Made by a program: the position numbers and the translations under genes | Assembly: GCA_964593905.1 (NCBI GenBank) | Contig: CAZQLE010000002.1 | Coordinates: 3,387 to 67,386, forward strand | Length of the DNA: 64,000 bases | Direction of reading: 5' to 3' | Origin: an uncultured Anaerolineaceae bacterium | GTDB lineage: Bacteria; Chloroflexota; Anaerolineae; Anaerolineales; Anaerolineaceae | In this document: in pieces, positions 1 to 64,000 of the stretch | How the letters are laid out: each line of letters starts with the position of its first letter | Position numbering within the stretch: position 1 is the stretch's first letter | Notes under the pieces: generated by a model | Seen by the model: the letters and a program-made list of their open reading frames with translations, nothing else | Told to the model about the DNA's origin: nothing | The model's database searches: none

Positions 1-2913
1 CAAGAAGCGCGGCGGGCCTTAACCCTTGCCCCGGATGACATCTCGAATTTGCACTGGTTTGCCGAGATTGCGGTGCGGTTGAATGAAGAACCCGAGGCAA
101 TTCACGCTTTGCAGTGCGCCACACAATTGGAACCGGATGTTCCCGATTTCTGGTTGAAGTTGGCCGATTTGCAGCTTCATGCCGGTGATGTCACGGCAGG
201 CCAAAAGACCCTGGCAAAAATGTTGCTCACTGCGAAGGTCAATGAACACCATCTCTTTGAAGCCGCTTCGATTTTCCTGCGTTTCAATGACCTTGAATCT
301 TCTTCGGAATGTCTTAAACGGGCAGTTGAAATTGCGGAGCATAAAACCGAGGTCTATTTCAACCTGGCCGTGTTGAATATGCAGCAGGGAAAACCGGAAG
401 AAGCGCTTATGTGGTTGGAAAATGCGCTGGAACAGGAACCCGAAGATTTTAGTCTGTGCATCTTCCAGTCGGACCTGCTCTCTATTTTGAACCGACCTCA
501 GGCTGCGCTGGCGTGTCTTGAACATGCCGGTCAAATCGAATGGGAACCTGAGCACACAGCGCTGGTGGTTGAGCGATCCATGCCTCTTGCGGGTCAAATT
601 CTGCCCGATGATTGGCTGAACTCACTGCGAACGCCGCTGCATCTGGATGTTCGTATGGCGCGCTTGCTGGCACAGGTGGGCGATTTGCCCTCGGCGGTGG
701 AACATATTTTGTTTGCCCTCGAGCGCTCATCTGAAGACCTGATGCTGCAATATATGGCGGTTGACTACTCACTGGCACTGCTGCATCGCGATGATGCGCT
801 GGGGCTGCTGCAAATGCGAGAGGGTCTTTCTGCAGAGGCATTTCGGTTTGACCTGGATGTAGTGAAAGAGCACCATTTTGGAGAGTGGATTTCATTGCAG
901 TGTTTGCGGGTTGAACTGGCTTTTGAAATGGGATGGGATGTTTTGGCCGGCGACCTTTTGAATAACACCCTGGATGTGGCAATGGACCAGCCGCGCGTTT
1001 TGGCTTTGCAGTCTCGGTTGTTGGCCCGCCAGGGGCAGCAGATGGGTTCACGTCAGGCGTATCTGGCTGCGAAGAAAGCTTATCTGGAACAATCGGCTGA
1101 ACACGCCCACACCTGGAAACCCGAGGATGGGTTTTTGAACTTCACCCTGCTGAGTGGGCAGGACCGTTCTTACTGGCTGGTGCCGGCAGCGATGGAAATT
1201 AAAGCCTGGGATGACGCCCTTGAGATGGCCGAGTTTCTGGCGAAGCAAAACCCGGATGAACCGAGAATGCAGTTGTTGACTGCCATGGTGTATGTGCGGC
1301 GCGCCGAACAACAGCGGGTTTGTCAGGAACTGATGTGCACGGTTCATGCTCCGGGGGTTGAGGCGCTGTCAGCGGCCTGCCGTCAGCGCAGTGAGCTTGC
1401 CTTGCAGGCGGCTGAAAAACATGGCATTGTGCCAGAAATTGCCCGCTGGCGGGCAAGGGCTGATGCGGTTTTTGCGCCTTCTCCACAGGCTGCCCGCAAC
1501 CTGGTGCCAGTATCACGAAACAGTGAAGATACGGCCGCACTGATCATGGCCTTGCGCATTGTGGATAATCGTACTGCTGCGATACAGGTCGGACAGAAAA
1601 ACGATCAGGCCCCCGAAGTGGCTCTGCAACTGGCAATCACCTTATTGCCTATCGAAGCAGAGCGCGCAGTAGATTACGCCAAACATTGTGTGAACAAACA
1701 ACCCCATGAATCGCTGGGTTATCTCATTTTGGCGCTGGCTGCACAGCGGGCCGGTGATTTGAGAGAGGCCTTTAAGTCTATCGAAGCTGCCCTGTTGATC
1801 CACCCGGATGAAGCTGCCTGGCATGTCTGGGCGGCCAATCTTGCAGATCAACTGGGTCAGAATGGTTCGCGGATTGAACATTTGGAACATGCGGCTGTTT
1901 TGACCCCTGAGTCATTCGATGTGATGTTGCAGCTTGCCGACGCATATTTGAACGGCAACTTGGAGAATCGGAGCGTCGAAATTCTGAATCGCATCATTCG
2001 CATCGAGCCAGATGATCCGCGCGGTTGGCTGTTGCTTGGAAATGCCAGCCTGCAAACAGGAAACTTAAAAGAAGCCCTGCAATTTGCCGAACGCGCCTGT
2101 ATCCTTGCGCCCAATGATGCCGAACCATTTTATTTGTGTGGACGGGTTATGCTGCGCATGAAGAGTTTTGAACGGGCGCATTTATTGGCCTTGCAAGCGC
2201 TGGAACGGGATGCGAAGCATGTTCACAGCCTCCTGTTGCAGGCTGAGGCGCTGTCGGCGCTTGATAAACCCCGCGAAGCCATTCGGACGCTGGATCTGGC
2301 TGTGGCTGCTGTTGATACGCCGTTGTTGTTGATGATGGCTCGCGCTGAACTGGTGTTGAAGTTGGACGGTCCCCAGGTTGCCCTGCCGTATGCCGGAGAG
2401 ATTGTTCAGTTGAACCCTGCCTACCCGGATGGACTGGTTTTGCTGGCCGGGATTCAAAACCTGCTTGGGATGGGGGAGGAGTCCGAGCGAACTGCGCTGA
2501 CGGCGCTGCGGTTGGATTCGGAGAACCCCCGTCTTAATCTTCTGGTGGGGCAGCTTCAACGGCAGAGCGGGCAGTTGGATCAGGCGCTGTATTACTTCAG
2601 CGAGGCAATTCGGTTTTCTCCGGATTATGTCGATGCTTATCTCGAAATGGGCAAGACTTATCAGGAACGGCGCGAGTACTTGCAGGCGGTCAAAATTTAC
2701 GCCCAGGCGATCAAAATCAACCCGAAAGATTTCCGCCCATATTTATCTGCGGCTCAAATCTATCGCGAGATGAAAGACTACATCAATGCAGAAACCATGC
2801 TGCGTAAGGCGGCACAAATTGCACCCGAAGACCTCAATATTCGTCGTCAGTTAAGTGCTGTCATTGCGCTGAATCTGGTGCACAATTCACGGGAGGCTAA
2901 CGTAACCCTATGA
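1..2913 (+). CDS. Large TPR-repeat protein, 5' end probably outside the window
   Basis: Frame 1 is open from base 1 (QEARRALTLAPDDISN precedes the track start at 49). 34-aa TPR-like repeats run throughout, e.g. AYLEMGKTYQERREYLQAVKIYAQAIKINPKD. The stop TGA at 2911-2913 overlaps the next ATG. Confidence 0.8.
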   Translation, partial: QEARRALTLAPDDISNLHWFAEIAVRLNEEPEAIHALQCATQLEPDVPDFWLKLADLQLHAGDVTAGQKTLAKMLLTAKVNEHHLFEAASIFLRFNDLESSSECLKRAVEIAEHKTEVYFNLAVLNMQQGKPEEALMWLENALEQEPEDFSLCIFQSDLLSILNRPQAALACLEHAGQIEWEPEHTALVVERSMPLAGQILPDDWLNSLRTPLHLDVRMARLLAQVGDLPSAVEHILFALERSSEDLMLQYMAVDYSLALLHRDDALGLLQMREGLSAEAFRFDLDVVKEHHFGEWISLQCLRVELAFEMGWDVLAGDLLNNTLDVAMDQPRVLALQSRLLARQGQQMGSRQAYLAAKKAYLEQSAEHAHTWKPEDGFLNFTLLSGQDRSYWLVPAAMEIKAWDDALEMAEFLAKQNPDEPRMQLLTAMVYVRRAEQQRVCQELMCTVHAPGVEALSAACRQRSELALQAAEKHGIVPEIARWRARADAVFAPSPQAARNLVPVSRNSEDTAALIMALRIVDNRTAAIQVGQKNDQAPEVALQLAITLLPIEAERAVDYAKHCVNKQPHESLGYLILALAAQRAGDLREAFKSIEAALLIHPDEAAWHVWAANLADQLGQNGSRIEHLEHAAVLTPESFDVMLQLADAYLNGNLENRSVEILNRIIRIEPDDPRGWLLLGNASLQTGNLKEALQFAERACILAPNDAEPFYLCGRVMLRMKSFERAHLLALQALERDAKHVHSLLLQAEALSALDKPREAIRTLDLAVAAVDTPLLLMMARAELVLKLDGPQVALPYAGEIVQLNPAYPDGLVLLAGIQNLLGMGEESERTALTALRLDSENPRLNLLVGQLQRQSGQLDQALYYFSEAIRFSPDYVDAYLEMGKTYQERREYLQAVKIYAQAIKINPKDFRPYLSAAQIYREMKDYINAETMLRKAAQIAPEDLNIRRQLSAVIALNLVHNSREANVTL

Positions 2914-5639
2914 CCTACACACACGATACCCCGACTTTTTCAAAACGCACTTACGGCCGTCAGACTTTTCTGGTTATGTTGAATGCGGCGGTGGATATCA
3001 AAAATTATCGCTTCAACCGCCTGGCTGCTGCGGCATGGTTGACCGCTTATCCTGGTGATCTGGGTATGCGGTTGGTGTTTGCCCGCGGGTTACTGGCAGA
3101 GGGAAAAACGGTCGAGGCGATTGAAGAATTAACCCGTCTGGTGAAACTGGACCCCGAATTTTATGAGGCCTGGAACGTGCTTTCCAGAGCATATCCGGTT
3201 GGCAGCACTGAACAACTTCATGCCGTGGCGTGCGCCTGGGCGCTGGGCGGCACAAATACCCCCGATTTGCTGCTGCCGGGTTGGTCTTATGATTTGAAAC
3301 AGGCCTATCGCTGGCTGGCTGCGGGTGCTGTGGATGAAGCCGAACGGCTGGTGTTGCCCATCATCAGCATGAATCTGGATATGGCTTTGCCCGCCGTGGT
3401 GCATTTGCGAGTTGCTGCAGCGAATCATGATGAAATGGCCATCCAGCAGTTGGCGCGTTTATATCGGGAACGCTGGTCGGATACGCTGCAATTTGAGCTG
3501 GTGCTGGCGGATACGGCGCTTAAATTAGGAGTGCAGGCCGACGCGGTCGATCTGCTCCATTCCTGTGCGGTGAAAGATCCCACAGCACAGGTGGTTAAGC
3601 GTTTGTGGGGTAATGAGCATCCCTATCGTGATCTGTGGCCCGATGGTCTGGAAATCGATTTTGATATGGCCATTCCGGCTGAAATTGCCGGACTGCTGGG
3701 GTGGAATAAATTGACCACCGGGCCGGTGGTATTGCAGCAGGCTGTGCCGCCGGAAGCTGAAACGGAACAAACCCGCACGGATATGGAAGCGCCGGCCACT
3801 GCCAGCGAGACAACGCTGGAAACCCCTGCGGCGGCGGCGGTGGAAGCCGTGGAGTCTGGCGCGGCGGCAGAGCGCTTGACGACCGAACCGGCCAATAGGG
3901 AACCGGCGGTTGAGGCTGTTTCGGCAGCCCAGACCGCGCAAGATGCTGCCGGGCCAAAGGCCTTGCCGCAGCGCGGCCCCAAGCAATTTGACGATGCGCT
4001 GCGACCGGTCAGTGAAGCATTTGAAAAGCTCTCCAAAAAATTGCAAAAACCGGCCATCAGCCGCCAGGAAGGCCGCTTTCCGATTTATGTGATTTTATCC
4101 ACCATCGCGGGTTTGAACAGACAGTATGGTGCACAGACCCGGCTGGTGATTGATAAAGAGATGAAAGCGTTGGCCGATGCGGTTCGCAAGCAGCCCGGCT
4201 GGGGTGCCATGGTCTTTTACCCCGACGATCTGGGGTCTTCATCTCAGGTGGGAATGGGGACGATTGACGCCATTGACCCGTGGAAAATCAAACTGGCATT
4301 GATGGATCTGGACAAAGCGCTGGCGAAAAAAGGTGCGATGATCGGTTCGGTGTTGATTGTGGGCGGGGCAGAGGTTGTGCCGTTTCACAATTTGCCCAAC
4401 CCGACCGATGATATGGATCAGCAGGTGCTGTCGGATAACCCTTATGCCACGCTGGACAGCAACTATTTTGTGCCCGAATGGCCGGTGGGCCGCTTGCCCG
4501 GTGAAAAGGGCACCGACCCCGGTTTGCTTTTAGAGCAGATTCGCAGTGCGATCCGCCAGCACAGCCGGCGGCGTGAGGTTGAATCCTGGTGGGCGCCGCT
4601 GCTGTTTTTGCTGCGCTGGCTGCAGCGCAGTTCCAACGGCAAAAAATCGCCGAAGAATAATGGCCGCAGCTTTGGATACTCGGCCTCGGTCTGGCGCCGC
4701 TCATCGGTGGCTGTATTTCGCCCGATTGGCGATGGAAACGCGGTTAAAGTGTCTCCGCCAGATGTGAGCGGCTCGATCTCTGCCGATAAATTGACCTCGG
4801 CGATGTTGAATTATTATAATTTGCACGGTTTGCCCGACACCAATGAGTGGTATGGCCAACGCGATCTGGGTGATAGTGAGCCGGGCCCCGATTATCCGGT
4901 TGCCATTACCGCCAAAGATCTGGTGAAAAACGGCCGGTCTCCCCGTGTCGTTTTTAGTGAGGCCTGTTACGGCGGCTATGTAGTTGATAAGACAGAATCG
5001 GAATCGATTGCGCTGCGGTTTCTGCAAATTGGCGCTCAGGCTGTTGTCGGTTCGACCTGTGTCGCTTATGGGTCGGTGACCACCCCGTTGATCGGCGCGG
5101 ATATGCTGGGTTATCTATTTTGGAAGCACCTGGAAGCGGGGATGACGGTTGGTGAGGCGTTGATGCAGGCGAAGCTTGATTTTGTGCGCGAAATGAATCG
5201 GCGGCAGGGGTTTGTAGACGCAGAAGATCAGAAAACATTGTTATCTTTTGTGTTGTTTGGCGACCCGCTTGCAAAGGTGGATAATATCTCGCTCAAATCC
5301 AAATCGGTTCCCCGGCTGCGGAATCACTTGAGTGTGAAAGCCTCTTCAGAAGCGGTTGCGGCCAGCGAGAACGTACCCAATCGGGTTACCAAAGAAATAC
5401 TGCGCGATGTGAAGTCGCTGGTTGAAGCGTATTTGCCGGGTTTGGATACGGCCAGGGTGTCGATCAGTGAAGAAACGGTCCAATCTGAGGGGCGCAAGAA
5501 AATAACCCAGGAGGATACCAACCGCGTGGTTGTGACGATCAGTAAAGAGGTCCGGTTTGCAAACCGAATTCATCATCATTATGCGCGGGCAACCGTAGAC
5601 GCAAACGGGAAAGTGGTAAAACTGGCCCTTTCCAGATAA
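2910..5639 (+). CDS. TPR-like N-terminus, Ala/Glu/Thr/Pro-rich linker, and C-terminal gingipain/C25-like (clan CD, caspase-fold) cysteine peptidase domain
   Basis: ATGA overlap with the upstream gene. C25-like strings VLIVGGAEVVPFH, SDNPYATLD and WPVGRLPG. Putative catalytic His in YYNLHGLPD and Cys in VVFSEACYGGY. No signal peptide or lipobox at the N-terminus. Confidence 0.6.
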   Translation: MTYTHDTPTFSKRTYGRQTFLVMLNAAVDIKNYRFNRLAAAAWLTAYPGDLGMRLVFARGLLAEGKTVEAIEELTRLVKLDPEFYEAWNVLSRAYPVGSTEQLHAVACAWALGGTNTPDLLLPGWSYDLKQAYRWLAAGAVDEAERLVLPIISMNLDMALPAVVHLRVAAANHDEMAIQQLARLYRERWSDTLQFELVLADTALKLGVQADAVDLLHSCAVKDPTAQVVKRLWGNEHPYRDLWPDGLEIDFDMAIPAEIAGLLGWNKLTTGPVVLQQAVPPEAETEQTRTDMEAPATASETTLETPAAAAVEAVESGAAAERLTTEPANREPAVEAVSAAQTAQDAAGPKALPQRGPKQFDDALRPVSEAFEKLSKKLQKPAISRQEGRFPIYVILSTIAGLNRQYGAQTRLVIDKEMKALADAVRKQPGWGAMVFYPDDLGSSSQVGMGTIDAIDPWKIKLALMDLDKALAKKGAMIGSVLIVGGAEVVPFHNLPNPTDDMDQQVLSDNPYATLDSNYFVPEWPVGRLPGEKGTDPGLLLEQIRSAIRQHSRRREVESWWAPLLFLLRWLQRSSNGKKSPKNNGRSFGYSASVWRRSSVAVFRPIGDGNAVKVSPPDVSGSISADKLTSAMLNYYNLHGLPDTNEWYGQRDLGDSEPGPDYPVAITAKDLVKNGRSPRVVFSEACYGGYVVDKTESESIALRFLQIGAQAVVGSTCVAYGSVTTPLIGADMLGYLFWKHLEAGMTVGEALMQAKLDFVREMNRRQGFVDAEDQKTLLSFVLFGDPLAKVDNISLKSKSVPRLRNHLSVKASSEAVAASENVPNRVTKEILRDVKSLVEAYLPGLDTARVSISEETVQSEGRKKITQEDTNRVVVTISKEVRFANRIHHHYARATVDANGKVVKLALSR

Positions 5640-5679
5640 GTTTGGCGATTCTGTAACCCTTAGCGAGATCATTGAATTG

Positions 5680-5712
5680 GATCGCCCCCGGATTGGGGGC
5701 GATCTTGTTTTT
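5680..5712 (+). terminator. Intrinsic terminator after the TPR-peptidase gene
   Basis: GATCGCCCCC-GGATT-GGGGGCGATC perfect 10-bp stem followed by TTGTTTTT. Confidence 0.7.
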
Positions 5713-5749
5713 CCATCTGCGCGGCATCGAAAAAAATCGGTTTCTAAGG

Positions 5750-5778
5750 TTGAAGATTGCCGCCTCATCCCTTATAAT
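5750..5778 (+). promoter_or_regulatory. Sigma70-type promoter for alaS
   Basis: TTGAAG (5750-5755), 17-nt spacer, TATAAT (5773-5778), about 100 nt upstream of the alaS ATG. Confidence 0.5.
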
Positions 5779-5880
5779 TCAGGTTCAGATCATTCCTCAG
5801 GCTGCCCGGGGTATTCCCTGAGAGCTTTTTACAGGATGTGTGCGCAGTATCAAATTGAATCAGGCCATCAGGAGATAAGA

Positions 5881-8619
5881 ATGTCAAAAAATTGGACCGG
5901 GGCGGAAATCCGGCAATCTTTCATCGATTTCTTCGTTGATCGAGGTCATACCTTTGTACGTTCCTCATCGCTCGTTCCGGGCGGTGACCAGACGCTGTTG
6001 TTTACCAACGCGGGTATGGTGCAGTTCAAAGATGTTTTTCTCGGCACAGATAAGCGGCCCTATACGCGGGCTGTAAATTCACAAAAATGTATGCGTGTTG
6101 CTGGAAAACATAATGACCTGGATGATGTTGGTCGTGATGACACCCATCATACCCTGTTTGAGATGCTGGGAAACTGGTCGTTTGGCGATTATTACAAAAA
6201 AGAAGCGATCTCCTGGGCCTGGGAGCTGCTGACCGTAGTCTGGGATCTGGATAAGACGAAATTATGGACCAGCGTTTTCAAGGACGATAAGGGCAGTATT
6301 CCCACAGATGAAGAAGCCGCTCAATACTGGCGCGAGCAGCCGGGGATGAACCCCGAGCATGTGTGCTATTTTGGCCGAAAGGAAAACTTTTGGGAAATGG
6401 CAGAGACGGGTCCCTGTGGACCCTGCAGCGAGATCCATTATGACAAGGGCGAATCTTTTTGTGATATGAAGGATATCCCTGGTCATGTTTGCCGGGTTAA
6501 TGGAGACTGCAAGCGTTTTGTTGAGTTGTGGAATCTGGTGTTTATTCAATATAACCGCCTGGGACCAGACACACTAGAGCCTTTGCCGGCCACGCATGTT
6601 GATACCGGCATGGGGTTGGAACGGATTGTTTCGGTGATGCAAGGTGTGTTTTCAAACTACCGGACCGATCTGTTGATGCCCTTGATGGAAACTGTGCGGA
6701 AGATGACCGGCCAAACGCCCGAGGAACGGGATGCAAATGTCACCCCGTACCGGGTTATTGCCGATCATGCCCGCGCAGGCGCGTTTTTGATTGGCGATGG
6801 GGTGGTGCCCGGTAACACGGGCCGCAATTATGTGTGCCGCATGATCATTCGCCGTGCAGCGCGGTTTGGGTCGAAAATTGACTTAAACGAACCTTTCCTG
6901 GCGCGTGTTGCCGAGACATTGATTGACAACTATGGCGAAGCCTACCCTGAGCTGGTGCGCAATCGCAAGGCGATTTTAGACGGGTTAACCCGTGAAGAAG
7001 AACGGTTTAAGAAAACACTGAGCACCGGTCTGAGCTTTTTGGATGAAATCATGGCCGGTATGCGCTCTGGTGGAAAGTCGATGCTGGGGGGTGGTCAGGC
7101 TTTTGATCTGTATGCCACGCACGGGCTGCCGTTGGAAATTACACGGGATATTCTTCGTGAAAATGATCTTGAAGTGGATGAAGCCGGTTTTCGAAAAGCC
7201 ATGGAAGAGCATCGCATTGCCTCAGGCGCGGGCAAATCATTTGGCGCGCTGGGTGGTGAAGATGCAGATACCTTCCGTTTGATTTTTGAAGAATTAATGG
7301 AAGATGGGTTGATTGACGGCAAGGGTGTTCTGTATAACCCTTACGATGCAACCCCTTTTGAGACCAAGGTTCTGGCACTGGTTAAAGATGGAGAGGCCCT
7401 AAGCGCTGCTGCGCCCGGTGATCTGGTGGAAGTTTTATTGCCGCGCACCAATTTTTATATTGAATCGGGCGGTCAGGTTTCTGATGCCGGAACGATTCGG
7501 GGTGAAGATTGGACGATTGATGTCGTTGAGATGCGCAAGCCGGCCGCCGGCGTAATCGTCCATATTGGCAAGGTGACCACTGGCACCCCGCGCGTGGGTG
7601 ATACTGCGGTTGCAACGGTCGATCTGCAACGCCGCCGTGACACCATGCGAAACCATACGGCCACGCATTTGATGCACGCGATGCTGCACCAGGTGGTGGG
7701 TGAACATGCCCGTCAGGCCGGCTCGCTGGTGGCGCCAGACCGCCTGCGGTTTGACTTTACGCACTCTGAAGCGCTGACCCCGGCTCAACTGGAACAAATT
7801 GAGGCCGGCGTCAACCAGGCGATTCTTGAGAATTTCCATCTGAACATCGTGGTCAAACCGCTTGCTGTGGCAATGGAAGAAGGGGCGATGGCGTTGTTTG
7901 GTGAAAAATATGGCGAGGAAGTGCGCACGATTTCAATCGCCCATGAAGAGGATCCTTCAGCCTTCTCTTATGAACTGTGCGGCGGTACACATGTTGAAGA
8001 AACCGGCGATATTGGGGTGTTTCTGATCTTGAGTGAGGGCAGTGCTGCGGCCGGAATTCGCCGTATCGAAGCTGTGACGGGTCGCGGTGCCTATGAGCTG
8101 ATTCAGAAACGTTTCAGGGTATTGAAACAAACCGCGGGGATGCTCAGCACGGCGCTGGATGAAGTTCCGGTGAAAACCCAGACCCTGATGAGCGACCTGG
8201 ACCTGGCGAACAAACAAATTGCCCGCTTGAAGAGCGATATGGCTGCCTCTGCTTTTTCTGCCCGCCTGGTGGATGTTCCGCAAGTGGAGGATGTTCCGGT
8301 TCTGGCTGTCAATCTTGCCAATGCAGATGCAGACACTTTGCGCCAGATGGCAGATCGTTTTCGTGACCAATACCCCAGCGGGGTGGTGGTGCTGGGCAGC
8401 GCCAGCGAAGATAAGGTTACTCTGATCGCGGCGGTGACAGATGACTTGATCAAACGCGGGCTGCATGCCGGTGATCTGGTGAAGGCTGTGGCCCAGGTTG
8501 TGGGTGGGTCTGGCGGCGGCCGGCCGAACCTGGCGCAGGCGGGTGGTAAAGATCCGGCCAAACTGGCTGAGGCGCTGGATCTTGTGATTCCGCTGGTGAA
8601 GCAAAAGTTAAAAAAATAA
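5881..8619 (+). CDS. alaS: Alanine--tRNA ligase
   Basis: MSKNWTGAEIRQSFIDFF N-terminus, class II core, HxxxH editing motif (HTATHLMH), C-terminal DHHA1-like region. ATG 5881 is preceded by AGGAGA. The track start at 5677 lies upstream of the predicted promoter and inside the terminator. Confidence 0.95.
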   Translation: MSKNWTGAEIRQSFIDFFVDRGHTFVRSSSLVPGGDQTLLFTNAGMVQFKDVFLGTDKRPYTRAVNSQKCMRVAGKHNDLDDVGRDDTHHTLFEMLGNWSFGDYYKKEAISWAWELLTVVWDLDKTKLWTSVFKDDKGSIPTDEEAAQYWREQPGMNPEHVCYFGRKENFWEMAETGPCGPCSEIHYDKGESFCDMKDIPGHVCRVNGDCKRFVELWNLVFIQYNRLGPDTLEPLPATHVDTGMGLERIVSVMQGVFSNYRTDLLMPLMETVRKMTGQTPEERDANVTPYRVIADHARAGAFLIGDGVVPGNTGRNYVCRMIIRRAARFGSKIDLNEPFLARVAETLIDNYGEAYPELVRNRKAILDGLTREEERFKKTLSTGLSFLDEIMAGMRSGGKSMLGGGQAFDLYATHGLPLEITRDILRENDLEVDEAGFRKAMEEHRIASGAGKSFGALGGEDADTFRLIFEELMEDGLIDGKGVLYNPYDATPFETKVLALVKDGEALSAAAPGDLVEVLLPRTNFYIESGGQVSDAGTIRGEDWTIDVVEMRKPAAGVIVHIGKVTTGTPRVGDTAVATVDLQRRRDTMRNHTATHLMHAMLHQVVGEHARQAGSLVAPDRLRFDFTHSEALTPAQLEQIEAGVNQAILENFHLNIVVKPLAVAMEEGAMALFGEKYGEEVRTISIAHEEDPSAFSYELCGGTHVEETGDIGVFLILSEGSAAAGIRRIEAVTGRGAYELIQKRFRVLKQTAGMLSTALDEVPVKTQTLMSDLDLANKQIARLKSDMAASAFSARLVDVPQVEDVPVLAVNLANADADTLRQMADRFRDQYPSGVVVLGSASEDKVTLIAAVTDDLIKRGLHAGDLVKAVAQVVGGSGGGRPNLAQAGGKDPAKLAEALDLVIPLVKQKLKK

Positions 8620-8636
8620 AATTGTGATTTTCAAAA

Positions 8637-8668
8637 ACGGTGCCGGAAATTTTCCGGCACCGTTTTTT
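8637..8668. terminator. Bidirectional intrinsic terminator between convergent alaS and pepA
   Basis: Perfect 13-bp palindrome ACGGTGCCGGAAA-T-TTTCCGGCACCGT flanked by an A-run upstream and TTTTT downstream. Confidence 0.8.
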
Positions 8669-8679
8669 GCATCAAAGGG

Positions 8680-10107
8680 TCAACCCAAATTTTCCAGATA
8701 TTCGATCAGCAGGCGCACACCAAAGCCCGTAGCGCCTTTGGGGCAATAGGGCAAATCTTTGCTGGTTCCTGAGACCGCGGCGATATCCATATGCGCCCAG
8801 GGAACTTCATCGGCGACAAATTGCTTGAGGAAAATGCCGCCCATAATGGGATGTGCCTCGCGGCCGCCGGAGTTTTTCAAATCGGCGTCATCGCCCTTAA
8901 TGGATAAGGCATATTCATCATCCAATGGAAGCTGCCATAACTTTTCATTGACTTTTTCACCCGCGGCTGAAAGGCGGTTGAATAAAGCGTTGTCATTGGT
9001 CATCACCCCGCAGCGAACCCGGCCCAGCGCCACTACAACCCCACCGGTCAGGGTGGCCAGGTCGATGATCTCGCGGGGTTGGAATTCGCGCTGCGCATAG
9101 GTAAGACCGTCGGCCAGCACCAACCGTCCTTCTGCATCGGTGGTGATGATCTCGACCGTTTTGCCCGCCAGGGTGGTGATAATGTCATCCGGCCGGTAGG
9201 CAGCCGACGAAACGGCGTTTTCGGCAGCGCAGATGATTCCCACCAGCGGCTGTTTGAACTTTAGCGCCGCGGCGGCCATGAGCACAGCGGCGACGTCAAC
9301 CCCGCCGCACTTATCATATTTCATGCCTTGAATATTTTCGACGGATTTAAGCGAATAGCCGCCGGTATCGAAGGTGAGCGCTTTGCCCACCAGGACGACC
9401 GGTTTTTCGGTTGCATCTGTGCCGGAGTATTCAAGAATGATCATCCGCGGCTGGCTGGCGCTGCCTTTGCCCACATTCATGATTCCACCGGCGCCAAGCG
9501 TCGATAGCTTCACTTCATCCAGAACGGTGCATTTAATGCCATATTCCTGTGCCAGTTGCTCCACCCGAATCGCCAGGGTGACCGGGTTGATAATATTGGC
9601 CGGTTCGTGGCTCCAATCGCGTGCCAGGTTGACCGCAGCCGAAATTTCGCGGGCGCGATCGATGCTTTTTTGCAGCCCGGAGTGGTTGCTTTCTGAAACA
9701 TGGAACGTTACCGCTGCCGGTTCTTTTTGATCGGTCTTATACCGGGCAAAATCGAACCCACCCAGATAAAGCCCCTCAAACAGGGCATAGGCCTGTTCTT
9801 CACCCAACCCGGCGACATCCAGTTCGGCAGAGGCGACCTTCCTTTTTTTGCACCAGCGCGCTACTGCGCCGCCAGCGATGCGATATGTTTCCAGGCTCAG
9901 CCTGTTATCTGGACCCAGAGAAACAATTAAGGTCTTTTGCCCATCGGCGGTGCTGGTTAACAGGGTTTCGCCGGCGCTTTTATCCGGGCCCATCAGCCCG
10001 CTTTCATCGGCCACAGCCTGAAAGAGAACTTTTAATTCAGGCTTTTCTGATGCAGTCTGCGAAAGCTGGATCGAAATGAAATTGGAAATATTGGCTGTGC
10101 TGTTCAT
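8680..10107 (-). CDS. pepA: Leucyl aminopeptidase (M17)
   Basis: M17 signature ITTDAEGRLVLAD and metal-ligand region VGKALTFDTGG. Start MNSTAN is preceded by GAGGAG. Confidence 0.9.
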   Translation of the reverse strand: MNSTANISNFISIQLSQTASEKPELKVLFQAVADESGLMGPDKSAGETLLTSTADGQKTLIVSLGPDNRLSLETYRIAGGAVARWCKKRKVASAELDVAGLGEEQAYALFEGLYLGGFDFARYKTDQKEPAAVTFHVSESNHSGLQKSIDRAREISAAVNLARDWSHEPANIINPVTLAIRVEQLAQEYGIKCTVLDEVKLSTLGAGGIMNVGKGSASQPRMIILEYSGTDATEKPVVLVGKALTFDTGGYSLKSVENIQGMKYDKCGGVDVAAVLMAAAALKFKQPLVGIICAAENAVSSAAYRPDDIITTLAGKTVEIITTDAEGRLVLADGLTYAQREFQPREIIDLATLTGGVVVALGRVRCGVMTNDNALFNRLSAAGEKVNEKLWQLPLDDEYALSIKGDDADLKNSGGREAHPIMGGIFLKQFVADEVPWAHMDIAAVSGTSKDLPYCPKGATGFGVRLLIEYLENLG

Positions 10108-10124
10108 GGTCTCCTCAATTAAAA

Positions 10125-11261
10125 TCACCGTTCTGCGGTGTGAATCTCCCATAAAATGATTTCGGGCGGGCATAAGAAGCGCACCCGCGGCGCTCCTTCG
10201 CCTTCCATGCCAATTCCCCGGGTGATATAGAGGGTGAGATTAGATAGTCGGTAACGCCCGGCCTCAAACGCCTTGCCATACAGCGACCCGGTGACCAGCG
10301 CGCCAGACAGCGGCAAGCGCACCTGCCCGCCATGTGTGTGACCTGAAAGCTGGAGGTCGATGGGCAGCTTTGCGGCGCTGGGGGCCAGATCGGGGGTGTG
10401 ATAAAGCAAAATATTAAAGTGTTCGGGGTCTGGTTGCAGTGATTGCAAAGTCTGAATATCATCCTGAGGGCGATGGGTGCAGCCCAGGCCCAGGACCGAA
10501 AACTTCTGTCCTTCCCAGGTCAAATCGATTTTCTCATCCTGCAGCCAGGTAACCGGTAGATCTTTCAACAGGCCTGGAAGAACCTCTTTGAGGTCAACGG
10601 CCGGGCTGCCAGAAACGAGATAGACACCGAGCGGCGCGGACCATTCGCGGATGATTTTTTGTGCATCCTGGTGGGCTATTGGATCGCGCAGGTAGGTTAA
10701 GTTGAGGATATCGCCGGAGAAGAGGATCAGATCTGGTTTCAATTCCTGTATTTTTATTTGCAGATCCAATTCGCGGCGGGTGATTCTTTCGATATGCAAA
10801 TCACCGAGGTGAAGGATGCGTAACGTTTTTTGATGATTTAACTTGGCGGTTGTCAGGGTCTGGTGGGTAACTGTGATTCGATGCGGTTCCACATAGAAGC
10901 CGTAAAGAACCAGCAGCGTGCCGAGCACTTGCAGCGGCGCGGCAATGAGGGGCGGTAAAACCGCAAAAAAGCCTCGTGCAAGTGCCAGCAGCAAAACGGC
11001 CGGTTGGGCGGGGCCGTAAGAGAGACCCTTGCGAGGGAGGATGGACAGGAGAACCCAGTCTAAAATAAAAAATGCCAGCAGGGTTGCGGCAAATTTCACT
11101 TGAAATAGAGAAAAAGCATAGGCCAAAACCGCTAAAAGAACAAAGAACACAGCACCGGGAAGTTTTTCAATTTTTGCCAGACCTTTTAAGATTACATCAA
11201 ATGTGTTGCCCTCTTCACCGGGATATTTCTTAAGTTTGGAGAAATCAAGCTCTTCAATCAC
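10125..11261 (-). CDS. Membrane-anchored metallophosphoesterase (calcineurin-like)
   Basis: N-terminal hydrophobic helices, then HLGDLH, SGDILN and GHTHGGQ motifs. GTG start with AGGTAGG upstream. Confidence 0.75.
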   Translation of the reverse strand: MIEELDFSKLKKYPGEEGNTFDVILKGLAKIEKLPGAVFFVLLAVLAYAFSLFQVKFAATLLAFFILDWVLLSILPRKGLSYGPAQPAVLLLALARGFFAVLPPLIAAPLQVLGTLLVLYGFYVEPHRITVTHQTLTTAKLNHQKTLRILHLGDLHIERITRRELDLQIKIQELKPDLILFSGDILNLTYLRDPIAHQDAQKIIREWSAPLGVYLVSGSPAVDLKEVLPGLLKDLPVTWLQDEKIDLTWEGQKFSVLGLGCTHRPQDDIQTLQSLQPDPEHFNILLYHTPDLAPSAAKLPIDLQLSGHTHGGQVRLPLSGALVTGSLYGKAFEAGRYRLSNLTLYITRGIGMEGEGAPRVRFLCPPEIILWEIHTAER

Positions 11262-11419
11262 AATAACCTACCTGCAATTTACGCAAACGGATTTGTTAAA
11301 AACTACATTGACTAGGTTAATCCAATTCAGGCAGATTGTCAAATTGTGCCTGAGGGATGAAAAATAAAAGAGACCGCCCGGTATTTTCGGGCGGCCTGGA
11401 TGGGGACAAACCTGATTTC

Positions 11420-13120
11420 TCACCAATTGATCAGGTCATCCATATCTTTGTCGGGTACATCGAAAATTGCCCCGGTGGGGGGCAGCGCCTCTTCGGTCAT
11501 CCATTCGGGCAGCCGATCATGGGCGGGGGTAAACCCGGCCTGGCGGTTAAACGCTCGTTCCAGCTTGATGGTTTCTTTGCCAAGGTCAGCCAGAATGTTT
11601 CGTTCAACGCCCCAGTCATAGCGGGCATTGATCAAATCTCTCAGGGTTGAGGGTGCGGCGGCAAACCCGAACCCGGCAAAAATGCAGGCCCCTAATGTGT
11701 CGTACCCTGCCATGTTGATCTGGGCATTGCGTGATAGGTTTACCTGACCCTCCGGGTTGAGGTGATCGACCTTGGCGCGAATGGTGAGGCCGCTGGTGTG
11801 ATCGGCGCCTTGCGCGCTGGTGGCATAGGTCACCCCGGTGCCCTTGATTGCTCGCGGGTCGTATGCTGAAATGGCCTGATTTTTAACCACTGGCACCCGG
11901 CGCACCCCTAAAACTTTGCCGGTGATTCCGGCCCCACAGCCCAACAGACGACCGAGCGGGGTGCCGCGATAGATTTCATCCATCAGCTCCATCGCCCGCA
12001 TTCCATCGCCAAAGGCCAACAATCCGGCTTGAGCGGCGACGCCCATTGCCGCCCCCAGGTCGATGGTGTCGAGCCCCAGGTCATTTGCGTACCAGTTCAG
12101 CTTTGCGATGGTATCCAGGTTGTCGATGCCAAGATTCGATCCCATCAATCCGATGGTTTCATATTCCAGCGGCGAAACGGTCGAATTTCCATCCTGATCG
12201 CCAAAGTGATTGGAACAACGAATGGTGCAGCCTGCCATGCAGGCGTGGGTTGGATTGCTGGGTCTGGGGCGGTCTAATAGCGTTTGGCGCAGGGTCTCTC
12301 CGGTGATCGACTCAATTTCTTCAAATTGCCCATCGGAAAAACCCCGGGTTGGTAGCGCACCGAGACCATTGCACAGCGCCGCAATGCCGGCTGTGCCGAA
12401 GTCGCGATAGACCGCAGTCTGGGGCTGGGCCATCAGGGCCTGGGTAAATTCCTTTTGTGCGGTCTTGAATGCTTCAATATTCCGGATGGGCGGTTTTTCG
12501 CCCTGACTGCCATCCCAGATGATGGCTTTGATCTTTTTTGAGCCCATTACGGCCCCCAGGCCGCCGCGCGCATTGATGCGCGATGGGATGCCGTCTTTGT
12601 CCAGGTTCTGAATGCCGGCGGACAAGAGCTGCATTTCTCCGCCCAACCCGATTAGGGAAATGGCTACTTTGCTGCCGAAGCGGTCGATAAGGTGTTTTGC
12701 GGTTTCATAGACGCCTTTGCCGGTGAGATTGCCGGCTGGTTCAAAGGAGACCCCGCTGTGGGATACGATCATCAGTTGAAAGGCTGCTTCCGGGGGCTCA
12801 TCTTCGATGATCAAGGTTTTGATGCCCAGGTTTGTAATTTGCAAACCGGTGGAACCACCGGCGTTGCTTTCCTTAATTCCACCAGTCAGCGGGCTTTTTC
12901 CGCCAACCGAGATGCGGTCACAGCTCGACAGCATGTGACCGACCAGTAAACCCGGGGCAAAGATGAGTTTGTTATGTCGGCCAAGGGGATCGCAGGCGGC
13001 AGGTACTTCATCCAGCAAGATGCGTGCAATTAACCCCCTGCCCCCCAGCCGATCCCAGGTTTCAGGAACTGCTTCACAGTTGAAGGTTTTCGTACGGACA
13101 TTGACTCGCCAGACCTGCAT
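11420..13120 (-). CDS. aor: Aldehyde:ferredoxin oxidoreductase family (tungstopterin enzyme)
   Basis: N-terminal AOR_N-like RVNVRTKTF...RLGGRGLIARIL and an AOR C-terminal domain. ATG at 13120 is preceded by GGGAGGTGG; the track GTG start lies inside this RBS. Confidence 0.85.
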   Translation of the reverse strand: MQVWRVNVRTKTFNCEAVPETWDRLGGRGLIARILLDEVPAACDPLGRHNKLIFAPGLLVGHMLSSCDRISVGGKSPLTGGIKESNAGGSTGLQITNLGIKTLIIEDEPPEAAFQLMIVSHSGVSFEPAGNLTGKGVYETAKHLIDRFGSKVAISLIGLGGEMQLLSAGIQNLDKDGIPSRINARGGLGAVMGSKKIKAIIWDGSQGEKPPIRNIEAFKTAQKEFTQALMAQPQTAVYRDFGTAGIAALCNGLGALPTRGFSDGQFEEIESITGETLRQTLLDRPRPSNPTHACMAGCTIRCSNHFGDQDGNSTVSPLEYETIGLMGSNLGIDNLDTIAKLNWYANDLGLDTIDLGAAMGVAAQAGLLAFGDGMRAMELMDEIYRGTPLGRLLGCGAGITGKVLGVRRVPVVKNQAISAYDPRAIKGTGVTYATSAQGADHTSGLTIRAKVDHLNPEGQVNLSRNAQINMAGYDTLGACIFAGFGFAAAPSTLRDLINARYDWGVERNILADLGKETIKLERAFNRQAGFTPAHDRLPEWMTEEALPPTGAIFDVPDKDMDDLINW

Positions 13121-13142
13121 TGAAACCACCTCCCTGTGTAAA

Positions 13143-14432
13143 TTAACCGATCACAGCTTTCATTGAATCGCGGAAAATTTTCAAGGCGCGGTCAATTTCA
13201 TCTGTGTTTACCACCAAAGGCGGAATCCAGCGGATGACATTATCCCAGGGACCGCAGGTTAAAATGAGCATTCCGTTTTCCTGGCATTTTTTGGCCACGG
13301 CTTTGCAGGTGGCTTTATCGGGGCGGCGGAGTTCATCTCGAAACTCAACGCCGATCATTAGACCCAACCCGCGCACTTCTCCGATGACCGGGAAATCGGC
13401 CTGAATTTCATGCAAGCCTGCAAATAACTGTTTGCTGCGCTGCAGGGTATTTTGGAGCATGTTCTCTTCGCGCATGGCGCGGATGGTGGCAACGGCACCG
13501 GCTGCGGCAACTGCATTGCCGCCAAATGTGCCGCCGTGTGATCCGGGAATCCATTTTTTCATGATTTCCAGACGGCTGATGACGCCTGAAATGGGCAGCC
13601 CGGAGCCCAATCCTTTGGCGATGGTCATGATATCTGGCACGATGTCTTGATATTCATGAGCAAACCAGCGGCCGGTGCGACCAAAGCCCGACTGGATTTC
13701 ATCGGCGATTAACATAATACCGTGTTGATCGCAGATTTTGCGCAGCGCCTGCATGAACGTTTCCGGCGGCACCACATATCCGCCTTCTCCAAGAACCGGT
13801 TCGATCAGAATGGCTGCGGTTTCCCAGGGGGCGGTCTGGCTGGTGAAGAGGTTATCCAATTCTTCCAGGCAGAACAGCACAGTTTCATCTACAGACCAGC
13901 CATACCGATAGGCATAGGGATAGGGGGCAACAAAAACACCCGGCATCAGCGGCTGGTAACCTGCCTTATACACCGTCTTGGATGTGGTAAGCGTCATTGT
14001 ACCGACGGTTCGACCGTGAAAACTGCCCTGAAAGACGATGACATTGGGCCGGCCGGTTGCGTGACGCGCCAACTTAACCGCCCCTTCAACGGCTTCTGCA
14101 CCAGAGTTGCTGAAAAAGAATCCATCCAGTGTGGGGGGGACGATCGTTTTTAATTCACGCACCAGCTCTAACATGGGGCGGTGATAGACAATATTTGCCT
14201 GACCGTGTAACAATAAACCGGCCTGCTGGCGAATTGCTTCGACCACTTTCGGGTGACAGTGCCCGGTGTTGGTTACGCCAATCCCGCAAGTGAAATCCAG
14301 CCACGCTTTACCGCGCTGGTCGATGATCCAACACCCTTCGGCATGGTCGACAATGATGTCGGTCATATGCGTCCAAACCGGAGAAAGGTTGGGGAGCACA
14401 TCCTCAAATAAGTCGGTTTTTTGTTTGAGCAT
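13143..14432 (-). CDS. Class III (omega) aminotransferase, GabT-like
   Basis: PLP-fold motifs SGAEAVEGAVKLAR, DEIQSGFGRTG and TIAKGLGSG (Lys). 22 nt upstream of aor. Confidence 0.8.
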   Translation of the reverse strand: MLKQKTDLFEDVLPNLSPVWTHMTDIIVDHAEGCWIIDQRGKAWLDFTCGIGVTNTGHCHPKVVEAIRQQAGLLLHGQANIVYHRPMLELVRELKTIVPPTLDGFFFSNSGAEAVEGAVKLARHATGRPNVIVFQGSFHGRTVGTMTLTTSKTVYKAGYQPLMPGVFVAPYPYAYRYGWSVDETVLFCLEELDNLFTSQTAPWETAAILIEPVLGEGGYVVPPETFMQALRKICDQHGIMLIADEIQSGFGRTGRWFAHEYQDIVPDIMTIAKGLGSGLPISGVISRLEIMKKWIPGSHGGTFGGNAVAAAGAVATIRAMREENMLQNTLQRSKQLFAGLHEIQADFPVIGEVRGLGLMIGVEFRDELRRPDKATCKAVAKKCQENGMLILTCGPWDNVIRWIPPLVVNTDEIDRALKIFRDSMKAVIG

Positions 14433-14510
14433 CGCACCACCTCAAAAAAGGATTTTGGGATGGGGGGCTTTGCGCCACCCCAATCCCAATTAATAACCAA
14501 AAGCAGCAGA

Positions 14511-15743
14511 TCAGGCGGCAGCTTTTTCGGCCCGGGGTTCCATCTCTTTCATTCCCCATGGGAAGCCATATTCATTCATCAGCTCCATATAGGGGATCGG
14601 GTCAAACGCTTCGGGGCCGAGAACGCCAACACCTTTCCACAGACCTTTTTCCAATAGCTCCATGCCGATGACGGCGTTGAAAGCCGTCTGGGCAACCACG
14701 GCCTGGCAGTGAAAGCGGCCCATACAATCGTCATTATCGGCCACCTGGTAGAGGTATACTTCGCGGGGTTTGCCGTCTTTCCAGCCTTTGATCCAGGTGC
14801 CTGCACAGGTTTTGCCAGACATCTGGTCACCCAGATGCGCCGGATCGGGAAGGCAGGCGGCCACAACATCGCGCGGGGCAACCATCACACCCTTGACGTT
14901 GATTTTCTCTTTGTTGTCCAGGCCGATCATTTTCAAGACTTTGAGGACATTGATGAAATCATCTCCCAGCCCATACTTAAAAGTGACCCGTTTGGTTTTC
15001 ACCCAGCGGGGAACCAGAAGAACTTCTTCGTGCTCTACATTTACACACTCAACCGGCCCAATCCCTTCAGGGAATTCGAAGATCTCTTTTCCTGAGAAAG
15101 GTTCGGTGGTGAACCATCCTTTTTCCTTTTCCCAGACCACAGGCGGGTTCAGACATTCTTCGATGGTGGTCCAGATGGAGAAATTGGGGGCAAAATCATA
15201 GCCATGCACGATCAGGTTTGCCCCGTCGCGGATGCCGATCTCATCGATTTCATCAAAGAGATAATCTTGCGCATAGCGGGCAAAGACATCCGCCATACCA
15301 GGTTCAACACCCAGGCCAACCAGAGCCAGAATGCCCTTCTCTTCCCATTTTTTGGCGCGTTCGAATTGATAATCTCCCAGCTTCACCCCGCATTTTTGAT
15401 AGGGATCGGTTGGGTGAAGCTCTGAGAGGGTCATGGCCATATCCATATAATGCGTTCCCACCTCGAAAGCAGCATCAAAAATGGGTTCATTGAAAATAGG
15501 ATCGCAGGCGTTCATAATCAAATCGACCTGGTGCTTTTTCGCCAGCTCGACGATTAATTCTTTTTTCCCGGCATCCACCCACTCAACGGGAAAGCGGGCT
15601 GTATCACCGAGTTTTGTTTGAACTTCGAGTGCGCGGTCCTTGTTGTAATCGGCCAGAACCATCGTTTCACACCAGGATCGCCTGGATGCGATGACAGCAA
15701 TGGACTCTCCAACGCCACCTACGCCGACGAGTAGGACCTTCAT
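14511..15743 (-). CDS. Saccharopine dehydrogenase family NAD(P)-binding protein
   Basis: Rossmann N-terminus MKVLLVGVGGVGESIA. Length and layout are typical of the saccharopine/carboxynorspermidine dehydrogenase family. ATG is preceded by GGAGG. Confidence 0.7.
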   Translation of the reverse strand: MKVLLVGVGGVGESIAVIASRRSWCETMVLADYNKDRALEVQTKLGDTARFPVEWVDAGKKELIVELAKKHQVDLIMNACDPIFNEPIFDAAFEVGTHYMDMAMTLSELHPTDPYQKCGVKLGDYQFERAKKWEEKGILALVGLGVEPGMADVFARYAQDYLFDEIDEIGIRDGANLIVHGYDFAPNFSIWTTIEECLNPPVVWEKEKGWFTTEPFSGKEIFEFPEGIGPVECVNVEHEEVLLVPRWVKTKRVTFKYGLGDDFINVLKVLKMIGLDNKEKINVKGVMVAPRDVVAACLPDPAHLGDQMSGKTCAGTWIKGWKDGKPREVYLYQVADNDDCMGRFHCQAVVAQTAFNAVIGMELLEKGLWKGVGVLGPEAFDPIPYMELMNEYGFPWGMKEMEPRAEKAAA

Positions 15744-15933
15744 GAGCAAGCCTCCTTCAGGTTATTACCGGATTGATTCATAAAACGGAATATTTTTCAG
15801 GACTTAAAGACAGTATAGGTTGACTGTCTGATGTAAAAAAGTTGGATGGGCACAATCTTTGTTGTTCATTATGCACAAAAAGGAGCGCTCACTAAAAAAG
15901 TGAGGCTTTTCTTTCGCTTTTTACCGGTTTATG

Positions 15934-15983
15934 CCAAAATTCTGTGCCAGTATGCCAAAAGAGCGCAGCATACCGACACAGAA
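15934..15983 (-). terminator. Intrinsic terminator after the PatA-like gene
   Basis: On the minus strand, UUCUGUGUCGGUAUGC...GCAUACUGGCACAGAA forms a 16-bp stem (2 G-U pairs) followed by UUUUGG. This splits lrp-patA from the downstream operon. Confidence 0.7.
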
Positions 15984-16003
15984 CGCGGCAGCAAAAAACT
16001 TTG

Positions 16004-17380
16004 TTACAACGTCTGGTTTATTTCGACGAGTGTATCTTGCAATCGATTTAGCACTTCATTGATCTGTTCATAAGAAATGATCAAGGGAGGCTCAATGCGA
16101 ATGGTGGATGCGCTGATGAGCGTGCCGGCGGTTAGAACCCCGCGGCGGAATAACCCAGAGGCCACTTTGTATCCAACTTCGCTGTCATGGAAGTGCATGC
16201 CGATTAATAGGCCCTTGCCGGTGATGGTTTTGAATATTTGAGGATACTGTGCGGCAAAATTCTGCAACTGTTTGGTCAGATAGTCGCCTTTTTCTGCTGC
16301 GGCCAGCCATAATTGGTCTCGCAGGGTCACCTGGATGGCTGCGATGGCTGCTGCGCAGGCCAGCGCTCCGCCGCCAGTGGTGGTGGTGTGAATGAACGGA
16401 TTGGGCGTCATCATCACCTGCCAGATCTCTGGTGTAGACATGAAGGCTGAAACCGGCATCACCCCGCCGCCCAGCGATTTGGCCGTGGCAATGATATCTG
16501 GCTCGACCCCCCAGTGCTCTACTCCCCATAATTTTCCGGTGCGGCCCAGCCCGGTTTGAACTTCATCTGCAATAAGCAGCACCCCGTGTTTGCGGGTGGC
16601 CGCACGAATTCGGGGCCAAAAATCATCGGGTGGAACAATGGCGCCTGCTTCACCCTGGATCGGTTCCATAATGACCGCTGCGATATCGACGCCAACCTGG
16701 CTGCAAATATCGAGCTGCTGCTCCACGGCAGATGCATCTCCAAAGGGCACATGATACACCGGGCCGCCGTAGAGTAAACCAGGCGGTGTGCGAAAGTCTT
16801 TTTTGCCCATTAGACTGAGCGCCCCAAGCGTTTTGCCATGAAAGCCGCGCACGGCCGAGATGAGGCCGTTTTTGTGGGTATACATTTTTGCCAGCTTAAT
16901 GGCGCCCTCAATGGCCTCGGTGCCGCTCGCAGCAAAAAAGCTGTATTGAATATCACCGGGGGTGATCAGCGCCAACAGGCGTGCCAAAACACCGCGTAAG
17001 GGATCGATTAATTCCTGTGTGGGCATGGGGGTGCGCCGAAGCTGGGCGGCGACGGCTTCGACAACCTCAGGATGCCGCCAGCCGAGATCCATCATGCCAT
17101 AGCCTCCCAGGCAATCAATAAATTCGCGTCCCAGCACATCGGTAAATTGAGCGCCCTGGCCTGTCCATTCTACGACCGCCCAATCTCCTGCTTCCAGAAT
17201 CGATTTTCGATACTCCAGCCAGCCCTGGTTAAAGTGATTTGAAAAATTGAAAACAGACTCTTCGATGATTTTTCGGCCTTCAGCAGGGGTGATGGATGGC
17301 CGTTGGATAAAGTCTAACCACTCGCCGGCGTACTGAATGGCGCTTGCGTAGTTGTTTGTGTATGCAGTTGAAGGTTTCAT
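16004..17380 (-). CDS. patA: Putrescine/diamine aminotransferase (YgjG/PatA-like class III aminotransferase)
   Basis: Long colinear resemblance (from memory) to E. coli YgjG: GWLEYRKS, EFIDCLGGYG, ELIDPLR, VIMEPIQGE, DEVQTGLGRTGK, AKSLGGGVMP, TIRIEPPL. Confidence 0.75.
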   Translation of the reverse strand: MKPSTAYTNNYASAIQYAGEWLDFIQRPSITPAEGRKIIEESVFNFSNHFNQGWLEYRKSILEAGDWAVVEWTGQGAQFTDVLGREFIDCLGGYGMMDLGWRHPEVVEAVAAQLRRTPMPTQELIDPLRGVLARLLALITPGDIQYSFFAASGTEAIEGAIKLAKMYTHKNGLISAVRGFHGKTLGALSLMGKKDFRTPPGLLYGGPVYHVPFGDASAVEQQLDICSQVGVDIAAVIMEPIQGEAGAIVPPDDFWPRIRAATRKHGVLLIADEVQTGLGRTGKLWGVEHWGVEPDIIATAKSLGGGVMPVSAFMSTPEIWQVMMTPNPFIHTTTTGGGALACAAAIAAIQVTLRDQLWLAAAEKGDYLTKQLQNFAAQYPQIFKTITGKGLLIGMHFHDSEVGYKVASGLFRRGVLTAGTLISASTIRIEPPLIISYEQINEVLNRLQDTLVEINQTL

Positions 17381-17386
17381 GAGTTT

Positions 17387-17881
17387 TTAAGGGGATGAAT
17401 TCACCGGAATTTCTTCTTCAAAAAGGGAAGCCGGCAGCTCCCACCGCTGAGGATTCTTGATGATCATGGGAACGATGGAGGTTGAAGTCTTTCTCACACC
17501 ATTAATCCTGGCGATGACTTCGGTGACAAAAGAATATAATTCCGGGTTGGATTTGGCGACGATTTGGATGCTGATATCGTTTTGACCCGTTGAACATGCG
17601 ACATAGGTGACTCGATCAAAGTCCGCAATTTTATGTGCAATCTCCAATACCATACTGGGTTCAACTTCAATGAATACATCTGCGATCACATTGAACCCAA
17701 TCGATTGAGGATTAGGAATTGCGCTGATCTGAATTATCTTCTCCTTTATCAACCGTTCCATGCGGTAGCGAATCGAGCGTTCTGAAATGTAACCCACCTC
17801 ACGCGCGATATCTGCGCACGACATGCGACCGTCAATGGCAAGCAAGTTGATGATTTTCTTGTCAATTTTGTCGAGTTTCAT
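17387..17881 (-). CDS. Lrp/AsnC family transcriptional regulator
   Basis: N-terminal HTH (KIINLLAIDGRMSCADIAREVGYISERSIRYRMERL) plus a C-terminal RAM/AsnC_trans_reg-like domain. Confidence 0.85.
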   Translation of the reverse strand: MKLDKIDKKIINLLAIDGRMSCADIAREVGYISERSIRYRMERLIKEKIIQISAIPNPQSIGFNVIADVFIEVEPSMVLEIAHKIADFDRVTYVACSTGQNDISIQIVAKSNPELYSFVTEVIARINGVRKTSTSIVPMIIKNPQRWELPASLFEEEIPVNSSP

Positions 17882-18010
17882 GGAGCGCCTCTTCCGATTT
17901 AGAAGTTATTATAGCGATTTTGTGTATAAATTGCAACAGGCCAGGCATGAGAAATGAAAATACCCCGCTGGGGTAGCCGGGGCAGGATGAAAAATCATAA
18001 CCAGGAAAAA

Positions 18011-18157
18011 TTAGATTGTGGTGACTACGTTGCTGAAAGCTCTTCCGATCATGGGTCCCAAAAGTGCCAGGACAACGATTACCACCAGGGCAACCAATAC
18101 CAGAATTAGCGCGTATTCAACAAGACCCTGACCTTTTTCTCTGGGTGCAAACAACAT
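18011..18157 (-). CDS. flp: Flp/Fap family type IVb pilin (48 aa), not in the ORF track
   Basis: MLFAPREKGQGLVEYALILVLVALVVIVVLALLGPMIGRAFSNVVTTI. Flp motif G/LVEYALIL followed by a hydrophobic helix. Strong RBS GGAGGGAGG 9 nt upstream of the ATG. Confidence 0.7.
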   Translation of the reverse strand: MLFAPREKGQGLVEYALILVLVALVVIVVLALLGPMIGRAFSNVVTTI

Positions 18158-18279
18158 CTTAAACCCCACCTCCCTCCATGAGAAATTCCATGATTAATTA
18201 TGCTGATATTCTGAATTCATTTCCATCCACATTTTTGAAAGGTTAACCAATGTGATTGCCCGGGCCGGGCAGATATTAA

Positions 18280-18316
18280 TAAAAACCAACAGGAGCAGGT
18301 TTTATCTGCTCCTGTT
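18280..18316 (-). terminator. Intrinsic terminator after gcvPB
   Basis: AACAGGAGCAG-7 nt-CTGCTCCTGTT perfect 11-bp stem followed on the minus strand by GGTTTTTATT. Confidence 0.7.
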
Positions 18317-18334
18317 GTAAAAAACGGATGATCT

Positions 18335-19804
18335 TTATTCTGCCAGCTGCTCGGGAATCCAACAGCAGAGCACCAGCTCGCGGGCTGCCTTAACCTCATC
18401 CATACGCCCGACAGGGGTATGATGGGGCGCCTGGGTGAGCAGTTCGGGCTGGGTGTGGGCCTCTTCAGCAATTTTGATCAGCGTATCGCCAAACGCATCC
18501 AGAGTCTGTTTGCTTTCTGTTTCGGTTGGCTCGATCATTAAGGCTTCGTGCACAATCAGCGGGAAGTAGTTTGTGGGTGGGTGGTAGTTATAATCCATCA
18601 GACGTTTAGAGACATCCAATGCGCGTACACCCGGTGCATCTTCCCACGCGCCTTCAATGACAAACTCGTGCATACAGATTCGGTCATAGGGAAGTTTGTA
18701 GTGTTTGCGAATTTTGGAGAGCAGATAATTTGCATTGAGAACGGCATTTTCTCCAATTGCGCGCAGCCCGTCAGGTCCGTACATGCTGATGTAGGTGAAA
18801 GCGCGCACCATCATGCCAAATTGACCCCAGTAGGATTTTACCCGTCCGATGGTTTTTTCTGGCATTACAAAACCATACAATGGAGGCAGTTCGTCGGAAC
18901 CTTCTTCGACCACGGCCACAATTGGACCCGGCAGAAAATCTGCCAGATGCGGCGCAACGCCGACCGGGCCGGAACCGGGACCGCCGCCCCCGTGAGGGGT
19001 GGAGAAGGTCTTATGCAGGTTGAAGTGCATCACATCGATGCCCAGATCACCGGGCCGTACGATGCCAAGCAGCGCATTCAGGTTGGCCCCATCGCCATAC
19101 ACCAGGCCACCGGCTTTGTGGACAATATCGACCACTTCGAGAATGTTCTCTTCAAACAGGCCGAGCGTGTTGGGGTTGGTGAGCATTAAACCGGCGACGT
19201 TCTGGTCGCAAACTTCGCGCAGCACTTTAAGATCAACGTTCCCGCGGGAGTCTGTCGGAACGGGGACAACTTCCAGGCCACTCATGGCAGATGTGGCCGG
19301 GTTGGTGCCGTGGGCCGAGTCGGGGATTAACATCTTCGTGCGTTTGGCATCGCCCCGTGACTGATGGTAGGCCGCAATGATCTTCACCCCGGTGAATTCG
19401 CCCTGGGCGCCGGCAGCAGGCTGCAAGCTTACGGCCGCAAACCCGCTGATTTCTTTTAGCCATTCCTGAAGGTCAAACATCAGATAAAGATTGCCCTGAA
19501 CGGTTTCTTCAGGCTGCAGCGGGTGGGTGAAAGCAAACCCTGGCAGACGGGCAACTTCTTCATTGATTTTGGGGTTGTACTTCATGGTGCAGGAACCAAG
19601 AGGATAGTATCCGCCGTCAATCGAATAATTTAACTTGGAGAGATTGGTGAAATGGCGGACTACATCCAGTTCGGATAGTTCAGGCAAATGCAGGTCCTGA
19701 CGCACCAGCCCTGCGGGGAGGTCTGCTGCGGGGACATCTGGATCGGGAAAACGCACACCCTGGCGGCCTACTGAAGACAACTCATAAATTGTAGGTTCAC
19801 TCAT
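18335..19804 (-). CDS. gcvPB: Glycine dehydrogenase (decarboxylating) subunit 2
   Basis: Start [10 protein letters not shown] overlaps the gcvPA stop (ATGAGTGA). PLP-Lys region [16 protein letters not shown]. Confidence 0.95.
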
Positions 19805-21149
19805 GCGACACCTCCTGTAAAGCTTCGCAAAGGGCGTCAATTTCTTCCCGACTGTTCATTTCAGTTACAGCCACGAGCATATGATTGTTAAGAGACGCGT
19901 ATTCGCGAGAAAGATCGAAGCCGCCCAGAATATTGCGATCCAACAGTTGGTCGTTGATATCACTCACCGGCAACGGGCACTTTACAACAAATTCATGGAA
20001 GAAGGGCGTTGAGAAATCAACCGAATAGCCTGGAATGGCATTGATTTTTTGAGCGGCGTAATGGGCTTTGTGATAACAAAGCTCGGCCACTTTGCGCAGC
20101 CCAGATTTTCCAAGCAGGCTGAGATAAATGGTGGCAGCCAAAGCCATCAAGCCCTGGTTGGTGCAGATGTTGGAAGTGGCTTTTTCGCGGCGGATGTGCT
20201 GCTCGCGGGCGGTCAGGGTGAGCACATAGCCCCGGCGTCCATCATGATCCATGGTTTCGCCAACCAGGCGGCCGGCCACTTTGCGCACATATTCGTTGCG
20301 GGTGGTGAAGATGCCCAGGTAGGGTCCGCCAAATCCGACCGGGATACCCAGCGGCTGGCCTTCACCAACAACGACATCTGCGCCGAATTTTCCTGGCGGG
20401 GTCAGCAACCCCAGCGCGGTCGGGTTGACGGCGACGGTCAGCATTGCGCCGGCAGCATGGACTGCTTCTGCCAGTTTGGTCAGATCATAAACACGGCCAA
20501 AGAAATCGGGGTACTGAACCACGACCATGGCGGTATCGGAATCGATCATGGGGATCAACTGGTCGGGCGTCAGGAAGGGGTCAAGCGAGGATTCGCCGCC
20601 CTGAACGGTAATGTTCTCATAGCCGCACAAATAGGTGCACAGGACATCACGATACTGAGGATTTACAGACGGAGAAACCAGGAATTTTTTGCGTTTTCCG
20701 CGATACTGGTGATATGCCAGAATGCCAGCTTCTGCTGTGGCGGTGGCGCCATCGTAATGTGAAGCGTTGCTAACATCCATCCCCGTCAGGTTGGCGATCA
20801 GGGTCTGATATTCAAAAACTGCCTGAAGCGTGCCCTGTGAGACCTCGGGTTGGTAGGGGGTGTAGGCGGTATAGAATTCGCCCCGCCGGAGCAGCATGTC
20901 GACTGCGCTGGGGATATAGTGGTTGTAAGCGCCAGCGCCCAAAAAACTGGTCATCTCTCGAACCGTTTCATTGGCTGAGGCGATATCCTGCATCTGGGCC
21001 GAGGCTTCCATCTCGGTTAACGCCGGTGGAAGGTTTAATTTGGGGAAACGATGCTGGGCTGGAACGGCCAGGAAAAGATCTTCCAGGCTCGCTACGCCGA
21101 TGGCGCGCAGCATCTCCTCCTTTTCAGCTTCGGTATGGGGAATATACAT
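19797..21149 (-). CDS. gcvPA: Glycine dehydrogenase (decarboxylating) subunit 1
   Basis: [15 protein letters not shown]-terminus typical of GcvPA. Its ATG overlaps the gcvH stop (TAATG). Confidence 0.95.
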
Positions 21150-21541
21150 TAGTGACCTCGTTCGGAGCAATATTTCTCATAGGCCGGTGCATCCATTAAT
21201 TTGGTCAGATCGGCCGGATCCGACATTTCGATTTTCACCATCCATGCTTTGCCATAGGGATCGGTGTTAACGGTCTCGGAGGCCTGCGCCAGATCTTCGT
21301 TGATGGCAGTGATCACGCCGTTAACCGGGGCAATCACATCGGCTGCCGCTTTGACCGATTCCAGGGTGGCGATGACATCACTTTTTTTCACAGCATCGCC
21401 CACACTGACGGTGATTTCGACAAAAACGATGTCGGAAAGCTGTTCCTGGGCATGGTCACTGATACCGATGGTCGCAACATTGCCTTCAACCTTAACCCAT
21501 TCATCTGTATTGGCATATTTCAATTCCGGTAGAATATTCAT
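21149..21541 (-). CDS. gcvH: Glycine cleavage system H protein
   Basis: Lipoyl-lysine motif LESVKAAADV. Start MNILPELKY is preceded by GAGGAG. Confidence 0.95.
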   Translation of the reverse strand: MNILPELKYANTDEWVKVEGNVATIGISDHAQEQLSDIVFVEITVSVGDAVKKSDVIATLESVKAAADVIAPVNGVITAINEDLAQASETVNTDPYGKAWMVKIEMSDPADLTKLMDAPAYEKYCSERGH

Positions 21542-21585
21542 GGTTTGTCGTCTCCTCAAGGTGTTATGTGGTTTGAAACAACTTA

Positions 21586-21622
21586 CAGAAAACACAAGGC
21601 GCACACCTAGACGGTGCGCGCC
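21586..21622 (-). terminator. Riboswitch expression-platform terminator
   Basis: Minus-strand GGCGCGCACC-GUCUA-GGUGUGCGCC (10 bp, 1 G-U) followed by UUGUGUUUUCUG, directly 3' of aptamer 2 and 45 nt before the gcvH ATG. Confidence 0.55.
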
Positions 21623-21624
21623 CC

Positions 21625-21803
21625 TGTCGATAACCTGAGAGATTCACTGTGTTTCACAGTTTGCCCCTTCGGTGCCGTTGGACTTTCCAGGAGGTTTATG
21701 ACCGGCAGGGTCCTTTTTACCTGAGAGATTCACCAGAGATGCGAGAGTTTCTGGTTTGCCCCTTCGGTGCCACAGAAAAGTTTACTGTGGTCTCTTCCCT
21801 GCC
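21625..21803 (-). promoter_or_regulatory. Tandem glycine riboswitch (two aptamers)
   Basis: Two copies of the conserved cores GGCACCGAAGGGGCAA (plus-strand complement at 21661-21676 and 21756-21771) and GUGAAUCUCUCAGG (21634-21647 and 21720-21733). Aptamer 1 P1 is GGCAGGG/CCCUGCC (21797-21803 with 21704-21710). Located upstream of gcvH. Confidence 0.85.
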
Positions 21804-21812
21804 TTCTTATTC

Positions 21813-21841
21813 ATTCTACGGGCAGCTTATGTAAATGTCAA
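21813..21841 (-). promoter_or_regulatory. Sigma70-type promoter driving the glycine riboswitch and gcv operon
   Basis: Minus strand TTGACA (21841-21836), 17 nt, TAGAAT (21818-21813), about 10 nt upstream of aptamer 1. Confidence 0.6.
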
Positions 21842-21885
21842 GAATAGAATGCCAGCAATTGTCTGACGACTGGTCAGGAACCCCC

Positions 21886-21925
21886 ATAAAAGACCCTGTG
21901 TTTTGGAACAGGCTCTTTTATTTTT
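21886..21925 (-). terminator. Terminator after the extended rhodanese ORF
   Basis: AGAGCCUGU-8 nt-ACAGGGUCU (9 bp, 1 mismatch) followed by UUUAUGG on the minus strand. Begins 18 nt after the TAA at 21934. Confidence 0.5.
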
Positions 21926-21933
21926 CTTGAGTT

Positions 21934-22413
21934 TTAATCTCCCGGTTCGGTGGGGTAACCGGCCTGCTGCCAGGCTGCAAACCCTCCCAGAATTGGGTTA
22001 ACACGGGTAAAGTCATTATTGAGAAGCGTTAGCGCCGCACGGGCGCTTGATTCTTCGGCCGGTCAAGTGCAATAGGTGATGATCCATTGTTTTGGATCCA
22101 GTTCATTGATCCGATTTTCCAATTCTCCCAGGGGAATATTGATTGCACCGGGGATGTGGTTTACTGCAAATGCATCGCTGCTGCGCACATCCAGAATGAC
22201 GGCTGTTTTCTCGGTGAAGGTCTTATAGGCGTCGTCAAGCGAAATTCTTTCAATCTGGGCAACATCCGTAATTTCTGTTTTTTGATCCGGGTTTGCCTGG
22301 TTTACAAACAATAAAATTGCCACAACCATCAAGATGACGCCCGCTGCGATAATTAAAAATGGGCGCAGAGATCTTGTGGGTGTTTTGCTTGCACTGCTCT
22401 TCTTTCTTGCCAT
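21934..22413 (-). CDS. Membrane-anchored single-domain rhodanese with an in-frame UGA (22063-22065); candidate selenocysteine protein, otherwise a pseudogene
   Basis: MARKKSS start after AAGGAGG and an N-terminal TM helix. The rhodanese fold reads ...VILDVRSSDAFAVNHIPGAINIPL...WIITYCT-UGA-PAEESSARAALTLLNNDFTRVNPILGGFAAWQQAGYPTEPGD. The fold only completes if the UGA is read through. Confidence 0.6.
22021..22056 (-). promoter_or_regulatory. SECIS-like stem-loop downstream of the in-frame UGA
   Basis: RNA reads UGA CCGGCC GAAG AAUCA AGCGCC-CGUGC-GGCGCU AACG CUUC. 6-bp GC-rich upper stem, GU in the apical loop about 23-25 nt after the UGA, 4-bp lower stem. Confidence 0.4.
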
Positions 22414-22641
22414 GCTGCATCCTCCTTTGGGCGATATTTGAGCCTCGATACGCATATCGCAGCCAGTTTTGTTGTCAATAACCTGTATTGCAGGTTTTTT
22501 ACCCGGTTGCGTGTTACGTATAAATTTTATTATAAATATCCAAATAAATCCACTGATTTAATAAATTCCTGCCTAACTTGCTGTTTAAGCAAAGAAAGGT
22601 GTCTCTCGGCTGTTTTGTTGAAAAAAACGTGATTCTGCGGG

Positions 22642-23940
22642 TTATTGCGTAACGGGTTGTTGCCCTGGCCGGTCAAGCAAAAATAAAGAGGCACCCAGCA
22701 GCCGCAATGATCCGCTTACCAGTAAGGCGCCGGGCAGGCCAATTGTTTCGGCCAACAGGGATGCCAACAGCGGCGCTGCGATTGCCGCGCAATATTCGAG
22801 ACTCTGGGCAACCGAGACAAAGGTGGCGCTGTATTCTGGTGGGATTGTTTTTAATAATTCATCAAAGAAGACCAGATTAATGCCGGCCTGGAAGATGCCG
22901 GCAATGCCGGCATAGACCACGATCAGGGCCGGGGTCTGGGTGAAAGCGGTTAAGATCGGGTAGGAAGCCAGGCCGAAAGTGGTCAACAGGAGCACGAACC
23001 TTGACCCTCTTCGGCGTGATTGCCGGGTCCAGAAAAAATAACCGATGATCAATATGGCCGTCTGGGCGGTATTAATGGCGGCGATCCAGCCATCGGAGGC
23101 GTTAATCTGGCGGACAAAATATAACGGGAACAACGGCAAACCGAGATTTGCCCCGGTGAGGTAGACAAACCGTTTGAATACAAAGGATACAAACGGGCGG
23201 TTTGCGGTGATCTGTTTGTAGTAGGAGTGGATTTTCTCTTTCAGATTGGGGCCGGGAAGTGGGGCATCCACTTGAATGTCGGCGATTCGAATCCGGCTGG
23301 AGAAGGTGTAGCTGATGATCGATCCGATGGAAGTGGTTAGAAAGACGGTCTGAAAGTTTAGCGGAAACTTGATGCTGACCAGCACCTGACCGATGGCAAG
23401 GGCAACCAGTGAGGAGGTTAACCCCAACAATGACCAGCGCCGGGTCATTAATTCATATCTTCCGGCAGGCCCTGCAACGGCATTCATGACCACTGAAAAC
23501 GAAATTGCCAGAACTGTCTGTGGCAGGGTTGCCACGGCCCAGATACATAAGATTGCAATTACGGCGGCCTGGGTGTCTTTGAAAATAAAGGGCACCAGAC
23601 CGGTTAACCCATAGCTGCCGATGACCAGCAGGCGGGAGCTGCTAAACCATCTGACTATATTTTTTTGGCGCTGGAGAAAACGCCCGATCAGGATTGCAAA
23701 AAATAAACCGGTAACCCCGGGCATGGTGGTCAGTAAACCAACTTCCAGGCTGCTGGCCCCAAGCCGGGTGAGGAAAACGGAGAGCATCTGGGCGGCCGCA
23801 TTTCCCAGACCAACACCAACGGCGTCAATCTGAACGTTAACAAAATTCTCTTCACTGATATCGGGGGACTGCGGTGTTCGAAACCATTTAATTAAATTCA
23901 AAAGGCCCCCTCTACGTGATCGGGTTAATTTGAATATCAA
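22642..23940 (-). CDS. MFS transporter
   Basis: About 12 hydrophobic helices and an MFS-like loop GRFLQRQKN. The TTG track start overlaps the upstream stop by 29 nt; an alternative TTG at 23901 is possible. Confidence 0.75.
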   Translation of the reverse strand: MIFKLTRSRRGGLLNLIKWFRTPQSPDISEENFVNVQIDAVGVGLGNAAAQMLSVFLTRLGASSLEVGLLTTMPGVTGLFFAILIGRFLQRQKNIVRWFSSSRLLVIGSYGLTGLVPFIFKDTQAAVIAILCIWAVATLPQTVLAISFSVVMNAVAGPAGRYELMTRRWSLLGLTSSLVALAIGQVLVSIKFPLNFQTVFLTTSIGSIISYTFSSRIRIADIQVDAPLPGPNLKEKIHSYYKQITANRPFVSFVFKRFVYLTGANLGLPLFPLYFVRQINASDGWIAAINTAQTAILIIGYFFWTRQSRRRGSRFVLLLTTFGLASYPILTAFTQTPALIVVYAGIAGIFQAGINLVFFDELLKTIPPEYSATFVSVAQSLEYCAAIAAPLLASLLAETIGLPGALLVSGSLRLLGASLFLLDRPGQQPVTQ

Positions 23941-26173
23941 ACTCGCCGGCTGAAAGCGTCAAGGGTGCGCCCAGCAGAATGTCGTACCTTTGCCGCCAGA
24001 GCAATTGCTCGCGGATGAAGTGCAGCCAGTAAATTTCACCGGCCGGTGAGTGCATTTGTTCAAGACGGCGGTCAATTTCATCGATGGACGGCCTGTCAGG
24101 GTGATCTGTGGGGCTTAGGGCCCAGGCCAGGGTCTGGGTGGAATATTGATAAATATTGCCCGCTGCCGAAACCGCCGTGATCTGGCGCAGGCTGGAATGC
24201 GCCCGGAGCGCGACAATCCGTTTGAGGTCGCTTTCGCCTCCGAGGGTTAATATCTTTTGTCCATTGGACACGCCCCAGATATGAACTGCCCCACGTGCAC
24301 CGGCGCTGAGAATGTAGCGTTCATCAGAGGTAAGGCAGATTTCGCCAAATTTTTCGAGATCATTGGAAATCTGAATCCGGTTGAGTTCTTTGCCGCTGAA
24401 GATATTCCAGATGCAGATGTTGTGATCTGTGCCATACGAGGCGGCCAGCTCTCCGGTGGAGGTGCTCAGCGAAGTTATGGCGCCCGAATGTCCTTTCAGG
24501 GTGCGCAGCGTCCCTCTGGCATCTGCATTCCAGATATGGATTTCACCCTGACCATCGCCGATCAACACATCTCCGCGGCGTGTAGCTGCCAGGGCGTAAA
24601 TTTCACTGCCCGACTGATAGATCGGTTCCTGCCCGCCGGTGGGAAAGCGCCAGCGATTGACAACTCCGTCAAATCCGGCGCTGAAGAGGGTGCGTTCATC
24701 CTGGCTTAGCACGATTGCACGCACCAGATTGCTGTGGCCGGAGAGCGTTTTGATCAGCTTTCCCTCGGGCAGCAGATAGATGCGGATGGATTGGTCGGGG
24801 TTGGCGGCTGCCAGATAAGCGCCATCCTGGGTCAGCAGCAGCACGTTTTGCTGGGGTGTGGGAGGATAGAAAATTGATTTTTCCCAGGTGTTGTCGCTGT
24901 GCGTGGCAAACAGGATGCGGTTGTCAGCGGTTCCGAGCGCCAGGCTTTGCCCCGAAGGCGTGAAGGTGGCTGAAATCACTTCGCCATCCAGCCAGTGAGA
25001 CTGATCGGGTCTCAGTGAAGCCAGCGCGGACAGGGTGCATTTGTGCGCCAGATCGGTTAAGCGCAGGAGCAGTTCTTTTTCTTCAGATGACTGTGGCTGC
25101 CAGGCGGCTTTTTTTAACAGACGAACGCCTTCCAACGCCCACCAGGGCGGCGCGGTTTGGACGAGCACCCACAGCGATGCGTAATCTGCTTTTTTGAAAA
25201 GCGCCTGAAAGGCTGCTGCCCAATCGGCATCCTGCAGGTCTGAAATGGAGCGGGTTTTTGAGATGCCGGGTGCATTTTGCAGCCAGTCAATCTGACCGGA
25301 ATAACGGCTTTGAGCCAGAATTTTCTTTTTGAGCACCGAGCTGGCGCGTTCGTATCCGCTGCGGATTAGACGGCGGTCAAAATCGAGGGTTTCATAGGGG
25401 GCCCACTGCCCGGATATGAAGTAAAACAGCGCCCGGTCGGTCGGGTCGGCGGGGGCCCAACCCTGTTGCAGCGCCAGTTGGCAGGCAGGTTCGGCATCCC
25501 AGCGCAAATAAAGCTGACAGACTGCATCCTGGGCGAGAGGGTTGGCGGGGCCGGCAATCTGAGCCAGGGTTTGCACCGTTAGAGTGCGTTCGGGCCCGGT
25601 CATGGCCGCATACTGGTTGACCAGTTGGTCAAACGCTGCCGGGGTTGGCCCGGAAACGCAGGCTGCCAGCGCAGCCCAATGGTGGAGCCTGGCGCTCGCT
25701 GCCGCCTGAAGGAGGAGGGTGCGGGCATCTTGCTCTGCCCGTAGAAAATAAGCGGTCAGGTGTTGTAAATTGGGGTCGTGCGCCTGCAACGATTGGATCT
25801 GTGCGCTGATTAACAGAAAGGCAGACTGTTGGCCCGCATCGGGGTGGGCGAGGCTGTGTTCGATAATCTCTTGCCGGGCATAGCGGTTTGCAGACGCAAT
25901 GCTCAGCTCAAAGAGTGCATCGATGGCCGGTGCGCTGCCCTGTTTTGCCAGCCGGGCCAGACCGTTGGCGGCGCGCAGGTGAATTGCCTCACACGAGGCG
26001 CGCAGGACGGTTTGTCTCAGAATTTGGATGGCCGCTTCGCCGCCGTCTTCAATTAATAACTGCAACGCCCCAACCTGGGTAAGCAAAAAAATATCTGCTT
26101 GGGATGGGTCTTCCGGCAGAAGTTCTGGTTTTAGAATATCCCGATAGCGGGCAAGCTGCTGTGTTTCGATCAT
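23912..26173 (-). CDS. HEAT-like helical repeat plus C-terminal WD40 beta-propeller protein (paralog A)
   Basis: WD repeats LSGHSNLVRAIVLSQDERTLFSAGFDGVVNRW, LKGHSGAITSLS, HNICIWNI and GAVHIWGV. Central motif ALFYFISGQWAPYETLDFDRRLIRSGYE is shared with 29642-32305. ATG at 26173 forms an ATGA overlap with the radical-SAM stop. Confidence 0.75.
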   Translation of the reverse strand: MIETQQLARYRDILKPELLPEDPSQADIFLLTQVGALQLLIEDGGEAAIQILRQTVLRASCEAIHLRAANGLARLAKQGSAPAIDALFELSIASANRYARQEIIEHSLAHPDAGQQSAFLLISAQIQSLQAHDPNLQHLTAYFLRAEQDARTLLLQAAASARLHHWAALAACVSGPTPAAFDQLVNQYAAMTGPERTLTVQTLAQIAGPANPLAQDAVCQLYLRWDAEPACQLALQQGWAPADPTDRALFYFISGQWAPYETLDFDRRLIRSGYERASSVLKKKILAQSRYSGQIDWLQNAPGISKTRSISDLQDADWAAAFQALFKKADYASLWVLVQTAPPWWALEGVRLLKKAAWQPQSSEEKELLLRLTDLAHKCTLSALASLRPDQSHWLDGEVISATFTPSGQSLALGTADNRILFATHSDNTWEKSIFYPPTPQQNVLLLTQDGAYLAAANPDQSIRIYLLPEGKLIKTLSGHSNLVRAIVLSQDERTLFSAGFDGVVNRWRFPTGGQEPIYQSGSEIYALAATRRGDVLIGDGQGEIHIWNADARGTLRTLKGHSGAITSLSTSTGELAASYGTDHNICIWNIFSGKELNRIQISNDLEKFGEICLTSDERYILSAGARGAVHIWGVSNGQKILTLGGESDLKRIVALRAHSSLRQITAVSAAGNIYQYSTQTLAWALSPTDHPDRPSIDEIDRRLEQMHSPAGEIYWLHFIREQLLWRQRYDILLGAPLTLSAGEFDIQINPIT

Positions 26174-26748
26174 TCGTCCTGCCAACGCAAAGGGGTCGTG
26201 CCGCTGAAAAGCAGTTCACCGGCGGCAGAAATCATTACCTCGGCCTCGGGCAAGTTTTGGAGATCGGCGGCAGAATAGCGGTTGGTCATAAAATGCACGG
26301 TCTGGTTCTTTGAACTGAGGTATCCGTGGCTTGCTGGCGCCTGCTGCCTGTAACGGCCAGCAAACAACAGGTCAATCTGGTTCAAAATTGCCGGGCCCAG
26401 TTTTTGGCGGTTTATTTCTTTAAAATTGTACCCTGAAAACACGACGACGCTCAGCGTCGAACGTTTGCGGAGCAGCGCTAAAAACGCCAGCAGACTTTCG
26501 GGCTGCTGCAACGGCTCGCCCCCGGTAAGGGTAATGCCCTCAATTTCGGCTGCGCCCATAAGACATTGTTCCACCAATTGTTCAACCGCGATCAGGTTTC
26601 CACCTGTGGCGGGGTGGGTGTGAGGATTGAAACACCCCGGGCAGCCCAGCGTGCAGCCCTGCACCCAGATGACCGCGCGGCGTCCCGGGCCATTGGCGCG
26701 GCTTAACGGCGCGTAATGATGTACGCGCAACAGGGCCGGGGCGGTCAT
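26170..26748 (-). CDS. Small radical-SAM protein of the NrdG / glycyl-radical-activase type (192 aa)
   Basis: NGPGRRAVIWVQGCTLGCPGCFNP (CX3CX2C directly after an NGPG box) and TLTGGEPL. Confidence 0.8.
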   Translation of the reverse strand: MTAPALLRVHHYAPLSRANGPGRRAVIWVQGCTLGCPGCFNPHTHPATGGNLIAVEQLVEQCLMGAAEIEGITLTGGEPLQQPESLLAFLALLRKRSTLSVVVFSGYNFKEINRQKLGPAILNQIDLLFAGRYRQQAPASHGYLSSKNQTVHFMTNRYSAADLQNLPEAEVMISAAGELLFSGTTPLRWQDE

Positions 26749-26960
26749 GATCCGGTTTTTCGTTCAATCCGGTTGCGCAAATCCAGGGGCAGTTCTTGAT
26801 CGTACAGCTCGGGGGTCATTTCCTGTTCAATCAATTCTCCACCCAGCGCCATCGAAAGGCTTTCAGTCAGGGTTAGACACTGCTCTCCCTTGACGCCGCG
26901 CACATGAATTTGGACTTTGCCGTGTTCGTCGATAATGACTTCCACTTCTTCAATTTCCAT
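26745..26960 (-). CDS. DUF2997-like small protein (71 aa)
   Basis: MEIEEVEVIIDEHGKVQIHVRGVKGEQCLTLTESLSMALGG matches my recollection of DUF2997. AGGTG RBS and an ATGA overlap with the radical-SAM start. The track start at 27077 would overlap DUF1257. Confidence 0.6.
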   Translation of the reverse strand: MEIEEVEVIIDEHGKVQIHVRGVKGEQCLTLTESLSMALGGELIEQEMTPELYDQELPLDLRNRIERKTGS

Positions 26961-26970
26961 TACCACACCT

Positions 26971-27345
26971 CTATACGATCCGGCGCAATACCAGATGAAT
27001 CTGGTTTTGTTCTTTTGTCTCTTCGGCCAGGGTAAAGCCCTGTTCCTGGAGTTTTTCGAGAGCCGCGTGATAGGCATAGCGCTGCAACAGGGCGGTGGTC
27101 AGTTGTTCACGATCTTTTTTTCGCACGCCCCACCAATCGGCGACCATCTCAAACGCCCCGTTGTTAAATTTCAGGCCGACATCATAACTAAACGGGATGT
27201 GAATTTTCAGTTGAACGGTATCAGCTTCTTGCATACCGCGCAGGTGAAATTCACCCTCTTCGACCTGATAACCCAGGTCTTTCAGGGCGGTGAGCACAAA
27301 CTTTTTTTCAACCATACGGGTTCGTAAACGCGATATGTGCGACAT
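26971..27345 (-). CDS. DUF1257 (Ycf35-like) protein
   Basis: MSHISRLRTRMVEKKFVLTALKDLGY...YDVGLKF...FEMVADWW...LLQRYAYHAALEKLQEQGF is colinear with the Ycf35/DUF1257 pattern (from memory). Confidence 0.7.
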   Translation of the reverse strand: MSHISRLRTRMVEKKFVLTALKDLGYQVEEGEFHLRGMQEADTVQLKIHIPFSYDVGLKFNNGAFEMVADWWGVRKKDREQLTTALLQRYAYHAALEKLQEQGFTLAEETKEQNQIHLVLRRIV

Positions 27346-27357
27346 CTTTTCCTCTAA

Positions 27358-28947
27358 TCAGGTCAAACGAACTACAGGAAATTGATTATAAACCTGTTTG
27401 CCGGTAATCACATCACGGGCGGTGATGGTCAGGCGCTTGTTGTGATCGATAAAGAATTCCACATCAAAACGGGCCTCACCGCGCGAAGCCGGAGGGTTGG
27501 CCTGTAAAAAGGTAGGAGAATGCTCGTTCATCCAGAATAAAGTGCGCTGTTCATGGTCATCAGCCGATATGGGAACAATGCGGGCCGCTCCGCCCGGATC
27601 GAATATCAGCTCGACCCCTTCCCGGCGGGCGGTTTTCGGGTCGCCCATCTCAAAAATTGCCAGGCCAAGTTGTTTTTGACCGTCAAACGCGGCTTTGACC
27701 GAAAGCCGGGCGACAGAATTTTCTGTCGGGTAGGGTGTACCGCGCTGCACAAGAGGGTGGTAGTCATATTTGCCACTCTCGCTGTTGATGTAGCGAATGG
27801 CGTAATCATGCTGGATGTGATCAAAGAAATCGACCCCGGCAGCAAATGCAGCCGCGCCGCGGGCGATGGCATCAAAAGGATGCTGATGAAAAACCCGTTC
27901 TTTGCCAAACAGGGTGCGCATTGTTTTTTGGACGGCCGGGATCAGGCTGCTGCCGCCAACCATCAACACGGCCGAAATGGAGTCTTCGTCGTAACCGCGT
28001 TCGCGCGCCATATTGACCGCGCTGCGGATGACGCTGTGCACCTGGGTTAGAAGGTCATGGGCTTCGAGGATCTCTTCAAATCGTGCGCGGGTGAATTCGG
28101 CCATCAGAATTTCACCCGTATCAGGGTTCATCAGGCTGAACTCTGACTGGTCTTTAAATGAAAGTTCCTCTTTAATCCGTTCACATTCCACCAGAATGGC
28201 ATTGCTAAGCCGTCGTACGGTTTCTTCACCTTCTTCGCGGTGATTGCTGGCCAGAACATCTTCATACAACCATTGATCAATAGCCGATCCGCCTATATCT
28301 CGTCCGGCTTTTCCCAACACCCGGCAGCGGCGGCCATTTTTGGCAGCCGCATCTTCTTCCATTCGTACCACAGCAGCGTGCATGGTGCCGCCGCCAAAAT
28401 CGAACACCAGATAAACACTGCCCGGTTGAATATGCGCGCCATATCCCAGCGCAGCAGCAGACGGCTCATCGATCAACCGATAACGGGGCAGACCTGCGTT
28501 TTCGGCAACGGAGGCGAGCCAGTTTTCATAATGCTCGTAAGCCTCAACCGGAACGCTGAACGCAATTTCTTCATCTTTAAGTTCAAGTTCCTGCGCCAGA
28601 ATGATCAAGACGGTGGATAGAAAATTTTGCCCGGCCAGATAGGGTGTGATTTCCCGGTCATCCACCCGGATTTTTACCGGGCTGCGGTTGCCGATGTACC
28701 GTTTCATCCAGCGAAAGGTGCGGGGTGATTGATAAAGGCCGCGCTGGATCACCTGATTGCCGATCCATTGGCGTTGATCGGCCGTGTAATGGATCAGTGA
28801 AGGAATGACCGAAATGCGGCCGGTATCCTGACCGAGCAAACGGCCATATTCCGGCAGGTGATGAACTTCACCCTGCTGTTGATGCTCATCCCAACGTGCA
28901 ATGACCGTATTGGAAGTGCCAAAATCAATTGCAATGCGACCGCTCAA
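27358..28947 (-). CDS. Non-canonical Hsp70/DnaK-family ATPase (529 aa)
   Basis: Actin-fold NBD motifs IAIDFGTSNT, LIDEPSAAALGYG, VFDFGGGTMH and MVGGSSLIPAV. Short divergent C-terminal domain with no EEVD tail. Confidence 0.85.
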   Translation of the reverse strand: MSGRIAIDFGTSNTVIARWDEHQQQGEVHHLPEYGRLLGQDTGRISVIPSLIHYTADQRQWIGNQVIQRGLYQSPRTFRWMKRYIGNRSPVKIRVDDREITPYLAGQNFLSTVLIILAQELELKDEEIAFSVPVEAYEHYENWLASVAENAGLPRYRLIDEPSAAALGYGAHIQPGSVYLVFDFGGGTMHAAVVRMEEDAAAKNGRRCRVLGKAGRDIGGSAIDQWLYEDVLASNHREEGEETVRRLSNAILVECERIKEELSFKDQSEFSLMNPDTGEILMAEFTRARFEEILEAHDLLTQVHSVIRSAVNMARERGYDEDSISAVLMVGGSSLIPAVQKTMRTLFGKERVFHQHPFDAIARGAAAFAAGVDFFDHIQHDYAIRYINSESGKYDYHPLVQRGTPYPTENSVARLSVKAAFDGQKQLGLAIFEMGDPKTARREGVELIFDPGGAARIVPISADDHEQRTLFWMNEHSPTFLQANPPASRGEARFDVEFFIDHNKRLTITARDVITGKQVYNQFPVVRLT

Positions 28948-29438
28948 AATGGAACCTCTATCATGGCGTCAACGCCGATTTTTCGAATAATCTTGTCGCC
29001 CAAACTCACACCGCAAACCTTGATTATTACCGGGTCATCGGGCGCAATGGACTGATTGCTCCCGAGCAGAAGGTGTTGATCGGGATCGTATGCCGTGGGT
29101 TGGCCGATTTCGCCGGTGAAGGCAACCCCTTTTTTTGACAGGGTTTTTTCAAGCTGTGAAAAGACGCGCAGAACATCGTTGACGCCCACTTTGCTGTTTT
29201 CGGCGGCTGCCAGGCGCGCTTGCGTTTTCCACTGAATCAGCATGGGTGCAAGTTCGGCTATGAGCTGCTCAAAAATTTGTATGTCTGCATCCTGAGAAAA
29301 TAACAGATGCTGTTCTTTTTGTATGCGCAGCTCTTTTTCAAGGTCGGATAGACGCTGATTTTTCTCAAACAACTCGGATTCCAGCGCCTGAATTTTTGCC
29401 TGTGAATCTTGATTAGGGTCTGCGAATTTCGGGTTCAT
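28944..29438 (-). CDS. GrpE-like nucleotide exchange factor
   Basis: N-terminal coiled coil (KIQALESELFEKNQRLSDLEKELRIQKE) and a C-terminal beta domain with AYDPDQHLLL resembling the GrpE FDPxxHxA motif. ATGA overlap with the Hsp70 start. Confidence 0.55.
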   Translation of the reverse strand: MNPKFADPNQDSQAKIQALESELFEKNQRLSDLEKELRIQKEQHLLFSQDADIQIFEQLIAELAPMLIQWKTQARLAAAENSKVGVNDVLRVFSQLEKTLSKKGVAFTGEIGQPTAYDPDQHLLLGSNQSIAPDDPVIIKVCGVSLGDKIIRKIGVDAMIEVPF

Positions 29439-29641
29439 ATTTATCCAACCTGTTCTCTGGCGCCATAAGGCAGGTCTGTTTTGCAGTCCGTCTGGGGCGC
29501 TTTATATTCTCCCGATTTTACCGCGAAAACCCGGTCCATTGAGGATCGGAGCCAGTAACCGGCCTGTTTTAATTGCCATGTTCAATGGCGGGGCTGCCGG
29601 CCATGCTGCGGAAGATTAAATCATTTCTGGTGCTGTTTTTA

Positions 29642-32305
29642 TTAAAGAAGAATATCGTACGCCCCCGGCTTTACATGGGTTAGAACATCAATTTGAACCT
29701 CAAAGCGGTAGTGGTATTGCAGGCAGGCTTGAAGTAACCGCATCCACTTGAGCGTTTGTGAAGCGATGTTATCTGCTGACTGCCACTGCTCCAATAAGGT
29801 GATTAACCCGGCCGGTTGAGCCGAAATGGGGCGATTCCAGTTGTTTGAAAAATCCTGAATCCGCAGATCCCACAGCGAAATGCCGTTTTCGCGCGACCCA
29901 AGGGCAAGGAAGGCGCCGTCGGGTGAGGCGTGAACCGATGTAATATTTTGCCACGGAGATTTAATGGCAGCCAGCAGCTCTAATGATTCGGTAAACAGAT
30001 TTAGATCACCATTTAACCAGGCCACTGCCACCCCTGAACGAGTGGGCAGTTGAATTAACCCCGAGCATTTGGCATCATTTTTAACCAGCGAACGGATTTG
30101 CATGGCTTCACGCCCGGTTTTTTGGGAAAAAATTATGATCTGCCCGTTGGCCAACCCCACCCAGAGCTGTCCGGTTGAATCGGTACCGCACTGCTGGGCG
30201 ATGCTGCGTTTTGTTCCGGGTGTTTTCAACGGGTAAGAGACCAGCCGCCCGCCGGTTTTAAAATCTTCCAGACGAACCGAGTGGAGCATTTCATCAAGCA
30301 GATACAGGAATTTCTCGTCGGGTGAGTTGCAAATGGTGCGAAATGTGCGCGAGAGATTAATTTCGCTGACTTCTGCGGGGTCGAATACGTCCAGTTGGCA
30401 GACACGCATATCGGCGCCGCTGGTGATCAGGGTTCGATCTCCCATTACCAGCAGTGCGGTAACCGACCCCAGATGCTGGTTTAGTTTGCGGGTCTCTTTA
30501 CCATTCCATAACCACACCGAACAGGGTTCTGTGCGTTTTGCGGCGCGCTCTCCCCAGATAATTTCACCCGAAGGGAGACTTTCAACCCGATAGGCTGAAT
30601 GTGCCAGGTTGTCCATCCGGGCGGCAATGACCGCCTCCTGGTAATTCCAACGTACAATTGAGCGGCTGCCCGAGGCGATGGTGAGCAACGGCTCAACCGG
30701 CGAGAAGCTCAAATCATTAATCCGTCCGCTTACCCTGATTTGTGATTGCATTGCCAGCGCAGCAAAAGCCGGTTTTTCAAATTGACCGGCAAAGGAAGCG
30801 TGGATCTGTTTTAGTTCGTTATAAAACACGATATCTTGCTCACCGGGCAACCACTCTGAACGGAAAATTTCTTCCAGCGCCCGGGCAGCGCAAGTAAGTG
30901 GCAAATCGAATAATAATTGCCAAAGCTGGTCCCAGCTTTGATGGTTGATGTGGATATCGATCAGCAGATCTGCTTCATCGCAGCCCATTTCAGGGCGGGC
31001 AGATGTGCTTTTGGCAGAAGATAAAATCTCCAAATCTTCCGGCCGGCCGGCGGACTGAATTTTGCGCGAAATTCGCTTGCGCAGTTCGGGCGCAGCGGCC
31101 GTATACAGCGCCCGCAAAACGCGGCGGTCAAAATCCAGCGCATCATAAGCTGCATATTGCCCGGTGAGATAATAAAACAACGCGCGATCTTCAATTTTGA
31201 TCGGTGCATAACCTGCTTCGGTGGCGATTTTTAACGCGCGGGCGTGGTTTTGGTTGAGCGCCAACCGGCAAAATTCATCCACTGCCGCCCGATCTTGCAA
31301 ACCAGACAGAGCCTGTTGAACATTGGTCTGGATAATGGGGTCTGGCTCATCGATCCACTGGAGGAGGTGGGCAATTGCTTCGGGAATTGTGGTCTCAGAA
31401 ATTAAAGATGCGCCGACTTTGGCACGGGTGAGCAGCCGCAGCGACAGCGGGGCTGAGGCCGTATATTTTGCCCGTACCAGAATATCTTCCAGGTCTGATG
31501 AGCGGGTATCTGCCCACTGCTGGCAAAAAACATCGACTGAGGGTTGAGTGGGCAATGAAGCGCAGAGAAAGCCCGCATTGTGCTGCAAGGCGGGGCTGAC
31601 ATCGTGCATTGCATCGATCAAAATCGGTACAGCTTCTGCGATAACCGGTGTTAACCATTCGGGATGATTGGTCAGCAATGCCGTATATACCACAGCGCGC
31701 AATGGTTCGGTGGGATGATATTGTGTTGCAGTAATTAATGCTGCCAGTGTCGCATCGCGGGTGACCATCCATAATTTGCAAAGGGCGTTGATTGCGTCTT
31801 GCCGTTTGAGGTTGGAAAGCGCATTCCGGGCCCGTTCGGCGACCAGAGGGTCCTTATCTTCACGTTTGATTACCAGAGCGGGAATGAGATCTTCATTAAT
31901 CAAACGTTCCGTATTCTTTTTGTTTAACACCAGCAGGCTTAATGCACGCATCTCTGGCGGGTGTCTGGCGGGTTGATCCAATTCGAGCAGCAGTTCACGG
32001 ATCACCGCGGGGCGATGGTTGCTGGCGTAAACATCCCATAGGATGTCTATCGCAATATTGGAACGAAGGCTGATGAACAGATCGTGCACCGCGCTGTGAA
32101 TTTCAGGGTCATCATACAGCATTAAAAATTTGGCGCATAAGCGCAGCGCCGATTGGTCGCCAGCCCTGGCAAGCTGCACCAACTGGTTCACCGCGGTGCG
32201 CTGCGCCCAACCGCTGACCACGGGGAATTGGATATTGGCGAGGCGTTCCCAGCGCTGTGCTGCGGCGGAGGGCAGAGCGGTGCGTTTTGAGCGATAAGAA
32301 GGCAT
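29642..32305 (-). CDS. HEAT-like repeat plus degenerate WD40/beta-propeller protein (paralog B)
   Basis: Shares ALFYYLTGQYAAYDALDFDRRVLRALY with paralog A. HEAT-like N-terminal half. C-terminal half has repeated beta-strand units (GISLWDL, SIVRWNY, SVWLWNG). Start is 2 nt after the AAA+ stop. Confidence 0.7.
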   Translation of the reverse strand: MPSYRSKRTALPSAAAQRWERLANIQFPVVSGWAQRTAVNQLVQLARAGDQSALRLCAKFLMLYDDPEIHSAVHDLFISLRSNIAIDILWDVYASNHRPAVIRELLLELDQPARHPPEMRALSLLVLNKKNTERLINEDLIPALVIKREDKDPLVAERARNALSNLKRQDAINALCKLWMVTRDATLAALITATQYHPTEPLRAVVYTALLTNHPEWLTPVIAEAVPILIDAMHDVSPALQHNAGFLCASLPTQPSVDVFCQQWADTRSSDLEDILVRAKYTASAPLSLRLLTRAKVGASLISETTIPEAIAHLLQWIDEPDPIIQTNVQQALSGLQDRAAVDEFCRLALNQNHARALKIATEAGYAPIKIEDRALFYYLTGQYAAYDALDFDRRVLRALYTAAAPELRKRISRKIQSAGRPEDLEILSSAKSTSARPEMGCDEADLLIDIHINHQSWDQLWQLLFDLPLTCAARALEEIFRSEWLPGEQDIVFYNELKQIHASFAGQFEKPAFAALAMQSQIRVSGRINDLSFSPVEPLLTIASGSRSIVRWNYQEAVIAARMDNLAHSAYRVESLPSGEIIWGERAAKRTEPCSVWLWNGKETRKLNQHLGSVTALLVMGDRTLITSGADMRVCQLDVFDPAEVSEINLSRTFRTICNSPDEKFLYLLDEMLHSVRLEDFKTGGRLVSYPLKTPGTKRSIAQQCGTDSTGQLWVGLANGQIIIFSQKTGREAMQIRSLVKNDAKCSGLIQLPTRSGVAVAWLNGDLNLFTESLELLAAIKSPWQNITSVHASPDGAFLALGSRENGISLWDLRIQDFSNNWNRPISAQPAGLITLLEQWQSADNIASQTLKWMRLLQACLQYHYRFEVQIDVLTHVKPGAYDILL

Positions 32306-32307
32306 GT

Positions 32308-33846
32308 TTATTTTTTGGATTTAAGCTCAAGCTGAATGGGCACAAACTGATTGGCGGCTTCTTCAAACTCCTGGAAGGAAGCCGATTGGGCGCGCCCTTC
32401 ACGCAGCCAGTTGCGCAGGGTGTCGATGCGTTCGCGCTGTGAGATACTGAGCGGCACCTGTTTGTGAACGGCAGTCATAATATCGGCAGTGGTAAACTCT
32501 CGCTGGTGGTCATTGAAGCCGATATACATGGCATCGATGACCGCCTGTTCAATTTCAGACCCGACATAACCGCTGGTTTCAGCGGCAAGCTGGCTGATTT
32601 GAAAATCAACCGGCAGGCGACCGCGTTTTTTGAGATGAACGGAAAAAATTTCTTCACGCTCTTCCTGGGTTGGCAGATCGAGGAAAAAAATCTCATCAAA
32701 ACGGCCGCGGCGCAGCAATTCGGGCGGCAGACTGGCGATATCATTTGCCGTGGCTACCACAAAGACGGGTGAGGTTTTTTCCTGCATCCAGGTCAAGATG
32801 GTTCCAAAAACGCGGGTGGAGGTGCCGCTGTCAAGCCCGCCGTGGGCCAGCGCTTTTTCCATTTCATCGATCCACAAGATACACGGCGCAACGGTTTCTA
32901 CCAGATGCAGAGCGCGGCGCACTCGTTCTTCCGATTCGCCAACCAATGAGCCGAATAATGCTCCAACATCCAACCGGACCAGCGGCAGCCGCCAGAGACC
33001 ACCGATCATTTTTGCGGTCAGGCTTTTGCCGGTGCCGGGAATGCCGATCAGGGCTATTCCCTTGGGAGAGGGAAGCCCGTAACGTCGGGCTTCGTGGGTG
33101 AAGGCTTGTTCACGCAGGCGCAGCCAGTTTTTTAACACCCCCAGCCCACCAACATCTTCAGGAGATTCAAGCGCTGAAAAGAACTCCAGCGCTTCATTTT
33201 CACGGATGATCTGTTTTTTTTCTTCGGTTACCAGGTCGATATCGCGCTCATCCAGTATGCCGTCGCGGACAATGGCTTTGGCAAATACGCGCTGCGCCTG
33301 GGCAGCGGTCAGCCCCAGCGCTGCCTGGAGCAGCTTCTCTCTGCCCAGAGAGGTCAGGTCAACCTTTACGCCGGGGGTGGCGGTGAGAGAATTCAATACC
33401 CGATCCAGATCTACGGTGGAAGGCAGTGGGTAATCCAGCAAAATGGCCTCATCGCGCAGCTCTTCCGGGATTTTGGCAACCGGAGCTGTGATGATGACCG
33501 ACTTTTTGGAAAATTTTAATCGCTGGCAAACGCTGCGCAGTTTGCGTTTGATTACCGGGTTTGACCAGGATTCGTGGAAATCTTTAAGGATGTATACAGC
33601 GCTGTTGTTGCGGTCTGCTTTTTCAATTTGATCGAGCGCACTGAGCGGGTCTTTACCCGCAGTGGGGCCGCCCGTGCCCGAAAGGGTCTGAAACCCATCG
33701 GCCACATCCCACGAGGCGCAAAGGCGGCTGCTGCGGTCACATAGATTTTTAATAGCCGCAACCATACGTTCCTCTTCGGGAGAAACCAGGATGATCAACG
33801 TAAATTTGGAACGCAAATACATATCCAATTGTTCTTCAAAGTTCAC
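32308..33846 (-). CDS. Ycf46-like classical AAA+ ATPase
   Basis: Walker A GIPGTGKS, Walker [20 protein letters not shown]-terminus [27 protein letters not shown] resembles Ycf46. GTG 33846 is preceded by GGAGG. The track ATG at 33996 lies upstream of the predicted promoter and 10 nt from zur. Confidence 0.8.
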
Positions 33847-33903
33847 AATGGCCTCCGGTTGAGGGCAGCAGCCGATCATTTCATGACATAATCTTGTGGG
33901 GGG

Positions 33904-33932
33904 ATTATACTCTGTGTGAAGCAGATGGGCAA
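33904..33932 (-). promoter_or_regulatory. Promoter for the AAA+ operon
   Basis: Minus strand TTGCCC (33932-33927), 17 nt, TATAAT (33909-33904). Confidence 0.5.
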
Positions 33933-33951
33933 TTAAACAGCTTTGCCGGGT

Positions 33952-33980
33952 TTGACAGTCCTGCAAAAATGCCATACAAT
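33952..33980 (+). promoter_or_regulatory. Consensus sigma70 promoter for zur-znuCB
   Basis: TTGACA (33952-33957), 17 nt, TACAAT (33975-33980). Confidence 0.65.
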
Positions 33981-33995
33981 TGAAAAACGTTTTCA
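33981..33995. promoter_or_regulatory. Zur-box-like palindrome
   Basis: TGAAAA-ACG-TTTTCA immediately after the -10 element. It resembles the actinobacterial Zur box TGAAAATGATTTTCA (from memory). Confidence 0.55.
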
Positions 33996-34012
33996 TTTAT
34001 TGAGGTGTGCTG

Positions 34013-34471
34013 ATGGATAATTCACCGAATCCGCAAAATCTTGTCGATACCTGGTTGGAGCGATTGGCCGAAAGTGGTTATCGGATGACGTCGCCGCGGC
34101 GTGTCATTGTGGAAACCGTGGCGATTACAGAACGCGCCTTAAGCCCACTGGATATTTTTGATTTGGCCCGAAAGGACTATCCGGGTCTGGGGTTGGTTAC
34201 GGTTTATCGGACGCTTGAAAAACTGGAAGAACTTGAACTGGTGGAGCGTGTGCATCAGCAGGGTGGCTGTCATATGTATCTGCGCGCCTGCCAGGGGCAT
34301 CAGCATTTGTTGTTGTGCACCAAGTGTGGACGGGCGGAATACTTTAGCGGCGATAACATCAGCTCTCTGATGGATCGGATTGCGCTGCAAAGCGGGTATG
34401 AAATTAAAGATCACTGGTTGCAGCTTTTTGGTTTGTGTGCGCTTTGTCAGAATAACGGATCGGAAAAATAA
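34013..34471 (+). CDS. zur: Fur-family regulator, probably Zur
   Basis: wHTH followed by CTKCGR and CALCQ zinc-site pairs. Located upstream of znuCB. ATG 34013 follows GAGGTG; GTG 34007 is an alternative. Confidence 0.8.
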   Translation: MDNSPNPQNLVDTWLERLAESGYRMTSPRRVIVETVAITERALSPLDIFDLARKDYPGLGLVTVYRTLEKLEELELVERVHQQGGCHMYLRACQGHQHLLLCTKCGRAEYFSGDNISSLMDRIALQSGYEIKDHWLQLFGLCALCQNNGSEK

Positions 34472-34473
34472 TT

Positions 34474-35310
34474 TTGAGTCAGGGTGTATTGTTGAAAAAG
34501 CAGGATATGGATCTTTCTCTGGATGAGGCTTCACCGGCCCGTCTGGATATTCGCGATGTCTTTGCCGGTTATGAAAATCGGATGGTGCTGCAGAATTTAT
34601 CGTTGCAAATCAGTCACGGCGCCAAAGTGGCTGTGGTTGGCCCGAATGGAGCCGGTAAATCCACCTTATTTAAAACCCTGGTTGGGTTGATCCCGGTGCG
34701 GGCCGGTGAGATTTTAATTCACGGGCAGCCGCTTGGCCATCATCAAGACTGTGTGGCCTATGTTCCCCAGCGTGAAGAAGTGGACTGGCGCTTTCCGGTT
34801 ACAGTGACCGATGTGGTGATGATGGGCCGCTTTGGGCGGCTGGGGTGGCTGCAAAGGCCCGGTCAGCACGACCAGGAGATTGTGCGACGCAGCCTGGCAG
34901 CGATGGGCATCAGCGATCTGGCAAAACGATCGATTGGCAATTTGTCGGGCGGACAGCAGCAGCGGGTCTTTTTGGCGCGAGCACTGGCGCAGGAGCCACA
35001 TATTTTATTGTTGGATGAACCGTTTACCGGGGTCGATTCTTCGACCCAGGAGACCACGCTGGATCTGCTGGATAAGCTGCACCGCAAAGCGGTGACGGTG
35101 ATTGTTTCGACCCATGATCTGCAACTGGCCGCAGAACGGTTTGAACAGGTGTTGTTGATCAATAAGCGGGTGGTTGCTTTTGGCGCACCGGATGAAGTAT
35201 TTACCACCGAAAATTTGCAAGAAGCCTTTAGCGGCCAGGTGCTGCGGATGAATGGAAATCTGGTTGTGGACCAGTGTTGCCCGCCGCATGAATTGGAGGG
35301 AAACGAATGA
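34474..35310 (+). CDS. znuC: Metal (zinc/manganese) ABC transporter ATP-binding protein
   Basis: GPNGAGKST, LSGGQQQR, LLLDEP. The start could instead be ATG 34507. Confidence 0.8.
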   Translation: MSQGVLLKKQDMDLSLDEASPARLDIRDVFAGYENRMVLQNLSLQISHGAKVAVVGPNGAGKSTLFKTLVGLIPVRAGEILIHGQPLGHHQDCVAYVPQREEVDWRFPVTVTDVVMMGRFGRLGWLQRPGQHDQEIVRRSLAAMGISDLAKRSIGNLSGGQQQRVFLARALAQEPHILLLDEPFTGVDSSTQETTLDLLDKLHRKAVTVIVSTHDLQLAAERFEQVLLINKRVVAFGAPDEVFTTENLQEAFSGQVLRMNGNLVVDQCCPPHELEGNE

Positions 35311-36158
35311 TCACCTGGTGGCTGGCTCCACTGCAATATGGTTTTATGCAGCGCGGATTGACTGCGGCGCTGCTGGTTGGAATTGTTTGTTCTGTGATCG
35401 GTTGTTATGTTGTTCTGCGGTCCATGGCGTTTTTAGGTGATGCACTGGCACACGCCATTCTACCCGGCGTGGCGATTGCTTATCTGTTGGGGGGGAACCT
35501 GACGGTTGGGGCTTTGATTTCGGCAGGGTTTGTTGCCCTGGGAATAGGCTTTATCACCGCCCAGGGAACCATCAAAGAGGATACTGCGATTGGTATTTTG
35601 TTTACGGCGGCGCTTGCGCTGGGGGTGGGATTGATCAGTACAATTCGCTCTTATGCGGTGGATTTAAGCCATATCCTGTTTGGCAACATCCTCGGCGTTA
35701 GCAGTGAAGATTTGATTCTGACGGCGGTTGTGGGCATGGTTGTTCTGGGTGTGATTCTGGTGTTTTACAAACCATTTCTGGTCATATCATTTGACCCGGT
35801 ACTGGCGGCCACGCTGCGTTTGCCAGTCAAAGCGCTACGGTATTTAATGCTGCTATTACTGGCTTTTACGATCACAATCTCGATGCAGACAGTGGGGATT
35901 GGCCTTGTGGCGGCCATGTTGGTCACGCCGGGGGCAACGGCTTATCTTTTGACCCGCCGGCTGCCGACCATGATGCTATTGGCCGCGGTTTTTGGGGCGC
36001 TTTCGAGTATTCTGGGGCTTTATTTAAGTTATTACGCCAATATTGCCAGCGGTTCGGCCATTGTGCTGGTCGCAACTTTCTTCTTTGTTCTGGCTTATCT
36101 GGCCGCGCCCGGGCGCGGGCTGGTGTGGCAAAAACGAAAGGCACTGCGTAACGTTTGA
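35307..36158 (+). CDS. znuB: Metal ABC transporter permease
   Basis: ABC-3 family polytopic membrane protein (AFLGDALAHAILPGVA). ATGA overlap with znuC. Confidence 0.8.
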   Translation: MITWWLAPLQYGFMQRGLTAALLVGIVCSVIGCYVVLRSMAFLGDALAHAILPGVAIAYLLGGNLTVGALISAGFVALGIGFITAQGTIKEDTAIGILFTAALALGVGLISTIRSYAVDLSHILFGNILGVSSEDLILTAVVGMVVLGVILVFYKPFLVISFDPVLAATLRLPVKALRYLMLLLLAFTITISMQTVGIGLVAAMLVTPGATAYLLTRRLPTMMLLAAVFGALSSILGLYLSYYANIASGSAIVLVATFFFVLAYLAAPGRGLVWQKRKALRNV

Positions 36159-36177
36159 GCCGGTAAAATTAAAAAGC

Positions 36178-36215
36178 AATGGCCCGAGCGTAAATGCCCG
36201 GGCCATTATTTTTTG
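36178..36215. terminator. Bidirectional terminator between znuB and the SIMPL gene
   Basis: AATGGCCCG-12 nt-CGGGCCATT followed by ATTTTTTG, with an A-run upstream. Confidence 0.7.
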
Positions 36216-36226
36216 TTCTGGTTTTA

Positions 36227-36985
36227 CTAGTCTACGATTTGATAGGCAACCACCGCATTGACGGTGATGGTCAACTGACCGGCCGAGATGGGGATGTTGG
36301 GTGCAGCCGCAACAGCGCCGCCCCCGCCCAGCCCACCATACATGGGTGAGTAATAATTATCGTTGTTAATCGTCACAGAATGAACCGGGCCCAGTTTTAC
36401 TTTCATCACCTGGGCGGTCTCGCCGGCCTGTTTCTCAGCCTTTGACAGGGCCAAATCACGGGCTTCAGCCATCGCTATGGATGAATCAGCAACATCAAAT
36501 TGAATGCCATAGATATTGTTGGCGCCGTTGGCAACTGCTGCCTGAAGGATTGGGCTAAGTTTTTCAAGGTCGCGCACTGTTACCGAGAGGGAATTATCGA
36601 CCGAAAAAGTTTTCTCGGTAGGTTGGCCGCTCGAGTCGTATTTCTGGTTTTGATAGACACTGAAATTGGTCGTCTGAATATCTTTCTCGACCACCCCGGC
36701 TTTGATCAGCACATCCTTCAATTTCTTGACGGCGGTGCTGTTGGCATCTACTGCTGCGGCAATCTCTTTGTTTTCGCTATTGACCCCGATATTAATTCGG
36801 GCAATATCCGGGGTGAGGTTGACCGTGCCTACACCCGAAACCGTGATGGTGCGGGTGGATCCTGCTTCGGGGTTGGTGCCCTGTGCGGCGCTCGACGCAG
36901 CACTGACGGGTGAATGAGACAAAAATGCTGCGCCAAGCATAGCCACGACCAGAGCAGAACCGATTAATAGGCGATGAATTTTCAT
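36227..36985 (-). CDS. SIMPL/DUF541 domain secreted protein
   Basis: Signal peptide MKIHRLLIGSALVVAMLGAAFL, TITVSGVGTVNLTPDIARINIGV, and the typical SIMPL length. Confidence 0.7.
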   Translation of the reverse strand: MKIHRLLIGSALVVAMLGAAFLSHSPVSAASSAAQGTNPEAGSTRTITVSGVGTVNLTPDIARINIGVNSENKEIAAAVDANSTAVKKLKDVLIKAGVVEKDIQTTNFSVYQNQKYDSSGQPTEKTFSVDNSLSVTVRDLEKLSPILQAAVANGANNIYGIQFDVADSSIAMAEARDLALSKAEKQAGETAQVMKVKLGPVHSVTINNDNYYSPMYGGLGGGGAVAAAPNIPISAGQLTITVNAVVAYQIVD

Positions 36986-37079
36986 TTTCTCTCCTTAAAG
37001 TTTTTTGTTTTTACCACTCTATCCATAACGAAGGATGATAGCGTTTGGTTCCAGCGAATCACCGCTGTGCAGACCCTTT

Positions 37080-39107
37080 TTACTGTTCGCTGCTGCAAAA
37101 AGCAAAGTCTTGCACGTGGGTTAAGAATTTGTTTTTGGCGCTGGAATCTGCGGTTGAGCGATCAATGCGCTGGGTCAGCCGGCAGAGGGCGTTCTTTCTT
37201 TCTTCAAGCGAGAAGCTGAGGGCCAGGTCTGCGGCTTTTTGCCATTGGCCGGTCTGGGCAAAGGCTTCAATAAAGACCATCTTTTCCATCTCATCGCGTG
37301 GAGAGAAGCCCAGGCTTTCAGCTTCCTCCCAGTAGCCAACCACCTCAGTCCATTTTTTTCCCTGACGGGCAAGATCTGCTTTTTCAAAGTAATAGCACCA
37401 GGTGTGCTGTGGTTCGGGGCCAAACCAGTTCTCATGGACGGGCATGTCTGGCGGGGTGGTGAGCACCCGGCGCAGATCGGACAACCGGCTGGCACGCTGT
37501 AAATGTTCTGGCAAAGAAGGATCTCCGCCATCCAGGTCAGGTTCGGTCAGCCGGAAGCAGCGCCCCAGATCATATTGCGCTGCCAGTAACCGGTCGGTTG
37601 AACCCTCCAACCGGGCGGTTACATTTCTGCCGGTGACAGTTTGACCGGTGCTCAGCCCCTTTAACGATTCATCCAAATTGCGGCTATAGTGGAAACTGTA
37701 AGCCAGCCGGCGCGGCTGCGGTTGATAGGGATAAAGGGCATTGATCTCGGTGGTCAAGGCGGCCAGGTTGTAATAGCGGGTCGGAAAATCGGTCAAAAGC
37801 AGCAGGGTGTTTTCTTCAAGATCGGGGATGCGCCAGCGAATTTGCCAGAGCAATTGCTGGTTGTACTTCCATTCCAGACGAAAATCGTTGGCGATCTGAA
37901 AATGATAACCTGCGGCAATGCCAACCAACCCGGCCAGTAACACGCTCTGCACAATACGGTAAGGCAGGGCGGTGATCAGCCCGGCCATAAACAGGGCGGC
38001 GCCCAGCATGAAGGGTAGCGTGAAGCGCGAAAAAATCTCCACCGGCCTGACATCCAACCCGGTCAGCCAGAAGGGCCAACCAGCCGCCAGGATTGCCAGA
38101 ACACCCAGACCGATCATTTCAAGGGTGAAGCGTTTTTCACGGATGGCATTGATGAACCACCACGCCAGCCCGGCCATTGCCAGAACCACCAGGGCAACAA
38201 AGACGGTCACTGCGGTTGAGGTGAGGTGAATTTGCAGTGAGAGCAGCCGTTGTAGCGCGGGCAGCCATGCGCCAAAGGTGGTTTGCCAGAAATCTTCGGC
38301 TATTTTAACCAGCAACGCCCCCAGCGCCTGAAGCGGTGCAGCCTGAAATTCTGCCAGCCAGCGGAAGGAGTAGCGATTGGATTGGATCTGGGTCAGTAAA
38401 AAGGTGCGCACCAGAATTGTAGAAAGCAGAATGGCCCCGTAAAAGGCCCAGCCGCGCAGCGTTTTTACCAGCAGCCTGGGCAGGTTGGTCTCTGTTCTAA
38501 ACAGGATCAAGCCGATTATAAAGAAACGCAGGATTTCGAGTGTAAAAAAGTATTCCATCATTAAAAGATTTAAGATGGAAAGCAAACCGGCCAGCGCGTG
38601 CAGCCCATAAGCGGGCCTGTTTTGTTGCAGTGCGCGGGCGGTTAAACCCAGCGACAGGAATAAGAAAGCCATTACCAGAAAAATATGCCCATAGGTGATG
38701 GCAATGGGCTGCAACGCAAAACCGGGATAAACGGTAAAGAGCAGCGCTGCCACAAAGACCACTTTGCTGCGCTCGGGCCATATCTGACGTAGAAACCAGA
38801 AGAAGGTTAAGCTAGCCAGGAAACGACACAGCAGTGCAAAAATCTGGTATGCGAGAACATTGCCATCCAGCAAGGGCAGGGTGAGCTGATAAAGCAACCC
38901 CCACACGGGGCGGTTGGTTGAGAAATAAACGCGAACACCCTCAGCACCATAATATTCCCATGTCCAGGCCCAGATCCAATCATCAATATACAGGTGCAGC
39001 CAGGGGAGCTGTGTTCCGTAGGAAAACAGGGTGATTAGTGCAAGCACGAGGCTTTGACCAGAATTGTTTTGAACCAGTTTGGAGATGAATGAATAGATTT
39101 TTTGCAA
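37080..39107 (-). CDS. Polytopic membrane protein, possibly a GT-C-type (ArnT/PMT-like) glycosyltransferase, with a soluble C-terminal helical domain
   Basis: More than 10 hydrophobic helices. Function is a guess. Start set to TTG 39107 because the first 91 track codons have no helices and overlap the divergent lipoprotein gene. Confidence 0.45.
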   Translation of the reverse strand: MQKIYSFISKLVQNNSGQSLVLALITLFSYGTQLPWLHLYIDDWIWAWTWEYYGAEGVRVYFSTNRPVWGLLYQLTLPLLDGNVLAYQIFALLCRFLASLTFFWFLRQIWPERSKVVFVAALLFTVYPGFALQPIAITYGHIFLVMAFLFLSLGLTARALQQNRPAYGLHALAGLLSILNLLMMEYFFTLEILRFFIIGLILFRTETNLPRLLVKTLRGWAFYGAILLSTILVRTFLLTQIQSNRYSFRWLAEFQAAPLQALGALLVKIAEDFWQTTFGAWLPALQRLLSLQIHLTSTAVTVFVALVVLAMAGLAWWFINAIREKRFTLEMIGLGVLAILAAGWPFWLTGLDVRPVEIFSRFTLPFMLGAALFMAGLITALPYRIVQSVLLAGLVGIAAGYHFQIANDFRLEWKYNQQLLWQIRWRIPDLEENTLLLLTDFPTRYYNLAALTTEINALYPYQPQPRRLAYSFHYSRNLDESLKGLSTGQTVTGRNVTARLEGSTDRLLAAQYDLGRCFRLTEPDLDGGDPSLPEHLQRASRLSDLRRVLTTPPDMPVHENWFGPEPQHTWCYYFEKADLARQGKKWTEVVGYWEEAESLGFSPRDEMEKMVFIEAFAQTGQWQKAADLALSFSLEERKNALCRLTQRIDRSTADSSAKNKFLTHVQDFAFCSSEQ

Positions 39108-39195
39108 ACGAATACACCCGGTCAACCGTATTTTTTTGGAAAACTTGAAGTATTGTACGCAATTATAGTCTACAATAATGATGATGGAGGCATGG

Positions 39196-40668
39196 ATGCG
39201 GACACGGTGGTATTTATTTGTGGCATTAATCTTATTGAGCGGGTGTGCGGGTTTATCCACCCCGGATGTTCCTTTTAAGACTGTGACGCCCTCGCAGACG
39301 GCAAGTGTGGATACTGAGACGCCAGTTCCGGCGACTGCCACTCGCTTGCCGGATGTTATCCTTCCTGAGGGCACCGCCACGATTGCCCCGACAGAGACGC
39401 AGACCTTTCCGGGTGTATTTTTGCCAACCAGACCGCCCTTCCTTGCCGACGCGGTTCTGAATGGGAATGAGGTGCAAAACCCAATTCTGGAAAATTATAT
39501 GTCCGTTCCGGTTTACACCGTTACAGAAGAAATGCGGCCGGAGTGTTGGGAAGATTGTGTAAAGCGGGCATGGACATCGACCTATCGCCGGGTGATAATT
39601 CAACTAAATCGTGGAAAAACGGGTGAGGTCTCCAATTATGGACTGAATACCCTGTATCAGGCCTATACCAAATTTGGCGCCGCCTTTCAGATTGTGGATG
39701 CTTATGATGGCCCAGGGGATCGACGATGGGCGGGAAATTTAATGATTTCGGCCAATAATTATGAGTTTGTCGATTCGGCTGTTGTTGGAGAGATTCAAGC
39801 GACCATTTTCATCCGCAATAATTTTCTGGCGCAGATCCCTGAAGGAGAGACCGGCGCATCGGATTATCAGAAGTTTTTGGCCGAAGCGGCGCAGCGCGAT
39901 GCGGCGGATCTGTTGAATTTACAGCTCAACAAACTGGCCTGGGTCGGGTTTGAACCCGCTCCCGATTTGGTCTATTCGGTTGTCACATCCACGCCCCGTC
40001 CCACGCCGGTTTTGCCACCCGCCCGGCCGCTTGAGCTGACCGCTTTTCTTGATGAAACGGCAAATTGCAAACTGCCCTGTTGGAACCAATTAACCCCCGG
40101 GCTTTCGACCGAGGAAGAGGTGGCCCCATTCTTTCAGCGCTTTGGGTTGGATGCCGAGTCTGCTTATCGTGCGCAGTGCATTGATTTGAGCGGTTATCCG
40201 GCCGGCAATGCCAGCCAGACCGATCCGCAGGTGTGTGTTTTTTCCAATGATGGAATTGTCAACCGGATTCGACTTTCCAATTGGAGTCACCCTGAACAAT
40301 TTTCGCCCAAGCGGATCAATATCGTTCTAGGGACACCGGATGTCATTCTGGTACCCAGCGCGCCGCTGGATGACCCGGATGGCTTCGCGGTGGTGTTTAT
40401 CTACCCCAATCAGGGCGTGGCGCTTGAGATACACGGCAGGCTGGACCTTGAATTGCAGGGTTACATGTGTATTTCGGACCGCCGGTTTCAGTCGGCGACG
40501 GTGACCTTTTTTTCAGATGACCAGCGTTTCTTGTTGCAGCAGGAGTACCAATCCAGTGCACCCGCCTATGTGGACTGGTCTCAGGCGCGGGGGGAAACTG
40601 CACAAACCCTGTTTAATTTGCTGATTAATCCCGAGCGCTGCGTTCCTTACCCGGCGTATCGAAAATAG
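39196..40668 (+). CDS. Hypothetical lipoprotein
   Basis: MRTRWYLFVALILLSGC lipobox. ATG 39196 follows GGAGG. Confidence 0.6.
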   Translation: MRTRWYLFVALILLSGCAGLSTPDVPFKTVTPSQTASVDTETPVPATATRLPDVILPEGTATIAPTETQTFPGVFLPTRPPFLADAVLNGNEVQNPILENYMSVPVYTVTEEMRPECWEDCVKRAWTSTYRRVIIQLNRGKTGEVSNYGLNTLYQAYTKFGAAFQIVDAYDGPGDRRWAGNLMISANNYEFVDSAVVGEIQATIFIRNNFLAQIPEGETGASDYQKFLAEAAQRDAADLLNLQLNKLAWVGFEPAPDLVYSVVTSTPRPTPVLPPARPLELTAFLDETANCKLPCWNQLTPGLSTEEEVAPFFQRFGLDAESAYRAQCIDLSGYPAGNASQTDPQVCVFSNDGIVNRIRLSNWSHPEQFSPKRINIVLGTPDVILVPSAPLDDPDGFAVVFIYPNQGVALEIHGRLDLELQGYMCISDRRFQSATVTFFSDDQRFLLQQEYQSSAPAYVDWSQARGETAQTLFNLLINPERCVPYPAYRK

Positions 40669-40814
40669 CCGATTTGGGGAGTTTCGGCATATTCAATCGG
40701 TGATAAAACACAAATGGCAGCCGGGAGGCGGCAGGGTATAATGGGGATGCTTTTCAACCCAGTATGAAGTTCATGGCAAAAACCGAAAACCAGATTGTCC
40801 ACAGGAGAGTATGT

Positions 40815-42983
40815 ATGTCTGTTTATAGCCCTGCGGAATTACAGGCTGCTCACCGCATTCTTACGGAGTTTAAGTACGAACTGCGCCCCGTAGTGCGTGG
40901 GTATGCAAACCGCACCCTGTATGTAAACCTCAGCACCGGTCAAATTGAAGCACGGCCTGTGACAGAAGAAATGAAGGAAAAATTTACCGGCGGCCGCGGT
41001 TTTTGTCTGTGGCTTTTATGGCAGGCCGTTACCGAGGCGACCCGCTGGGACGACCCCGAGAATGAGCTGTGCATTGCTGGCGGCCCAATCGGAGGCATTA
41101 CTGCCTATCCTGGCACTGGAAAGTGCACCGCGGTGACCCTTTCTCCGCTGACCAAGCGGGTGGTGGATAGCAACGCCGGCGGTTATTTTGGCCCTTATTT
41201 GAAATTCGCTGGTTGGGACGCCATCGAAATTCAAGGCAAGGCTGATCAGGATGTGGTCGTTTTTGTGGACGGCAGCACAGGAAAGGTGACCATTGAAGCT
41301 GCGCCGTTTGAATCGGTGGATACACATATTATCGCGCGCCAGTTGACCGAGATTTACGGGCATTCGGACGCAAAAGAGATGCGCAGCATCTCGGTTGTTT
41401 CGGCCGGCCAGGCGGGTGATTATTCGCCCATGACCGGTTTGAACGTGAGTTATTACGATCCGAAGCGCGAAGAAATTCGCATTAAGCAGGCGGCCCGCGG
41501 CGGCTGCGGCCGGGTTTTGCGTGATAAAAAGATCAAAGCTATTGTGGTCAAATATGCCGACCTGGGCGGCGACAGCAACGGTTGCGCCGATTTAAGCCTG
41601 ATCCGCAAGGCCGGGCAGCGTATTAACCGCGAAATCACCCTGTTCGATGCTTCTCAAAATGATATGCGCGGTTTTGGCACCCCCTACCTGGTGGAGATCA
41701 TGAATAAATTTGATCTATTGCCGACTCAAAATTTCCGCTTTGGCGGCGACCCTGAGTCTTATAAGGTGGCCGGGGATGTCTGGAAGGGAATGTACGATCG
41801 GCGCGGACCGGACGGCTGCTGGTATGGCTGCACCTTGCAGTGTGCACATGCGGTGAACGGGTACGAGTTAAAAACCGGTCCCTACAAGGGGCAGAAGGTG
41901 TTTGTGGACGGCCCGGAATATGAAACCCTGGGTGCGCTGGCTTCAAACTGCTCGATCTGGGATCCTGAGGCCGTGCTGGAGCTGAATTTCTACTGCGATA
42001 CCTATGGCCTGGATACCATCTCGACCGGGAATTCCATTGCTTTTGCGATGGAATGCTGGGAATATGGTGTTTTGAATGCCGAGCGCACCACCGGGATGGA
42101 TCTTTCCTGGGGCAACTGGCACACAGCCATTGAGCTGATTCATCAGATGGCGCGGGGTGAAGGTTTTGGACACATCGTTGGGCAGGGTGTGCGCTTTATG
42201 AAGCAGTATTTTGTCGAGCGGTTTGGCGCGGACCCCGGGGTGATGAAAGATATTGGCATGGAAGTGAAGGGCATGGAGATTTCGGAGTATATGACCAAAG
42301 AATCTCTGGCCCAACAGGGTGGTTATGCCATGGCGTCCAAGGGCGCTCAACATGACGAAGCCTGGCTGATCTTCATGGAGCTGGTTCACAAGCAGCTTCC
42401 CACCTTTGAAGCCAAGGCCGAGGCGCTGCATTACTTCCCGCTGTGGCGCACCTGGTTCAGCCTGCACGGGTTATGCAAGCTGCCTTGGAATGACATCATT
42501 CCCGAAAGCAACAAGACTGCCGCCGAGCCGCAAAAAGTGCCCGAACATGTGGAAAACTACACCTGGTTGTATGAAGGTGTGACTGGCAAACAGACTTCGA
42601 TTGCCGATATTATTTTCGCATCGGAGCGGGTGTATAACCTGCAACGGGTGTTCAATTTGAAGAACGGCTTTGGCAAACGGGATGAAGATTATCCGCCCTA
42701 CCGGGCGATGGGTCCGGTGAGCAAACTGGAATATGAATCGCGGACGGAGCGTTATGACAAGCAGTTGCGCGAAGAAGTGGGCATTGACCCGAGCGGCATG
42801 ACCACTGAAGAAAAAATGGTCGCGGTGCGCGCTTATCGCGAGGACCGCTATGATAAGCTGATGGATGCCGTCTATAAACGCCGCGGATGGACCCCCAACG
42901 GCGTGCCGACTGTGGAGACTTTGCAGCGGCTGGGGATTGATTACCCCGATGTGGTGGAGCTGGTAAAGCGACACGGAGGATAG
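40815..42983 (+). CDS. Aldehyde:ferredoxin oxidoreductase family, long (about 720 aa, YdhV-like) form
   Basis: RGYANRTLYVNLSTG...FTGGRGF N-terminal AOR_N pattern and C-terminal GWTPNGVPT. ATG follows AGGAGA. Confidence 0.85.
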   Translation: MSVYSPAELQAAHRILTEFKYELRPVVRGYANRTLYVNLSTGQIEARPVTEEMKEKFTGGRGFCLWLLWQAVTEATRWDDPENELCIAGGPIGGITAYPGTGKCTAVTLSPLTKRVVDSNAGGYFGPYLKFAGWDAIEIQGKADQDVVVFVDGSTGKVTIEAAPFESVDTHIIARQLTEIYGHSDAKEMRSISVVSAGQAGDYSPMTGLNVSYYDPKREEIRIKQAARGGCGRVLRDKKIKAIVVKYADLGGDSNGCADLSLIRKAGQRINREITLFDASQNDMRGFGTPYLVEIMNKFDLLPTQNFRFGGDPESYKVAGDVWKGMYDRRGPDGCWYGCTLQCAHAVNGYELKTGPYKGQKVFVDGPEYETLGALASNCSIWDPEAVLELNFYCDTYGLDTISTGNSIAFAMECWEYGVLNAERTTGMDLSWGNWHTAIELIHQMARGEGFGHIVGQGVRFMKQYFVERFGADPGVMKDIGMEVKGMEISEYMTKESLAQQGGYAMASKGAQHDEAWLIFMELVHKQLPTFEAKAEALHYFPLWRTWFSLHGLCKLPWNDIIPESNKTAAEPQKVPEHVENYTWLYEGVTGKQTSIADIIFASERVYNLQRVFNLKNGFGKRDEDYPPYRAMGPVSKLEYESRTERYDKQLREEVGIDPSGMTTEEKMVAVRAYREDRYDKLMDAVYKRRGWTPNGVPTVETLQRLGIDYPDVVELVKRHGG

Positions 42984-43040
42984 AACCCGTATTGGATTTG
43001 AAATCGGGCTGCGGTTTTTTTTGACCGCGGCCCGATTTTT

Positions 43041-43562
43041 TTATTCAATCCCTACAACCGGGCTGCGACGTTCGATCCAGAGGGTATCGCGCCATTGGCC
43101 GGCATATGGCCCATATTCCATACGGGCCACCTTCTCGCGCCGTCCGACCACACGGAAGCCAAACTTCTCATGCAGGTGCAGGCTGGCTTTATTTTCGGGG
43201 AAGATGCTGGATTGCAGGGTCCAGAAGCCTTGCTGTTCGGAGGTTGCGATCAACGCGGGCAAGAGCTGTGAACCCACCCCGTGACCGGAAAATTCGGGGT
43301 CCACATAGATGCTAACCTCGCCGACCCCGCGGTAGCAGTCGCGGCTTGAAGTGGAGCTTAAGGACGCCCAGCCAACCAGTGCAGGACCGATGTGCAGGCC
43401 AAGACAGCAGGGCAGAATTTTGCCGGCGCTCCAGGTTTGCCAATCGGCGGGGGCGGCGGCCTGAAAGGTGGCATTGCCGGTCTGGATGCCGGCTTCATAG
43501 ATGCGCTTGACGGCGGGCCAGTCTGAGGCTGTCAGCGAGATGAGGGTTTTTGTGGTATCCAT
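43041..43562 (-). CDS. GNAT N-acetyltransferase, phosphinothricin-acetyltransferase-like
   Basis: YEAGIQTGNATFQ, VSIYVDPEFSGHGVGSQLL, NKASLHLHEKFGFRVVG. Confidence 0.75.
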   Translation of the reverse strand: MDTTKTLISLTASDWPAVKRIYEAGIQTGNATFQAAAPADWQTWSAGKILPCCLGLHIGPALVGWASLSSTSSRDCYRGVGEVSIYVDPEFSGHGVGSQLLPALIATSEQQGFWTLQSSIFPENKASLHLHEKFGFRVVGRREKVARMEYGPYAGQWRDTLWIERRSPVVGIE

Positions 43563-43669
43563 GAGAAAAATTATAATTCCTCTTCCCGAAAATACAATTC
43601 GGGTATAATAAACTCTGCTATTTTAAAATAAAACTTACGGAGGTGTATATCGTTCTTTCGTACGGGATA

Positions 43670-43905
43670 GACAAGCGCAAGGTCTCGATCCACAGTGGGG
43701 TTTAGGGTTGAGATGACGAGGATGAGGGTTCTCTACCGCGAGGTGGAGCCAACCGGGACCAGAACAGCCTGATTCGTTGTTCTCCGGGAAAATCGAAAGA
43801 TCAGCGGAAGCCCTCCAGAATTTCACTTTCTGTTTCTATCCCATCTGAATAGCAGCAAGAGGACCGGGTATCGAATTGGATGCCGGTCAATGGCCGTCTG
43901 GTTGT
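43670..43905 (+). ncRNA. glmS ribozyme: glmS ribozyme (boundaries approximate)
   Basis: Upstream of glmS. AGCGC cleavage-site region at 43674. Core strings GACGAGGAUGAGGG (43715-43728) and AUCGAAAGAUCAGCGGAAGCCCUCC (43792-43816) resemble the canonical GACGAGGAUGGAGG...AUCGAAUUUUCGGCGGAUGCCUCC. Confidence 0.7.
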
Positions 43906-44017
43906 GCATGTGCAGCAAAAGACCTGACTGTTTGCCATCTTCTAAATCTGCTGCGTCGACTCAACCGGCCAGTCTTATCTGGATTGGCGGTACGCAATGT
44001 TCTATGGAGGAAACAAT

Positions 44018-45859
44018 ATGTGTGGAATTGTCGGTTATATCGGTGAACGGAATGCAACCCCGATTATTCTCAATGGTTTGAAGCGTCTGGAATACCGCGG
44101 TTATGATTCGGCCGGGGTGGCCGTGTTGCAAAACAGCCATATCGAAGTGCGGCGCAACGCCGGAAAACTGGACCGGCTGGTGAATCTGGTGAGTGAGCAG
44201 CCGGTGGAAGGCAAAATTGGCATTGGGCACACGCGCTGGGCAACCCACGGCGAACCGACCGCGCGCAACGCGCACCCCCATATCGGCGCAACCGGCAAGG
44301 TGGTGCTGGTGCATAACGGGATTGTCGAAAATTTTCTGGAACTGCGGGAAGAATTATGCGATGAGGGTGTCGAGTTCAAATCGGATACGGATACCGAGAC
44401 GATTGTGCACCTGGTAGAACGCTATATGGGCGCGGGTGAAAATTTGGAAAACGCGGCCCGCAAGGCTTTTCAGCAGTTGAAGGGCGCGCACGGGATTGTA
44501 GTGATGTCTTCATTGGAACCGGATAAGATTGTTGCGGCGCGCATCGGCAATGCCGGCGGGGTGGTGGTGGGTTATGGCGAGGGTGAGATGTTTATCGCCT
44601 CTGATATCCCGGCCATTTTGGAGCACACCAACAAAATGGTCTTTCTGGAATCGCGTCAGATGGCGGTGGTGACCCGTGAGGGCGTCACGGTGAAAACGCT
44701 GGGGGGCGAACCGCTCAAGGTGAAACCGCAGATCATCGCCATGGATCCGGTCTCGGCTGAAAAGGGTGAATATCGTCACTTTATGCAAAAAGAGATCCAC
44801 GAACAGGTGCGCGCGCTGACCGATACCTTGGCCGGGCGGGTGGACTTTGATTGTAGTGAGATTTGCCTGTCGCATTTGAACCTCACCCCCGAACTGGCTC
44901 GCTCGATTAAGAAGATCATCATCACCGCCTGCGGCACGGCCGCACACGCGGGCATGGTGGGCAAGATCTACCTGGAGCGCATCGCGCGTATTCCAACCGA
45001 GGTGAGCATCGCATCTGAGTTTCGTTACAGCGACCCGCTGGTGGAGCCGGGCACGGTGGTGCTGGCGATCAGCCAATCGGGCGAGACGGCCGACACGCTG
45101 GCGGCGATGGATGAAGGCCGGCAGCGCGGCGCGGTGTTGTGGTCGATTGTGAATGCCATTGGCTCGCAGGCTATGCGCGTGGCCGATGGCTACATCTCGA
45201 TGCAGACCGGCCCTGAGATTGGGGTGGCCTCGACCAAGGCCTTTACCGCCCCGCTGGTGGATCTGTATATGCTGGCCGTACTGCTGGCCGATTTGCGCGG
45301 GACGATCACTGCCGGGCAGCGGCAAGCTCTGGTGGCCGATTTGCGGCTGGTGCCCGACCTGGTTGGCAAATGCCTCGACCGCGAAGCGGAAGTTGCTGAG
45401 GTGGCGCGGCGGTTGAAAGATTCGCGCCATATGCTTTACCTGGGGCGGGGGGTGAACATGCCCATTGCCTATGAAGGGGCGTTAAAACTTAAAGAAATTT
45501 CGTATATCCATGCTGAGGGCTACCCGGCAGGCGAAATGAAGCACGGACCGATTGCCCTGGTGGATCGCGATATGCCGGTGCTGGCGATTGCCACCCAGGA
45601 TCAGTGGTACGAGAAGATGATCAGCCAGATTGAGCAGGCCAAAGCTCGCGGCGGGCTGGTGGTGGCGCTGGCCACCGACGGCGACACGCGCGCGCCGGGT
45701 CTGGCCGATGAGGTGTTGTGGGCGCCGCCGACCCCCTGGCTGCTCAGCCCGGTGATTAATGTAATTCCGCTGCAACTGCTGTCGTATCATATCGCTTCAC
45801 TGCGCGGGCTGGATGTAGACCAACCGCGTAACCTGGCCAAGAGTGTGACGGTGGAGTAG
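44018..45859 (+). CDS. glmS: Glutamine--fructose-6-phosphate aminotransferase
   Basis: MCGIVGYIG N-terminal nucleophile, two SIS domains, C-terminal AKSVTVE. ATG follows GGAGG. Confidence 0.95.
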   Translation: MCGIVGYIGERNATPIILNGLKRLEYRGYDSAGVAVLQNSHIEVRRNAGKLDRLVNLVSEQPVEGKIGIGHTRWATHGEPTARNAHPHIGATGKVVLVHNGIVENFLELREELCDEGVEFKSDTDTETIVHLVERYMGAGENLENAARKAFQQLKGAHGIVVMSSLEPDKIVAARIGNAGGVVVGYGEGEMFIASDIPAILEHTNKMVFLESRQMAVVTREGVTVKTLGGEPLKVKPQIIAMDPVSAEKGEYRHFMQKEIHEQVRALTDTLAGRVDFDCSEICLSHLNLTPELARSIKKIIITACGTAAHAGMVGKIYLERIARIPTEVSIASEFRYSDPLVEPGTVVLAISQSGETADTLAAMDEGRQRGAVLWSIVNAIGSQAMRVADGYISMQTGPEIGVASTKAFTAPLVDLYMLAVLLADLRGTITAGQRQALVADLRLVPDLVGKCLDREAEVAEVARRLKDSRHMLYLGRGVNMPIAYEGALKLKEISYIHAEGYPAGEMKHGPIALVDRDMPVLAIATQDQWYEKMISQIEQAKARGGLVVALATDGDTRAPGLADEVLWAPPTPWLLSPVINVIPLQLLSYHIASLRGLDVDQPRNLAKSVTVE

Positions 45860-45906
45860 GAAAAGTTTAGCCCAATCGCAGTTAGACCAATTGAGTTTTC
45901 ACCAAT

Positions 45907-45949
45907 AAAACTGGACAAACCTTATAGCAAGGTTGGTCCAGTTTTATAA
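45907..45949 (+). terminator. glmS terminator
   Basis: AAAACTGGACAAACC-9 nt-GGTTGGTCCAGTTTT (15 bp, 1 mismatch) running into a T tract. Confidence 0.6.
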
Positions 45950-46510
45950 CCCCATCCTTTTGGCGATGGCAACGGGCGAACGGCGCGGTTAATTGAATTT
46001 CAGATTTTATTGTCTGCGGGGGTTTCGGCGGTGGCTGCGCACCTGTTGAGCAATCATTACAATGCGACGCGGACGAAATATTACCCGCAATTGGATAAAA
46101 GCTCACGGACCGGGGGCGACATCACCGAATTTATTCATTATGCCCTGGAGGGCTTTGTGGATGGCCTGAAAGAAGAAATCGGGCAGATTCAGGCACAGCA
46201 AATCAAGGTCCATTGGATTAATCATATTCATAATATGTTTAAGGGGAAGAAGTTCAAGACGGATGAACGGCAAAAAGAATTGATGCTTGAACTGACCAGA
46301 ATCTCAGCTTTTCATTTTTCATTTGAAGAAATACGCCACGCCACATCCCGAATTGCAGAGGTGTATGCGGGGTTGAACGATATTACATTAAAGCGTGATC
46401 TGGCTGATTTGCTTAAAGCAAAATTGCTGATTTTTGCGGATGGGGAATATGCACTTAATATCAGAGTTCTGGAAGAATATTTAACTGTGACGGCAGTTCG
46501 GGATGGATGA
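45950..46510 (+). pseudogene. 5'-truncated Fic/DOC-family gene remnant
   Basis: The frame opens right after a TAA at 45947 and immediately reads PHPFGDGNGRTAR (Fic motif HxFx[DE]GNGRxxR), then about 170 aa of C-terminal Fic/wHTH sequence. There is no room for the N-terminal half; glmS ends 90 nt upstream. Confidence 0.7.
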
Positions 46511-46518
46511 CGGCCTTT

Positions 46519-47097
46519 TTAGCCCAGCAAGAATATGCACGGGGCCCTGCCATCAAAATTTTTTTGCTGCAAATTCAACCCTGTTCCCGCCCTCAGTAAT
46601 TCCAGGTCCATCTGGCACAACTCGGGGTGGTCTTTCACCAGCTCGCCAAACGGGCAACGCTGGAAGTAGATGCGCGGGCCGGTGTGGTGCACCTCCCAAC
46701 GCGCCTGGTAGCCGCGCTGGTTCAACAGGGTGATCATTTGGTTAATGCGCAGGGTGCGGTTGGCGGGGAGGGGGTCAGCGGGCAGCAGCGCGCGGGCGAC
46801 GGCTTCCAGTGCTTCAGGTCCGCCGGTGCGGAGCTGACTGAGCAAGGCGCGCAGCAGCGCCTGGTAGGCGGGGTCGGACGGGTGGGCGGCGAGCTGGTAG
46901 GAAAACACCGGCCGGCCGCGCCGTTCGCTCACTGGCTGCGGGGTGCGATCGACCAACCCGGCGGCCAGCAGGTCTTGCAGGTGATACTGGATGTTGGCCT
47001 TGGTGGTACTGAGCGCGCGGGCAATTTCGGCCGCCGCCGTCTGAGGGTGTGTGCGTAAATATTCAAGGATCAACTCGCGGGTGGGAGCATTTTCCAT
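46519..47097 (-). CDS. ArsR-like winged-helix transcriptional regulator
   Basis: MENAPTRELILEYLRTHPQTAAAEIARALSTTKANIQYHLQDLLAAGLV. The track start at 47160 would run through the nuo promoter. Confidence 0.65.
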   Translation of the reverse strand: MENAPTRELILEYLRTHPQTAAAEIARALSTTKANIQYHLQDLLAAGLVDRTPQPVSERRGRPVFSYQLAAHPSDPAYQALLRALLSQLRTGGPEALEAVARALLPADPLPANRTLRINQMITLLNQRGYQARWEVHHTGPRIYFQRCPFGELVKDHPELCQMDLELLRAGTGLNLQQKNFDGRAPCIFLLG

Positions 47098-47153
47098 GCC
47101 CTTACTATACCCGATTTTGCGAATTAAACAAAGAAAACCTTGTTTTATTCTGC

Positions 47154-47181
47154 TTGACACCCCAAATGGGAATGTTACAAT
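47154..47181 (+). promoter_or_regulatory. Promoter for the nuoB operon
   Basis: TTGACA (47154-47159), 16 nt, TACAAT (47176-47181). Confidence 0.6.
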
Positions 47182-47241
47182 GAAGGTCAGAACCCTCTGC
47201 TTCTTTCTCGGGTTGATCCGCCAGGTACAGGAGAATTTGCC

Positions 47242-47946
47242 ATGCCGGCAAACGAAGAATTAAACAATGCGGGGGTGCAAATCCCTCAAGATTTAGAGCG
47301 CCAGGTGACGATTACGACCCTGGATAAGGTCTATAACTGGAGCCGCAAAAACTCGATCTGGCCGATGATGTTTGGTCTGGCCTGCTGCGCAATTGAGATG
47401 ATCGGCACGGCGGCCAGCCGTTACGATTTCTCGCGCTTTGGCATGGAGGTGATGCGTCCCAGTCCGCGCCAGGCAGATGTAATGATCGTCAGCGGTACGG
47501 TGACCAAAAAGATGATCCCGCAAATTGTGCGTCTATATAACCAGATGTCGGAGCCGAAATATGTGATTGCGATGGGCGCGTGTGCTTCTGGCGGGGGGCC
47601 CTTTAAGGAAGGTTATTCGGTGGTGCCCGGTGTGGACCGCTACATTCCGGTGGATGTGTACATTGTCGGCTGCCCGCCGACCCCGCAAGCACTGCTGAAC
47701 GGGTTGATTGCCCTGCAAAAGAAGATTGAAAATGAATCCATCCGTGATGTGCGCTGGTATCAGAAAAACCCCATCCCGGCGATTCCCATCCCGGTTTTGG
47801 GGCCCGATTTGATGGACCCTGCGCAGTATGCGCAGATCAGGGAATATACGCGGCGCAAAGCTGAAGCGCAGGCAGCCGCGGCAACTCAGGCGCAGGCAGA
47901 TGCACAGGCAGATGGTGAAGGCGATGCGGGAGGGACCCATGCCTGA
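47242..47946 (+). CDS. nuoB: NADH-quinone oxidoreductase subunit B
   Basis: [24 protein letters not shown]. Carries an Ala/Gln-rich C-terminal tail. Confidence 0.9.
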
Positions 47947-49687
47947 GAACACGGCAAGCATTGAGTTGCAAGCGGTATTGGAACGTTTTGGTGATGCTGT
48001 TTCGCCTGATACCCGGCCCGGTTACAGTGGTTATTTGGTGGAGCGTGGGCGGCTGCTGGAACTTGCCCGTGCGCTGCGGGATGAATTGGGCTATGACTAT
48101 CTCTCTTCGATCACCGGGGTAGATTACCTGGCTGAAGAAAAACTGGAAGCAGTTTATCATCTGTATCAATCCACCGGCGGATCGGCGCTGGTGCTCAAAG
48201 TTCAGACCCCCAGAGATGATGGGGTCATCCCTTCATTGTTCGCGTTATACCCCGGGGCAGACTTGCAGGAACGGGAAGCCTGGGATTTGATCGGAATCAA
48301 GTTTGAAGGGCATCCTGATTTGCGGCGGGTGCTGACCTGGGAAGGTTTCTACGGGCATCCGCTGCGCAAAGATTGGCGGGAGCCTTTCTTTGAGGAAGAG
48401 GTTAAGCCATTCAAGACGCGCTGGCCCGAGGGGCATATCCACCGTATCGAAGAGACTATCCCGTTCAATGATAATGTCGATTACCCGGCCGGGTTTGACC
48501 CCGAACGGTGGATTCCCGAAGGGGATGCGCTGATCTATAAGGGGCTTGAACAGGTGGGCGCGGTGCAAGAAGCCGCAGAAACCATTAAAACCGACCAGAT
48601 GATCGTCAACCTGGGGCCGCAGCATCCCTCCACCCACGGCGTGTTCCGCATGGTGGTTGTCATGGAAGGCGAGAATATTCTGGAGGTCAAGCCGGTCATG
48701 GGCTATTTACACCGCAATCATGAAAAGATTGCGGAACGAAATACCTATTTGCAAAACATGCCCTTTACTGACCGCCTGGATTACATTTCGTCGATGAGCA
48801 ACAACTGGGGGTATGCGCTGGCGGTTGAAAAGCTGATGGGGGTTAACCCCCCCGAACGGGCCGAATATATCCGCGTGTTGATGGCCGAATTGACGCGTTT
48901 CTTGAACCATATTTTTGCGACCGGTTTTCTGCTGAACGATCTGGGGGCGTTTTTTACCCCGGCGCTGTATGCCATTGAAGAGCGCGAGTTAATTCTGGAT
49001 GTGTTTGAAGCGGTCTCGGGATCGCGCATGATGTGCAATTACCTGCGCTTTGGCGGTGTGGTGCGCGATATCCCTGAGGATGCGCTGAAGAAAATTCACC
49101 AACTGGTGTTTGATCGTCTGCCACGCAAGGCCGATGAACTTGATCGCTATTTAACCCAGAATGAGATTGTGCGCGTGCGCACCGAAGGGGTGGGGCGGTT
49201 AACGGCCGAACAGGCCATAGCGCTTTCAGCTTCGGGGCCGGTTCTGCGTGCCTCGGGCGTGCCCTATGATGTGCGCCGGGCAGATCCGTATGGGATTTAT
49301 GAGCGGTTTGAGTTTGACGTGGCTTATGGAATGCACGGGGATATTTATGACCGATATCTGGTGCGGCTGGAAGAGATGCGCCAGAGCCTGCGGATTATGC
49401 GGCAGGTGTTAAAAGATATGCCCGGGGGTGAGATCATGGCCGGCAAACCGCAATATATGATCAAGGTGCCGGCCGGCGAAGCTTATGGCCGCGTAGAGGG
49501 ACCGAAAGGCGAACTGGGCTTTTATGTCATCTCCAACGGAAAACCCAACCCGTACCGGTATCATGTTCGGGCGCCATCTTACATTAACTTAACCAGTCTG
49601 GCTGCGATGGGCAAAGGTGAGAAGATTGCTGACCTGGTTGCCATTCTCGGAGCGATTGACATTGTTCTGGGTGAAGTAGACCGCTAG
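47939..49687 (+). CDS. nuoCD: Fused NADH-quinone oxidoreductase subunits C and D
   Basis: NuoC N-terminal half ([11 protein letters not shown]), then NuoD ([15 protein letters not shown]-terminal LGEVDR). ATGCCTGA overlap with nuoB. Confidence 0.9.
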
Positions 49688-49698
49688 GAGGTAGAGGT

Positions 49699-50313
49699 AT
49701 GCGAGGCATGGGAATTATTCAGGGTCTGTGGGTGACGCTGAAACACTTTTTTCAAACGTACCTGACCGATCTGCGCAGCGGTAAGCAGCGTTATACTACC
49801 AAAGCAGGGATTGAAGAGCGGGTCAGCCCGAACACCGATGGTATTTTTACGATCCAGTATCCGGAAGAGAAATTGCCCATCCCGGAAGAATTTCGCTTTT
49901 TGCCATTTCTGGTTTATGAGCCGGGCGAAAATGGCGAGAAAAATTATCGTTGCACCTCGTGCGGTATTTGTTCCAAAGTTTGCCCGCCGCAGTGCATCTG
50001 GATTGTACGTAAAACTGACCCGGTAACCGGAAAACCTGTTCCCGAACCTGCTGAATTTTATGTGGATATTGACATTTGTATGAATTGCGGTTTTTGCGCC
50101 GAATTTTGTCCGTTTGACGCGATCAAGATGGATCATGATTTTGAGATCGCCTCTTACGACCGGCGGGTCAATCATATCTACAATAAAGAAAAGCTGGGTA
50201 AGTCGGCTGCCTATTATGCCTCAATTCGGCCCTTAAACTACACCGCCGAAGAGACCGCCCGGGCCGAAAAAGAAGCCGCCAAGGCTGCACGTGCCAAACC
50301 AGCCGCCGGATGA
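49699..50313 (+). CDS. nuoI: NADH-quinone oxidoreductase subunit I
   Basis: Two 4Fe-4S motifs, CTSCGICSKVCP and CMNCGFCAEFCP. Confidence 0.9.
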   Translation: MRGMGIIQGLWVTLKHFFQTYLTDLRSGKQRYTTKAGIEERVSPNTDGIFTIQYPEEKLPIPEEFRFLPFLVYEPGENGEKNYRCTSCGICSKVCPPQCIWIVRKTDPVTGKPVPEPAEFYVDIDICMNCGFCAEFCPFDAIKMDHDFEIASYDRRVNHIYNKEKLGKSAAYYASIRPLNYTAEETARAEKEAAKAARAKPAAG

Positions 50314-50332
50314 TGAGCGCAGCGAGGTTTCG

Positions 50333-50665
50333 ATGTATAATTCTGAAACGGAGTTGATTTTCCCGCTGCGGGTGGTTCCCTCTTTGAGGGATTTGCGGGG
50401 TGGTGAGTGGGCTGCTCTGGTTGAAAAAGTAACTGCGGTTGACGCCGACCCATGCGACCAGCTTGCGTTTGTTTATTTAATGGTGCGGATGGGGGGGTGT
50501 GTAACCTGCAATATCGATTCGTTTCGGGCCATGAAAGGCTGTGCGCAATGCGCCCGACAGACCCTGCGACGTTTTCGCGGCAGTGATGCCGATTTGGTGG
50601 CTCAGTTTGGTGAGGCGCAAAAAGAAGTTTACGCCTTCCAGGAAAAAGCCGATTCTGCGGGCTAA
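50333..50665 (+). CDS. Small Cys-rich hypothetical protein (110 aa)
   Basis: MYNSETE start after GAGG. Paired CxxC motifs (GGCVTCNIDS, KGCAQCARQ). No family recognised. Confidence 0.45.
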   Translation: MYNSETELIFPLRVVPSLRDLRGGEWAALVEKVTAVDADPCDQLAFVYLMVRMGGCVTCNIDSFRAMKGCAQCARQTLRRFRGSDADLVAQFGEAQKEVYAFQEKADSAG

Positions 50666-50824
50666 GTTATCAAGGCAGCGCTCAGCCAGCCCGGGAAATT
50701 GCCAGATTTGTGCGATGTTTACAGGTCGAAAAAGGCATCGGTCTGTAAATCTTCCAGGTTTGGGCTTTTTCCTTGCAATCTGAGAAGTTACAATCAAATT
50801 TATTGTGACTGGAAAGGGATTAGA

Positions 50825-51901
50825 ATGACAGCTAATATTACCCAGGACATGGTTCTCGCTGCGCTCCGCACTGTACAAGAACCGGAATTGCACCGTGATC
50901 TGGTGACCCTCAATATGATTCAGGACCTTGTTGTTGGCGATGATGAGGTTTCTTTTACCATTGTTTTGACCACACCAGCCTGCCCTTTGCGCGGCAAAAT
51001 AGAAAAAGAGGCCCGTGAGGCGGTGGAAGTGCTTACGGGAGTGAGCAAGGTCAATATTCAGATGACCTCGAATGTGGTCTCAGACGGCCGTGCGCGGGGG
51101 TTGATGGAACTGCCGGTGAAGAACGCGGTTGCGATTGCTTCGGGCAAGGGCGGGGTTGGCAAGAGCACCGTTTCAGTAAACGTTGCGGTGGCTTTGGCAC
51201 AATCTGGCGCGAAGGTCGGTCTGCTGGACGCCGATATCTACGGTCCAAATATCCCCACCATGATGGGTGTTGACCGTCTGCCGCGGATGAGCAACGAAAA
51301 ATTGATCCCCGCTGAGACCTATGGGGTGAAAATGATGTCGATCGGTTTTCTGGTCAAACCCGGACAGCCGTTGATCTGGCGCGGCCCCATGCTGCATTCA
51401 GCCATTCGCCAGTTTTTGACGGATGTGGAATGGGGAGAATTGGATTATTTGATCATTGATCTGCCGCCTGGCACGGGTGATGCGCAGCTTTCGCTGGCAC
51501 AGTCCGTTCCGCTCAGCGGGGGTGTGATTGTTACCCTGCCGCAGCAGGTATCGCTTGAAGATGCCACACGCGGTCTGGAGATGTTTAAAACCCTCAATGT
51601 TCCAATTCTGGGGGTGGTGGAAAATATGAGTTACCTGGAATTACCAGATGGTACCCGGATGGAAGTTTTTGGTAACGGTGGTGGTGAACGATTGGCCCGA
51701 GAGGCAGATACGCCTTTCTTTGGCAAGATCCCGATGGACCCTGCGGTGCGGGCGGGCGGTGATGATGGCCAACCAATCGTTGCAGTTAACCCGGACTCGG
51801 CGCCTGCAAAAGCTTTACGCTCGATTGCAGAACAAATTGCAGCCCGATTGAGTGTGGCTGCCGCAGAAGGTTCGGGATTATCGATATCGATGGTGGATTA
51901 A
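50825..51901 (+). CDS. mrp: Mrp/NBP35/ApbC-type Fe-S cluster carrier ATPase
   Basis: N-terminal DUF59 ([10 protein letters not shown]), deviant Walker [11 protein letters not shown], and the P-loop ParA fold. Confidence 0.9.
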
Positions 51902-51902
51902 A

Positions 51903-52781
51903 ATGGCAATAATCCCAATTGTGGTTGGAGTTCGATTTTCACGGGTCGGAAAGATCTATCATTTTGATGCCGGCGCGTTTAACACCCTGAAACCGGGCGA
52001 CCATGTGATTGTTGAAACGGCCCGCGGCTGGCAGCTTGGCGAAGTGGCTCAGGTGGTGTTTGACCATGAACCTGCTGCCGATGCCCCGATGAAAACGGTG
52101 GATCGGCTGGCTACCCCGCGCGATTTGATGCTGCGACAGAACTGGGTTTTAAAAGAATCTGAAGTGATCACTGCGGCGCGAAAACGCGCCGCAGAGCTGC
52201 GCTTGCATGGGGCGAAAATTATCGCCGCTGAATACAGTTTTGATGGCAGTCGTTTATCGATCCTTTTCAGCAGCGAGTCGGAAGAAAAGGTTGACCTGAA
52301 GTCGATGAAGGGCGATATGCAAAAGATGTTCGCCCCCAGTCAGGTGGAGCTGCGTCAGATTGGCCCGCGAGATGTCGCCAAATTTCTGGGGGGAATGGGT
52401 GCCTGTGGTCTGGAGAACCGCTGTTGTTCCAAGTTTCTTAGCGATTTCAGCTCCATCTCGATTCGCATGGCGAAGGAACAGGGCATTTCTCTCACGCCGA
52501 CCGAGATCACCGGAATGTGCGGACGTTTGCGCTGCTGTTTGATCTATGAATATGATCATTATGTTGAATGCCGTTCGCGGCTGCCTAAGCGCAACAAACG
52601 GGTGAAGACGCCGCAAGGTGAAGGCAAAGTGATTGAGGTGCTGCCGCTGCGCGGAGCTGTGATTGTGGACCTGCCAGAGGTGGGCCGGCGCGAATTTATG
52701 GGTGATGATATCACCCTTGTCGATGACCCAAACCAGGGCGGTAAACCCAAACAAGGGGTTGAGACAGACGACAGCGAATAG
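51903..52781 (+). CDS. PSP1 domain protein (YaaT/RicT-like)
   Basis: VGVRFSRVGKIYHFDA and the Cys cluster CGRLRCCLIYE. Confidence 0.75.
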   Translation: MAIIPIVVGVRFSRVGKIYHFDAGAFNTLKPGDHVIVETARGWQLGEVAQVVFDHEPAADAPMKTVDRLATPRDLMLRQNWVLKESEVITAARKRAAELRLHGAKIIAAEYSFDGSRLSILFSSESEEKVDLKSMKGDMQKMFAPSQVELRQIGPRDVAKFLGGMGACGLENRCCSKFLSDFSSISIRMAKEQGISLTPTEITGMCGRLRCCLIYEYDHYVECRSRLPKRNKRVKTPQGEGKVIEVLPLRGAVIVDLPEVGRREFMGDDITLVDDPNQGGKPKQGVETDDSE

Positions 52782-52856
52782 TCAAAATACCCGCCTGCAT
52801 TAAAACGCGAAGCAAACTTGATGGATGCTTCGCGTCTGTATTTGAGGGATAAACCG

Positions 52857-54035
52857 ATGACTAACTTTCTTGAAGAAGCCCAGAATCTATTTTCATATTC
52901 CCAGATGATCCGGCGCGACCTGCACCAGCACCCCGAACTGGGATTTCAGGAATATCGCACTTCGGCCCTGGTGGCAAAAGAGTTAGCGGCCCTGGGTTTG
53001 GAAGTGCTTACCGGCATTGCCCAAACCGGGGTAGCGGCGCTGGTCGACGGCGCAAAACCAGGCCCGGTGACCATGCTGCGGGTGGATATGGATGCGCTGC
53101 CGATTGATGAACAAAATCAGGTTTCGTATGCTTCCTGTAATGCCGGGGTGATGCACGCCTGCGGCCACGATGCGCATACAGCCATCGGCCTTACTGTGGC
53201 AAAAATGCTGGTCAAACATCAGGCCGAGTTATACGGAAAAGTGAAATTGATTTTTCAGCCGGCAGAGGAAGCGCAGGGCGGCGCTCAGCAGATGATTGCC
53301 GATGGCATCTTGCAGCGTCCTGAGGTCGATTATGTGTTGGGGGTGCATGTGTGGAATGAAAAACCACTGGGCTGGTGCGCCGCGACAAATGGCCCGGTAA
53401 TGGCAGGGGCTGATTTTTTCAAAATTGAAATTGAAGGCAAAGGGGGGCATGGCGCAGTTCCGCACCACAGCATTGACCCGGTGATTGCAACGGCTCATTT
53501 GATCACAGCTTTAAATACCGTTGTATCTCGCAATGTGTCTCCGCTGGAGGCAGGGGTATTAAGTGTGACCAGGGTATTGGCCGGTGAAGCTTATAATGTG
53601 ATCCCGCAGAAGGCAGAAATTGGCGGGACCATACGATCTTTTTCGGCTGAGGTCCGCGAGCGGATCTTGCAGCGGGTGACGGAAATTTGCGAAGGCACCG
53701 CAAAGGCTTTTCAGGTTCAAATTCGACCGGATCTAACCGGCCTTGCGCTGCCGGTGGTGAATGACCCACAGGTTGCGAGTTTGGTCAGAAGCGCCGCTGC
53801 TTCGCAGATTGCAGCGATGGAGATCAGCGCCGACTACCGTACCATGGGTTCTGAAGACATGGCGTTTTACCTGAAAGAAAAGCTGGGCTGTTTTCTGCTA
53901 ATTGGTTCTGCCGACCCGGCGAGCGGTAAGGATTTTCCCCATCATCATCCGCAATTTGATATTGACGAAAGGGTTATGCCGCAGGCGGCTGCAATAATTA
54001 CTGCCGCGCTGTTTGATATTGGAGCGCGGAGATGA
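52857..54035 (+). CDS. M20-family amidohydrolase (N-acyl-amino-acid amidohydrolase-like)
   Basis: MHACGHDAHTA, FQPAEE, GKGGHGA. Confidence 0.8.
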   Translation: MTNFLEEAQNLFSYSQMIRRDLHQHPELGFQEYRTSALVAKELAALGLEVLTGIAQTGVAALVDGAKPGPVTMLRVDMDALPIDEQNQVSYASCNAGVMHACGHDAHTAIGLTVAKMLVKHQAELYGKVKLIFQPAEEAQGGAQQMIADGILQRPEVDYVLGVHVWNEKPLGWCAATNGPVMAGADFFKIEIEGKGGHGAVPHHSIDPVIATAHLITALNTVVSRNVSPLEAGVLSVTRVLAGEAYNVIPQKAEIGGTIRSFSAEVRERILQRVTEICEGTAKAFQVQIRPDLTGLALPVVNDPQVASLVRSAAASQIAAMEISADYRTMGSEDMAFYLKEKLGCFLLIGSADPASGKDFPHHHPQFDIDERVMPQAAAIITAALFDIGARR

Positions 54036-54892
54036 ATTTTGAAATTCCACCCGTTGTTCCAGCGAGTGTAGTTTCTTTGCTTCCTTCGGGAACTGCAAAT
54101 CTGTTGGATCTGGGAATGGGCGATCGCTTGGTCGGGGTGACGGATTTTTGCCATATCCCCGATGCAAGTAAGGGGCATATCCAGCGAATTGGCGGCCCAA
54201 AAACGGTGGCGGTGCAACAAGTGTTGGATCTTCACCCCGACCTTGTTCTGGCAAACCAGGAAGAGAATGATCAACAGCAGGTGACGCGCTTAATGGCAGC
54301 CGGGATTCCGGTCTGGGTTAGTTTTCCAAAAACTGTGCAAGATAGCATTCAGGAATTGTGGAAACTGGTGGATATCTTTCGTTTGGATTCAGCCCGGCAG
54401 ATGGTATCGTGGCTGGAAAAAGCGGTTGAATGGCAGCGGCTGGCGACCCATGATCAGCCCAGGAAGAAGTATTTTTGTCCCATCTGGCAGGGTGAACACA
54501 GCGGCGTTCATTGGTGGATGACTTTTAACCGCGCTACATATTGCGACAGCCTTCTTGATCTGCTGGGTGGCGAAAATATTTTTGGGGGCCGTGAGCGAAG
54601 GTACCCATTGGAAGCTGAACTGGGCCTGGCTGAAGCGCAAGAACCCGGCGATCGCGACCGGCGGTATCCGGCTGTGCGGGTTGAAGATGTGATTACCCAG
54701 GACCCTGATCTGATTTTGCTGCCCGATGATCCATATGTGTTTCAAGACCGGGATCTTGAAACCATGAAATTTTTGTTGGCAGAGACCAGTGCAGTGAAGA
54801 ATGGGTCAATTTTCAGGGTGGATGGCAGTTTGATCACCTGGCCGGGAACGCGCATGGGAAAAGCAATCAGCGAGTTATCACAGTTGTTTTGA
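54032..54892 (+). CDS. BtuF/TroA-like helical-backbone binding protein, no signal peptide seen
   Basis: VVSLLPSGTANLLDLGMGDRLVGVTDFC and DPDLILLPDDPY are typical of Peripla_BP_2. Confidence 0.55.
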   Translation: MNFEIPPVVPASVVSLLPSGTANLLDLGMGDRLVGVTDFCHIPDASKGHIQRIGGPKTVAVQQVLDLHPDLVLANQEENDQQQVTRLMAAGIPVWVSFPKTVQDSIQELWKLVDIFRLDSARQMVSWLEKAVEWQRLATHDQPRKKYFCPIWQGEHSGVHWWMTFNRATYCDSLLDLLGGENIFGGRERRYPLEAELGLAEAQEPGDRDRRYPAVRVEDVITQDPDLILLPDDPYVFQDRDLETMKFLLAETSAVKNGSIFRVDGSLITWPGTRMGKAISELSQLF

Positions 54893-54930
54893 GAGAACGC
54901 AGCAACCGCGAAGAATCAGCGATAAGGGGT

Positions 54931-54971
54931 TTACAGACTGACGTAGGGATGCTACGCTCGCTCTGTGCGCA
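54931..54971. repeat. Intergenic repeat, copy 1
   Basis: TTACAGACTGACGTAGGGATGCTACGCTCGCTCTGTGCGCA is 36/41 identical to 55098-55138. Confidence 0.6.
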
Positions 54972-55097
54972 TGACACGGACGAAAGGCCGGCGCGACACA
55001 GACGAAACCGTATGTCATTCTGAGCCGCTGCGCCACGTTCTTTCGGTGCGGCGTGCGAAGAATCCCTTCCTATGCGGGCAGCGGCAGGGGGCTTGTC

Positions 55098-55138
55098 TTG
55101 CAGACCGGCGTAGGGATGCTTCGCTCGCTCTGCGCGCA
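55098..55138. repeat. Intergenic repeat, copy 2
   Basis: TTGCAGACCGGCGTAGGGATGCTTCGCTCGCTCTGCGCGCA. Between the copies lie a GTCATTCTGAGC...GCGAAGAATC unit and a second GCGAAGAATC at 54908. Confidence 0.6.
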
Positions 55139-55179
55139 AAAACATTTTTCAGCCGATAATTTAGAGTGCTTTTTTGGCC

Positions 55180-55204
55180 GCCCGGGTTTTTGCCCGGGCT
55201 TTTT
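55180..55204 (+). terminator. Intrinsic terminator closing the repeat-containing 3' region
   Basis: GCCCGGG-TTTTTG-CCCGGGC followed by TTTTT. Confidence 0.55.
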
Positions 55205-55316
55205 GGGCTTTTATGACAAACGTCACGTGATGGATAACCCGTTGACAAGCCGCGAACGCTGATGCTATACTCGTATTATCTGAATAATCTGATTAATCGT
55301 TTTGTTGAAGAAGCCT

Positions 55317-56018
55317 ATGTTAACCAAAGACCGCAGTGAACAATTATCAGAATTTCTTCGCTATCTGGCTGATTGCGAACAAAGTGAATGTGAGCGACTC
55401 CCTTCACTGGCCGATCTTAGCGGAAAACTGGGGATCAGCATCGCCTCGCTGCGCGAGCAACTGGAAGTGGCGCGTGCAATGGGGCTGGTTGAAGTAAAAC
55501 CGAAGACAGGCATTCGCCGGTTGCCGTATACCTTTAGCCCCTCCATTCAAAAAAGTTTGCTTTATGCAGTAGAGGTTGACCCGACGGCTTTTCAACAATA
55601 TGCAGATTTGCGCAAGCATATCGAAGAGGCTTACTGGTATCAGGCGGTAAGTTTATTAACCCCGGAAGATCATAAACTGCTGCGCCAGTTATTGCGCTCT
55701 GCTCAAGACAGGCTCAGGGCCATTCCGTTGCAGGTGCCAAATGCAGAGCATCGTGAGCTTCATCTGGTCATTTACCGCCGTTTGCAGAACCAGTTCGTTC
55801 TGGGAATTCTGGAAACCTACTGGGACCTGTATGAGGCGGTTGGTCTGGGACTTGCGAACGACATTGGTTATATTCGTCAGGTCTGGCAGTACCACGAAAA
55901 AATGGTCGAGAACATTTGTAATGGAAATTACACCGCTGGCTACCAGACGCTGAAGGAGCACATGGATTTGTTGAAGGAGCGTCGCAAGCCTCCTGCGCCA
56001 AGAAGACAATTTGAATAA
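55317..56018 (+). CDS. GntR/FadR-family transcriptional regulator (FCD C-terminal domain)
   Basis: wHTH LPSLADLSGKLGISIASLREQLEVARAMGLVEV plus a helical FCD-like domain. TTG 55302 is an alternative start. Confidence 0.75.
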   Translation: MLTKDRSEQLSEFLRYLADCEQSECERLPSLADLSGKLGISIASLREQLEVARAMGLVEVKPKTGIRRLPYTFSPSIQKSLLYAVEVDPTAFQQYADLRKHIEEAYWYQAVSLLTPEDHKLLRQLLRSAQDRLRAIPLQVPNAEHRELHLVIYRRLQNQFVLGILETYWDLYEAVGLGLANDIGYIRQVWQYHEKMVENICNGNYTAGYQTLKEHMDLLKERRKPPAPRRQFE

Positions 56019-56120
56019 GCGCTGCTGTCATGCTCCAGGCTACTTAATGCAGACAGACAGCGAGATTATTTGGTATGTGATTTGAGCGATAAGATCCGAT
56101 CACGATAATAAGGAGCCGAT

Positions 56121-57938
56121 ATGTCTAACCAGCCCGTTGGGCAGATCACCAATGATTTTTGTATCACTTTTTCAACGATTAATGGGTCGGGTAGTGCAAC
56201 TGCCAATACGATCCTAATGAGGGCCTTGTTTCGCATGGGAATTCCCGTTTCAGGGAAAAACATCTTTCCATCGAATATCCAGGGATTGCCCACCTGGTTT
56301 ACCTTGCGGGTGAATAAAGATGGTTACCTGGCGAGGGTTGAGAAAGATGATATTTTGATTGCAATGAATCCCACTACGATTGCAAAAGAATACCAGTATA
56401 TTGTTCCGGGTGGTGTCTTGCTTTATCCGGATGATATCAAAGTGGAAATTCCGCGCGATGATATCACCATCTATACCATGCCGGTCAAGCAATTGATCAA
56501 ACAGCAGGAAGTTCAGCCCAAAATGCGCGATTATGTCGCTAATATGGTTTATGTGGGAATTCTTGCACAGGTGCTGGGAATTGAGTTTGGCCACTTGCAA
56601 AATTCGGTTGAAACACAGTTTAAGGGTAAGAAAAATGCAGTAGAGGCGAATATGAAGATCATCTCTGCTGCTTATGAGTGGGCGGTCGTAAACATCCAGA
56701 AGAAAGATCCCTATCAGGTTGAAATGATGCATGAGACCGATGGCTGGGTGATGATGGATGGCAACACGGCAGGTGCTCTGGGCTCAATTTTTGGCGGGGT
56801 TCAGTTTGTGGGATGGTATCCGATTACCCCGGCCTCCAGTCTGGCAGAGGCCTTGCATGAATATATTCCGGTTTTTCGCAAAGATCCGGTTGAAGAGGGC
56901 CGTGAAACCTGTGTAATTGTTCAGGCCGAAGATGAATTGGCCGCGATTGGCATGGTGGTAGGCGCCGGCTGGGGTGGGCTGCGGGCGATGACCTCAACCT
57001 CGGGGCCGGGAATTAGCCTGATGTCGGAATATCTGGGGCTGGCGTATTATACAGAAGTGCCGGTGGTTGTGTGGAATGTGCAGCGGGTTGGACCCAGCAC
57101 AGGCATGCCCACCCGAACCGCCCAGGGCGATATTACCCAGGCCTATTTCAACAGCCACGGCGATACCAGCTATATCATGCTTTTCCCCAGTTCTTTGAAA
57201 GAAGCTTTTGAAATGGGCTGGAAGGCATTTGATATTGCTGAAAGGATGCAAATGCCGGTCATGGTCATGTCGGATCTGGATCTGGGCATGAACCAATGGA
57301 TTTCTCCGCCATTTGAATACCCGGATCAGCCAATGGATCGTGGCAAAATACTGTGGGAAAAGGACCTGGATGCTTTTCTTGAAAAACGGGGCGAATGGGG
57401 CCGTTATCTGGATGTGGATGGAGACGGCATCCCGTATCGTACTCTGCCAGGAAACCGCCACCCGAAAAGCGCTTATTTTTGCCGGGGCACCGGGCATGAT
57501 GAGTATGCCAAATATAGCGAAGAATCGGAAGTTTGGGAGCGGGTTCTCAGCCGGCTGGAAAAGAAATATCGCAATGCGGTAAACTACACCCCCCGGCCAG
57601 TGGTTTCCACCATGGAGGGGGCGAAGATAGGGATCATTGCCTACGGGTCTACTGAACCGGCTGTGGAAGAAGCGCGGGCTCACTTGAAAACGGCCGGGGT
57701 GCCGACCGATTTTCTGCGGATTTGCTCGCTTCCGTTCCATGATGAAGTACGCGAGTTTATCGCAAATCACGATCAGGTCTATGTGGTTGAAATTAACCGC
57801 GATGGTCAAATGAAGCAACTGTTGACTTTGTATGCACCAGAATTGGCAACGCATCTGATCAAAGTGGCGCATATTGATGGTTTGCCGTTGACCGCCCGCT
57901 GGATAAAAGATGAGATCATGTTACAGGAGGAGAAGTAA
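56121..57938 (+). CDS. korA: 2-oxoacid:ferredoxin oxidoreductase alpha subunit (gamma-alpha fusion)
   Basis: Gamma-like N-terminus (GSGSATANTIL...SNIQGLP) and alpha domain (GWYPITPAS, EDELAAIGMVVGA). Confidence 0.85.
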   Translation: MSNQPVGQITNDFCITFSTINGSGSATANTILMRALFRMGIPVSGKNIFPSNIQGLPTWFTLRVNKDGYLARVEKDDILIAMNPTTIAKEYQYIVPGGVLLYPDDIKVEIPRDDITIYTMPVKQLIKQQEVQPKMRDYVANMVYVGILAQVLGIEFGHLQNSVETQFKGKKNAVEANMKIISAAYEWAVVNIQKKDPYQVEMMHETDGWVMMDGNTAGALGSIFGGVQFVGWYPITPASSLAEALHEYIPVFRKDPVEEGRETCVIVQAEDELAAIGMVVGAGWGGLRAMTSTSGPGISLMSEYLGLAYYTEVPVVVWNVQRVGPSTGMPTRTAQGDITQAYFNSHGDTSYIMLFPSSLKEAFEMGWKAFDIAERMQMPVMVMSDLDLGMNQWISPPFEYPDQPMDRGKILWEKDLDAFLEKRGEWGRYLDVDGDGIPYRTLPGNRHPKSAYFCRGTGHDEYAKYSEESEVWERVLSRLEKKYRNAVNYTPRPVVSTMEGAKIGIIAYGSTEPAVEEARAHLKTAGVPTDFLRICSLPFHDEVREFIANHDQVYVVEINRDGQMKQLLTLYAPELATHLIKVAHIDGLPLTARWIKDEIMLQEEK

Positions 57939-57940
57939 TT

Positions 57941-58981
57941 ATGGCTGCTCCGTTAAATGCTAATGTACAGGTCAATCTGGTGAATTTAAGCCGGCAAGAC
58001 TATAAGGGCGCTCCGAGCACCCTGTGCCAGGGGTGTGGTCATAATTCAATTGCTGCACAACTGGTGGCGGCGCTGTATGAGTTGAACATCATTCCTGAAG
58101 ATGTGGTCAAATTTAGCGGGATCGGATGTTCCAGCAAAAGCCCCACCTATTTTCTGTCACGATCGTTTTCGTTCAATGGCCTGCACGGGCGCATGCCTTC
58201 GCTGGCCCTGGGCGGGTTGTTTGCCGACTACACCTTAAAAGGTATCGGCGTAAGCGGCGATGGTGACACGGCCAGTATTGGCATGGGACAATTCAAGCAC
58301 CTTGTGCGCCGCAACATCCCGATGGTGTATATTGTTGAAAACAATGGGGTGTATGGCTTGACCAAGGGCCAGTTTGCACCCACGGCTGAAAAGGGTCTGA
58401 AGTTGAAGAAACAGGGCATTAACCTTTATCTGCCGGTGGATATTTGCATGGAGGCCCTGGTCGCCAACGCAACCTTTGTGGCACGCTCTTTTGCCGGCGA
58501 TCCAAAACAGGTTAAAGAACTGCTTAAAGCGGCTATCAGTCATCGCGGTATTGCGGTGCTTGATATCATCAGCCCGTGTGTTACCTTCCACAACCATGAT
58601 GATTCTGTTCACTCTTATGTGGGAGGTAAAAATGCAGAGATCCAGTTGCATGATATTACCTATGTGCCGGCGCGCGACGAAATCACCATCGATGATTATG
58701 AAGAGGGCGAAGTCAAAGATGTTGAGCTGCACGATGGCTCCGTGGTCCGCTTGAAAAAATTGGAACAAGATTACGATCCTACGAATGTGCATCAGGCTTT
58801 GCGGGCGCTTGAAGAGGCTGAAAATCGGCAGGAACTGCTTACCGGTTTGATTTATGTGGATACCCGCTACCAATCGATGTACGATTTGTATGCGATGCCC
58901 ACCACACCCTTGAACCGTTTGACCGAAGACCGCTTGCGCCCGCCGCGCGAGGCGATGGATCAGTTAAATTCAATGTTCTAA
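57941..58981 (+). CDS. korB: 2-oxoacid:ferredoxin oxidoreductase beta subunit (TPP-binding)
   Basis: CQGCGH and GVSGDGDTASIGMGQ...ENNGVYGLTKGQ. Confidence 0.9.
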   Translation: MAAPLNANVQVNLVNLSRQDYKGAPSTLCQGCGHNSIAAQLVAALYELNIIPEDVVKFSGIGCSSKSPTYFLSRSFSFNGLHGRMPSLALGGLFADYTLKGIGVSGDGDTASIGMGQFKHLVRRNIPMVYIVENNGVYGLTKGQFAPTAEKGLKLKKQGINLYLPVDICMEALVANATFVARSFAGDPKQVKELLKAAISHRGIAVLDIISPCVTFHNHDDSVHSYVGGKNAEIQLHDITYVPARDEITIDDYEEGEVKDVELHDGSVVRLKKLEQDYDPTNVHQALRALEEAENRQELLTGLIYVDTRYQSMYDLYAMPTTPLNRLTEDRLRPPREAMDQLNSMF

Positions 58982-58997
58982 CCAGAAAACAAATATG

Positions 58998-59040
58998 CAA
59001 AACCGGGGCTGATTGAGCAACCCCGGTTTTGTATTTTTAT
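58998..59040 (+). terminator. korAB terminator
   Basis: CAAAACCGGGG-12 nt-CCCCGGTTTTG followed by TATTTTTAT. Confidence 0.75.
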
Positions 59041-59102
59041 TTGCCATTTTTTGAAGCCGCCCTTCGCACTGCAAGCTGCATTGCGGCAAGTATTTCCAGG
59101 GT

Positions 59103-59957
59103 TTATGAATCACCCAGCGCGATTGGACGTTCGGGATCCCTTATCCATTCACTCCATGAACCCAGATATAAACGGGGGATGGGGAGACCCACGGCCGCCA
59201 GAGAGGCCAGATGATGGCACGAGGTTACCCCCGAGCCACAATAAACAACCACTTCCCTGGGCTGCGGGCTGCGAAGAAGGGGGGCAAATTCCTCTTCAAT
59301 TTGCTGTGGGGTTTTCCAGTATCCATCTGCGGTGAGATTATTGGCGTGGAAACGGTTGATTGCTCCGGGAATATGCCCGGCGATTGGGTCAATGGGTTCC
59401 ATTTCACCCCGGTAACGTTCAGGGGCCCGCGCATCAATCAGCAAGAGGTCCGGAGCGCCTAATCTCGCGTTTAATTCCAGAGTGGAGATCAGCAGCTCTG
59501 TTTTGGGTTGAAACACGGGAACCGGAGCCGAATAGCGAATGGTCATGCCTTTTTCAAGCGGCAGATGATTATTTTGCCAGGCAGCGAATGAGCCATTCAG
59601 AATGACTGGGTGCGCGTAGCCAAAATAACGCAGCAACCACCACAGCCTGACCGCCATTGACCCGCCGCTGGTATCATAGACCACAACCTGATCTTCAGGC
59701 TGAATGCCCCAGGCTGAAATTGTCCGGGCAAACTCACCCGCTTCTGGCAGGGGATGCCGCCCCGATTGGGGTGTTTTGGGGCCGGCCAGGTTTTTATCCA
59801 GATCGGCGTAAACAGCCCCAGGGATGTGACCCTGTTGATAATCCTGCAATCCCCAATCGGGATCCTTCAAATCAAAGCGACAATCAACGATTGAAAGCCC
59901 CGGCTGCCCGAGTTTTTCGTTGAGTTCACTGACCGAGATCAAAGTCTCATGCTTCAT
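59103..59957 (-). CDS. sseA: 3-mercaptopyruvate/thiosulfate sulfurtransferase (two rhodanese domains)
   Basis: Active-site loop VVYCGSGVTSCH. Start MKHETL overlaps the upstream stop by 11 nt. The track N-terminal extension overlaps the upstream gene. Confidence 0.8.
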   Translation of the reverse strand: MKHETLISVSELNEKLGQPGLSIVDCRFDLKDPDWGLQDYQQGHIPGAVYADLDKNLAGPKTPQSGRHPLPEAGEFARTISAWGIQPEDQVVVYDTSGGSMAVRLWWLLRYFGYAHPVILNGSFAAWQNNHLPLEKGMTIRYSAPVPVFQPKTELLISTLELNARLGAPDLLLIDARAPERYRGEMEPIDPIAGHIPGAINRFHANNLTADGYWKTPQQIEEEFAPLLRSPQPREVVVYCGSGVTSCHHLASLAAVGLPIPRLYLGSWSEWIRDPERPIALGDS

Positions 59958-61092
59958 GTTCTTTTCCAGGTTGGATTTGAAAGCCATATGTGCGGTGGCG
60001 CTTATACCAGGTGACCCCGAGATTTTCCATATCACATTTGCTGCGATAATTTCTCTCATCGATCTGGATAAACTCGACCCGTTCAAACCCGTATTCACAC
60101 AAGGTTCTGGCGAGTTCAGCGTAGAGAAAATAATTCGCACCCAGTCCCTGGGCGCTGGGAAGCAGCCCTACACTGTTGATATCCCCCATTTTTGAGGTTC
60201 GTTTTTCTCTCATCAAATGATACCAACCCCAGGGGAAGATTTTGCCCTTGCACTTTTGAAGCGCACGACTGAGATTGGGATAGGCCAGGATGAAGCCGAC
60301 CACCTCATTGTTTTTTTTGATTAATTTAACCAATTTTGGTTCAGCCACCGCTATGAGATTTGCCGCCAGTGCTTCAAATTCTTCTTGTGTCGATGGGTAG
60401 TACCCAGGGTTGTTTTTAAATGCTTCGTGGTGCACCGGTTCGAGAATTGGAATCCATTGTTCCATCCCTTTTTTTGAGGAGAAGCTGACGATCTCAAAAT
60501 TTCCCCGCTGCTTTACTTTTTCTACAACCAGCTTTACCCGGTCGGATAGTTCGATATCTTTATCTGCATACCCTGAATAATAATCGGTAACTTTGGTAAA
60601 GCCGTATTCTGTGAGCAGGTGGTCATAATAAGGGTGGTTGTAGCTGATCCCCATTGCAGGCAGATGATCGAACCCATCGACCAACAACCCAGCACAGGAA
60701 CTGCGCGAAAATCCCCGGGGGCCATAAACTTCCGTCAGCCCTTTTTCTGCGGCCCATTGAACGGCTGCGTCCAACAGCAGGCGCGCAACGTCAGCGTTTT
60801 CAATACAATCGAAATAATAAAAAAATGCAGTTTTGGAGTGATGATAATCGTTATAAAACCGGTTGTTTAGCACAGCAATGCGGCCCAGCGTTTGCCGGGC
60901 CTGATGGACGATAAAAAAAGCAGCCTCGGAGTGTTTGTAGAAAGGGTGTCGATTGATATCAAAAATCTGCTCAAGCTCACCAGAAAGGGGCGGCACCCAG
61001 TAGGGTGAGGTCTGGTAAAGCTCAAATGGAAAATGGATGAATGCCTTAACGTTCTTTTTGTCACCGGGGTCGACTCTGGTCAATTCAAGCAT
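59947..61092 (-). CDS. Hypothetical protein, possibly a GNAT-fold acyltransferase (381 aa)
   Basis: The N-terminal pattern FPFELYQTSPYWVPPL recalls a family annotated as N-acetyltransferase. Weak call. Confidence 0.4.
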   Translation of the reverse strand: MLELTRVDPGDKKNVKAFIHFPFELYQTSPYWVPPLSGELEQIFDINRHPFYKHSEAAFFIVHQARQTLGRIAVLNNRFYNDYHHSKTAFFYYFDCIENADVARLLLDAAVQWAAEKGLTEVYGPRGFSRSSCAGLLVDGFDHLPAMGISYNHPYYDHLLTEYGFTKVTDYYSGYADKDIELSDRVKLVVEKVKQRGNFEIVSFSSKKGMEQWIPILEPVHHEAFKNNPGYYPSTQEEFEALAANLIAVAEPKLVKLIKKNNEVVGFILAYPNLSRALQKCKGKIFPWGWYHLMREKRTSKMGDINSVGLLPSAQGLGANYFLYAELARTLCEYGFERVEFIQIDERNYRSKCDMENLGVTWYKRHRTYGFQIQPGKEHEA

Positions 61093-61099
61093 TTAGGTT

Positions 61100-62644
61100 T
61101 TATCCTGGATTTGAAGGGATGTCTCCCCAATTATACTCTCGATATGCATCTAAAAATACGGATACAACCTGGGGGTCGAAATGTGTGCCGGCGTTTGCGC
61201 AGATATACCCCACCACATTGTCTTCGGGCCAACCGGGGCGGTATCGTCGATCTGAGCGCAGGCCATCCCAAACATCCACCACACTGAACAGACGCGCTTC
61301 AATGGGTATTTCTTCTTCTTTTAACCGCCGCGGGTAACCCCGGCCATCCCAGCGCTCGTGGTGACAGAGGGGGATGTTAATGGCCGGGGCAAGGTATGGA
61401 ATGGGTGACAGAATTTGATAGGCATATTCAGGGTGCCGGCGCATAACAATCCATTCATCATCTGATAGCGGCCCGTTTTTTAACAGGATGCTGTCTGGAA
61501 TGGCGATTTTCCCTATATCATGCAAGAGTGCGCCGTATCGAACATGATTGAGATGTTCGTTTTGAATTCCAAAACGACGGGCCAGGTTGGTGGTGATATC
61601 CACCACGCGCAGGGTGTGATATTCGGTTTCATCATCCCGCAATTCCAACGCTTTCGACCAGCCCAGCAGGGTTTTATCATATGCATCCTGTAATGCCTGA
61701 TTGGATGCTTTTAAATCACGCAGCAGGCGGGCGTTGTGAATTGCGATTCCGGCCTGATCTGAAAAAGCCTGCAAGCGGTGCGCCATATCCATTGAGAAGA
61801 AACCGGGCACAGAGCTGTTCAGGTTTACAAACCCGATGATGCTATCTCGAATACGAATGGGCGCGCTTGCATAGGATTTGATCCAGGAGGATTCGCGAAA
61901 GGGCAGCCAGTCGGGGTCGGCATTGGTAAACGGGATGACGATCGGTTTGCACTCGTAGTACATTTTTCGCAGTGTCGGGGTGTAGTCGATGCGAAAGGAG
62001 ATTCTTTTAAGCCATTTTTCGATGCGCGGGTTATTGTATCCGCGAACCGCGATGATGTGTACGGTACGTTGATCATCATCCACCAGCATAATCTGGGATG
62101 TCTCGTTGGGCACCACATGACTGACGTTTTCCAGAATCCGTTCCAGCACGGTGTCAAAGTCGAGGCTGCTGTTTAAAACTGCCGCGGTGTCCCGCAGCGC
62201 ATCGAGCAAGGAATCTTCGCGCTGATAGAAAGGGGTGAGAACAGTGCTGGGTAGAGGACGGTAATTTGTGAGGATCGCAATGGTATTGAATACTTCCACC
62301 GATTTGGAACATGCATCCACTGTAAACTCATTGCCTGTGACACAGGTGGCTGTGAATTGATAGCGGGCGCTGTGAATTTTTCCGCTTAATAAATCACAAT
62401 TGACCTGATCAATTTCGAGATTTGATTGCTGTGAGGCCGCTGTGGAAGGCACTATCGCCGGTCCACCGCGGTTTATACCGAACAAATCATAGTAAGCCTG
62501 GTTTGCGAATAGTATTCGGTTTGCAGTGTGTAAACAAATTGCATCAATGTTTTGATCAACGATGAGGCGATAGAAATGATCGTTTGACTCATTTGCCGCC
62601 CGAATCCTACGGTTTGATGTTCTGCGTTGATTAAAGTTCTGCAT
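61100..62644 (-). CDS. PAS-GAF-HD-GYP signalling protein (putative c-di-GMP phosphodiesterase)
   Basis: HDIGKIAIPDSIL and HHERWDGRGYP, with N-terminal PAS-like and GAF-like regions. Confidence 0.8.
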   Translation of the reverse strand: MQNFNQRRTSNRRIRAANESNDHFYRLIVDQNIDAICLHTANRILFANQAYYDLFGINRGGPAIVPSTAASQQSNLEIDQVNCDLLSGKIHSARYQFTATCVTGNEFTVDACSKSVEVFNTIAILTNYRPLPSTVLTPFYQREDSLLDALRDTAAVLNSSLDFDTVLERILENVSHVVPNETSQIMLVDDDQRTVHIIAVRGYNNPRIEKWLKRISFRIDYTPTLRKMYYECKPIVIPFTNADPDWLPFRESSWIKSYASAPIRIRDSIIGFVNLNSSVPGFFSMDMAHRLQAFSDQAGIAIHNARLLRDLKASNQALQDAYDKTLLGWSKALELRDDETEYHTLRVVDITTNLARRFGIQNEHLNHVRYGALLHDIGKIAIPDSILLKNGPLSDDEWIVMRRHPEYAYQILSPIPYLAPAINIPLCHHERWDGRGYPRRLKEEEIPIEARLFSVVDVWDGLRSDRRYRPGWPEDNVVGYICANAGTHFDPQVVSVFLDAYREYNWGDIPSNPG

Positions 62645-62721
62645 AGTCTCTTTGCGACTTATTCTGTGGGCATATGATTTGTTACGTCGCTAAGATGCAA
62701 GATCCTTGCCAGACAGGGTCA

Positions 62722-62766
62722 TTAAAATAAAAGCAACGCCCGGTGTAGAAATCTCCGGGCGTTGCT
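62722..62766 (-). terminator. pyk terminator
   Basis: AGCAACGCCCGG-11 nt-CCGGGCGTTGCT perfect 12-bp stem followed on the minus strand by TTTTATTTT. Confidence 0.75.
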
Positions 62767-62770
62767 CTGT

Positions 62771-64000
62771 TTACAGGCGTTCTCCAATTGTATGCAGCAG
62801 TGTGAAATTGGGCGGACGGGTTGCCCCAACCGGAAAGCCCGAAATCATGATGATCTGGTCTCCTGGCTTGAGGGTGGTCGAACCAATAATTGCCTGATCC
62901 ACAACATCCAACATTGTCTCAACATTGGCTGCAAAAGGCACCATATAGGAACGGGTGCCCCAGTAAAGACCCATGCGGTGGTAGGTATCTTCTTCAGGCG
63001 TGAATGCCAAAATTGGCGCTTTGGGGCGGGCATTTGCCATCAGTTCGGCGGTGCGTCCGGTCTGGGTAAAAACTGCGATGCCGACCACATCGCGGTCATT
63101 GGCCAGTTCTTTGGCAGCACGGGTGATGGCGGTTGCATCATCCATATTGATATTTTCGAGCACAAGGTTCCGCCCCCAGGCGTTAAAATGGGTTTCTGCC
63201 TCGACCACAATTTGATGCATCATACGAATGGTCTCGACCGGGTAGGTCCCCATTGCCGTTTCGCCCGAGAGCATCACCGCACCGGTGCCATCGAAGATTG
63301 CATTGGCAACATCTGATGCCTCTGCGCGGGTTGGGCGCGGACTGGAGATCATCGATTCAAGCATTTGCGTGGCGGTGATCACAAGTTTTGCGTTCCGGTT
63401 TGCGGCCTGGATAATCTCTTTTTGGATAATTGGGACAGATGAAGGTGAGGTCTCCACCCCAAGATCGCCGCGGGCAACCATCACCCCGTCTGTGCCTTCA
63501 AGGATTTCATTCAGGTTGCAAATGGCCTCGGGGCGTTCCAGTTTGGCAATGATCGGCGTATCCTCTCGACCGGGGCAAAGAACCCGAATGGCAGTGCGCA
63601 GACTTTGCACATCTTTGCCGCTGCGCACAAACGATAACGCAATATAATCAACGCCTTGATCCAGACCAAACTTCAGATCTACAAGGTCTTTTTCGGTAAG
63701 CGATTGGATTTTTAAATTAACGCCCGGTAGATTGACACCTTTGTGTGATTTTAAAACCCCCGGCAAAATTACCTCTGCCTCGATATACTGGCGCGCTACC
63801 GACAGGACCCGCAGTTCCAATTTTCCGTCATCCAGCAGGATCCGATCGTCGATGCGGAGTGAGTTGACCAGATTGGGCACTTCCAGCGGCAAGAGCAGGG
63901 CTTCTTTAAGGTTGAGAATATCTTCTGGATGAGTATCTAGCGAAGTGAGAAAAACCCGTTGGTGTAATTCAAGTTTTACGCCTTCCGCGGGTAAAGTTCC
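62771..64000 (-). CDS. pyk: Pyruvate kinase, 5' end outside the window
   Basis: MVARGDLGVE, ITATQMLESM, and the C-terminal regulatory domain. The frame stays open from the track start 63892 to base 64000 (GTLPAEGVKLELHQRVFLTS...). Confidence 0.9.
   Translation of the reverse strand, partial: GTLPAEGVKLELHQRVFLTSLDTHPEDILNLKEALLLPLEVPNLVNSLRIDDRILLDDGKLELRVLSVARQYIEAEVILPGVLKSHKGVNLPGVNLKIQSLTEKDLVDLKFGLDQGVDYIALSFVRSGKDVQSLRTAIRVLCPGREDTPIIAKLERPEAICNLNEILEGTDGVMVARGDLGVETSPSSVPIIQKEIIQAANRNAKLVITATQMLESMISSPRPTRAEASDVANAIFDGTGAVMLSGETAMGTYPVETIRMMHQIVVEAETHFNAWGRNLVLENINMDDATAITRAAKELANDRDVVGIAVFTQTGRTAELMANARPKAPILAFTPEEDTYHRMGLYWGTRSYMVPFAANVETMLDVVDQAIIGSTTLKPGDQIIMISGFPVGATRPPNFTLLHTIGERL

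Follow-up and report, generated by a model that had tools for sequence, protein, structure and literature searches.

Structure of the locus

The window, by which we mean the whole 64-kb stretch of DNA analyzed, carries on its minus strand a short rhodanese gene interrupted by an in-frame UGA (Table 1). The reading frame opens with MARKK... at an ATG, in agreement with the 116-aa database entry P0001, which is the UGA-truncated form of the window protein in public annotation. It proceeds to ...WIITYCT, meets the TGA, and stays open in frame for 42 further codons (PAEESSARAALTLLNNDFTRVNPILGGFAAWQQAGYPTEPGD) until the TAA at 21936-21934. Read through the UGA, the 159-aa product consists of an N-terminal membrane anchor and one complete rhodanese domain that extends across the UGA, with the motif T-Y-C-T-U at residues 113-117 and the predicted selenocysteine (Sec) two residues past the active-site Cys. 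The original prediction, made from the sequence alone, had described the stop after ITYCT and the 42 codons beyond it, and re-reading of the sequence agrees; it had also placed the only terminator-like hairpin after the second stop, and indeed the site at 21912-21895 is the sole one of its kind near the gene on the minus strand, following the TAA and not the UGA.

Table 1. Features of the rhodanese locus and of other parts of the 64-kb window
Feature	Position	Strand	Basis or remark
Shine-Dalgarno-like AAGGAGG	22421..22427	-	7 nt 5′ of ATG 22413; read directly from sequence
Predicted full selenoprotein ORF	21934..22413	-	159 codons + TAA; UGA (Sec) is codon 117
N-terminal hydrophobic anchor, F19-V37	22303..22359	-	sequence; follows basic MARKKSSASKTPTRSLRP
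Rhodanese domain, residues 59-150	21964..22239	-	Pfam PF00581, E 3e-15, profile positions 2-101 of 102
Cys115 (TGC), at the end of strand IITY; the canonical catalytic Cys of rhodaneses	22069..22071	-	alignment with 3tp9
UGA, predicted Sec codon 117, C-T-U motif	22063..22065	-	stop column in homologs and conserved downstream frame
Outer helix GAAG/CUUC enclosing the core	22024..22056	-	22056-22053 with 22027-22024; in MFE fold
Putative bSECIS core hairpin AGCGCC-CGUGC-GGCGCU	22031..22047	-	starts 15 nt past UGA; conserved helix nt 20-34
Intrinsic-terminator-like hairpin CCTGTTCCAAAACACAGG + T-run	21886..21912	-	22 nt past TAA
MFS transporter	22642..23940		upstream of the rhodanese gene
WD40/HEAT to MFS cluster	23912..32305	-	order kept in loci L123-L129
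HSP70-like gene	27358..28947	-	ends in TGA
Promoter-like site TTGACA-17-TAGAAT	21813..21841	-	near-consensus; precedes glycine aptamer
Glycine riboswitch aptamer	21698..21809	-	RF00504, 60.7 bits
ORF directly downstream of the aptamer	21149..21604
Glycine-cleavage P-protein-like ORF	19797..21170
Glycine-cleavage P-protein-like ORF	18335..19840		the only one of these three ORFs scanned with Pfam
Second rhodanese gene, 345 aa	59103..60140	-	two rhodanese domains, Pfam E 7e-35
Aldehyde:ferredoxin oxidoreductase gene	11420..13129	-	AFOR_N/AFOR_C
Aldehyde:ferredoxin oxidoreductase gene	40764..42983	+	AFOR_N/AFOR_C
ORF of 766 aa	37080..39380	-	no Pfam match at E <= 1e-5

Of the 33 large ORFs in the window, 12 end in TGA; this codon is therefore not globally reassigned and the genetic code is standard, as had been proposed. 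A scan across the window for other TGA-split ORFs accompanied by hairpins gave nothing convincing. Beyond the terminal TGA of the HSP70-like gene, the frame remains open for 128 codons, which, because of synteny with loci L123-L129, probably represent the next gene in frame (DUF1257 in those loci; MSHISRLRT... in the window) and not a recoding candidate.

The genes around the rhodanese reveal no constant partner: neighbor clustering over the 120 loci listed (described below) gave no common partner gene, the largest neighbor group comprising 16 loci. Both the upstream MFS transporter and the nearby WD40/HSP70/DUF1257/DUF2997/radical-SAM cluster are syntenic in close relatives only. The latter cluster, in which genes for WD40/HEAT, GrpE-like, HSP70/MreB-like, DUF1257 and DUF2997 proteins are followed by a small radical-SAM protein (Fer4_12), a 757-aa WD40-like protein (sharing 30% identity with proteins of relatives that Pfam annotates as WD40) and then MFS, looks like an uncharacterised conserved module. 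Some clades carry, immediately downstream, another rhodanese, of Cys type and preceded by a hydrophobic leader (six loci); in others the upstream neighbor is heavy-metal P-type ATPase-like by sequence (seven loci), and a further upstream neighbor, in six loci, is a hydrophobic protein. L078, L027 and L095 are among the loci with such neighbors. On the other side of the window gene, past the terminator, a single glycine riboswitch aptamer was detected directly upstream of an ORF, with glycine-cleavage P-protein-like ORFs also located 3′ of it. Elsewhere, the window contains a second rhodanese gene with no in-frame UGA and two aldehyde:ferredoxin oxidoreductase genes.

We also inspected the window and the related loci for Sec-decoding genes. 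Pfam scans covered 30 of the 33 large window ORFs and matched 29 of these 30, with no selA, selB or selD among them, and ARAGORN found no tRNA in the 64-kb window and, over the 132 related loci retrieved (762 kb), no tRNA-Sec. A gene at 4347-5375 on the 136-kb metagenome contig L004, located 4 kb from the selenoprotein gene (a rhodanese matching P0046/P0053 from Thermanaerothrix), was considered as a SelD candidate on the basis of a single tblastn match, 27% identical to E. coli SelD, with E. coli SelD and SelB as queries; it was rejected as an AIR-synthase-family member which, as judged by eye, is devoid of the SelD-like N-terminal Cys/Sec motif. Chloroflexi as a group are on record in the literature as containing Sec decoders and tRNA-Sec.

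The UGA column and the downstream frame in homologs

We examined the residue opposite the UGA in the best 120 homologs, roughly 40-60% identical, retrieved by protein search from a collection of 5.8 billion proteins, in which the closest named relatives come from Chloroflexota/Thermanaerothrix MAGs. As many as 103 of these entries stop exactly at ...YC[TSA]; the others have W (nine entries), Cys (two entries, P0079 with YCTCPAEESS and P0032 with YCACSAEQSS) or Leu (one entry) at this column, or belong to other architectures (five entries). The full-length database versions showing W at the Sec position are P0002-P0010, and in the single W entry checked at the DNA level, P0009 (equivalent to L130, 136-552), the codon is TGA, so that its W looks like an artefact of calling genes under code 4 on a short contig.

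Genuine Cys codons occupy the column only rarely: TGC is found in P0079, P0032, L001, L002 and L132, and a scan of genome contigs with [WC] back-translated at the Sec column yielded two Cys-form loci only, L001 and L002. The expectation, stated in the original prediction, that homologs would carry C-x-C-P at this position is borne out by P0079, L001 and L002, all with YCTCPAEESS, while P0032 has YCACSAEQSS. Thus, Cys characterizes the rare non-UGA forms, with one Leu exception, P0011 (equivalent to L131, 3001-3483; GCA_964546205.1, CAZJJE010000026.1), where TTA replaces the UGA (YCSLPSEESSARVA). Recent loss of Sec, an inactive protein or a misassembly may lie behind this Leu variant.

At the DNA level, the pattern IITYCT-TGA-CC was found in at least 120 metagenome loci, and all 120 listed belong to the rhodanese family. 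Since the pattern fixes just two nucleotides past the TGA, conservation further downstream is an independent observation. In the 120 loci listed, the frame is open for about 40 codons past the TGA wherever the contig allows, and the peptide that it encodes is conserved as PxExSSARAAxxLLxNGFxxVxPILGGFxAWxxAGYPVEP, followed by a stop. No downstream decay of the kind that would have spoken against the original prediction was seen in these relatives, and the conserved downstream frame excludes a pseudogene or a sequencing error.

A conserved hairpin downstream of the UGA

The hairpin reported earlier to follow the UGA by 15 nt, together with its outer GAAG/CUUC stem, is present and constitutes the MFE structure (-13.9 kcal/mol for nt 1-45), with the loop at 22041-22037 and G26 U27, numbered from the U of UGA, at 22040-22039. 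Its geometry had been said to fit bacterial SECIS (bSECIS) elements, and indeed it agrees at every point with the published bSECIS model (PMC13188914), which specifies a loop of 3-9 nt (here 5 nt, CGUGC), an upper stem of 4-16 bp (here 5-6 bp), a G in the first two loop positions (here at position 2, followed by U), a UGA-to-loop distance of 16-37 nt (here 21 nt) and an MFE of -7.5 kcal/mol or lower, the last being reached in all 111 sequences of the alignment considered below. An Rfam scan of the hairpin matched no family, and neither the gathering threshold nor a limit of E <= 10 brought up a hit of SECIS type. Taken alone, the window hairpin does not differ significantly from shuffled sequences (z = -0.7 to -1.2), and its significance therefore comes only from comparative data.

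For the comparison we used a gapless alignment (A2) of 111 distinct 63-nt segments beginning at the UGA. RNAalifold independently predicted from these 111 sequences one helix of 5 bp, between nt 20-24 and nt 30-34, the cells of which are paired in 97.3% of cases, versus 19-58% after a shift of the 3′ partner by 1-3 columns. Two of its pairs join third codon positions on both sides, namely 21-33 (CG in 97 sequences, UA in 10, UG in 2, unpaired in 2) and 24-30 (CG in 103, UA in 6, GC in 1, unpaired in 1), and at these synonymous sites we counted 17 double-sided changes. In the loop, all 111 sequences have G26, and 105 of them have U27, although the latter occupies a third codon position. The outer helix varies in register across the family, columns 17-19 pairing with 35-37 in just 19-48% of sequences.

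Codon choice within the hairpin departs from that in the remainder of the same genes. The Ser codon at nt 19-21 is AGY in 100% of cases, against 39% of Ser codons elsewhere; the Ala codon at nt 22-24 has C in the third position in 93%, against 38% GCC for Ala elsewhere; the codons at nt 28-30 and 31-33, mostly for Ala, have G in the third position in 94% and 89%, respectively, against 26% GCG for Ala elsewhere; and the loop codon at nt 25-27 ends in U in 95%, while CGT constitutes 15% of Arg codons elsewhere. By these measures, the hairpin is conserved beyond what the protein sequence requires, and the earlier reading of it as SECIS-like gains the support of a conserved helix with synonymous-site covariation. 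The hairpin is absent from the three Cys-form loci L001, L002 and L132. The Leu variant L131 retains four of its five pairs.

The arrangement resembles that of the E. coli fdhF bSECIS and of the bSECISearch model in that the stem-loop lies immediately 3′ of the UGA, within the coding region, and the fdhF SECIS and the window hairpin also have in common a GU in the small apical loop. In fdhF, this GU corresponds to G23 U24. The window helix differs from its fdhF counterpart in being short (5-6 bp) and located one codon further downstream, in having no sequence similarity to it and no conserved bulged U, and in being embedded in the conserved S-A-R-A-A codons.

Rhodanese domain, active-site loop and membrane anchor

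With the UGA bridged, the Pfam Rhodanese domain is matched with 57 bits against a gathering threshold of 22.2, and the Cys opens the active-site loop after the central strand. Since the match spans the UGA, the annotated 116-aa product would be left without the last third of the fold. PDB rhodaneses match the window protein by sequence down to E 3e-22, and the counterpart of Cys115 in 3tp9 is the catalytic Cys (yC-RTGGRS); in the HMMER alignment, the loop of the window protein is two residues longer than CRTGGRS of 3tp9.

For a structural view, the Cys-form homolog P0079, which is 34% identical to the window protein, was modeled by AF2 from a 15-sequence alignment. The model, with pLDDT >90 over most of the domain, shows the strand LIITY, the loop C-T-C-P-A-E and then a helix. 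When compared by Foldseek with solved rhodaneses, it aligns over about 100 residues with rmsd 1.5-2.7 A (E 3e-9 to 1e-6), the nearest solved structures being 3nhv, 3gk5, YgaP and CoADR-RHD, all ordinary single-domain rhodaneses. The same single-domain fold is shared by BH2092 (3nhv), TVG0868615 (3gk5), GlpE (1gmx), YgaP (5hbo) and CoADR-RHD (3icr). Together, the model and its solved-structure neighbors identify Cys115 as the canonical catalytic residue, and Sec117 as a predicted second reactive residue of the same loop.

The hydrophobic segment near the N-terminus follows a basic stretch, and, because of the positive-inside rule, it is predicted to act as an N-in signal anchor with the rhodanese domain outside the membrane, probably on its outer face. 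YgaP is anchored by C-terminal helices, whereas the anchor of the window protein is N-terminal. Hydrophobic leaders, resembling anchors, signal peptides or lipobox-type leaders, were found in 78 of the 100 family members that could be assessed; the 22 leaderless members include the xDTRNPQAW branch.

Relationship to known selenoprotein families

The original prediction had stated that Sec-containing rhodaneses were already reported and uncharacterised, and this proved to be the case. The best NCBIfam match of the window protein is NF041203 (rhodanese_LYCAU, 'rhodanese-related (seleno)protein'), over model positions 15-125 of 126, and the Y-C-x-U motif is defined here by the name of this model together with a review table. 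Rhodaneses with the same CxU motif are listed in reviews as a predicted, uncharacterised selenoprotein, 'rhodanese-like form 3 / COG0607 form 2' ('form 3' in PMC13188914), the prediction being credited to Zhang & Gladyshev in 2005.

When U is entered as C, the window protein reaches 72.7 bits against NF041203, below the cutoff of 115, while eight other IITYCT-U loci score 143.9, 110.8, 104.8, 103.6, 92.8, 85, 73.7 and 72 bits, the first of these being L026, a sister locus above the cutoff. The three highest-scoring loci share the hairpin with the window gene. This continuum of scores, with at least one locus past the cutoff, makes the window protein a divergent branch of the NF041203 continuum. 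Like the window protein, NF041203 members have a single rhodanese domain, about 110-125 aa, with Sec two residues past the retained Cys (x-Y-C-x-U). Unlike them, the window protein has TYCTU rather than LYCAU, possesses the N-terminal membrane anchor, falls outside the NCBI equivalog, and has Chloroflexota-type relatives annotated as truncated at the UGA (e.g. P0052 and P0053). Because rhodanese selenoproteins of the CxU form have been in catalogues since 2005 and an NCBI model exists, the window gene is a divergent new member of the known CxU family, and not a new kind.

Other predicted and uncharacterised rhodanese-like selenoproteins, forms 1, 2 and 4 (UxxS / UxxG; Geobacter WP_010941598.1; Sargasso Sea 'rhodanese-related sulfurtransferase', COG2897), have in common with the window protein the rhodanese fold and an in-frame UGA in the active-site region. 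They differ from it in that their motif begins with U, whereas the window protein keeps Cys115 and would have Sec117 as an extra residue at +2. The UxxS and UxxG motifs would place Sec in the position of the catalytic Cys.

The Cys-form homologs (L001 and L002 from Thermoanaerobaculia MAGs, P0079 and P0032) are 34-36% identical to the window protein and share its domain, its N-terminal hydrophobic leader and, apart from the Sec column with TGC for TGA, its loop (C-T-C-P-A-E-E-S-S in the Cys forms). In the next helix they have SSGEA or SSGRA versus SSARAA, and the RNA hairpin is absent.

Proposed decoding of the UGA and alternative readings

In the proposed scheme, translation would not terminate at codon 117; the mRNA hairpin 15 nt downstream, with its G+C stem of 5-6 bp and 5-nt GU loop, would act as a bacterial SECIS and recruit SelB-GTP-Sec-tRNA(Sec) to the ribosome, and selenocysteine would be inserted. 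Translation would then run for 42 more codons, adding the helix-strand-helix that completes the rhodanese fold, and the gene would finish at the TAA followed by the intrinsic terminator. We consider it very probable that the product of the segment 22413-21934 is a single-domain rhodanese selenoprotein of 159 residues, anchored in the membrane by its N-terminus, and that the UGA is read as Sec with the aid of the hairpin. What the sequences establish is the layout of the gene, the retention of the UGA, the downstream frame and the hairpin throughout the family, and the relationship to the known CxU rhodanese selenoproteins. It should be kept in mind that we infer Sec insertion in the source organism, as well as the topology and the chemistry of the product. 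Since Sec lies two residues past a retained catalytic Cys, the loop C115-T-U117-P-A-E likely accommodates a Cys/Sec pair forming a selenenylsulfide or a persulfide/perselenide relay, and not a mere exchange of Cys for Sec.

Decoding and a conserved RNA signal are proven by the comparative data, the identity of the inserted residue is not, so one may ask if the same hairpin could serve to insert another residue, either Cys, by a tRNA(Cys) acting as an opal suppressor, or Cys/Ser mis-charged on tRNA(Sec) under selenium limitation. In PMC5389517, tRNA(Cys) species imitating tRNA(Sec) are described and proposed as opal suppressors in some deltaproteobacteria, i.e. in another lineage than that of the window. 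We regard such a substitution as improbable: the family is on record as one of selenoproteins (NF041203), and the preservation of the costly UGA and hairpin in 112 of the best 120 homologs, with TGC only one mutation away, argues against Cys.

It is still less probable that the UGA is a genuine stop, leaving either a truncated or decaying rhodanese or the 116-aa product of current annotation, with the downstream frame and hairpin as relics. Public annotation does call the 116-aa product (P0001), and Sec genes were not seen in the 64-kb window, but this product would be devoid of the final, C-terminal third of the rhodanese fold, the 42 codons past the UGA are intact in the window and their protein sequence is conserved at 40-60% identity in the approximately 120 loci listed with no frameshifts or decay, and the terminator is placed past the TAA, not past the UGA. 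Least credible of all is a TGA arising from TGC or TGT by sequencing or assembly error, or one read as Trp or Gly under code 4 or 25, as might be suggested by the nine database homologs with W, since the W entry checked proved to be TGA at the DNA level, more than 100 independent assemblies show this TGA as well, and TGA terminates 12 of the 33 window genes.

Implications for the family

Recoding of the UGA as Sec, the reading favored above, leaves the knowledge of recoding as such unchanged; its consequences concern the rhodanese family. With 103 of the best 120 entries truncated at the Sec codon and nine showing Trp, the IITYC-T-U branch is missed in selenoproteome counts, and the hairpin signature AGY-GCC-CGU-GCG-GCG in the S-A-R-A-A codons provides a simple mark for re-annotation. 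The branch may be dominant in Chloroflexota-type MAGs, while lying outside the NCBI model and being truncated in essentially all public annotations. As candidate chemistry, it offers a Cys-x-Sec pair in a rhodanese active-site loop, which in most members would reside on an exported or membrane-anchored domain, making the family a tractable target for biochemistry.

More speculatively, the membrane-anchored or exported IITYC-T-U branch could constitute a functionally distinct class, an extracytoplasmic Cys-x-Sec redox enzyme working through a selenenylsulfide or a sulfane-sulfur/selenium relay, as opposed to a conventional cytoplasmic sulfurtransferase. We advance this idea tentatively and hold it to be rather unlikely at present, but if true, it would place the IITYC-T-U branch among the few exported bacterial selenoenzymes, and as one very widespread in soils and sediments.

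Follow-up and report, generated by a model that had tools for sequence, protein, structure and literature searches.

What does a compact bacterial gene cluster do that joins a Ycf46-type AAA+ ATPase to an Hsp70, a GrpE-like exchange factor, the small DUF1257 (Ycf35 family) and DUF2997 proteins, a radical-SAM enzyme and two large WD40 β-propeller proteins? A preliminary description of the locus had proposed a multi-gene system without characterised counterpart, acting either as a protein maturation or repair machine or as an NTP-dependent conflict module, and searches of PADLOC, NCBIfam, Rfam and the literature indeed returned no matching system. Through this cluster, Ycf46 and Ycf35, two protein families that have long lacked an explanation, become linked with an Hsp70 chaperone. 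In cyanobacteria, DUF2997, Ycf35 and the ferredoxin Fed7 are documented as a conserved cluster, Fed7 binds a DnaJ-like protein, and a Ycf46 operon is stress-induced; slr0373 and slr0376 are described only as hypothetical. A stress operon uniting Ycf46, DUF1257 and DUF2997, which the preliminary description had put forward, was not confirmed; the cluster given in the literature is a separate one, in which the partner is Fed7, whereas here a radical-SAM gene follows DUF2997.

Layout and domain content of the cluster

The window (the whole 64-kb stretch of DNA that was analysed) carries the eight genes on its minus strand between 23912 and 33932, all in one direction as first described (Table 1); they are separated by 2-12 nt or overlap by 4 nt, with a single gap of 203 nt, and each of the eight predicted products has an exact match in the protein collection. 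In gene order, the junctions measure 2 nt, 203 nt, a 4-nt overlap (TTGA), 12 nt, 10 nt, ATGA and ATGA; the spacings agree with those reported earlier, with the corrections that the overlap of the GrpE-like and Hsp70 genes is TTGA rather than ATGA, and that protein B starts at the ATG at 26173 and not at a TTG further upstream. The 203-nt gap contains no terminator-like site on the minus (coding) strand, as had been noted, and no Rfam match. The sequence previously taken for the promoter, TTGCCC-17-TATAAT, is present in a 160-nt region common to the AAA+ gene and a divergent Fur-family gene, but matches of this grade occur in the region at chance level (8 found against 8.6 expected), so that only its position argues for it. 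An MFS gene directly follows the cluster, again as described.

Table 1. Positions of the genes and other features of the cluster and its downstream companions in the window.
Feature	Position	Strand	Remarks
Promoter-like site TTGCCC-17-TATAAT	33904-33932	-	10/12 matches; upstream of AAA+ gene
AAA+	32308-33846	-	512 aa; GTG start, GGAGG motif ahead
Solenoid/WD40 protein A (HEAT + WD40 β-propeller)	29642-32305	-	887 aa
Intergenic gap, 203 nt, inside cluster	29439-29641	-	sequence reading
GrpE-like nucleotide exchange factor	28944-29438	-	164 aa
Hsp70-like	27358-28947	-	529 aa; TTG start
DUF1257 (Ycf35 family)	26971-27345	-	124 aa
DUF2997	26745-26960	-	71 aa
Radical SAM, NrdG/PflA-like	26170-26748	-	192 aa; ATGA overlap with each neighbour
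WD40 β-propeller protein B	23912-26173	-	753 aa; paralogue of A
MFS transporter, start uncertain	22642-23940	-	MFS_1 45.8 bits (above cut-off); after protein B
Rhodanese-domain protein, loose associate	22063-22455	-	downstream of MFS

Of the nine domain assignments open to an HMM test, seven score above the curated Pfam cut-offs. Those of the AAA+ (AAA 97 bits, plus AAA_lid_3), Hsp70-like (HSP70 124.5 bits), DUF1257 (72.9 bits), DUF2997 (55.5 bits) and radical-SAM proteins (Fer4_12 96.5 bits, Radical_SAM 36.2 bits) stand as proposed. The GrpE-like protein of the window stays below threshold (17 bits against 25.8), but the cyanobacterial orthologue in locus L036 passes it (36.5 bits). The two large proteins, proposed as HEAT-WD40 paralogues, are indeed related (BLASTP E 1e-17 between A and B) and both have WD40 repeats above cut-off (35 bits in A); HEAT_2 was found in A (35.6 bits), but an HMM search of the first 390 residues of B detected no HEAT repeat.

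Conservation of the core and its variable companions

An Hsp70-anchored scan, with one genome per species, yielded 184 relatives, from 80 of which the loci were examined; gene counts were limited to loci flanked on each side by 6.5 kb or more (31 in Chloroflexota, 5 in Cyanobacteriota; tblastn map). The Chloroflexota loci contain propeller, DUF1257 and DUF2997 genes in 30 cases each, the radical-SAM gene in 29 and the AAA+ gene in 26. All five cyanobacterial loci have AAA+, propeller, DUF1257 and DUF2997 genes, and none has the radical-SAM gene, which was found in Chloroflexota loci and in two further, non-cyanobacterial ones. A locus in Planctomycetota (L062) shows the same parts rearranged, in the order DUF1257, DUF2997, radical SAM, AAA+, second DUF1257, propeller, GrpE-like, Hsp70, and L066 (from an 8.2-Mb assembly) the same order minus the second DUF1257. 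The GrpE-like gene adjoins the Hsp70 gene in many loci. A six-part core of AAA+, solenoid/propeller, GrpE-like, Hsp70, DUF1257 and DUF2997 is found across Chloroflexota, Cyanobacteriota and Planctomycetota. Other genes vary by lineage: a second propeller gene downstream of the radical-SAM gene occurs only in Chloroflexota loci; the MFS gene, present in 21 of the 31 Chloroflexota loci and in no other phylum, is a lineage-specific companion in Anaerolineaceae; and the rhodanese gene (12 of 31, in the tblastn map only in Chloroflexota) is placed downstream of MFS in many loci of Anaerolineaceae and, in Thermanaerothrix, immediately upstream of the Hsp70 gene. The proposed system is therefore not one fixed eight-gene unit, but a real cluster of eight to nine tightly packed genes, whose conservation extends over at least three bacterial phyla.

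Cultured strains or named MAGs from six genera of Anaerolineaceae carry the cluster (Anaerolinea, Longilinea, Levilinea, Bellilinea, Ornatilinea and Thermanaerothrix). Among the named carriers, many seem to grow as filaments or to be multicellular. Outside Chloroflexota, carriers are patchy (Cyanobacteriota, Planctomycetota, Moduliflexus and others), with 56-61% identity in Hsp70. In the window, the neighbours are gcvH/gcvP behind a glycine riboswitch, Fur with an ABC transporter, AlaRS, AFOR and GlmS; AFOR and GlmS also stand upstream of the cluster in Longilinea, and a Chloroflexi MAG keeps the cluster between other flanks. A chance juxtaposition of unrelated genes, to which the 203-nt gap and the indifferent promoter match might point, is rejected with near certainty, since the same families occur together in 30 of the 31 fully flanked Chloroflexota loci and again, with other order and flanks, in other phyla; the linkage thus extends beyond the source genome.

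Properties of the components

The AAA+ protein begins with a conserved N-terminal domain, some 245 residues long, to which no Pfam family corresponds, and continues with a single AAA module of the classical clade; its nearest solved relatives are Cdc48/p97/VAT. Walker A, Walker B and an arginine-rich RRGRFDE stretch are intact, and the pore-loop stretch SLVGESE is kept in 43 orthologues. The N-domain is common to plastid-encoded proteins of 493-494 aa, the size of Ycf46, and the label 'Ycf46-like' is thus reasonable. Elsewhere, the Ycf46-type N-domain and AAA module are fused to Lon and trypsin-like proteases, which would fit an unfoldase role. The Hsp70 comprises a nucleotide-binding domain, with intact DFGTSN and DFGGGT motifs, and the β substrate-binding domain, and lacks the helical lid: its second structural match covers the last strands of the substrate-binding domain of Hsc70, at which point the protein ends. 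None of the 80 loci has a gene for a J-domain protein within 10 kb; the Hsp70 therefore uses an unlinked J-protein or acts without one.

DUF1257 has an invariant N-terminal S-H, the motifs DW and QRY, and an α/β fold in its AF2 model (pLDDT 82), for which the PDB contains no significant structural match; DUF2997 has the conserved core GxVx5GxxGxxCL...T...E..LG..., in which one cysteine alone is invariant, and an unreliable model (pLDDT 51). The small proteins thus offer no functional clue. The radical-SAM enzyme retains the cluster motif CxxxCxxC, GGEP and an N-terminal NGPGxR, which aligns to DGPGIR of pyruvate formate-lyase (PFL) activase, also its nearest solved structure (3c8f, E 2e-7); it resembles glycyl-radical activases. 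No glycyl-radical enzyme was found among ten large ORFs scanned in the window, in line with the earlier remark that its substrate enzyme is not visible. As DUF2997, DUF1257, Hsp70 and AAA+ have no residue whose conservation is restricted to loci with a radical-SAM gene, the partner proteins do not reveal its target, which could also be a small molecule.

The engines of the cluster are conserved across phyla (identity 65-77% for AAA+, about 56-67% for Hsp70), whereas the propeller proteins, aligned from 34 orthologues, are variable (24-34%). A shared tail, RFDIEL...GEFDIEL, nevertheless ends every listed full-length propeller paralogue in all phyla; it reads RFEVQIDV...GAYDILL in protein A and RYDILL...GEFDIQI in protein B, which also has a mid-domain motif common to A. 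When the called ORFs of all loci were scanned for this tail, no ORF of another family had it; the tail is likely a docking signal.

A putative remodelling machine and its alternatives

The explanation that we prefer, tentatively and at slightly below an even chance, is that the cluster encodes a dedicated Hsp70/AAA+ protein-remodelling machine, whose adaptors are tagged by their tails and whose cofactor pair, DUF1257/DUF2997, is linked to Fe-S. Driven by ATP, it would serve the cell itself, in its stress or redox physiology. Its core would be formed by the one-module Ycf46-type AAA+, the lidless Hsp70 and the GrpE-type exchange factor dedicated to it, DUF1257/DUF2997 and at least one solenoid/propeller protein. 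The propeller proteins would be exchangeable adaptors or clients, docked by their tail on the Hsp70 substrate-binding domain or on the N-domain and pore of the AAA+; the exchange factor would govern binding and release by Hsp70, and the AAA+ ring would unfold or disassemble the adaptor-held proteins. DUF1257/DUF2997, as a conserved cofactor pair, may couple the machine to a [4Fe-4S] protein, namely Fed7 in the separate cyanobacterial cluster and the radical-SAM enzyme here. The latter would most likely abstract a hydrogen from, or otherwise modify, a protein of the system, with DUF2997 as the prime candidate; the lack of this add-on in cyanobacterial loci possibly reflects oxygen-sensitive radical chemistry. 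Several findings count against this reading: no J-domain protein is encoded near the Hsp70, no partner residue points to the target of the radical-SAM enzyme, the models of the two small proteins give no lead, the first pore loop of the AAA+ has Leu at a position that is aromatic in most unfoldases, and the propeller paralogues number one to five per locus (four in L043, as many as five matching segments in L046), resembling the sensor families of conflict systems.

The conflict option of the preliminary description, in which propellers would sense an invader, AAA+ and Hsp70 would act as threshold switches and radical SAM or MFS would provide the effector output, is unlikely by comparison. It could draw on these fast-evolving paralogues of variable copy number, on the patchy spread outside Chloroflexota, which suggests horizontal transfer because Hsp70 identity is still 56-61% there, on fusions that elsewhere join Ycf46-type AAA+ modules to TerD, kinase and protease domains, and on a weak similarity of the AAA module to the defence ATPase IetA (79 bits). 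The apparent habit of the carriers also matches the niche of the chaperone-based conflict systems found in filamentous or multicellular bacteria (Kaur et al., 2020), but the MoxR-vWA or GTPase cores of those systems are absent from the cluster. Moreover, the IetA and PDC-M61B matches span generic ATPase folds only, NCBIfam IteA reaches 73.5 bits against a cut-off of 510, viperin models reach just 13-14 bits, and nothing in the cluster is recognisable as an effector, be it a nuclease, a protease, a TIR domain or a pore-former. Among 2.9 million viral contigs, none carries the Hsp70 family of the cluster, whose distribution takes in six Anaerolineaceae genera, and a mobile or defence island is disfavoured because the neighbours are housekeeping genes with conserved synteny.

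Hsc70 uncoats clathrin, and Vps4 and NSF recycle subunits. By analogy, the Hsp70 could strip a coat-like or cytoskeleton-like solenoid/propeller scaffold by its tail and the AAA+ recycle it, in a cycle of assembly and disassembly; we consider this improbable. It would account for the α-solenoid with β-propeller and extreme C-terminal motif in every paralogue, for the lidless, specialised Hsp70, whose highly conserved substrate-binding domain implies a fixed client motif, and for the Vps4-like succession of dedicated N-domain and one classical AAA module. In L032, moreover, the AAA+ N-domain is fused to a tail-bearing HEAT protein, but this fusion comes from one MAG only and may be the product of faulty assembly or of a frameshift. 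The solenoid-then-propeller order is the reverse of that in eukaryotic coat proteins, membrane-binding or polymerisation signals and an auxilin-type J-protein are missing, and DUF1257/DUF2997 and the radical-SAM enzyme would be left unexplained. Still less probable is that the radical-SAM gene encodes an ordinary anaerobic ribonucleotide reductase or PFL activase for an unlinked glycyl-radical enzyme, beside a separate chaperone unit. The PFL activase structure, the best NCBIfam models (NrdG 98.8 bits, PflA 62.5 bits) and the lack of a tracking residue in the partners speak for it; against it stand the NrdG equivalog cut-off of 126.1 bits, which the enzyme does not reach, the lack of a glycyl-radical enzyme among the ten large ORFs scanned, the ATGA overlaps of the gene with both neighbours in the window, and a constant position, since in 49 of 51 loci, the rearranged L062 and L066 among them, the gene directly follows DUF2997.

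Composition and recurrence of the cluster

The gene cluster is real and conserved, and apparently undescribed. All eight co-directional genes claimed in the preliminary description are present and lie on the minus strand, with an MFS and a rhodanese gene downstream of them; two starts are corrected, that of the AAA+ gene to a GTG preceded by a GGAGG motif, and that of the gene for propeller B, the second of two large repeat proteins, to an ATG that forms an ATGA overlap with the stop codon of the radical-SAM gene. With these starts, all eight products exactly match sequences of the protein collection, each recorded on one 86,517-nt NCBI contig. The junctions of 2, 203, 12 and 10 nt and two ATGA overlaps stand as first described, but the GrpE-like and Hsp70 genes overlap by TTGA, not ATGA; the Hsp70 gene has a TTG start. 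As had been claimed, the 203-nt gap holds no terminator-like site on the coding strand. The promoter proposed for the series, TTGCCC-17-TATAAT, is present, but such matches occur in the region only at chance number (8 found, 8.6 expected); in the 160-nt region shared with a divergent Fur-family gene, the better promoter match (TTGACA-17-TACAAT) lies on the plus strand.

The proposed domains score above curated Pfam cut-offs in all but two cases: AAA with AAA_lid_3, HSP70, DUF1257, DUF2997, Fer4_12 with Radical_SAM, and MFS_1, together with WD40 in both propeller proteins and HEAT_2 in propeller A. The exceptions are the GrpE-like protein of the window, at 17 bits against a cut-off of 25.8 (the cyanobacterial orthologue of Pleurocapsales LEGE 06147 reaches 36.5 bits), and the first 390 residues of propeller B, which give no HEAT match in Pfam. 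The orthology of the GrpE-like proteins across loci is based on position and 25-36% identity; the paralogy of the two propeller proteins is clear (E 1e-17), as claimed.

Linkage beyond this genome was surveyed with Hsp70 as anchor in one genome per species, giving 184 relatives; nine proteins of the window were mapped onto the best 80 of these 184 loci, and counts are restricted to loci with at least 6.5 kb on each side. The linkage is conserved in Chloroflexota, Cyanobacteriota and Planctomycetota. Among 31 loci of Chloroflexota, the AAA+ gene is found in 26, propeller, DUF1257 and DUF2997 genes in 30 each, and radical-SAM, MFS and rhodanese genes in 29, 21 and 12, respectively; all five loci of Cyanobacteriota have the first four and none has any of the last three. 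The planctomycetotal locus L062 is arranged as DUF1257, DUF2997, radical SAM, AAA+, second DUF1257, propeller, GrpE-like, Hsp70; locus L066, in an 8.2-Mb assembly, has the same order minus the second DUF1257 gene, and the flanks of the two are unrelated. Longilinea arvoryzae and a Chloroflexi MAG show the same gene series as the window between different flanks. Members of the Hsp70 family from many genomes share 56-67% identity. Since the families are linked across phyla, gene orders and flanks, chance juxtaposition is excluded. The cluster resolves into a six-part core (GrpE-like protein, Hsp70, AAA+, propeller, DUF1257, DUF2997) and lineage-specific additions: MFS and rhodanese proteins in Anaerolineaceae and, in loci other than the cyanobacterial ones, the radical-SAM enzyme. 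The closest relatives are from Anaerolineae. Cultured strains that carry the cluster are Longilinea arvoryzae KOME-1, Anaerolinea thermolimosa IMO-1 and Thermanaerothrix solaris, and a cyanobacterial isolate, Pleurocapsales LEGE 06147, has it as well.

Members of the same Hsp70 subfamily also occur on short contigs with possible binning errors: in MAGs of Armatimonadota, Burkholderiales and Eremiobacterota (L042, L074, L079, L080) the GrpE-like protein is the sole recognisable partner, and in Verrucomicrobiota and Gemmatales (L058, L072, L083) no partner was found beside Hsp70. A 515-aa ORF recurring upstream of GrpE-Hsp70 in the Burkholderiales and Eremiobacterota MAGs was rejected as a spurious ORF of low complexity. 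In 'Anaerolineaceae bacterium 4572_78' (L067), an Hsp70 homologue without the usual partners adjoins a different radical-SAM protein of 568 residues on the opposite strand.

Coordinates of features in the window and in related loci
Sequence	Positions	Strand	Feature
Window	49-5639	+	TPR-rich protein, then C25 peptidase-domain protein
Window	18335-21604		gcvH-gcvPA-gcvPB
Window	21698-21809	-	Glycine riboswitch aptamer (RF00504, 60.7 bits, E 9e-11)
Window	23912-33932	-	Eight-gene cluster
Window	26173	-	ATG start of propeller B
Window	33846	-	GTG start of AAA+
Window	33932-33904	-	TTGCCC-17-TATAAT match
Window	33952-33980	+	TTGACA-17-TACAAT match
Window	34007-34471	+	Fur-family regulator, divergent from AAA+ gene
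Window	34474-35310		Metal-type ABC transporter, ATPase; divergent from AAA+ gene
Window	35307-36158		Metal-type ABC transporter, ABC-3 permease; divergent from AAA+ gene
Window	37080-39380	-	766-aa ORF
Window	39178-40668	+	496-aa ORF
L021	5729-6142		Second DUF1257 gene
L032	2150-5749		1199-aa ORF
L043	330-9399		Four tail-bearing propeller copies
L043	2523-2924		Second DUF1257 gene
L046	710-9130		Up to five propeller-matching segments
L062	5856-6263		Second DUF1257 gene
L067	11710-13416	-	Hsp70 homologue
L097	7795-8378		DUF2997-DUF1257 pair

The ATPases and the propeller proteins

The AAA+ protein has a single module of the classical clade (AAA 97 bits, AAA_lid_3 28 bits, Pfam), with Walker A, Walker B and the second region of homology; its conserved stretches are a 13-residue Walker sequence and RRGRFDE, and its best solved relatives are Cdc48, p97 and VAT. 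The preceding N-domain of 245 residues belongs to no Pfam family; used alone as query, it matches 3472 cluster representatives. These include proteins 493-494 aa long that are encoded in the plastids of Aureococcus and Cryptomonas (31-35% identity) and are named only generically at source, as 'SpoVK/Ycf46/Vps4 family' or FtsH. An N-domain common to the AAA+ protein and plastid-encoded proteins of Ycf46 size supports the label 'Ycf46-like'. In other proteins with this N-domain (among them P0340, P0372, P0296, P0318, P0279, P0314, P0276 and P0281), the N-domain and AAA module are fused to Lon protease, trypsin-like peptidase, TerD or a Ser/Thr kinase, several with inteins inside the AAA domain; the fusions to Lon and trypsin-like proteases fit an unfoldase role.

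In cyanobacteria, Ycf46 is known from a stress-responsive operon of three genes (slr0373-slr0374-slr0376; Synpcc7942_0416-0418), whose expression is induced by many stresses and whose function is stated as unknown; slr0373 and slr0376 are called only 'hypothetical' in the published descriptions found, which do not confirm the AAA+/DUF1257/DUF2997 trio of the preliminary description. Ycf46 and Ycf35 are conserved in cyanobacteria and algal plastid genomes, and the published accounts found deal only with stress induction and mutant phenotypes. The present cluster is linked to this operon by its Ycf46-like AAA+ protein, with an N-domain of the type seen in plastid-encoded proteins of Ycf46 size; it also has an Hsp70, an exchange factor, a propeller protein and a radical-SAM enzyme, none of which is reported there.

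The Hsp70 has a complete actin-fold nucleotide-binding domain (HSP70 124.5 bits, Pfam), in which D8, G10-S12 and D183-T188 are invariant. Of the β substrate-binding domain, only the last strands are matched (11.9 bits, residues 481-518); with its end at residue 529, the protein has no room for a helical lid and lacks one. No J-domain is found within 10 kb in 80 loci (tblastn with the J-domains of DnaJ and HscB), and the sole match in the window is insignificant (E 0.11); a J-protein encoded elsewhere in the genome may exist. An HPD tripeptide in propeller B, considered as part of a hidden J-domain, is not conserved and comes with no similarity to J-domains. In the Hsp70-ClpB/Hsp104 bi-chaperone disaggregase, Hsp70 and its exchange factor work with an AAA+ protein, and HscA/HscB is a dedicated Hsp70 system. 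The cluster resembles the former in pairing an Hsp70 and a nucleotide exchange factor with an AAA+ protein, and its Hsp70 resembles HscA in being specialised, probably for a fixed client. It differs from both in a lidless Hsp70 with no J-protein encoded nearby, and in its further components: the propeller proteins as putative adaptors, the two DUF proteins and the radical-SAM enzyme. Its AAA+ protein, moreover, has a single classical module like that of Cdc48, where ClpB and Hsp104 have the two modules of the Clp/Hsp100 type.

The propeller proteins are only 24-34% identical across phyla, whereas the ATPases are far more conserved (AAA+ 65-77%, Hsp70 56-66%). Every full-length propeller paralogue listed, from every phylum, nevertheless ends in a tandem motif, here called the tail: [RQ][FY][DE][IV]x[ILV], followed after 7-10 residues by (G)[ED][FY]D[IV]x[IL], within about 15 residues of the C-terminus. 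Among the called ORFs of the 80 loci the tail is confined to the propeller family, whose paralogues also share a motif in mid-domain, RALFYFLTGQW..YE.LDFD. Their arrangement varies: upstream of GrpE-Hsp70, locus L043 has four copies, all tail-bearing, and locus L046 up to five matching segments, and in Pleurocapsales LEGE 06147 (L036) the solenoid and propeller parts are encoded by separate genes. In a Phormidiaceae MAG (L032), one ORF consists of the AAA+ N-domain, behind which an AAA module is not detectable, and a HEAT protein that has the tail at its end; this ORF may be either a Rosetta-stone fusion or an artefact of assembly or frameshift.

The DUF1257/DUF2997 pair and the radical-SAM enzyme

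DUF1257 is conserved in an invariant N-terminal Ser-His, a DW motif and a QRY motif. The AF2 model of DUF1257 is of good confidence (pLDDT 82), yet Foldseek finds no significant structural relative in the PDB (best E 0.29), and a profile search of PDB sequences gave no match. The conserved core of DUF2997 contains a single invariant cysteine (GxxGxxC); it is family-wide and is found also in distant viral-contig homologues that lack the radical-SAM enzyme. The structure of DUF2997 was predicted from the single sequence, because the homologue search returned only the query itself, and the model is unusable (pLDDT 51). An apparent RLRGG consensus end suggested a ubiquitin-like or sulfur-carrier protein, but the C-terminal end is variable, with GG in just 8 of 64 orthologues, so that this assignment was rejected. 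In some loci (L021, L043, L062), the AAA+ gene is immediately followed by another DUF1257 gene of greater divergence (32-41% identity); that of L062 scores 68 bits with the Pfam model.

According to Cassier-Chauvat and Chauvat (2014, PMC4284462), DUF2997 and Ycf35 (DUF1257) form a cluster in cyanobacteria with Fed7, a [4Fe-4S] bacterial-type ferredoxin that binds a DnaJ-like protein; in photosynthetic eukaryotes this pairing has become fixed in the form of a DnaJ-Fer fusion. Both there and here, adjoining DUF2997 and DUF1257 genes lie next to the gene for a [4Fe-4S] protein, with a link to the Hsp70 system, which there runs through the binding of the DnaJ-like protein by Fed7. The differences are that the order is reversed here (DUF1257, then DUF2997), also with respect to the viral-contig pairs, that the third gene is a radical-SAM enzyme and no ferredoxin domain occurs in the cluster, and that the pair is embedded with Hsp70, exchange factor, AAA+ and propeller proteins. 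Ycf35-type DUF2997-DUF1257 pairs also occur on marine viral contigs (L084, L101, L104, L112 and the 74-kb IMG/VR contig L097), with which the cluster pair shares just 25-41% identity; AAA+, Hsp70 and ferredoxin genes were not seen beside them. Two ORFs downstream of the pair in L097 resemble phage baseplate genes by eye, and this contig may come from a cyanomyophage.

The radical-SAM gene directly follows that of DUF2997 in 49 of 51 loci. Its product resembles NrdG and PflA in the CxxxCxxC motif, the GGE SAM motif and an N-terminal (D/N)GPGxR, all conserved in 49 orthologues; it is near NrdG in size and aligns with the pyruvate formate-lyase activase 3c8f, including the N-terminal GPGxR motif. 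It differs from them in a conserved C-terminal extension of 40 residues, in its fixed place beside DUF2997, and in its scores: the best model, NrdG TIGR02491, gives 98.8 bits, below the equivalog cut-off of 126.1, and the PFLA model 62.5 bits, below 231.75. The absence of a visible substrate enzyme, noted from the start, holds for the cluster and the ten large window ORFs scanned, which contain no Gly_radical, PFL-like or NrdD domain. Residues conserved only in loci bearing the radical-SAM gene were sought in DUF2997, DUF1257, Hsp70 and AAA+ and include no candidate radical site; only two columns differ with its presence, Hsp70 E260 and AAA+ L333.

A possible remodelling machine and its alternatives

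The families of the single parts are known; taken together, these are best seen as a new form of the chaperone/unfoldase systems, and as an expanded relative of the Ycf46 and Ycf35 modules. Conserved ATPase engines, a private exchange factor and variable repeat proteins with one terminal motif point to a dedicated remodelling machine, and the interpretation given in the preliminary description is supported in part. In the mechanism we tentatively put forward from these sequence comparisons, which seems to us a serious possibility though somewhat short of probable, the propeller proteins would be adaptors or clients that dock via the tail, the DUF1257/DUF2997 pair would couple an Fe-S protein to Hsp70-type chaperone action, and the radical-SAM enzyme would modify a protein of the system. 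The coupling is proposed because DUF2997 and Ycf35 go with Fed7 and a DnaJ-like protein in cyanobacteria, and the pair here lies between Hsp70 and a [4Fe-4S] radical-SAM enzyme.

The main rival, likewise retained from the preliminary description, is a defence or conflict system. In its favour are the variable number of propeller paralogues and the patchy distribution outside Chloroflexota; many of the named carriers also appear to be filamentous. Chaperone-based ternary conflict systems, which combine MoxR-vWA pairs or GTPases with effector-associated domains and in some cases include Hsp70 and GrpE, are enriched in multicellular bacteria (Kaur, Burroughs, Iyer and Aravind, 2020, PMC7159879). 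The cluster is similar to them in bringing NTPase chaperones together with repeat proteins, but has no MoxR-vWA, GTPase, effector-associated domain or recognisable effector, and the cores in two papers from the Aravind laboratory are unlike its own. PADLOC-DB v2 gives no single-system match, only generic ATPase-fold matches to IetA (79 bits), TRIP13 and PDC-M61B (40 bits) and one to pVip (14 bits), and nothing for six of the nine proteins. In agreement with the initial claim that no characterised system has this composition, none was found in PADLOC, NCBIfam, Rfam or the literature searched, the latter covering DUF1257/DUF2997, Ycf46/Ycf35, Hsp70 with Ycf46, radical SAM, WD40 or AAA+, and conflict systems. 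The gene context also speaks against defence, being of a housekeeping kind: the window further encodes AlaRS, two AFOR proteins, GlmS, Nuo and POR, and AFOR and GlmS genes flank the cluster in Longilinea too. The cluster thus lies in a stable part of the chromosome and on no mobile or defence island. A phage or mobile-element origin was rejected, as the Hsp70 family is absent from viral contigs, where only the distant Ycf35-type DUF2997-DUF1257 pairs occur.

By analogy with Hsc70, which recognises the tail of clathrin, the cluster might instead encode a prokaryotic assembly/disassembly cycle for solenoid/β-propeller scaffolds, in which the lidless Hsp70 would act on the tail and the AAA+ protein would recycle the scaffold subunits in the manner of Vps4 or NSF; the radical-SAM enzyme of anaerobes would place a protein-radical switch on DUF2997/DUF1257, by which the redox state would gate the cycle. 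Such a cycle seems to us very improbable; were it true, the Ycf46 and Ycf35 proteins of cyanobacteria and plastids would be remnants of the machine.

As to the dedicated remodelling machine, close relatives of Ycf46 and Ycf35 stand in the cluster together with DUF2997, an Hsp70 and its exchange factor, and tail-tagged propellers, all in a single operon, and this combination is seen in three phyla. It offers the testable hypothesis that the Ycf46 and Ycf35 relatives belong to an Hsp70/AAA+ remodelling machine with a link to Fe-S proteins, or act as its cofactors. The cluster also presents an enzyme like a glycyl-radical activase, without a glycyl-radical enzyme as partner, fixed beside a protein of 70 residues; should this enzyme act on one of the cluster's own proteins, radical-SAM protein chemistry would extend into chaperone regulation. 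Since there are cultured carriers, experiments are feasible. Through the cluster, the function of Ycf46 and Ycf35 can be tested directly.

Other features of the window were noted beside the cluster. Just downstream, a glycine riboswitch lies upstream of gcvH-gcvPA-gcvPB and marks the start of a separate transcription unit. On the other side, the divergent arrangement of Fur regulator and ABC transporter is absent from the listed genes of the Longilinea and L002 loci. Farther off, there is a 766-aa ORF for which Pfam gives no family at E 1e-5, and which overlaps an ORF of 496 aa, encoded on the opposite strand, at the start of the latter; at the far end of the window a TPR-rich protein of 954 residues is followed by one of 909 residues with a C25 (gingipain-like) peptidase domain, both apparently unrelated to the cluster.

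Follow-up and report, generated by a model that had tools for sequence, protein, structure and literature searches.

We describe a gene encoding an uncharacterised cousin of NrdG, the radical SAM enzyme that activates anaerobic, class III ribonucleotide reductase, which in none of the 80 genome loci and 11 family-type viral loci examined lies beside that reductase. Instead it travels, in many bacterial phyla and some phages, with an unfoldase ATPase and two small proteins of unknown function, DUF2997 and DUF1257 (Ycf35), so that it probably performs radical chemistry on a new protein partner. The gene lies in a 64,000-nucleotide stretch of Anaerolineaceae DNA (contig CAZQLE010000002.1, referred to below as the window), in a cluster whose members and adjoining transporter gene, all on the minus strand, are as follows.

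22642..23940 (-), an MFS-type transporter that immediately follows HEAT-WD40 protein B in 17 Anaerolineae loci, reflecting either conserved synteny or an accessory member of the cluster.
23912..26173 (-), HEAT-repeat plus WD40 protein B, whose likely ATG at 26173 overlaps the radical SAM stop.
26170..26748 (-), the NrdG-like radical SAM enzyme, 192 aa, with an NGPGxR loop, CX3CX2C, GGEP and a conserved C-terminal extension of roughly 38 aa that NrdG lacks.
26745..26960 (-), the small protein DUF2997, 71 aa from the ATG at 26960, carrying the near-invariant loop V-R-G-V-K-G-x-x-C, with a stop that overlaps the radical SAM start.
26971..27345 (-), a DUF1257 (Ycf35-family) protein, 124 aa, with a conserved N-terminal MSH motif and ADW, QRYAY and LVLRR motifs.
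27358..28947 (-), an Hsp70-like protein, 529 aa, consisting of an actin-like ATPase domain and a C-terminal region of about 150 aa with no family match.
28944..29438 (-), a weakly GrpE-like protein, 164 aa (E 0.002-0.005, below cut-offs), which recurs in 16-17 loci and whose stop overlaps the Hsp70 start by 4 nt.
29642..32305 (-), HEAT-repeat plus WD40 beta-propeller protein A, 887 aa, whose start overlaps the AAA stop by 4 nt.
32308..33996 (-), a classical-clade AAA ATPase, Cdc48/VCP D2-like, matching phrog_8638; the ORF is 562 aa but homologues are about 510 aa, so the true start is probably near 33879.

The first-pass annotation had noted an orphan activase-type radical SAM enzyme, overlap-coupled to DUF2997 upstream and to the HEAT-WD40 gene downstream, with no glycyl radical enzyme nearby, and this observation is confirmed. 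The protein matches Pfam Fer4_12 (PF13353) at E 2.2e-27 over residues 18-152 (96.5 bits, cut-off 22) and Radical_SAM (PF04055) at 36.2 bits, above the 29.5 cut-off, and the motifs NGPGRR (19-24), C32-x3-C36-x2-C39 and G76-G77-E78-P79 are invariant in 25 homologues, establishing membership of the radical SAM superfamily. Only the three CX3CX2C cysteines are conserved in the family alignment, so that the additional cysteines for auxiliary Fe-S clusters seen in SPASM/twitch peptide-modifying maturases are lacking. The DUF2997 stop and the radical SAM start share ATGA at 26745-26748, and the radical SAM stop shares ATGA at 26170-26173 with an in-frame ATG of the HEAT-WD40 gene, placing the likely start of that gene at 26173 and not at the TTG at 26185. 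Searches of the window by tblastn with E. coli NrdD, PflB and YjjI gave no hit at E<=1, Pfam analysis of the ten largest other ORFs found no glycyl radical enzyme, and no R[VITLC]xG[YFW] motif occurs in any cluster protein; the remainder of the genome was not searched.

In order to establish whether the protein is simply a bona fide NrdG, which the first-pass annotation had named as an outcome that would overturn its reading, we scored it against curated family models. The window protein gives 98.8, 66.1, 49.3 and 49.5 bits on the NrdG models TIGR02491, NF008335, TIGR02495 and TIGR02826, with cut-offs of 126.1, 199, 131.15 and 151.7, respectively, and every member tested is below all four cut-offs. 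Together with nine other members the range on TIGR02491 is 85-114 bits, while the control, E. coli NrdG b4237, scores 220. An HMM built from the family leaves a gap between members (231-295 bits) and E. coli NrdG (99 bits), and gives E. coli QueE 13.6 bits. NrdG is nonetheless the closest characterised family and the best NCBIfam match, with the same minimal radical SAM core, 29% identity to E. coli NrdG over 156 residues, a match that is collinear over the whole of NrdG (2-151 of 154) and the shared motifs NGPGxR, GC-x3-CPGC-[FY]-N, SGG[DE]P, TGY and GS-x-N-Q/K near the C-terminus.

The remaining model matches are mostly to activases of glycyl radical enzymes, but scores on the PFLA, PFLE_PFLC, YjjW and other activase models are all far below cut-off, for example 62.5 against 231.75 (TIGR02493) and 40.7 against 174.35. 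The best solved-structure match, both by sequence profile and by predicted fold, is PflA (PDB 3c8f/3cb8). The profile match has an E value of 9e-18, with the N-terminal R-[IV]-H-x-F-E...GPGxR...QGC segment aligned residue for residue, and the AlphaFold model (pLDDT 76.6) matches PflA bound to its peptide, 3cb8, at E 1e-7, ahead of QueE. Thus the GPGxR loop directly upstream of CX3CX2C and the predicted PflA-like fold are both those of an activase, although identity to PflA is only 21-27%, the protein is shorter (192 aa against 246 aa) and there is no PFL-type partner.

The family is large, with more than 2,400 protein clusters and at least 595 genome loci across many phyla. Of 53 genome loci with at least 4 kb on both sides, 43 have DUF2997, 44 DUF1257, 41 the AAA ATPase and 38 Hsp70, and many add a GrpE-like protein and HEAT-WD40 proteins. 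The association with DUF2997 and DUF1257, which had been put forward in advance as something to examine, is therefore confirmed and extends to an AAA ATPase. The commonest spacing between the DUF2997 stop and the radical SAM start is a 4-nt overlap, and DUF2997 stays directly upstream of the radical SAM gene in most loci where the order of the other genes differs. About 20% of close family members lack DUF2997 nearby, however, and in variants with several AAA genes the radical SAM gene lies several genes away from it. As for expression, one metatranscriptome contig spans the DUF2997/radical SAM junction at 100% identity.

The second outcome named beforehand as fatal, that orthologues would normally sit beside an NrdD or other glycyl radical enzyme, was examined in 80 genome loci, and no PflB, NrdD or YjjI homologue was found in any of them. 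Viral contigs provide a positive control: 60 NrdG-type genes found by the same scan sit beside NrdD and none of these loci carries a system gene, while 11 family-type genes, including very divergent copies in a genuine phage context, sit beside system genes and none has NrdD. That this is a genuine NrdG whose NrdD is encoded elsewhere is thus very unlikely, although an nrdD elsewhere in this genome is not excluded and generation of a glycyl radical on NrdD was not assayed. In favor of this possibility, the source organism looks anaerobic, with aldehyde:ferredoxin and 2-oxoacid:ferredoxin oxidoreductases; against it, beyond the scores and gene context, the gene is conserved and translationally coupled with unrelated genes and is present in Streptomyces and Actinomadura, which use class I and II reductases only (their reductases were not examined here).

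The proposal of the first-pass annotation, that the enzyme does not serve a neighbouring glycyl radical enzyme and that its substrate is a cluster protein or a small molecule, is supported by these data, with the actual substrate unproven. We favor, tentatively and at somewhat less than even confidence, a model in which the enzyme belongs to a distinct family derived from NrdG, uncoupled from ribonucleotide reductase and dedicated to a module whose core is a Cdc48-like AAA ATPase, DUF1257, DUF2997 and the enzyme itself, with an Hsp70-like protein, a GrpE-like protein and HEAT-WD40 proteins added in Anaerolineae and several other phyla. The family identity, the activase-type motifs and predicted fold, the conserved gene association and the mutual exclusion with NrdD are established by the analysis above, while what follows is inference. 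Like NrdG and PflA, the enzyme would use its [4Fe-4S] cluster and SAM to make a 5'-deoxyadenosyl radical that abstracts a hydrogen atom from a residue presented on a protein loop, most likely that of the 71-aa DUF2997 protein, encoded immediately upstream and translationally coupled, whose near-invariant G-x-x-G-x-x-C loop lies between a beta-hairpin and a helix. The product would be either a protein radical or a one-off radical-mediated modification, and the unfoldase and chaperone components would then present, remodel or use the modified protein.

A single-sequence search with DUF2997 returned only itself, owing to the word index, and homologues were therefore collected with an alignment. 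Residues G25 and C28 are invariant or nearly so in 149 diverse representatives and are kept in divergent phage copies, and other contexts of the same radical SAM family point to peptide or protein substrates, namely LanB dehydratase and TldD/PmbA pairs, as well as an FGE-type domain protein whose relevance is less clear. A precedent for an activase installing a radical on a small stand-alone protein is PflA acting on GrcA/YfiD, but GrcA is homologous to the PFL glycyl-radical domain and carries RVSGY, whereas a profile search with DUF2997 against E. coli NrdD, PflB and YjjI gave nothing and DUF2997 lacks the RVxG[FYW] motif, so that we reject DUF2997 as a cryptic glycyl-radical domain. No experiment or complex model links the enzyme to DUF2997, no solved structures of DUF1257 or DUF2997 were found, and the AlphaFold model of DUF2997 is of low confidence (pLDDT 59.8), for which reason no fold search was run on it. 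The presence of the system in Streptomyces and Actinomadura, which are obligate aerobes, argues against a long-lived, oxygen-sensitive glycyl radical.

The assignment of DUF2997 as substrate is weakened further by cyanophage P-SSM2, used because cluster names of the distant representatives (only one, Anaerolineaceae, came back) were uninformative as to cyanobacterial members. Its DUF2997 keeps G-x-x-G-x-x-C next to DUF1257 with no radical SAM gene annotated in the 10.4 kb examined. Cyanobacteria conserve a duf2997-ycf35-fed7 cluster in which Fed7, a [4Fe-4S] ferredoxin, binds a DnaJ-like co-chaperone (PMC4284462). The loop is therefore not specific to systems with a radical SAM gene and may serve another purpose. 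It is possible, though less likely than the model above, that the enzyme is protein-directed but acts on another component (DUF1257, the AAA ATPase or the Hsp70-like protein) or on a client captured by the HEAT-WD40 scaffolds and fed to it by the Hsp70 or the AAA unfoldase. The activase motifs and predicted fold, the Cdc48/VCP type of the AAA ATPase and the co-occurrence of an Hsp70-like protein and repeat scaffolds are all compatible with this. However, Hsp70 and HEAT-WD40 are absent from the minimal phage and Eremiobacterota-type modules that still keep the radical SAM gene, no conserved glycine-radical-like motif was found in the larger proteins, and DUF2997 is the most constant immediate neighbour.

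The cyanobacterial cluster pairs the same two small proteins with a [4Fe-4S] protein and has a link to the Hsp70 system, paralleling the arrangement here, although its iron-sulfur partner is a ferredoxin and not a SAM-cleaving enzyme and no AAA, Hsp70 or HEAT-WD40 genes are reported in it; whether the AAA ATPase of the present cluster is orthologous to Ycf46 was not examined. One might suppose from this parallel that the protein acts mainly as a [4Fe-4S] redox or iron-sulfur sensor or partner for DUF2997/DUF1257, as Fed7 may in cyanobacteria, with SAM cleavage not central to its role. We consider this improbable, since the SAM-binding GGEP motif and the full activase core are invariant across the family, which is not expected if SAM chemistry were dispensable.

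It is also unlikely, but not excluded, that the enzyme acts on a small molecule such as a nucleotide, in the manner of QueE or viperin, which share a compact partial-barrel radical SAM fold, making a signal or a toxic or modified nucleotide for a conflict or stress system regulated by the ATPases. QueE is the second-best structural match, there are faint pVip matches in PADLOC (E 0.005-0.01), in one phage contig the gene lies among DNA and nucleotide metabolism genes, and the phyletic distribution is patchy and spans many phyla. Yet the NGPGxR loop, which is specific to protein-directed activases, is absent from E. coli QueE, and the window protein scores only 24.6 and 21.1 bits on the QueE models, with cut-offs of 300 and 260. 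Nor does the cluster correspond to a known anti-phage system: the AAA ATPase resembles IetA (78.8 bits in PADLOC) but scores 73 against a cut-off of 510 on the NCBIfam IteA model, DUF2997, DUF1257 and the HEAT-WD40 proteins have no hits, and in Anaerolineae the cluster lies in conserved housekeeping synteny and not in a defence island. The conflict systems of Kaur et al. 2020 (PMC7159879) include other Hsp70-containing and radical-SAM-containing systems, but not this gene set, and we found no paper describing the system.

Activase-type radical SAM enzymes have so far been tied to glycyl radical enzymes. The present family keeps the activase hallmarks but is consistently linked to two domains of unknown function and to an unfoldase, pointing to a protein-radical or protein-modification chemistry that has not been described. 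Its members are often annotated as 'anaerobic ribonucleoside-triphosphate reductase activating protein', a label that can mislead metabolic reconstructions of anaerobiosis. Cultured hosts exist, including Bellilinea caldifistulae, Thermanaerothrix daxensis and Streptomyces scabichelini, and all the proteins are small, so that the hypothesis is open to direct test. In the most far-reaching reading, which we regard as unlikely but compatible with the data, DUF2997, probably together with DUF1257, is a new minimal protein substrate for activase-type radical chemistry, unrelated to the glycyl radical enzyme superfamily, on whose loop an NrdG-derived enzyme would install a radical or a radical-derived modification that a Cdc48-like unfoldase, and an Hsp70 where present, would then use or remodel. 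This would define a new class of protein-radical system shared by phages, Chloroflexota, the PVC group, Actinomycetota and others, and would give a first biochemical handle on Ycf35 (DUF1257) and DUF2997, conserved proteins of cyanobacteria, plastids and cyanophages whose function is unknown.

The ORF of interest, some of its neighbors in the surrounding gene cluster and the start positions that we favor are as follows.

26170-26748, minus strand: the radical SAM (rSAM) gene, encoding 192 aa.
23912-26185: the mechanically called ORF of HEAT-WD40 B, downstream of the rSAM gene; the likely start is the ATG at 26173.
32308-33996: the mechanically called 562-aa ORF of the AAA ATPase; the likely start is near 33879, since homologues are about 510 aa in length.
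22642-23940, minus strand: an MFS-type transporter directly following HEAT-WD40 B.

The protein matches Pfam Fer4_12 (E 2.2e-27) and Radical_SAM above its gathering score, and in an alignment with 24 homologues N19-G20-P21-G22-x-R24, C32/C36/C39 (CX3CX2C) and G76-G77-E78-P79 are invariant, so that the activase-type N-terminus described in the first-pass annotation is confirmed. The DNA sequence shows that the stop codon of DUF2997 and the start of the rSAM gene share ATGA at 26745-26748, while the rSAM stop shares ATGA with an in-frame ATG of the downstream HEAT-WD40 gene at 26170-26173. Three other junctions are equally tight, with 4-nt overlaps between the AAA and HEAT-WD40 A genes and between the GrpE-like and Hsp70 genes, and a spacing of 12 nt between Hsp70 and DUF1257; about 200 nt separate HEAT-WD40 A from the GrpE-like gene. 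A single 195-nt metatranscriptome contig, identical to the window, spans the DUF2997/rSAM junction, although this is weak evidence for co-transcription because only one contig was found and DNA carry-over is possible. The eight genes from 33996 to 23912 look like one operon.

In order to establish whether a glycyl radical enzyme (GRE) is encoded nearby, cluster proteins were scanned for the motif R[VITLC]xG[YFW], and none was found in any of them. Pfam searches of the ten largest remaining ORFs of the window returned no GRE, the matches being to TPR, C25-like peptidase, AlaRS, M17 peptidase, two aldehyde:ferredoxin oxidoreductases, NuoCD, a 2-oxoacid:ferredoxin oxidoreductase and an HD/GAF protein. 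Further, tblastn searches with E. coli NrdD, PflB and YjjI against the window and 80 related genome loci gave no hit at E<=1. The remaining features of the window that we recorded are listed here.

49-5639, plus strand: a 954-aa TPR protein followed by a 909-aa protein with a C25 (gingipain-like) peptidase domain.
37080-39380, minus strand: a 766-aa ORF with no Pfam match at E<=1e-5.
11420-13129 (minus strand), 40764-42983 (plus strand) and 56121-57938 (plus strand): two aldehyde:ferredoxin oxidoreductase genes and a 2-oxoacid:ferredoxin oxidoreductase gene.

The three oxidoreductase genes point to an anaerobic, ferredoxin-based metabolism, and the sequencing runs that hold this sequence are biofilm, sediment, wastewater and sludge metagenomes.

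Placement of the protein within bona fide NrdG had been named at the outset as a result that would overturn the proposed reading, and the scores go against such a placement. The best NCBIfam match is NrdG (TIGR02491) across the whole model, but at 98.8 bits against a cut-off of 126.1, and all other NrdG, PflA, YjjW, PflC-type and QueE models are further below their cut-offs. Nine other members of the family, from different phyla and contexts, score 85-114 bits on TIGR02491, while the E. coli NrdG control scores 220. A family HMM built here scores members at 231-295 bits, E. coli NrdG at 99, PflA at 75, YjjW at 61 and QueE at 14; the window protein is 29% identical to E. coli NrdG over 156 residues. 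A profile search of the PDB finds PflA first, at E 9e-18, with the N-terminal segment aligned residue for residue. The AlphaFold model (pLDDT 76.6, with a good core but a poor C-terminal 23 residues) matches PflA bound to its peptide (3cb8) at E 1e-7, followed by QueE. Compared with NrdG, the family has a conserved C-terminal extension of about 38 aa with the pattern DL..VP.AE...G.....G..P, which is retained even in divergent phage copies. Only three cysteines are conserved, so there is no auxiliary cluster.

The homologue search returned 2,456 protein clusters at E<=1e-5, the top ones of about 190 aa, which different sources name 'anaerobic ribonucleoside-triphosphate reductase activating protein', '4Fe-4S single cluster domain-containing protein' or 'radical SAM protein'. 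A scan of one genome per species found at least 595 loci, in phyla that include Chloroflexota (many Anaerolineae, with cultured Bellilinea caldifistulae and Thermanaerothrix daxensis), Planctomycetota, Verrucomicrobiota, Actinomycetota (Streptomyces, Actinomadura), Myxococcota, Eremiobacterota, Armatimonadota, Acidobacteriota and others. It had been asked beforehand whether orthologs always neighbor DUF2997/DUF1257. The ORFs of the best 80 loci were searched with the cluster proteins of the window and then with HMMs rebuilt from the first hits. Among the 53 loci with at least 4 kb on both sides, 43 have DUF2997, 44 DUF1257, 41 the AAA ATPase and 38 the Hsp70-like protein; HEAT-WD40 and GrpE-like proteins recur less often, or less detectably. 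DUF2997 is usually directly upstream of the rSAM gene, most often with a 4-nt overlap, and it stays there in most loci where the order of the other genes changes. There are variant systems with two or three AAA paralogues between DUF2997 and the rSAM gene (three AAA genes precede the rSAM gene in loci L031, L064 and L074 of our numbering), and one locus (L072, 177-2507) has a protein kinase-AAA fusion near the rSAM gene. Locus L085 (1-10207) holds a decayed copy of the cluster in which the AAA and HEAT-WD40 genes are fragmented, transposases and phage-like genes are inserted, Hsp70, DUF1257 and DUF2997 are intact and the rSAM gene is missing.

About 20% of these close family members sit elsewhere, with neighbors that include a LanB-type lantibiotic dehydratase, pairs of TldD/PmbA-like peptidases, an FGE-type (FGE-sulfatase) domain protein, DUF6687 and a kinase-AAA fusion. 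Loci with the dehydratase, peptidase-pair or FGE-sulfatase-domain neighbors are L055 (6708-10615), L033 (6275-10558), L065 (7179-10549), L080 (8025-10555) and L025 (8661-10645), the rSAM proteins of L055, L065 and L080 scoring 231-246 bits on the family HMM. These contexts mostly suggest peptide or protein substrates, and the family may serve several peptide- or protein-modification systems. In Anaerolineae the cluster is followed by the same MFS transporter in 17 loci, at 52-62% identity, and in several of them by the same rhodanese and glycine-cleavage genes (gcvH/gcvPA/gcvPB). The transporter may be an accessory member of the cluster or simply conserved synteny; in this group the cluster is vertically inherited chromosomal synteny rather than a mobile island.

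As a positive control the same scan was carried out on viral contigs, returning 80 loci at or below 37% identity. In 60 of them the NrdG-like gene lies within 8 kb of an NrdD homologue, detected with the same E. coli query, and none of those 60 has DUF2997, DUF1257 or the AAA ATPase. In 11 loci the rSAM gene lies with one to three of those system genes and none of the 11 has NrdD, while eight loci have neither. The GRE search would therefore have found an NrdD had one been present, and the two contexts are mutually exclusive. The system-type viral loci include very divergent rSAM genes, scoring 79-84 bits on the family HMM. A minimal module of rSAM, AAA, DUF1257 and DUF2997, without Hsp70 or HEAT-WD40, occurs on IMG/VR viral contigs (L163, 7959-13184; also L161, L088/L099, L089, L090, L087 and L091), of which L163 is clearly phage, with a UvsX-like recombinase, a resolvase, a thymidylate synthase and a helicase around the module. 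PHROGs already holds families of unknown function for the AAA ATPase (phrog_8638, E 2.5e-148 for the window protein), DUF1257 (phrog_20456) and DUF2997 (phrog_23133). The minimal conserved module is therefore AAA + DUF1257 + DUF2997 + rSAM.

Of the other components, the AAA ATPase is a classical-clade unfoldase, closest to the D2 rings of Cdc48/VCP, and the Hsp70-like protein matches DnaK and HscA models through the ATPase domain. DUF1257 has no conserved cysteine but a strictly conserved N-terminal MSH motif and several other motifs. Two paralogue types exist, the second, with HLYGYxGDxRxQTAEVIIRR and IISE-YDR in place of ADW-WGV, occurring in L012 (4155-4568), L018 (4174-4668), L039 (9572-9973), L041 (14436-14843) and L052 (12121-12528), and accompanying the first type in some of them (L012, L052). 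For DUF2997 a profile search finds 1,875 representative clusters at E<=1e-3; G14, G25, C28, T32, L39 and E51 are invariant across 28 loci, with G22, E36 and G40 nearly so, and G25 and C28 hold in almost all of 149 diverse representatives. A low-confidence model of DUF2997 (pLDDT 59.8) places the G22-G25 loop between a β-hairpin and a helix that begins near C28; no solved structure exists for DUF1257 or DUF2997.

A review of Synechocystis ferredoxins reports a conserved duf2997-ycf35(DUF1257)-fed7 cluster, in which Fed7 is a [4Fe-4S] ferredoxin that binds a DnaJ-like protein, and algae have DnaJ-Fed7 fusions (PMC4284462). The theme of DUF2997, DUF1257, a [4Fe-4S] protein and the Hsp70 system therefore recurs. 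In red-algal plastids the presence of ycf35 and of ycf46 each tracks marine versus freshwater habitat (PMC5940233); orthology between the AAA ATPase of the cluster and Ycf46 was not examined. Prochlorococcus phage P-SSM2 (L167, 4802-5951; PSSM2_178-181) carries DUF2997 (sequence ...VMGVIGNEC...) followed by DUF1257 and two DUF6561 genes, all four annotated as hypothetical and lying just upstream of the DNA polymerase gene gp43, with no radical SAM gene annotated in the 10.4 kb examined. The G-x-x-G-x-x-C loop is therefore intrinsic to DUF2997 and not specific to rSAM-bearing systems, which lowers, but does not remove, the case that it is the rSAM target.

Full-text literature searches on DUF2997, DUF1257 and their combination with radical SAM, Hsp70 and AAA proteins found no description of this system, and the Hsp70-containing and radical-SAM-containing conflict systems of Kaur et al. 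2020 are different gene sets. The enzyme type is familiar, while the partner and the module are not.

Taken together, our analysis shows an activase-type radical SAM enzyme that is not NrdG and that is coupled to a conserved module, supporting the first-pass interpretation of an activase-like enzyme whose substrate is probably one of the cluster proteins or a small molecule. The mechanism, by contrast, is inferred from what is known of PflA and NrdG, and would involve reductive cleavage of SAM followed by hydrogen abstraction from a residue on a protein loop. The GPGxR loop is retained here and aligns with that of PflA, where it is reported in the PflA-peptide structure paper to contact the substrate peptide; this contact was not checked here. 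Rival readings are that the target is a protein of the module other than DUF2997 or a chaperone client, that the enzyme acts on a small molecule, that it has a redox-sensor role, or that it serves a distal NrdD. The best candidate substrate is DUF2997, on the grounds of adjacency, translational coupling and its conserved glycine/cysteine loop. Streptomyces and Actinomadura are obligate aerobes, and the presence of the system in these organisms makes a one-off modification or a transient radical more plausible than a stable glycyl radical.
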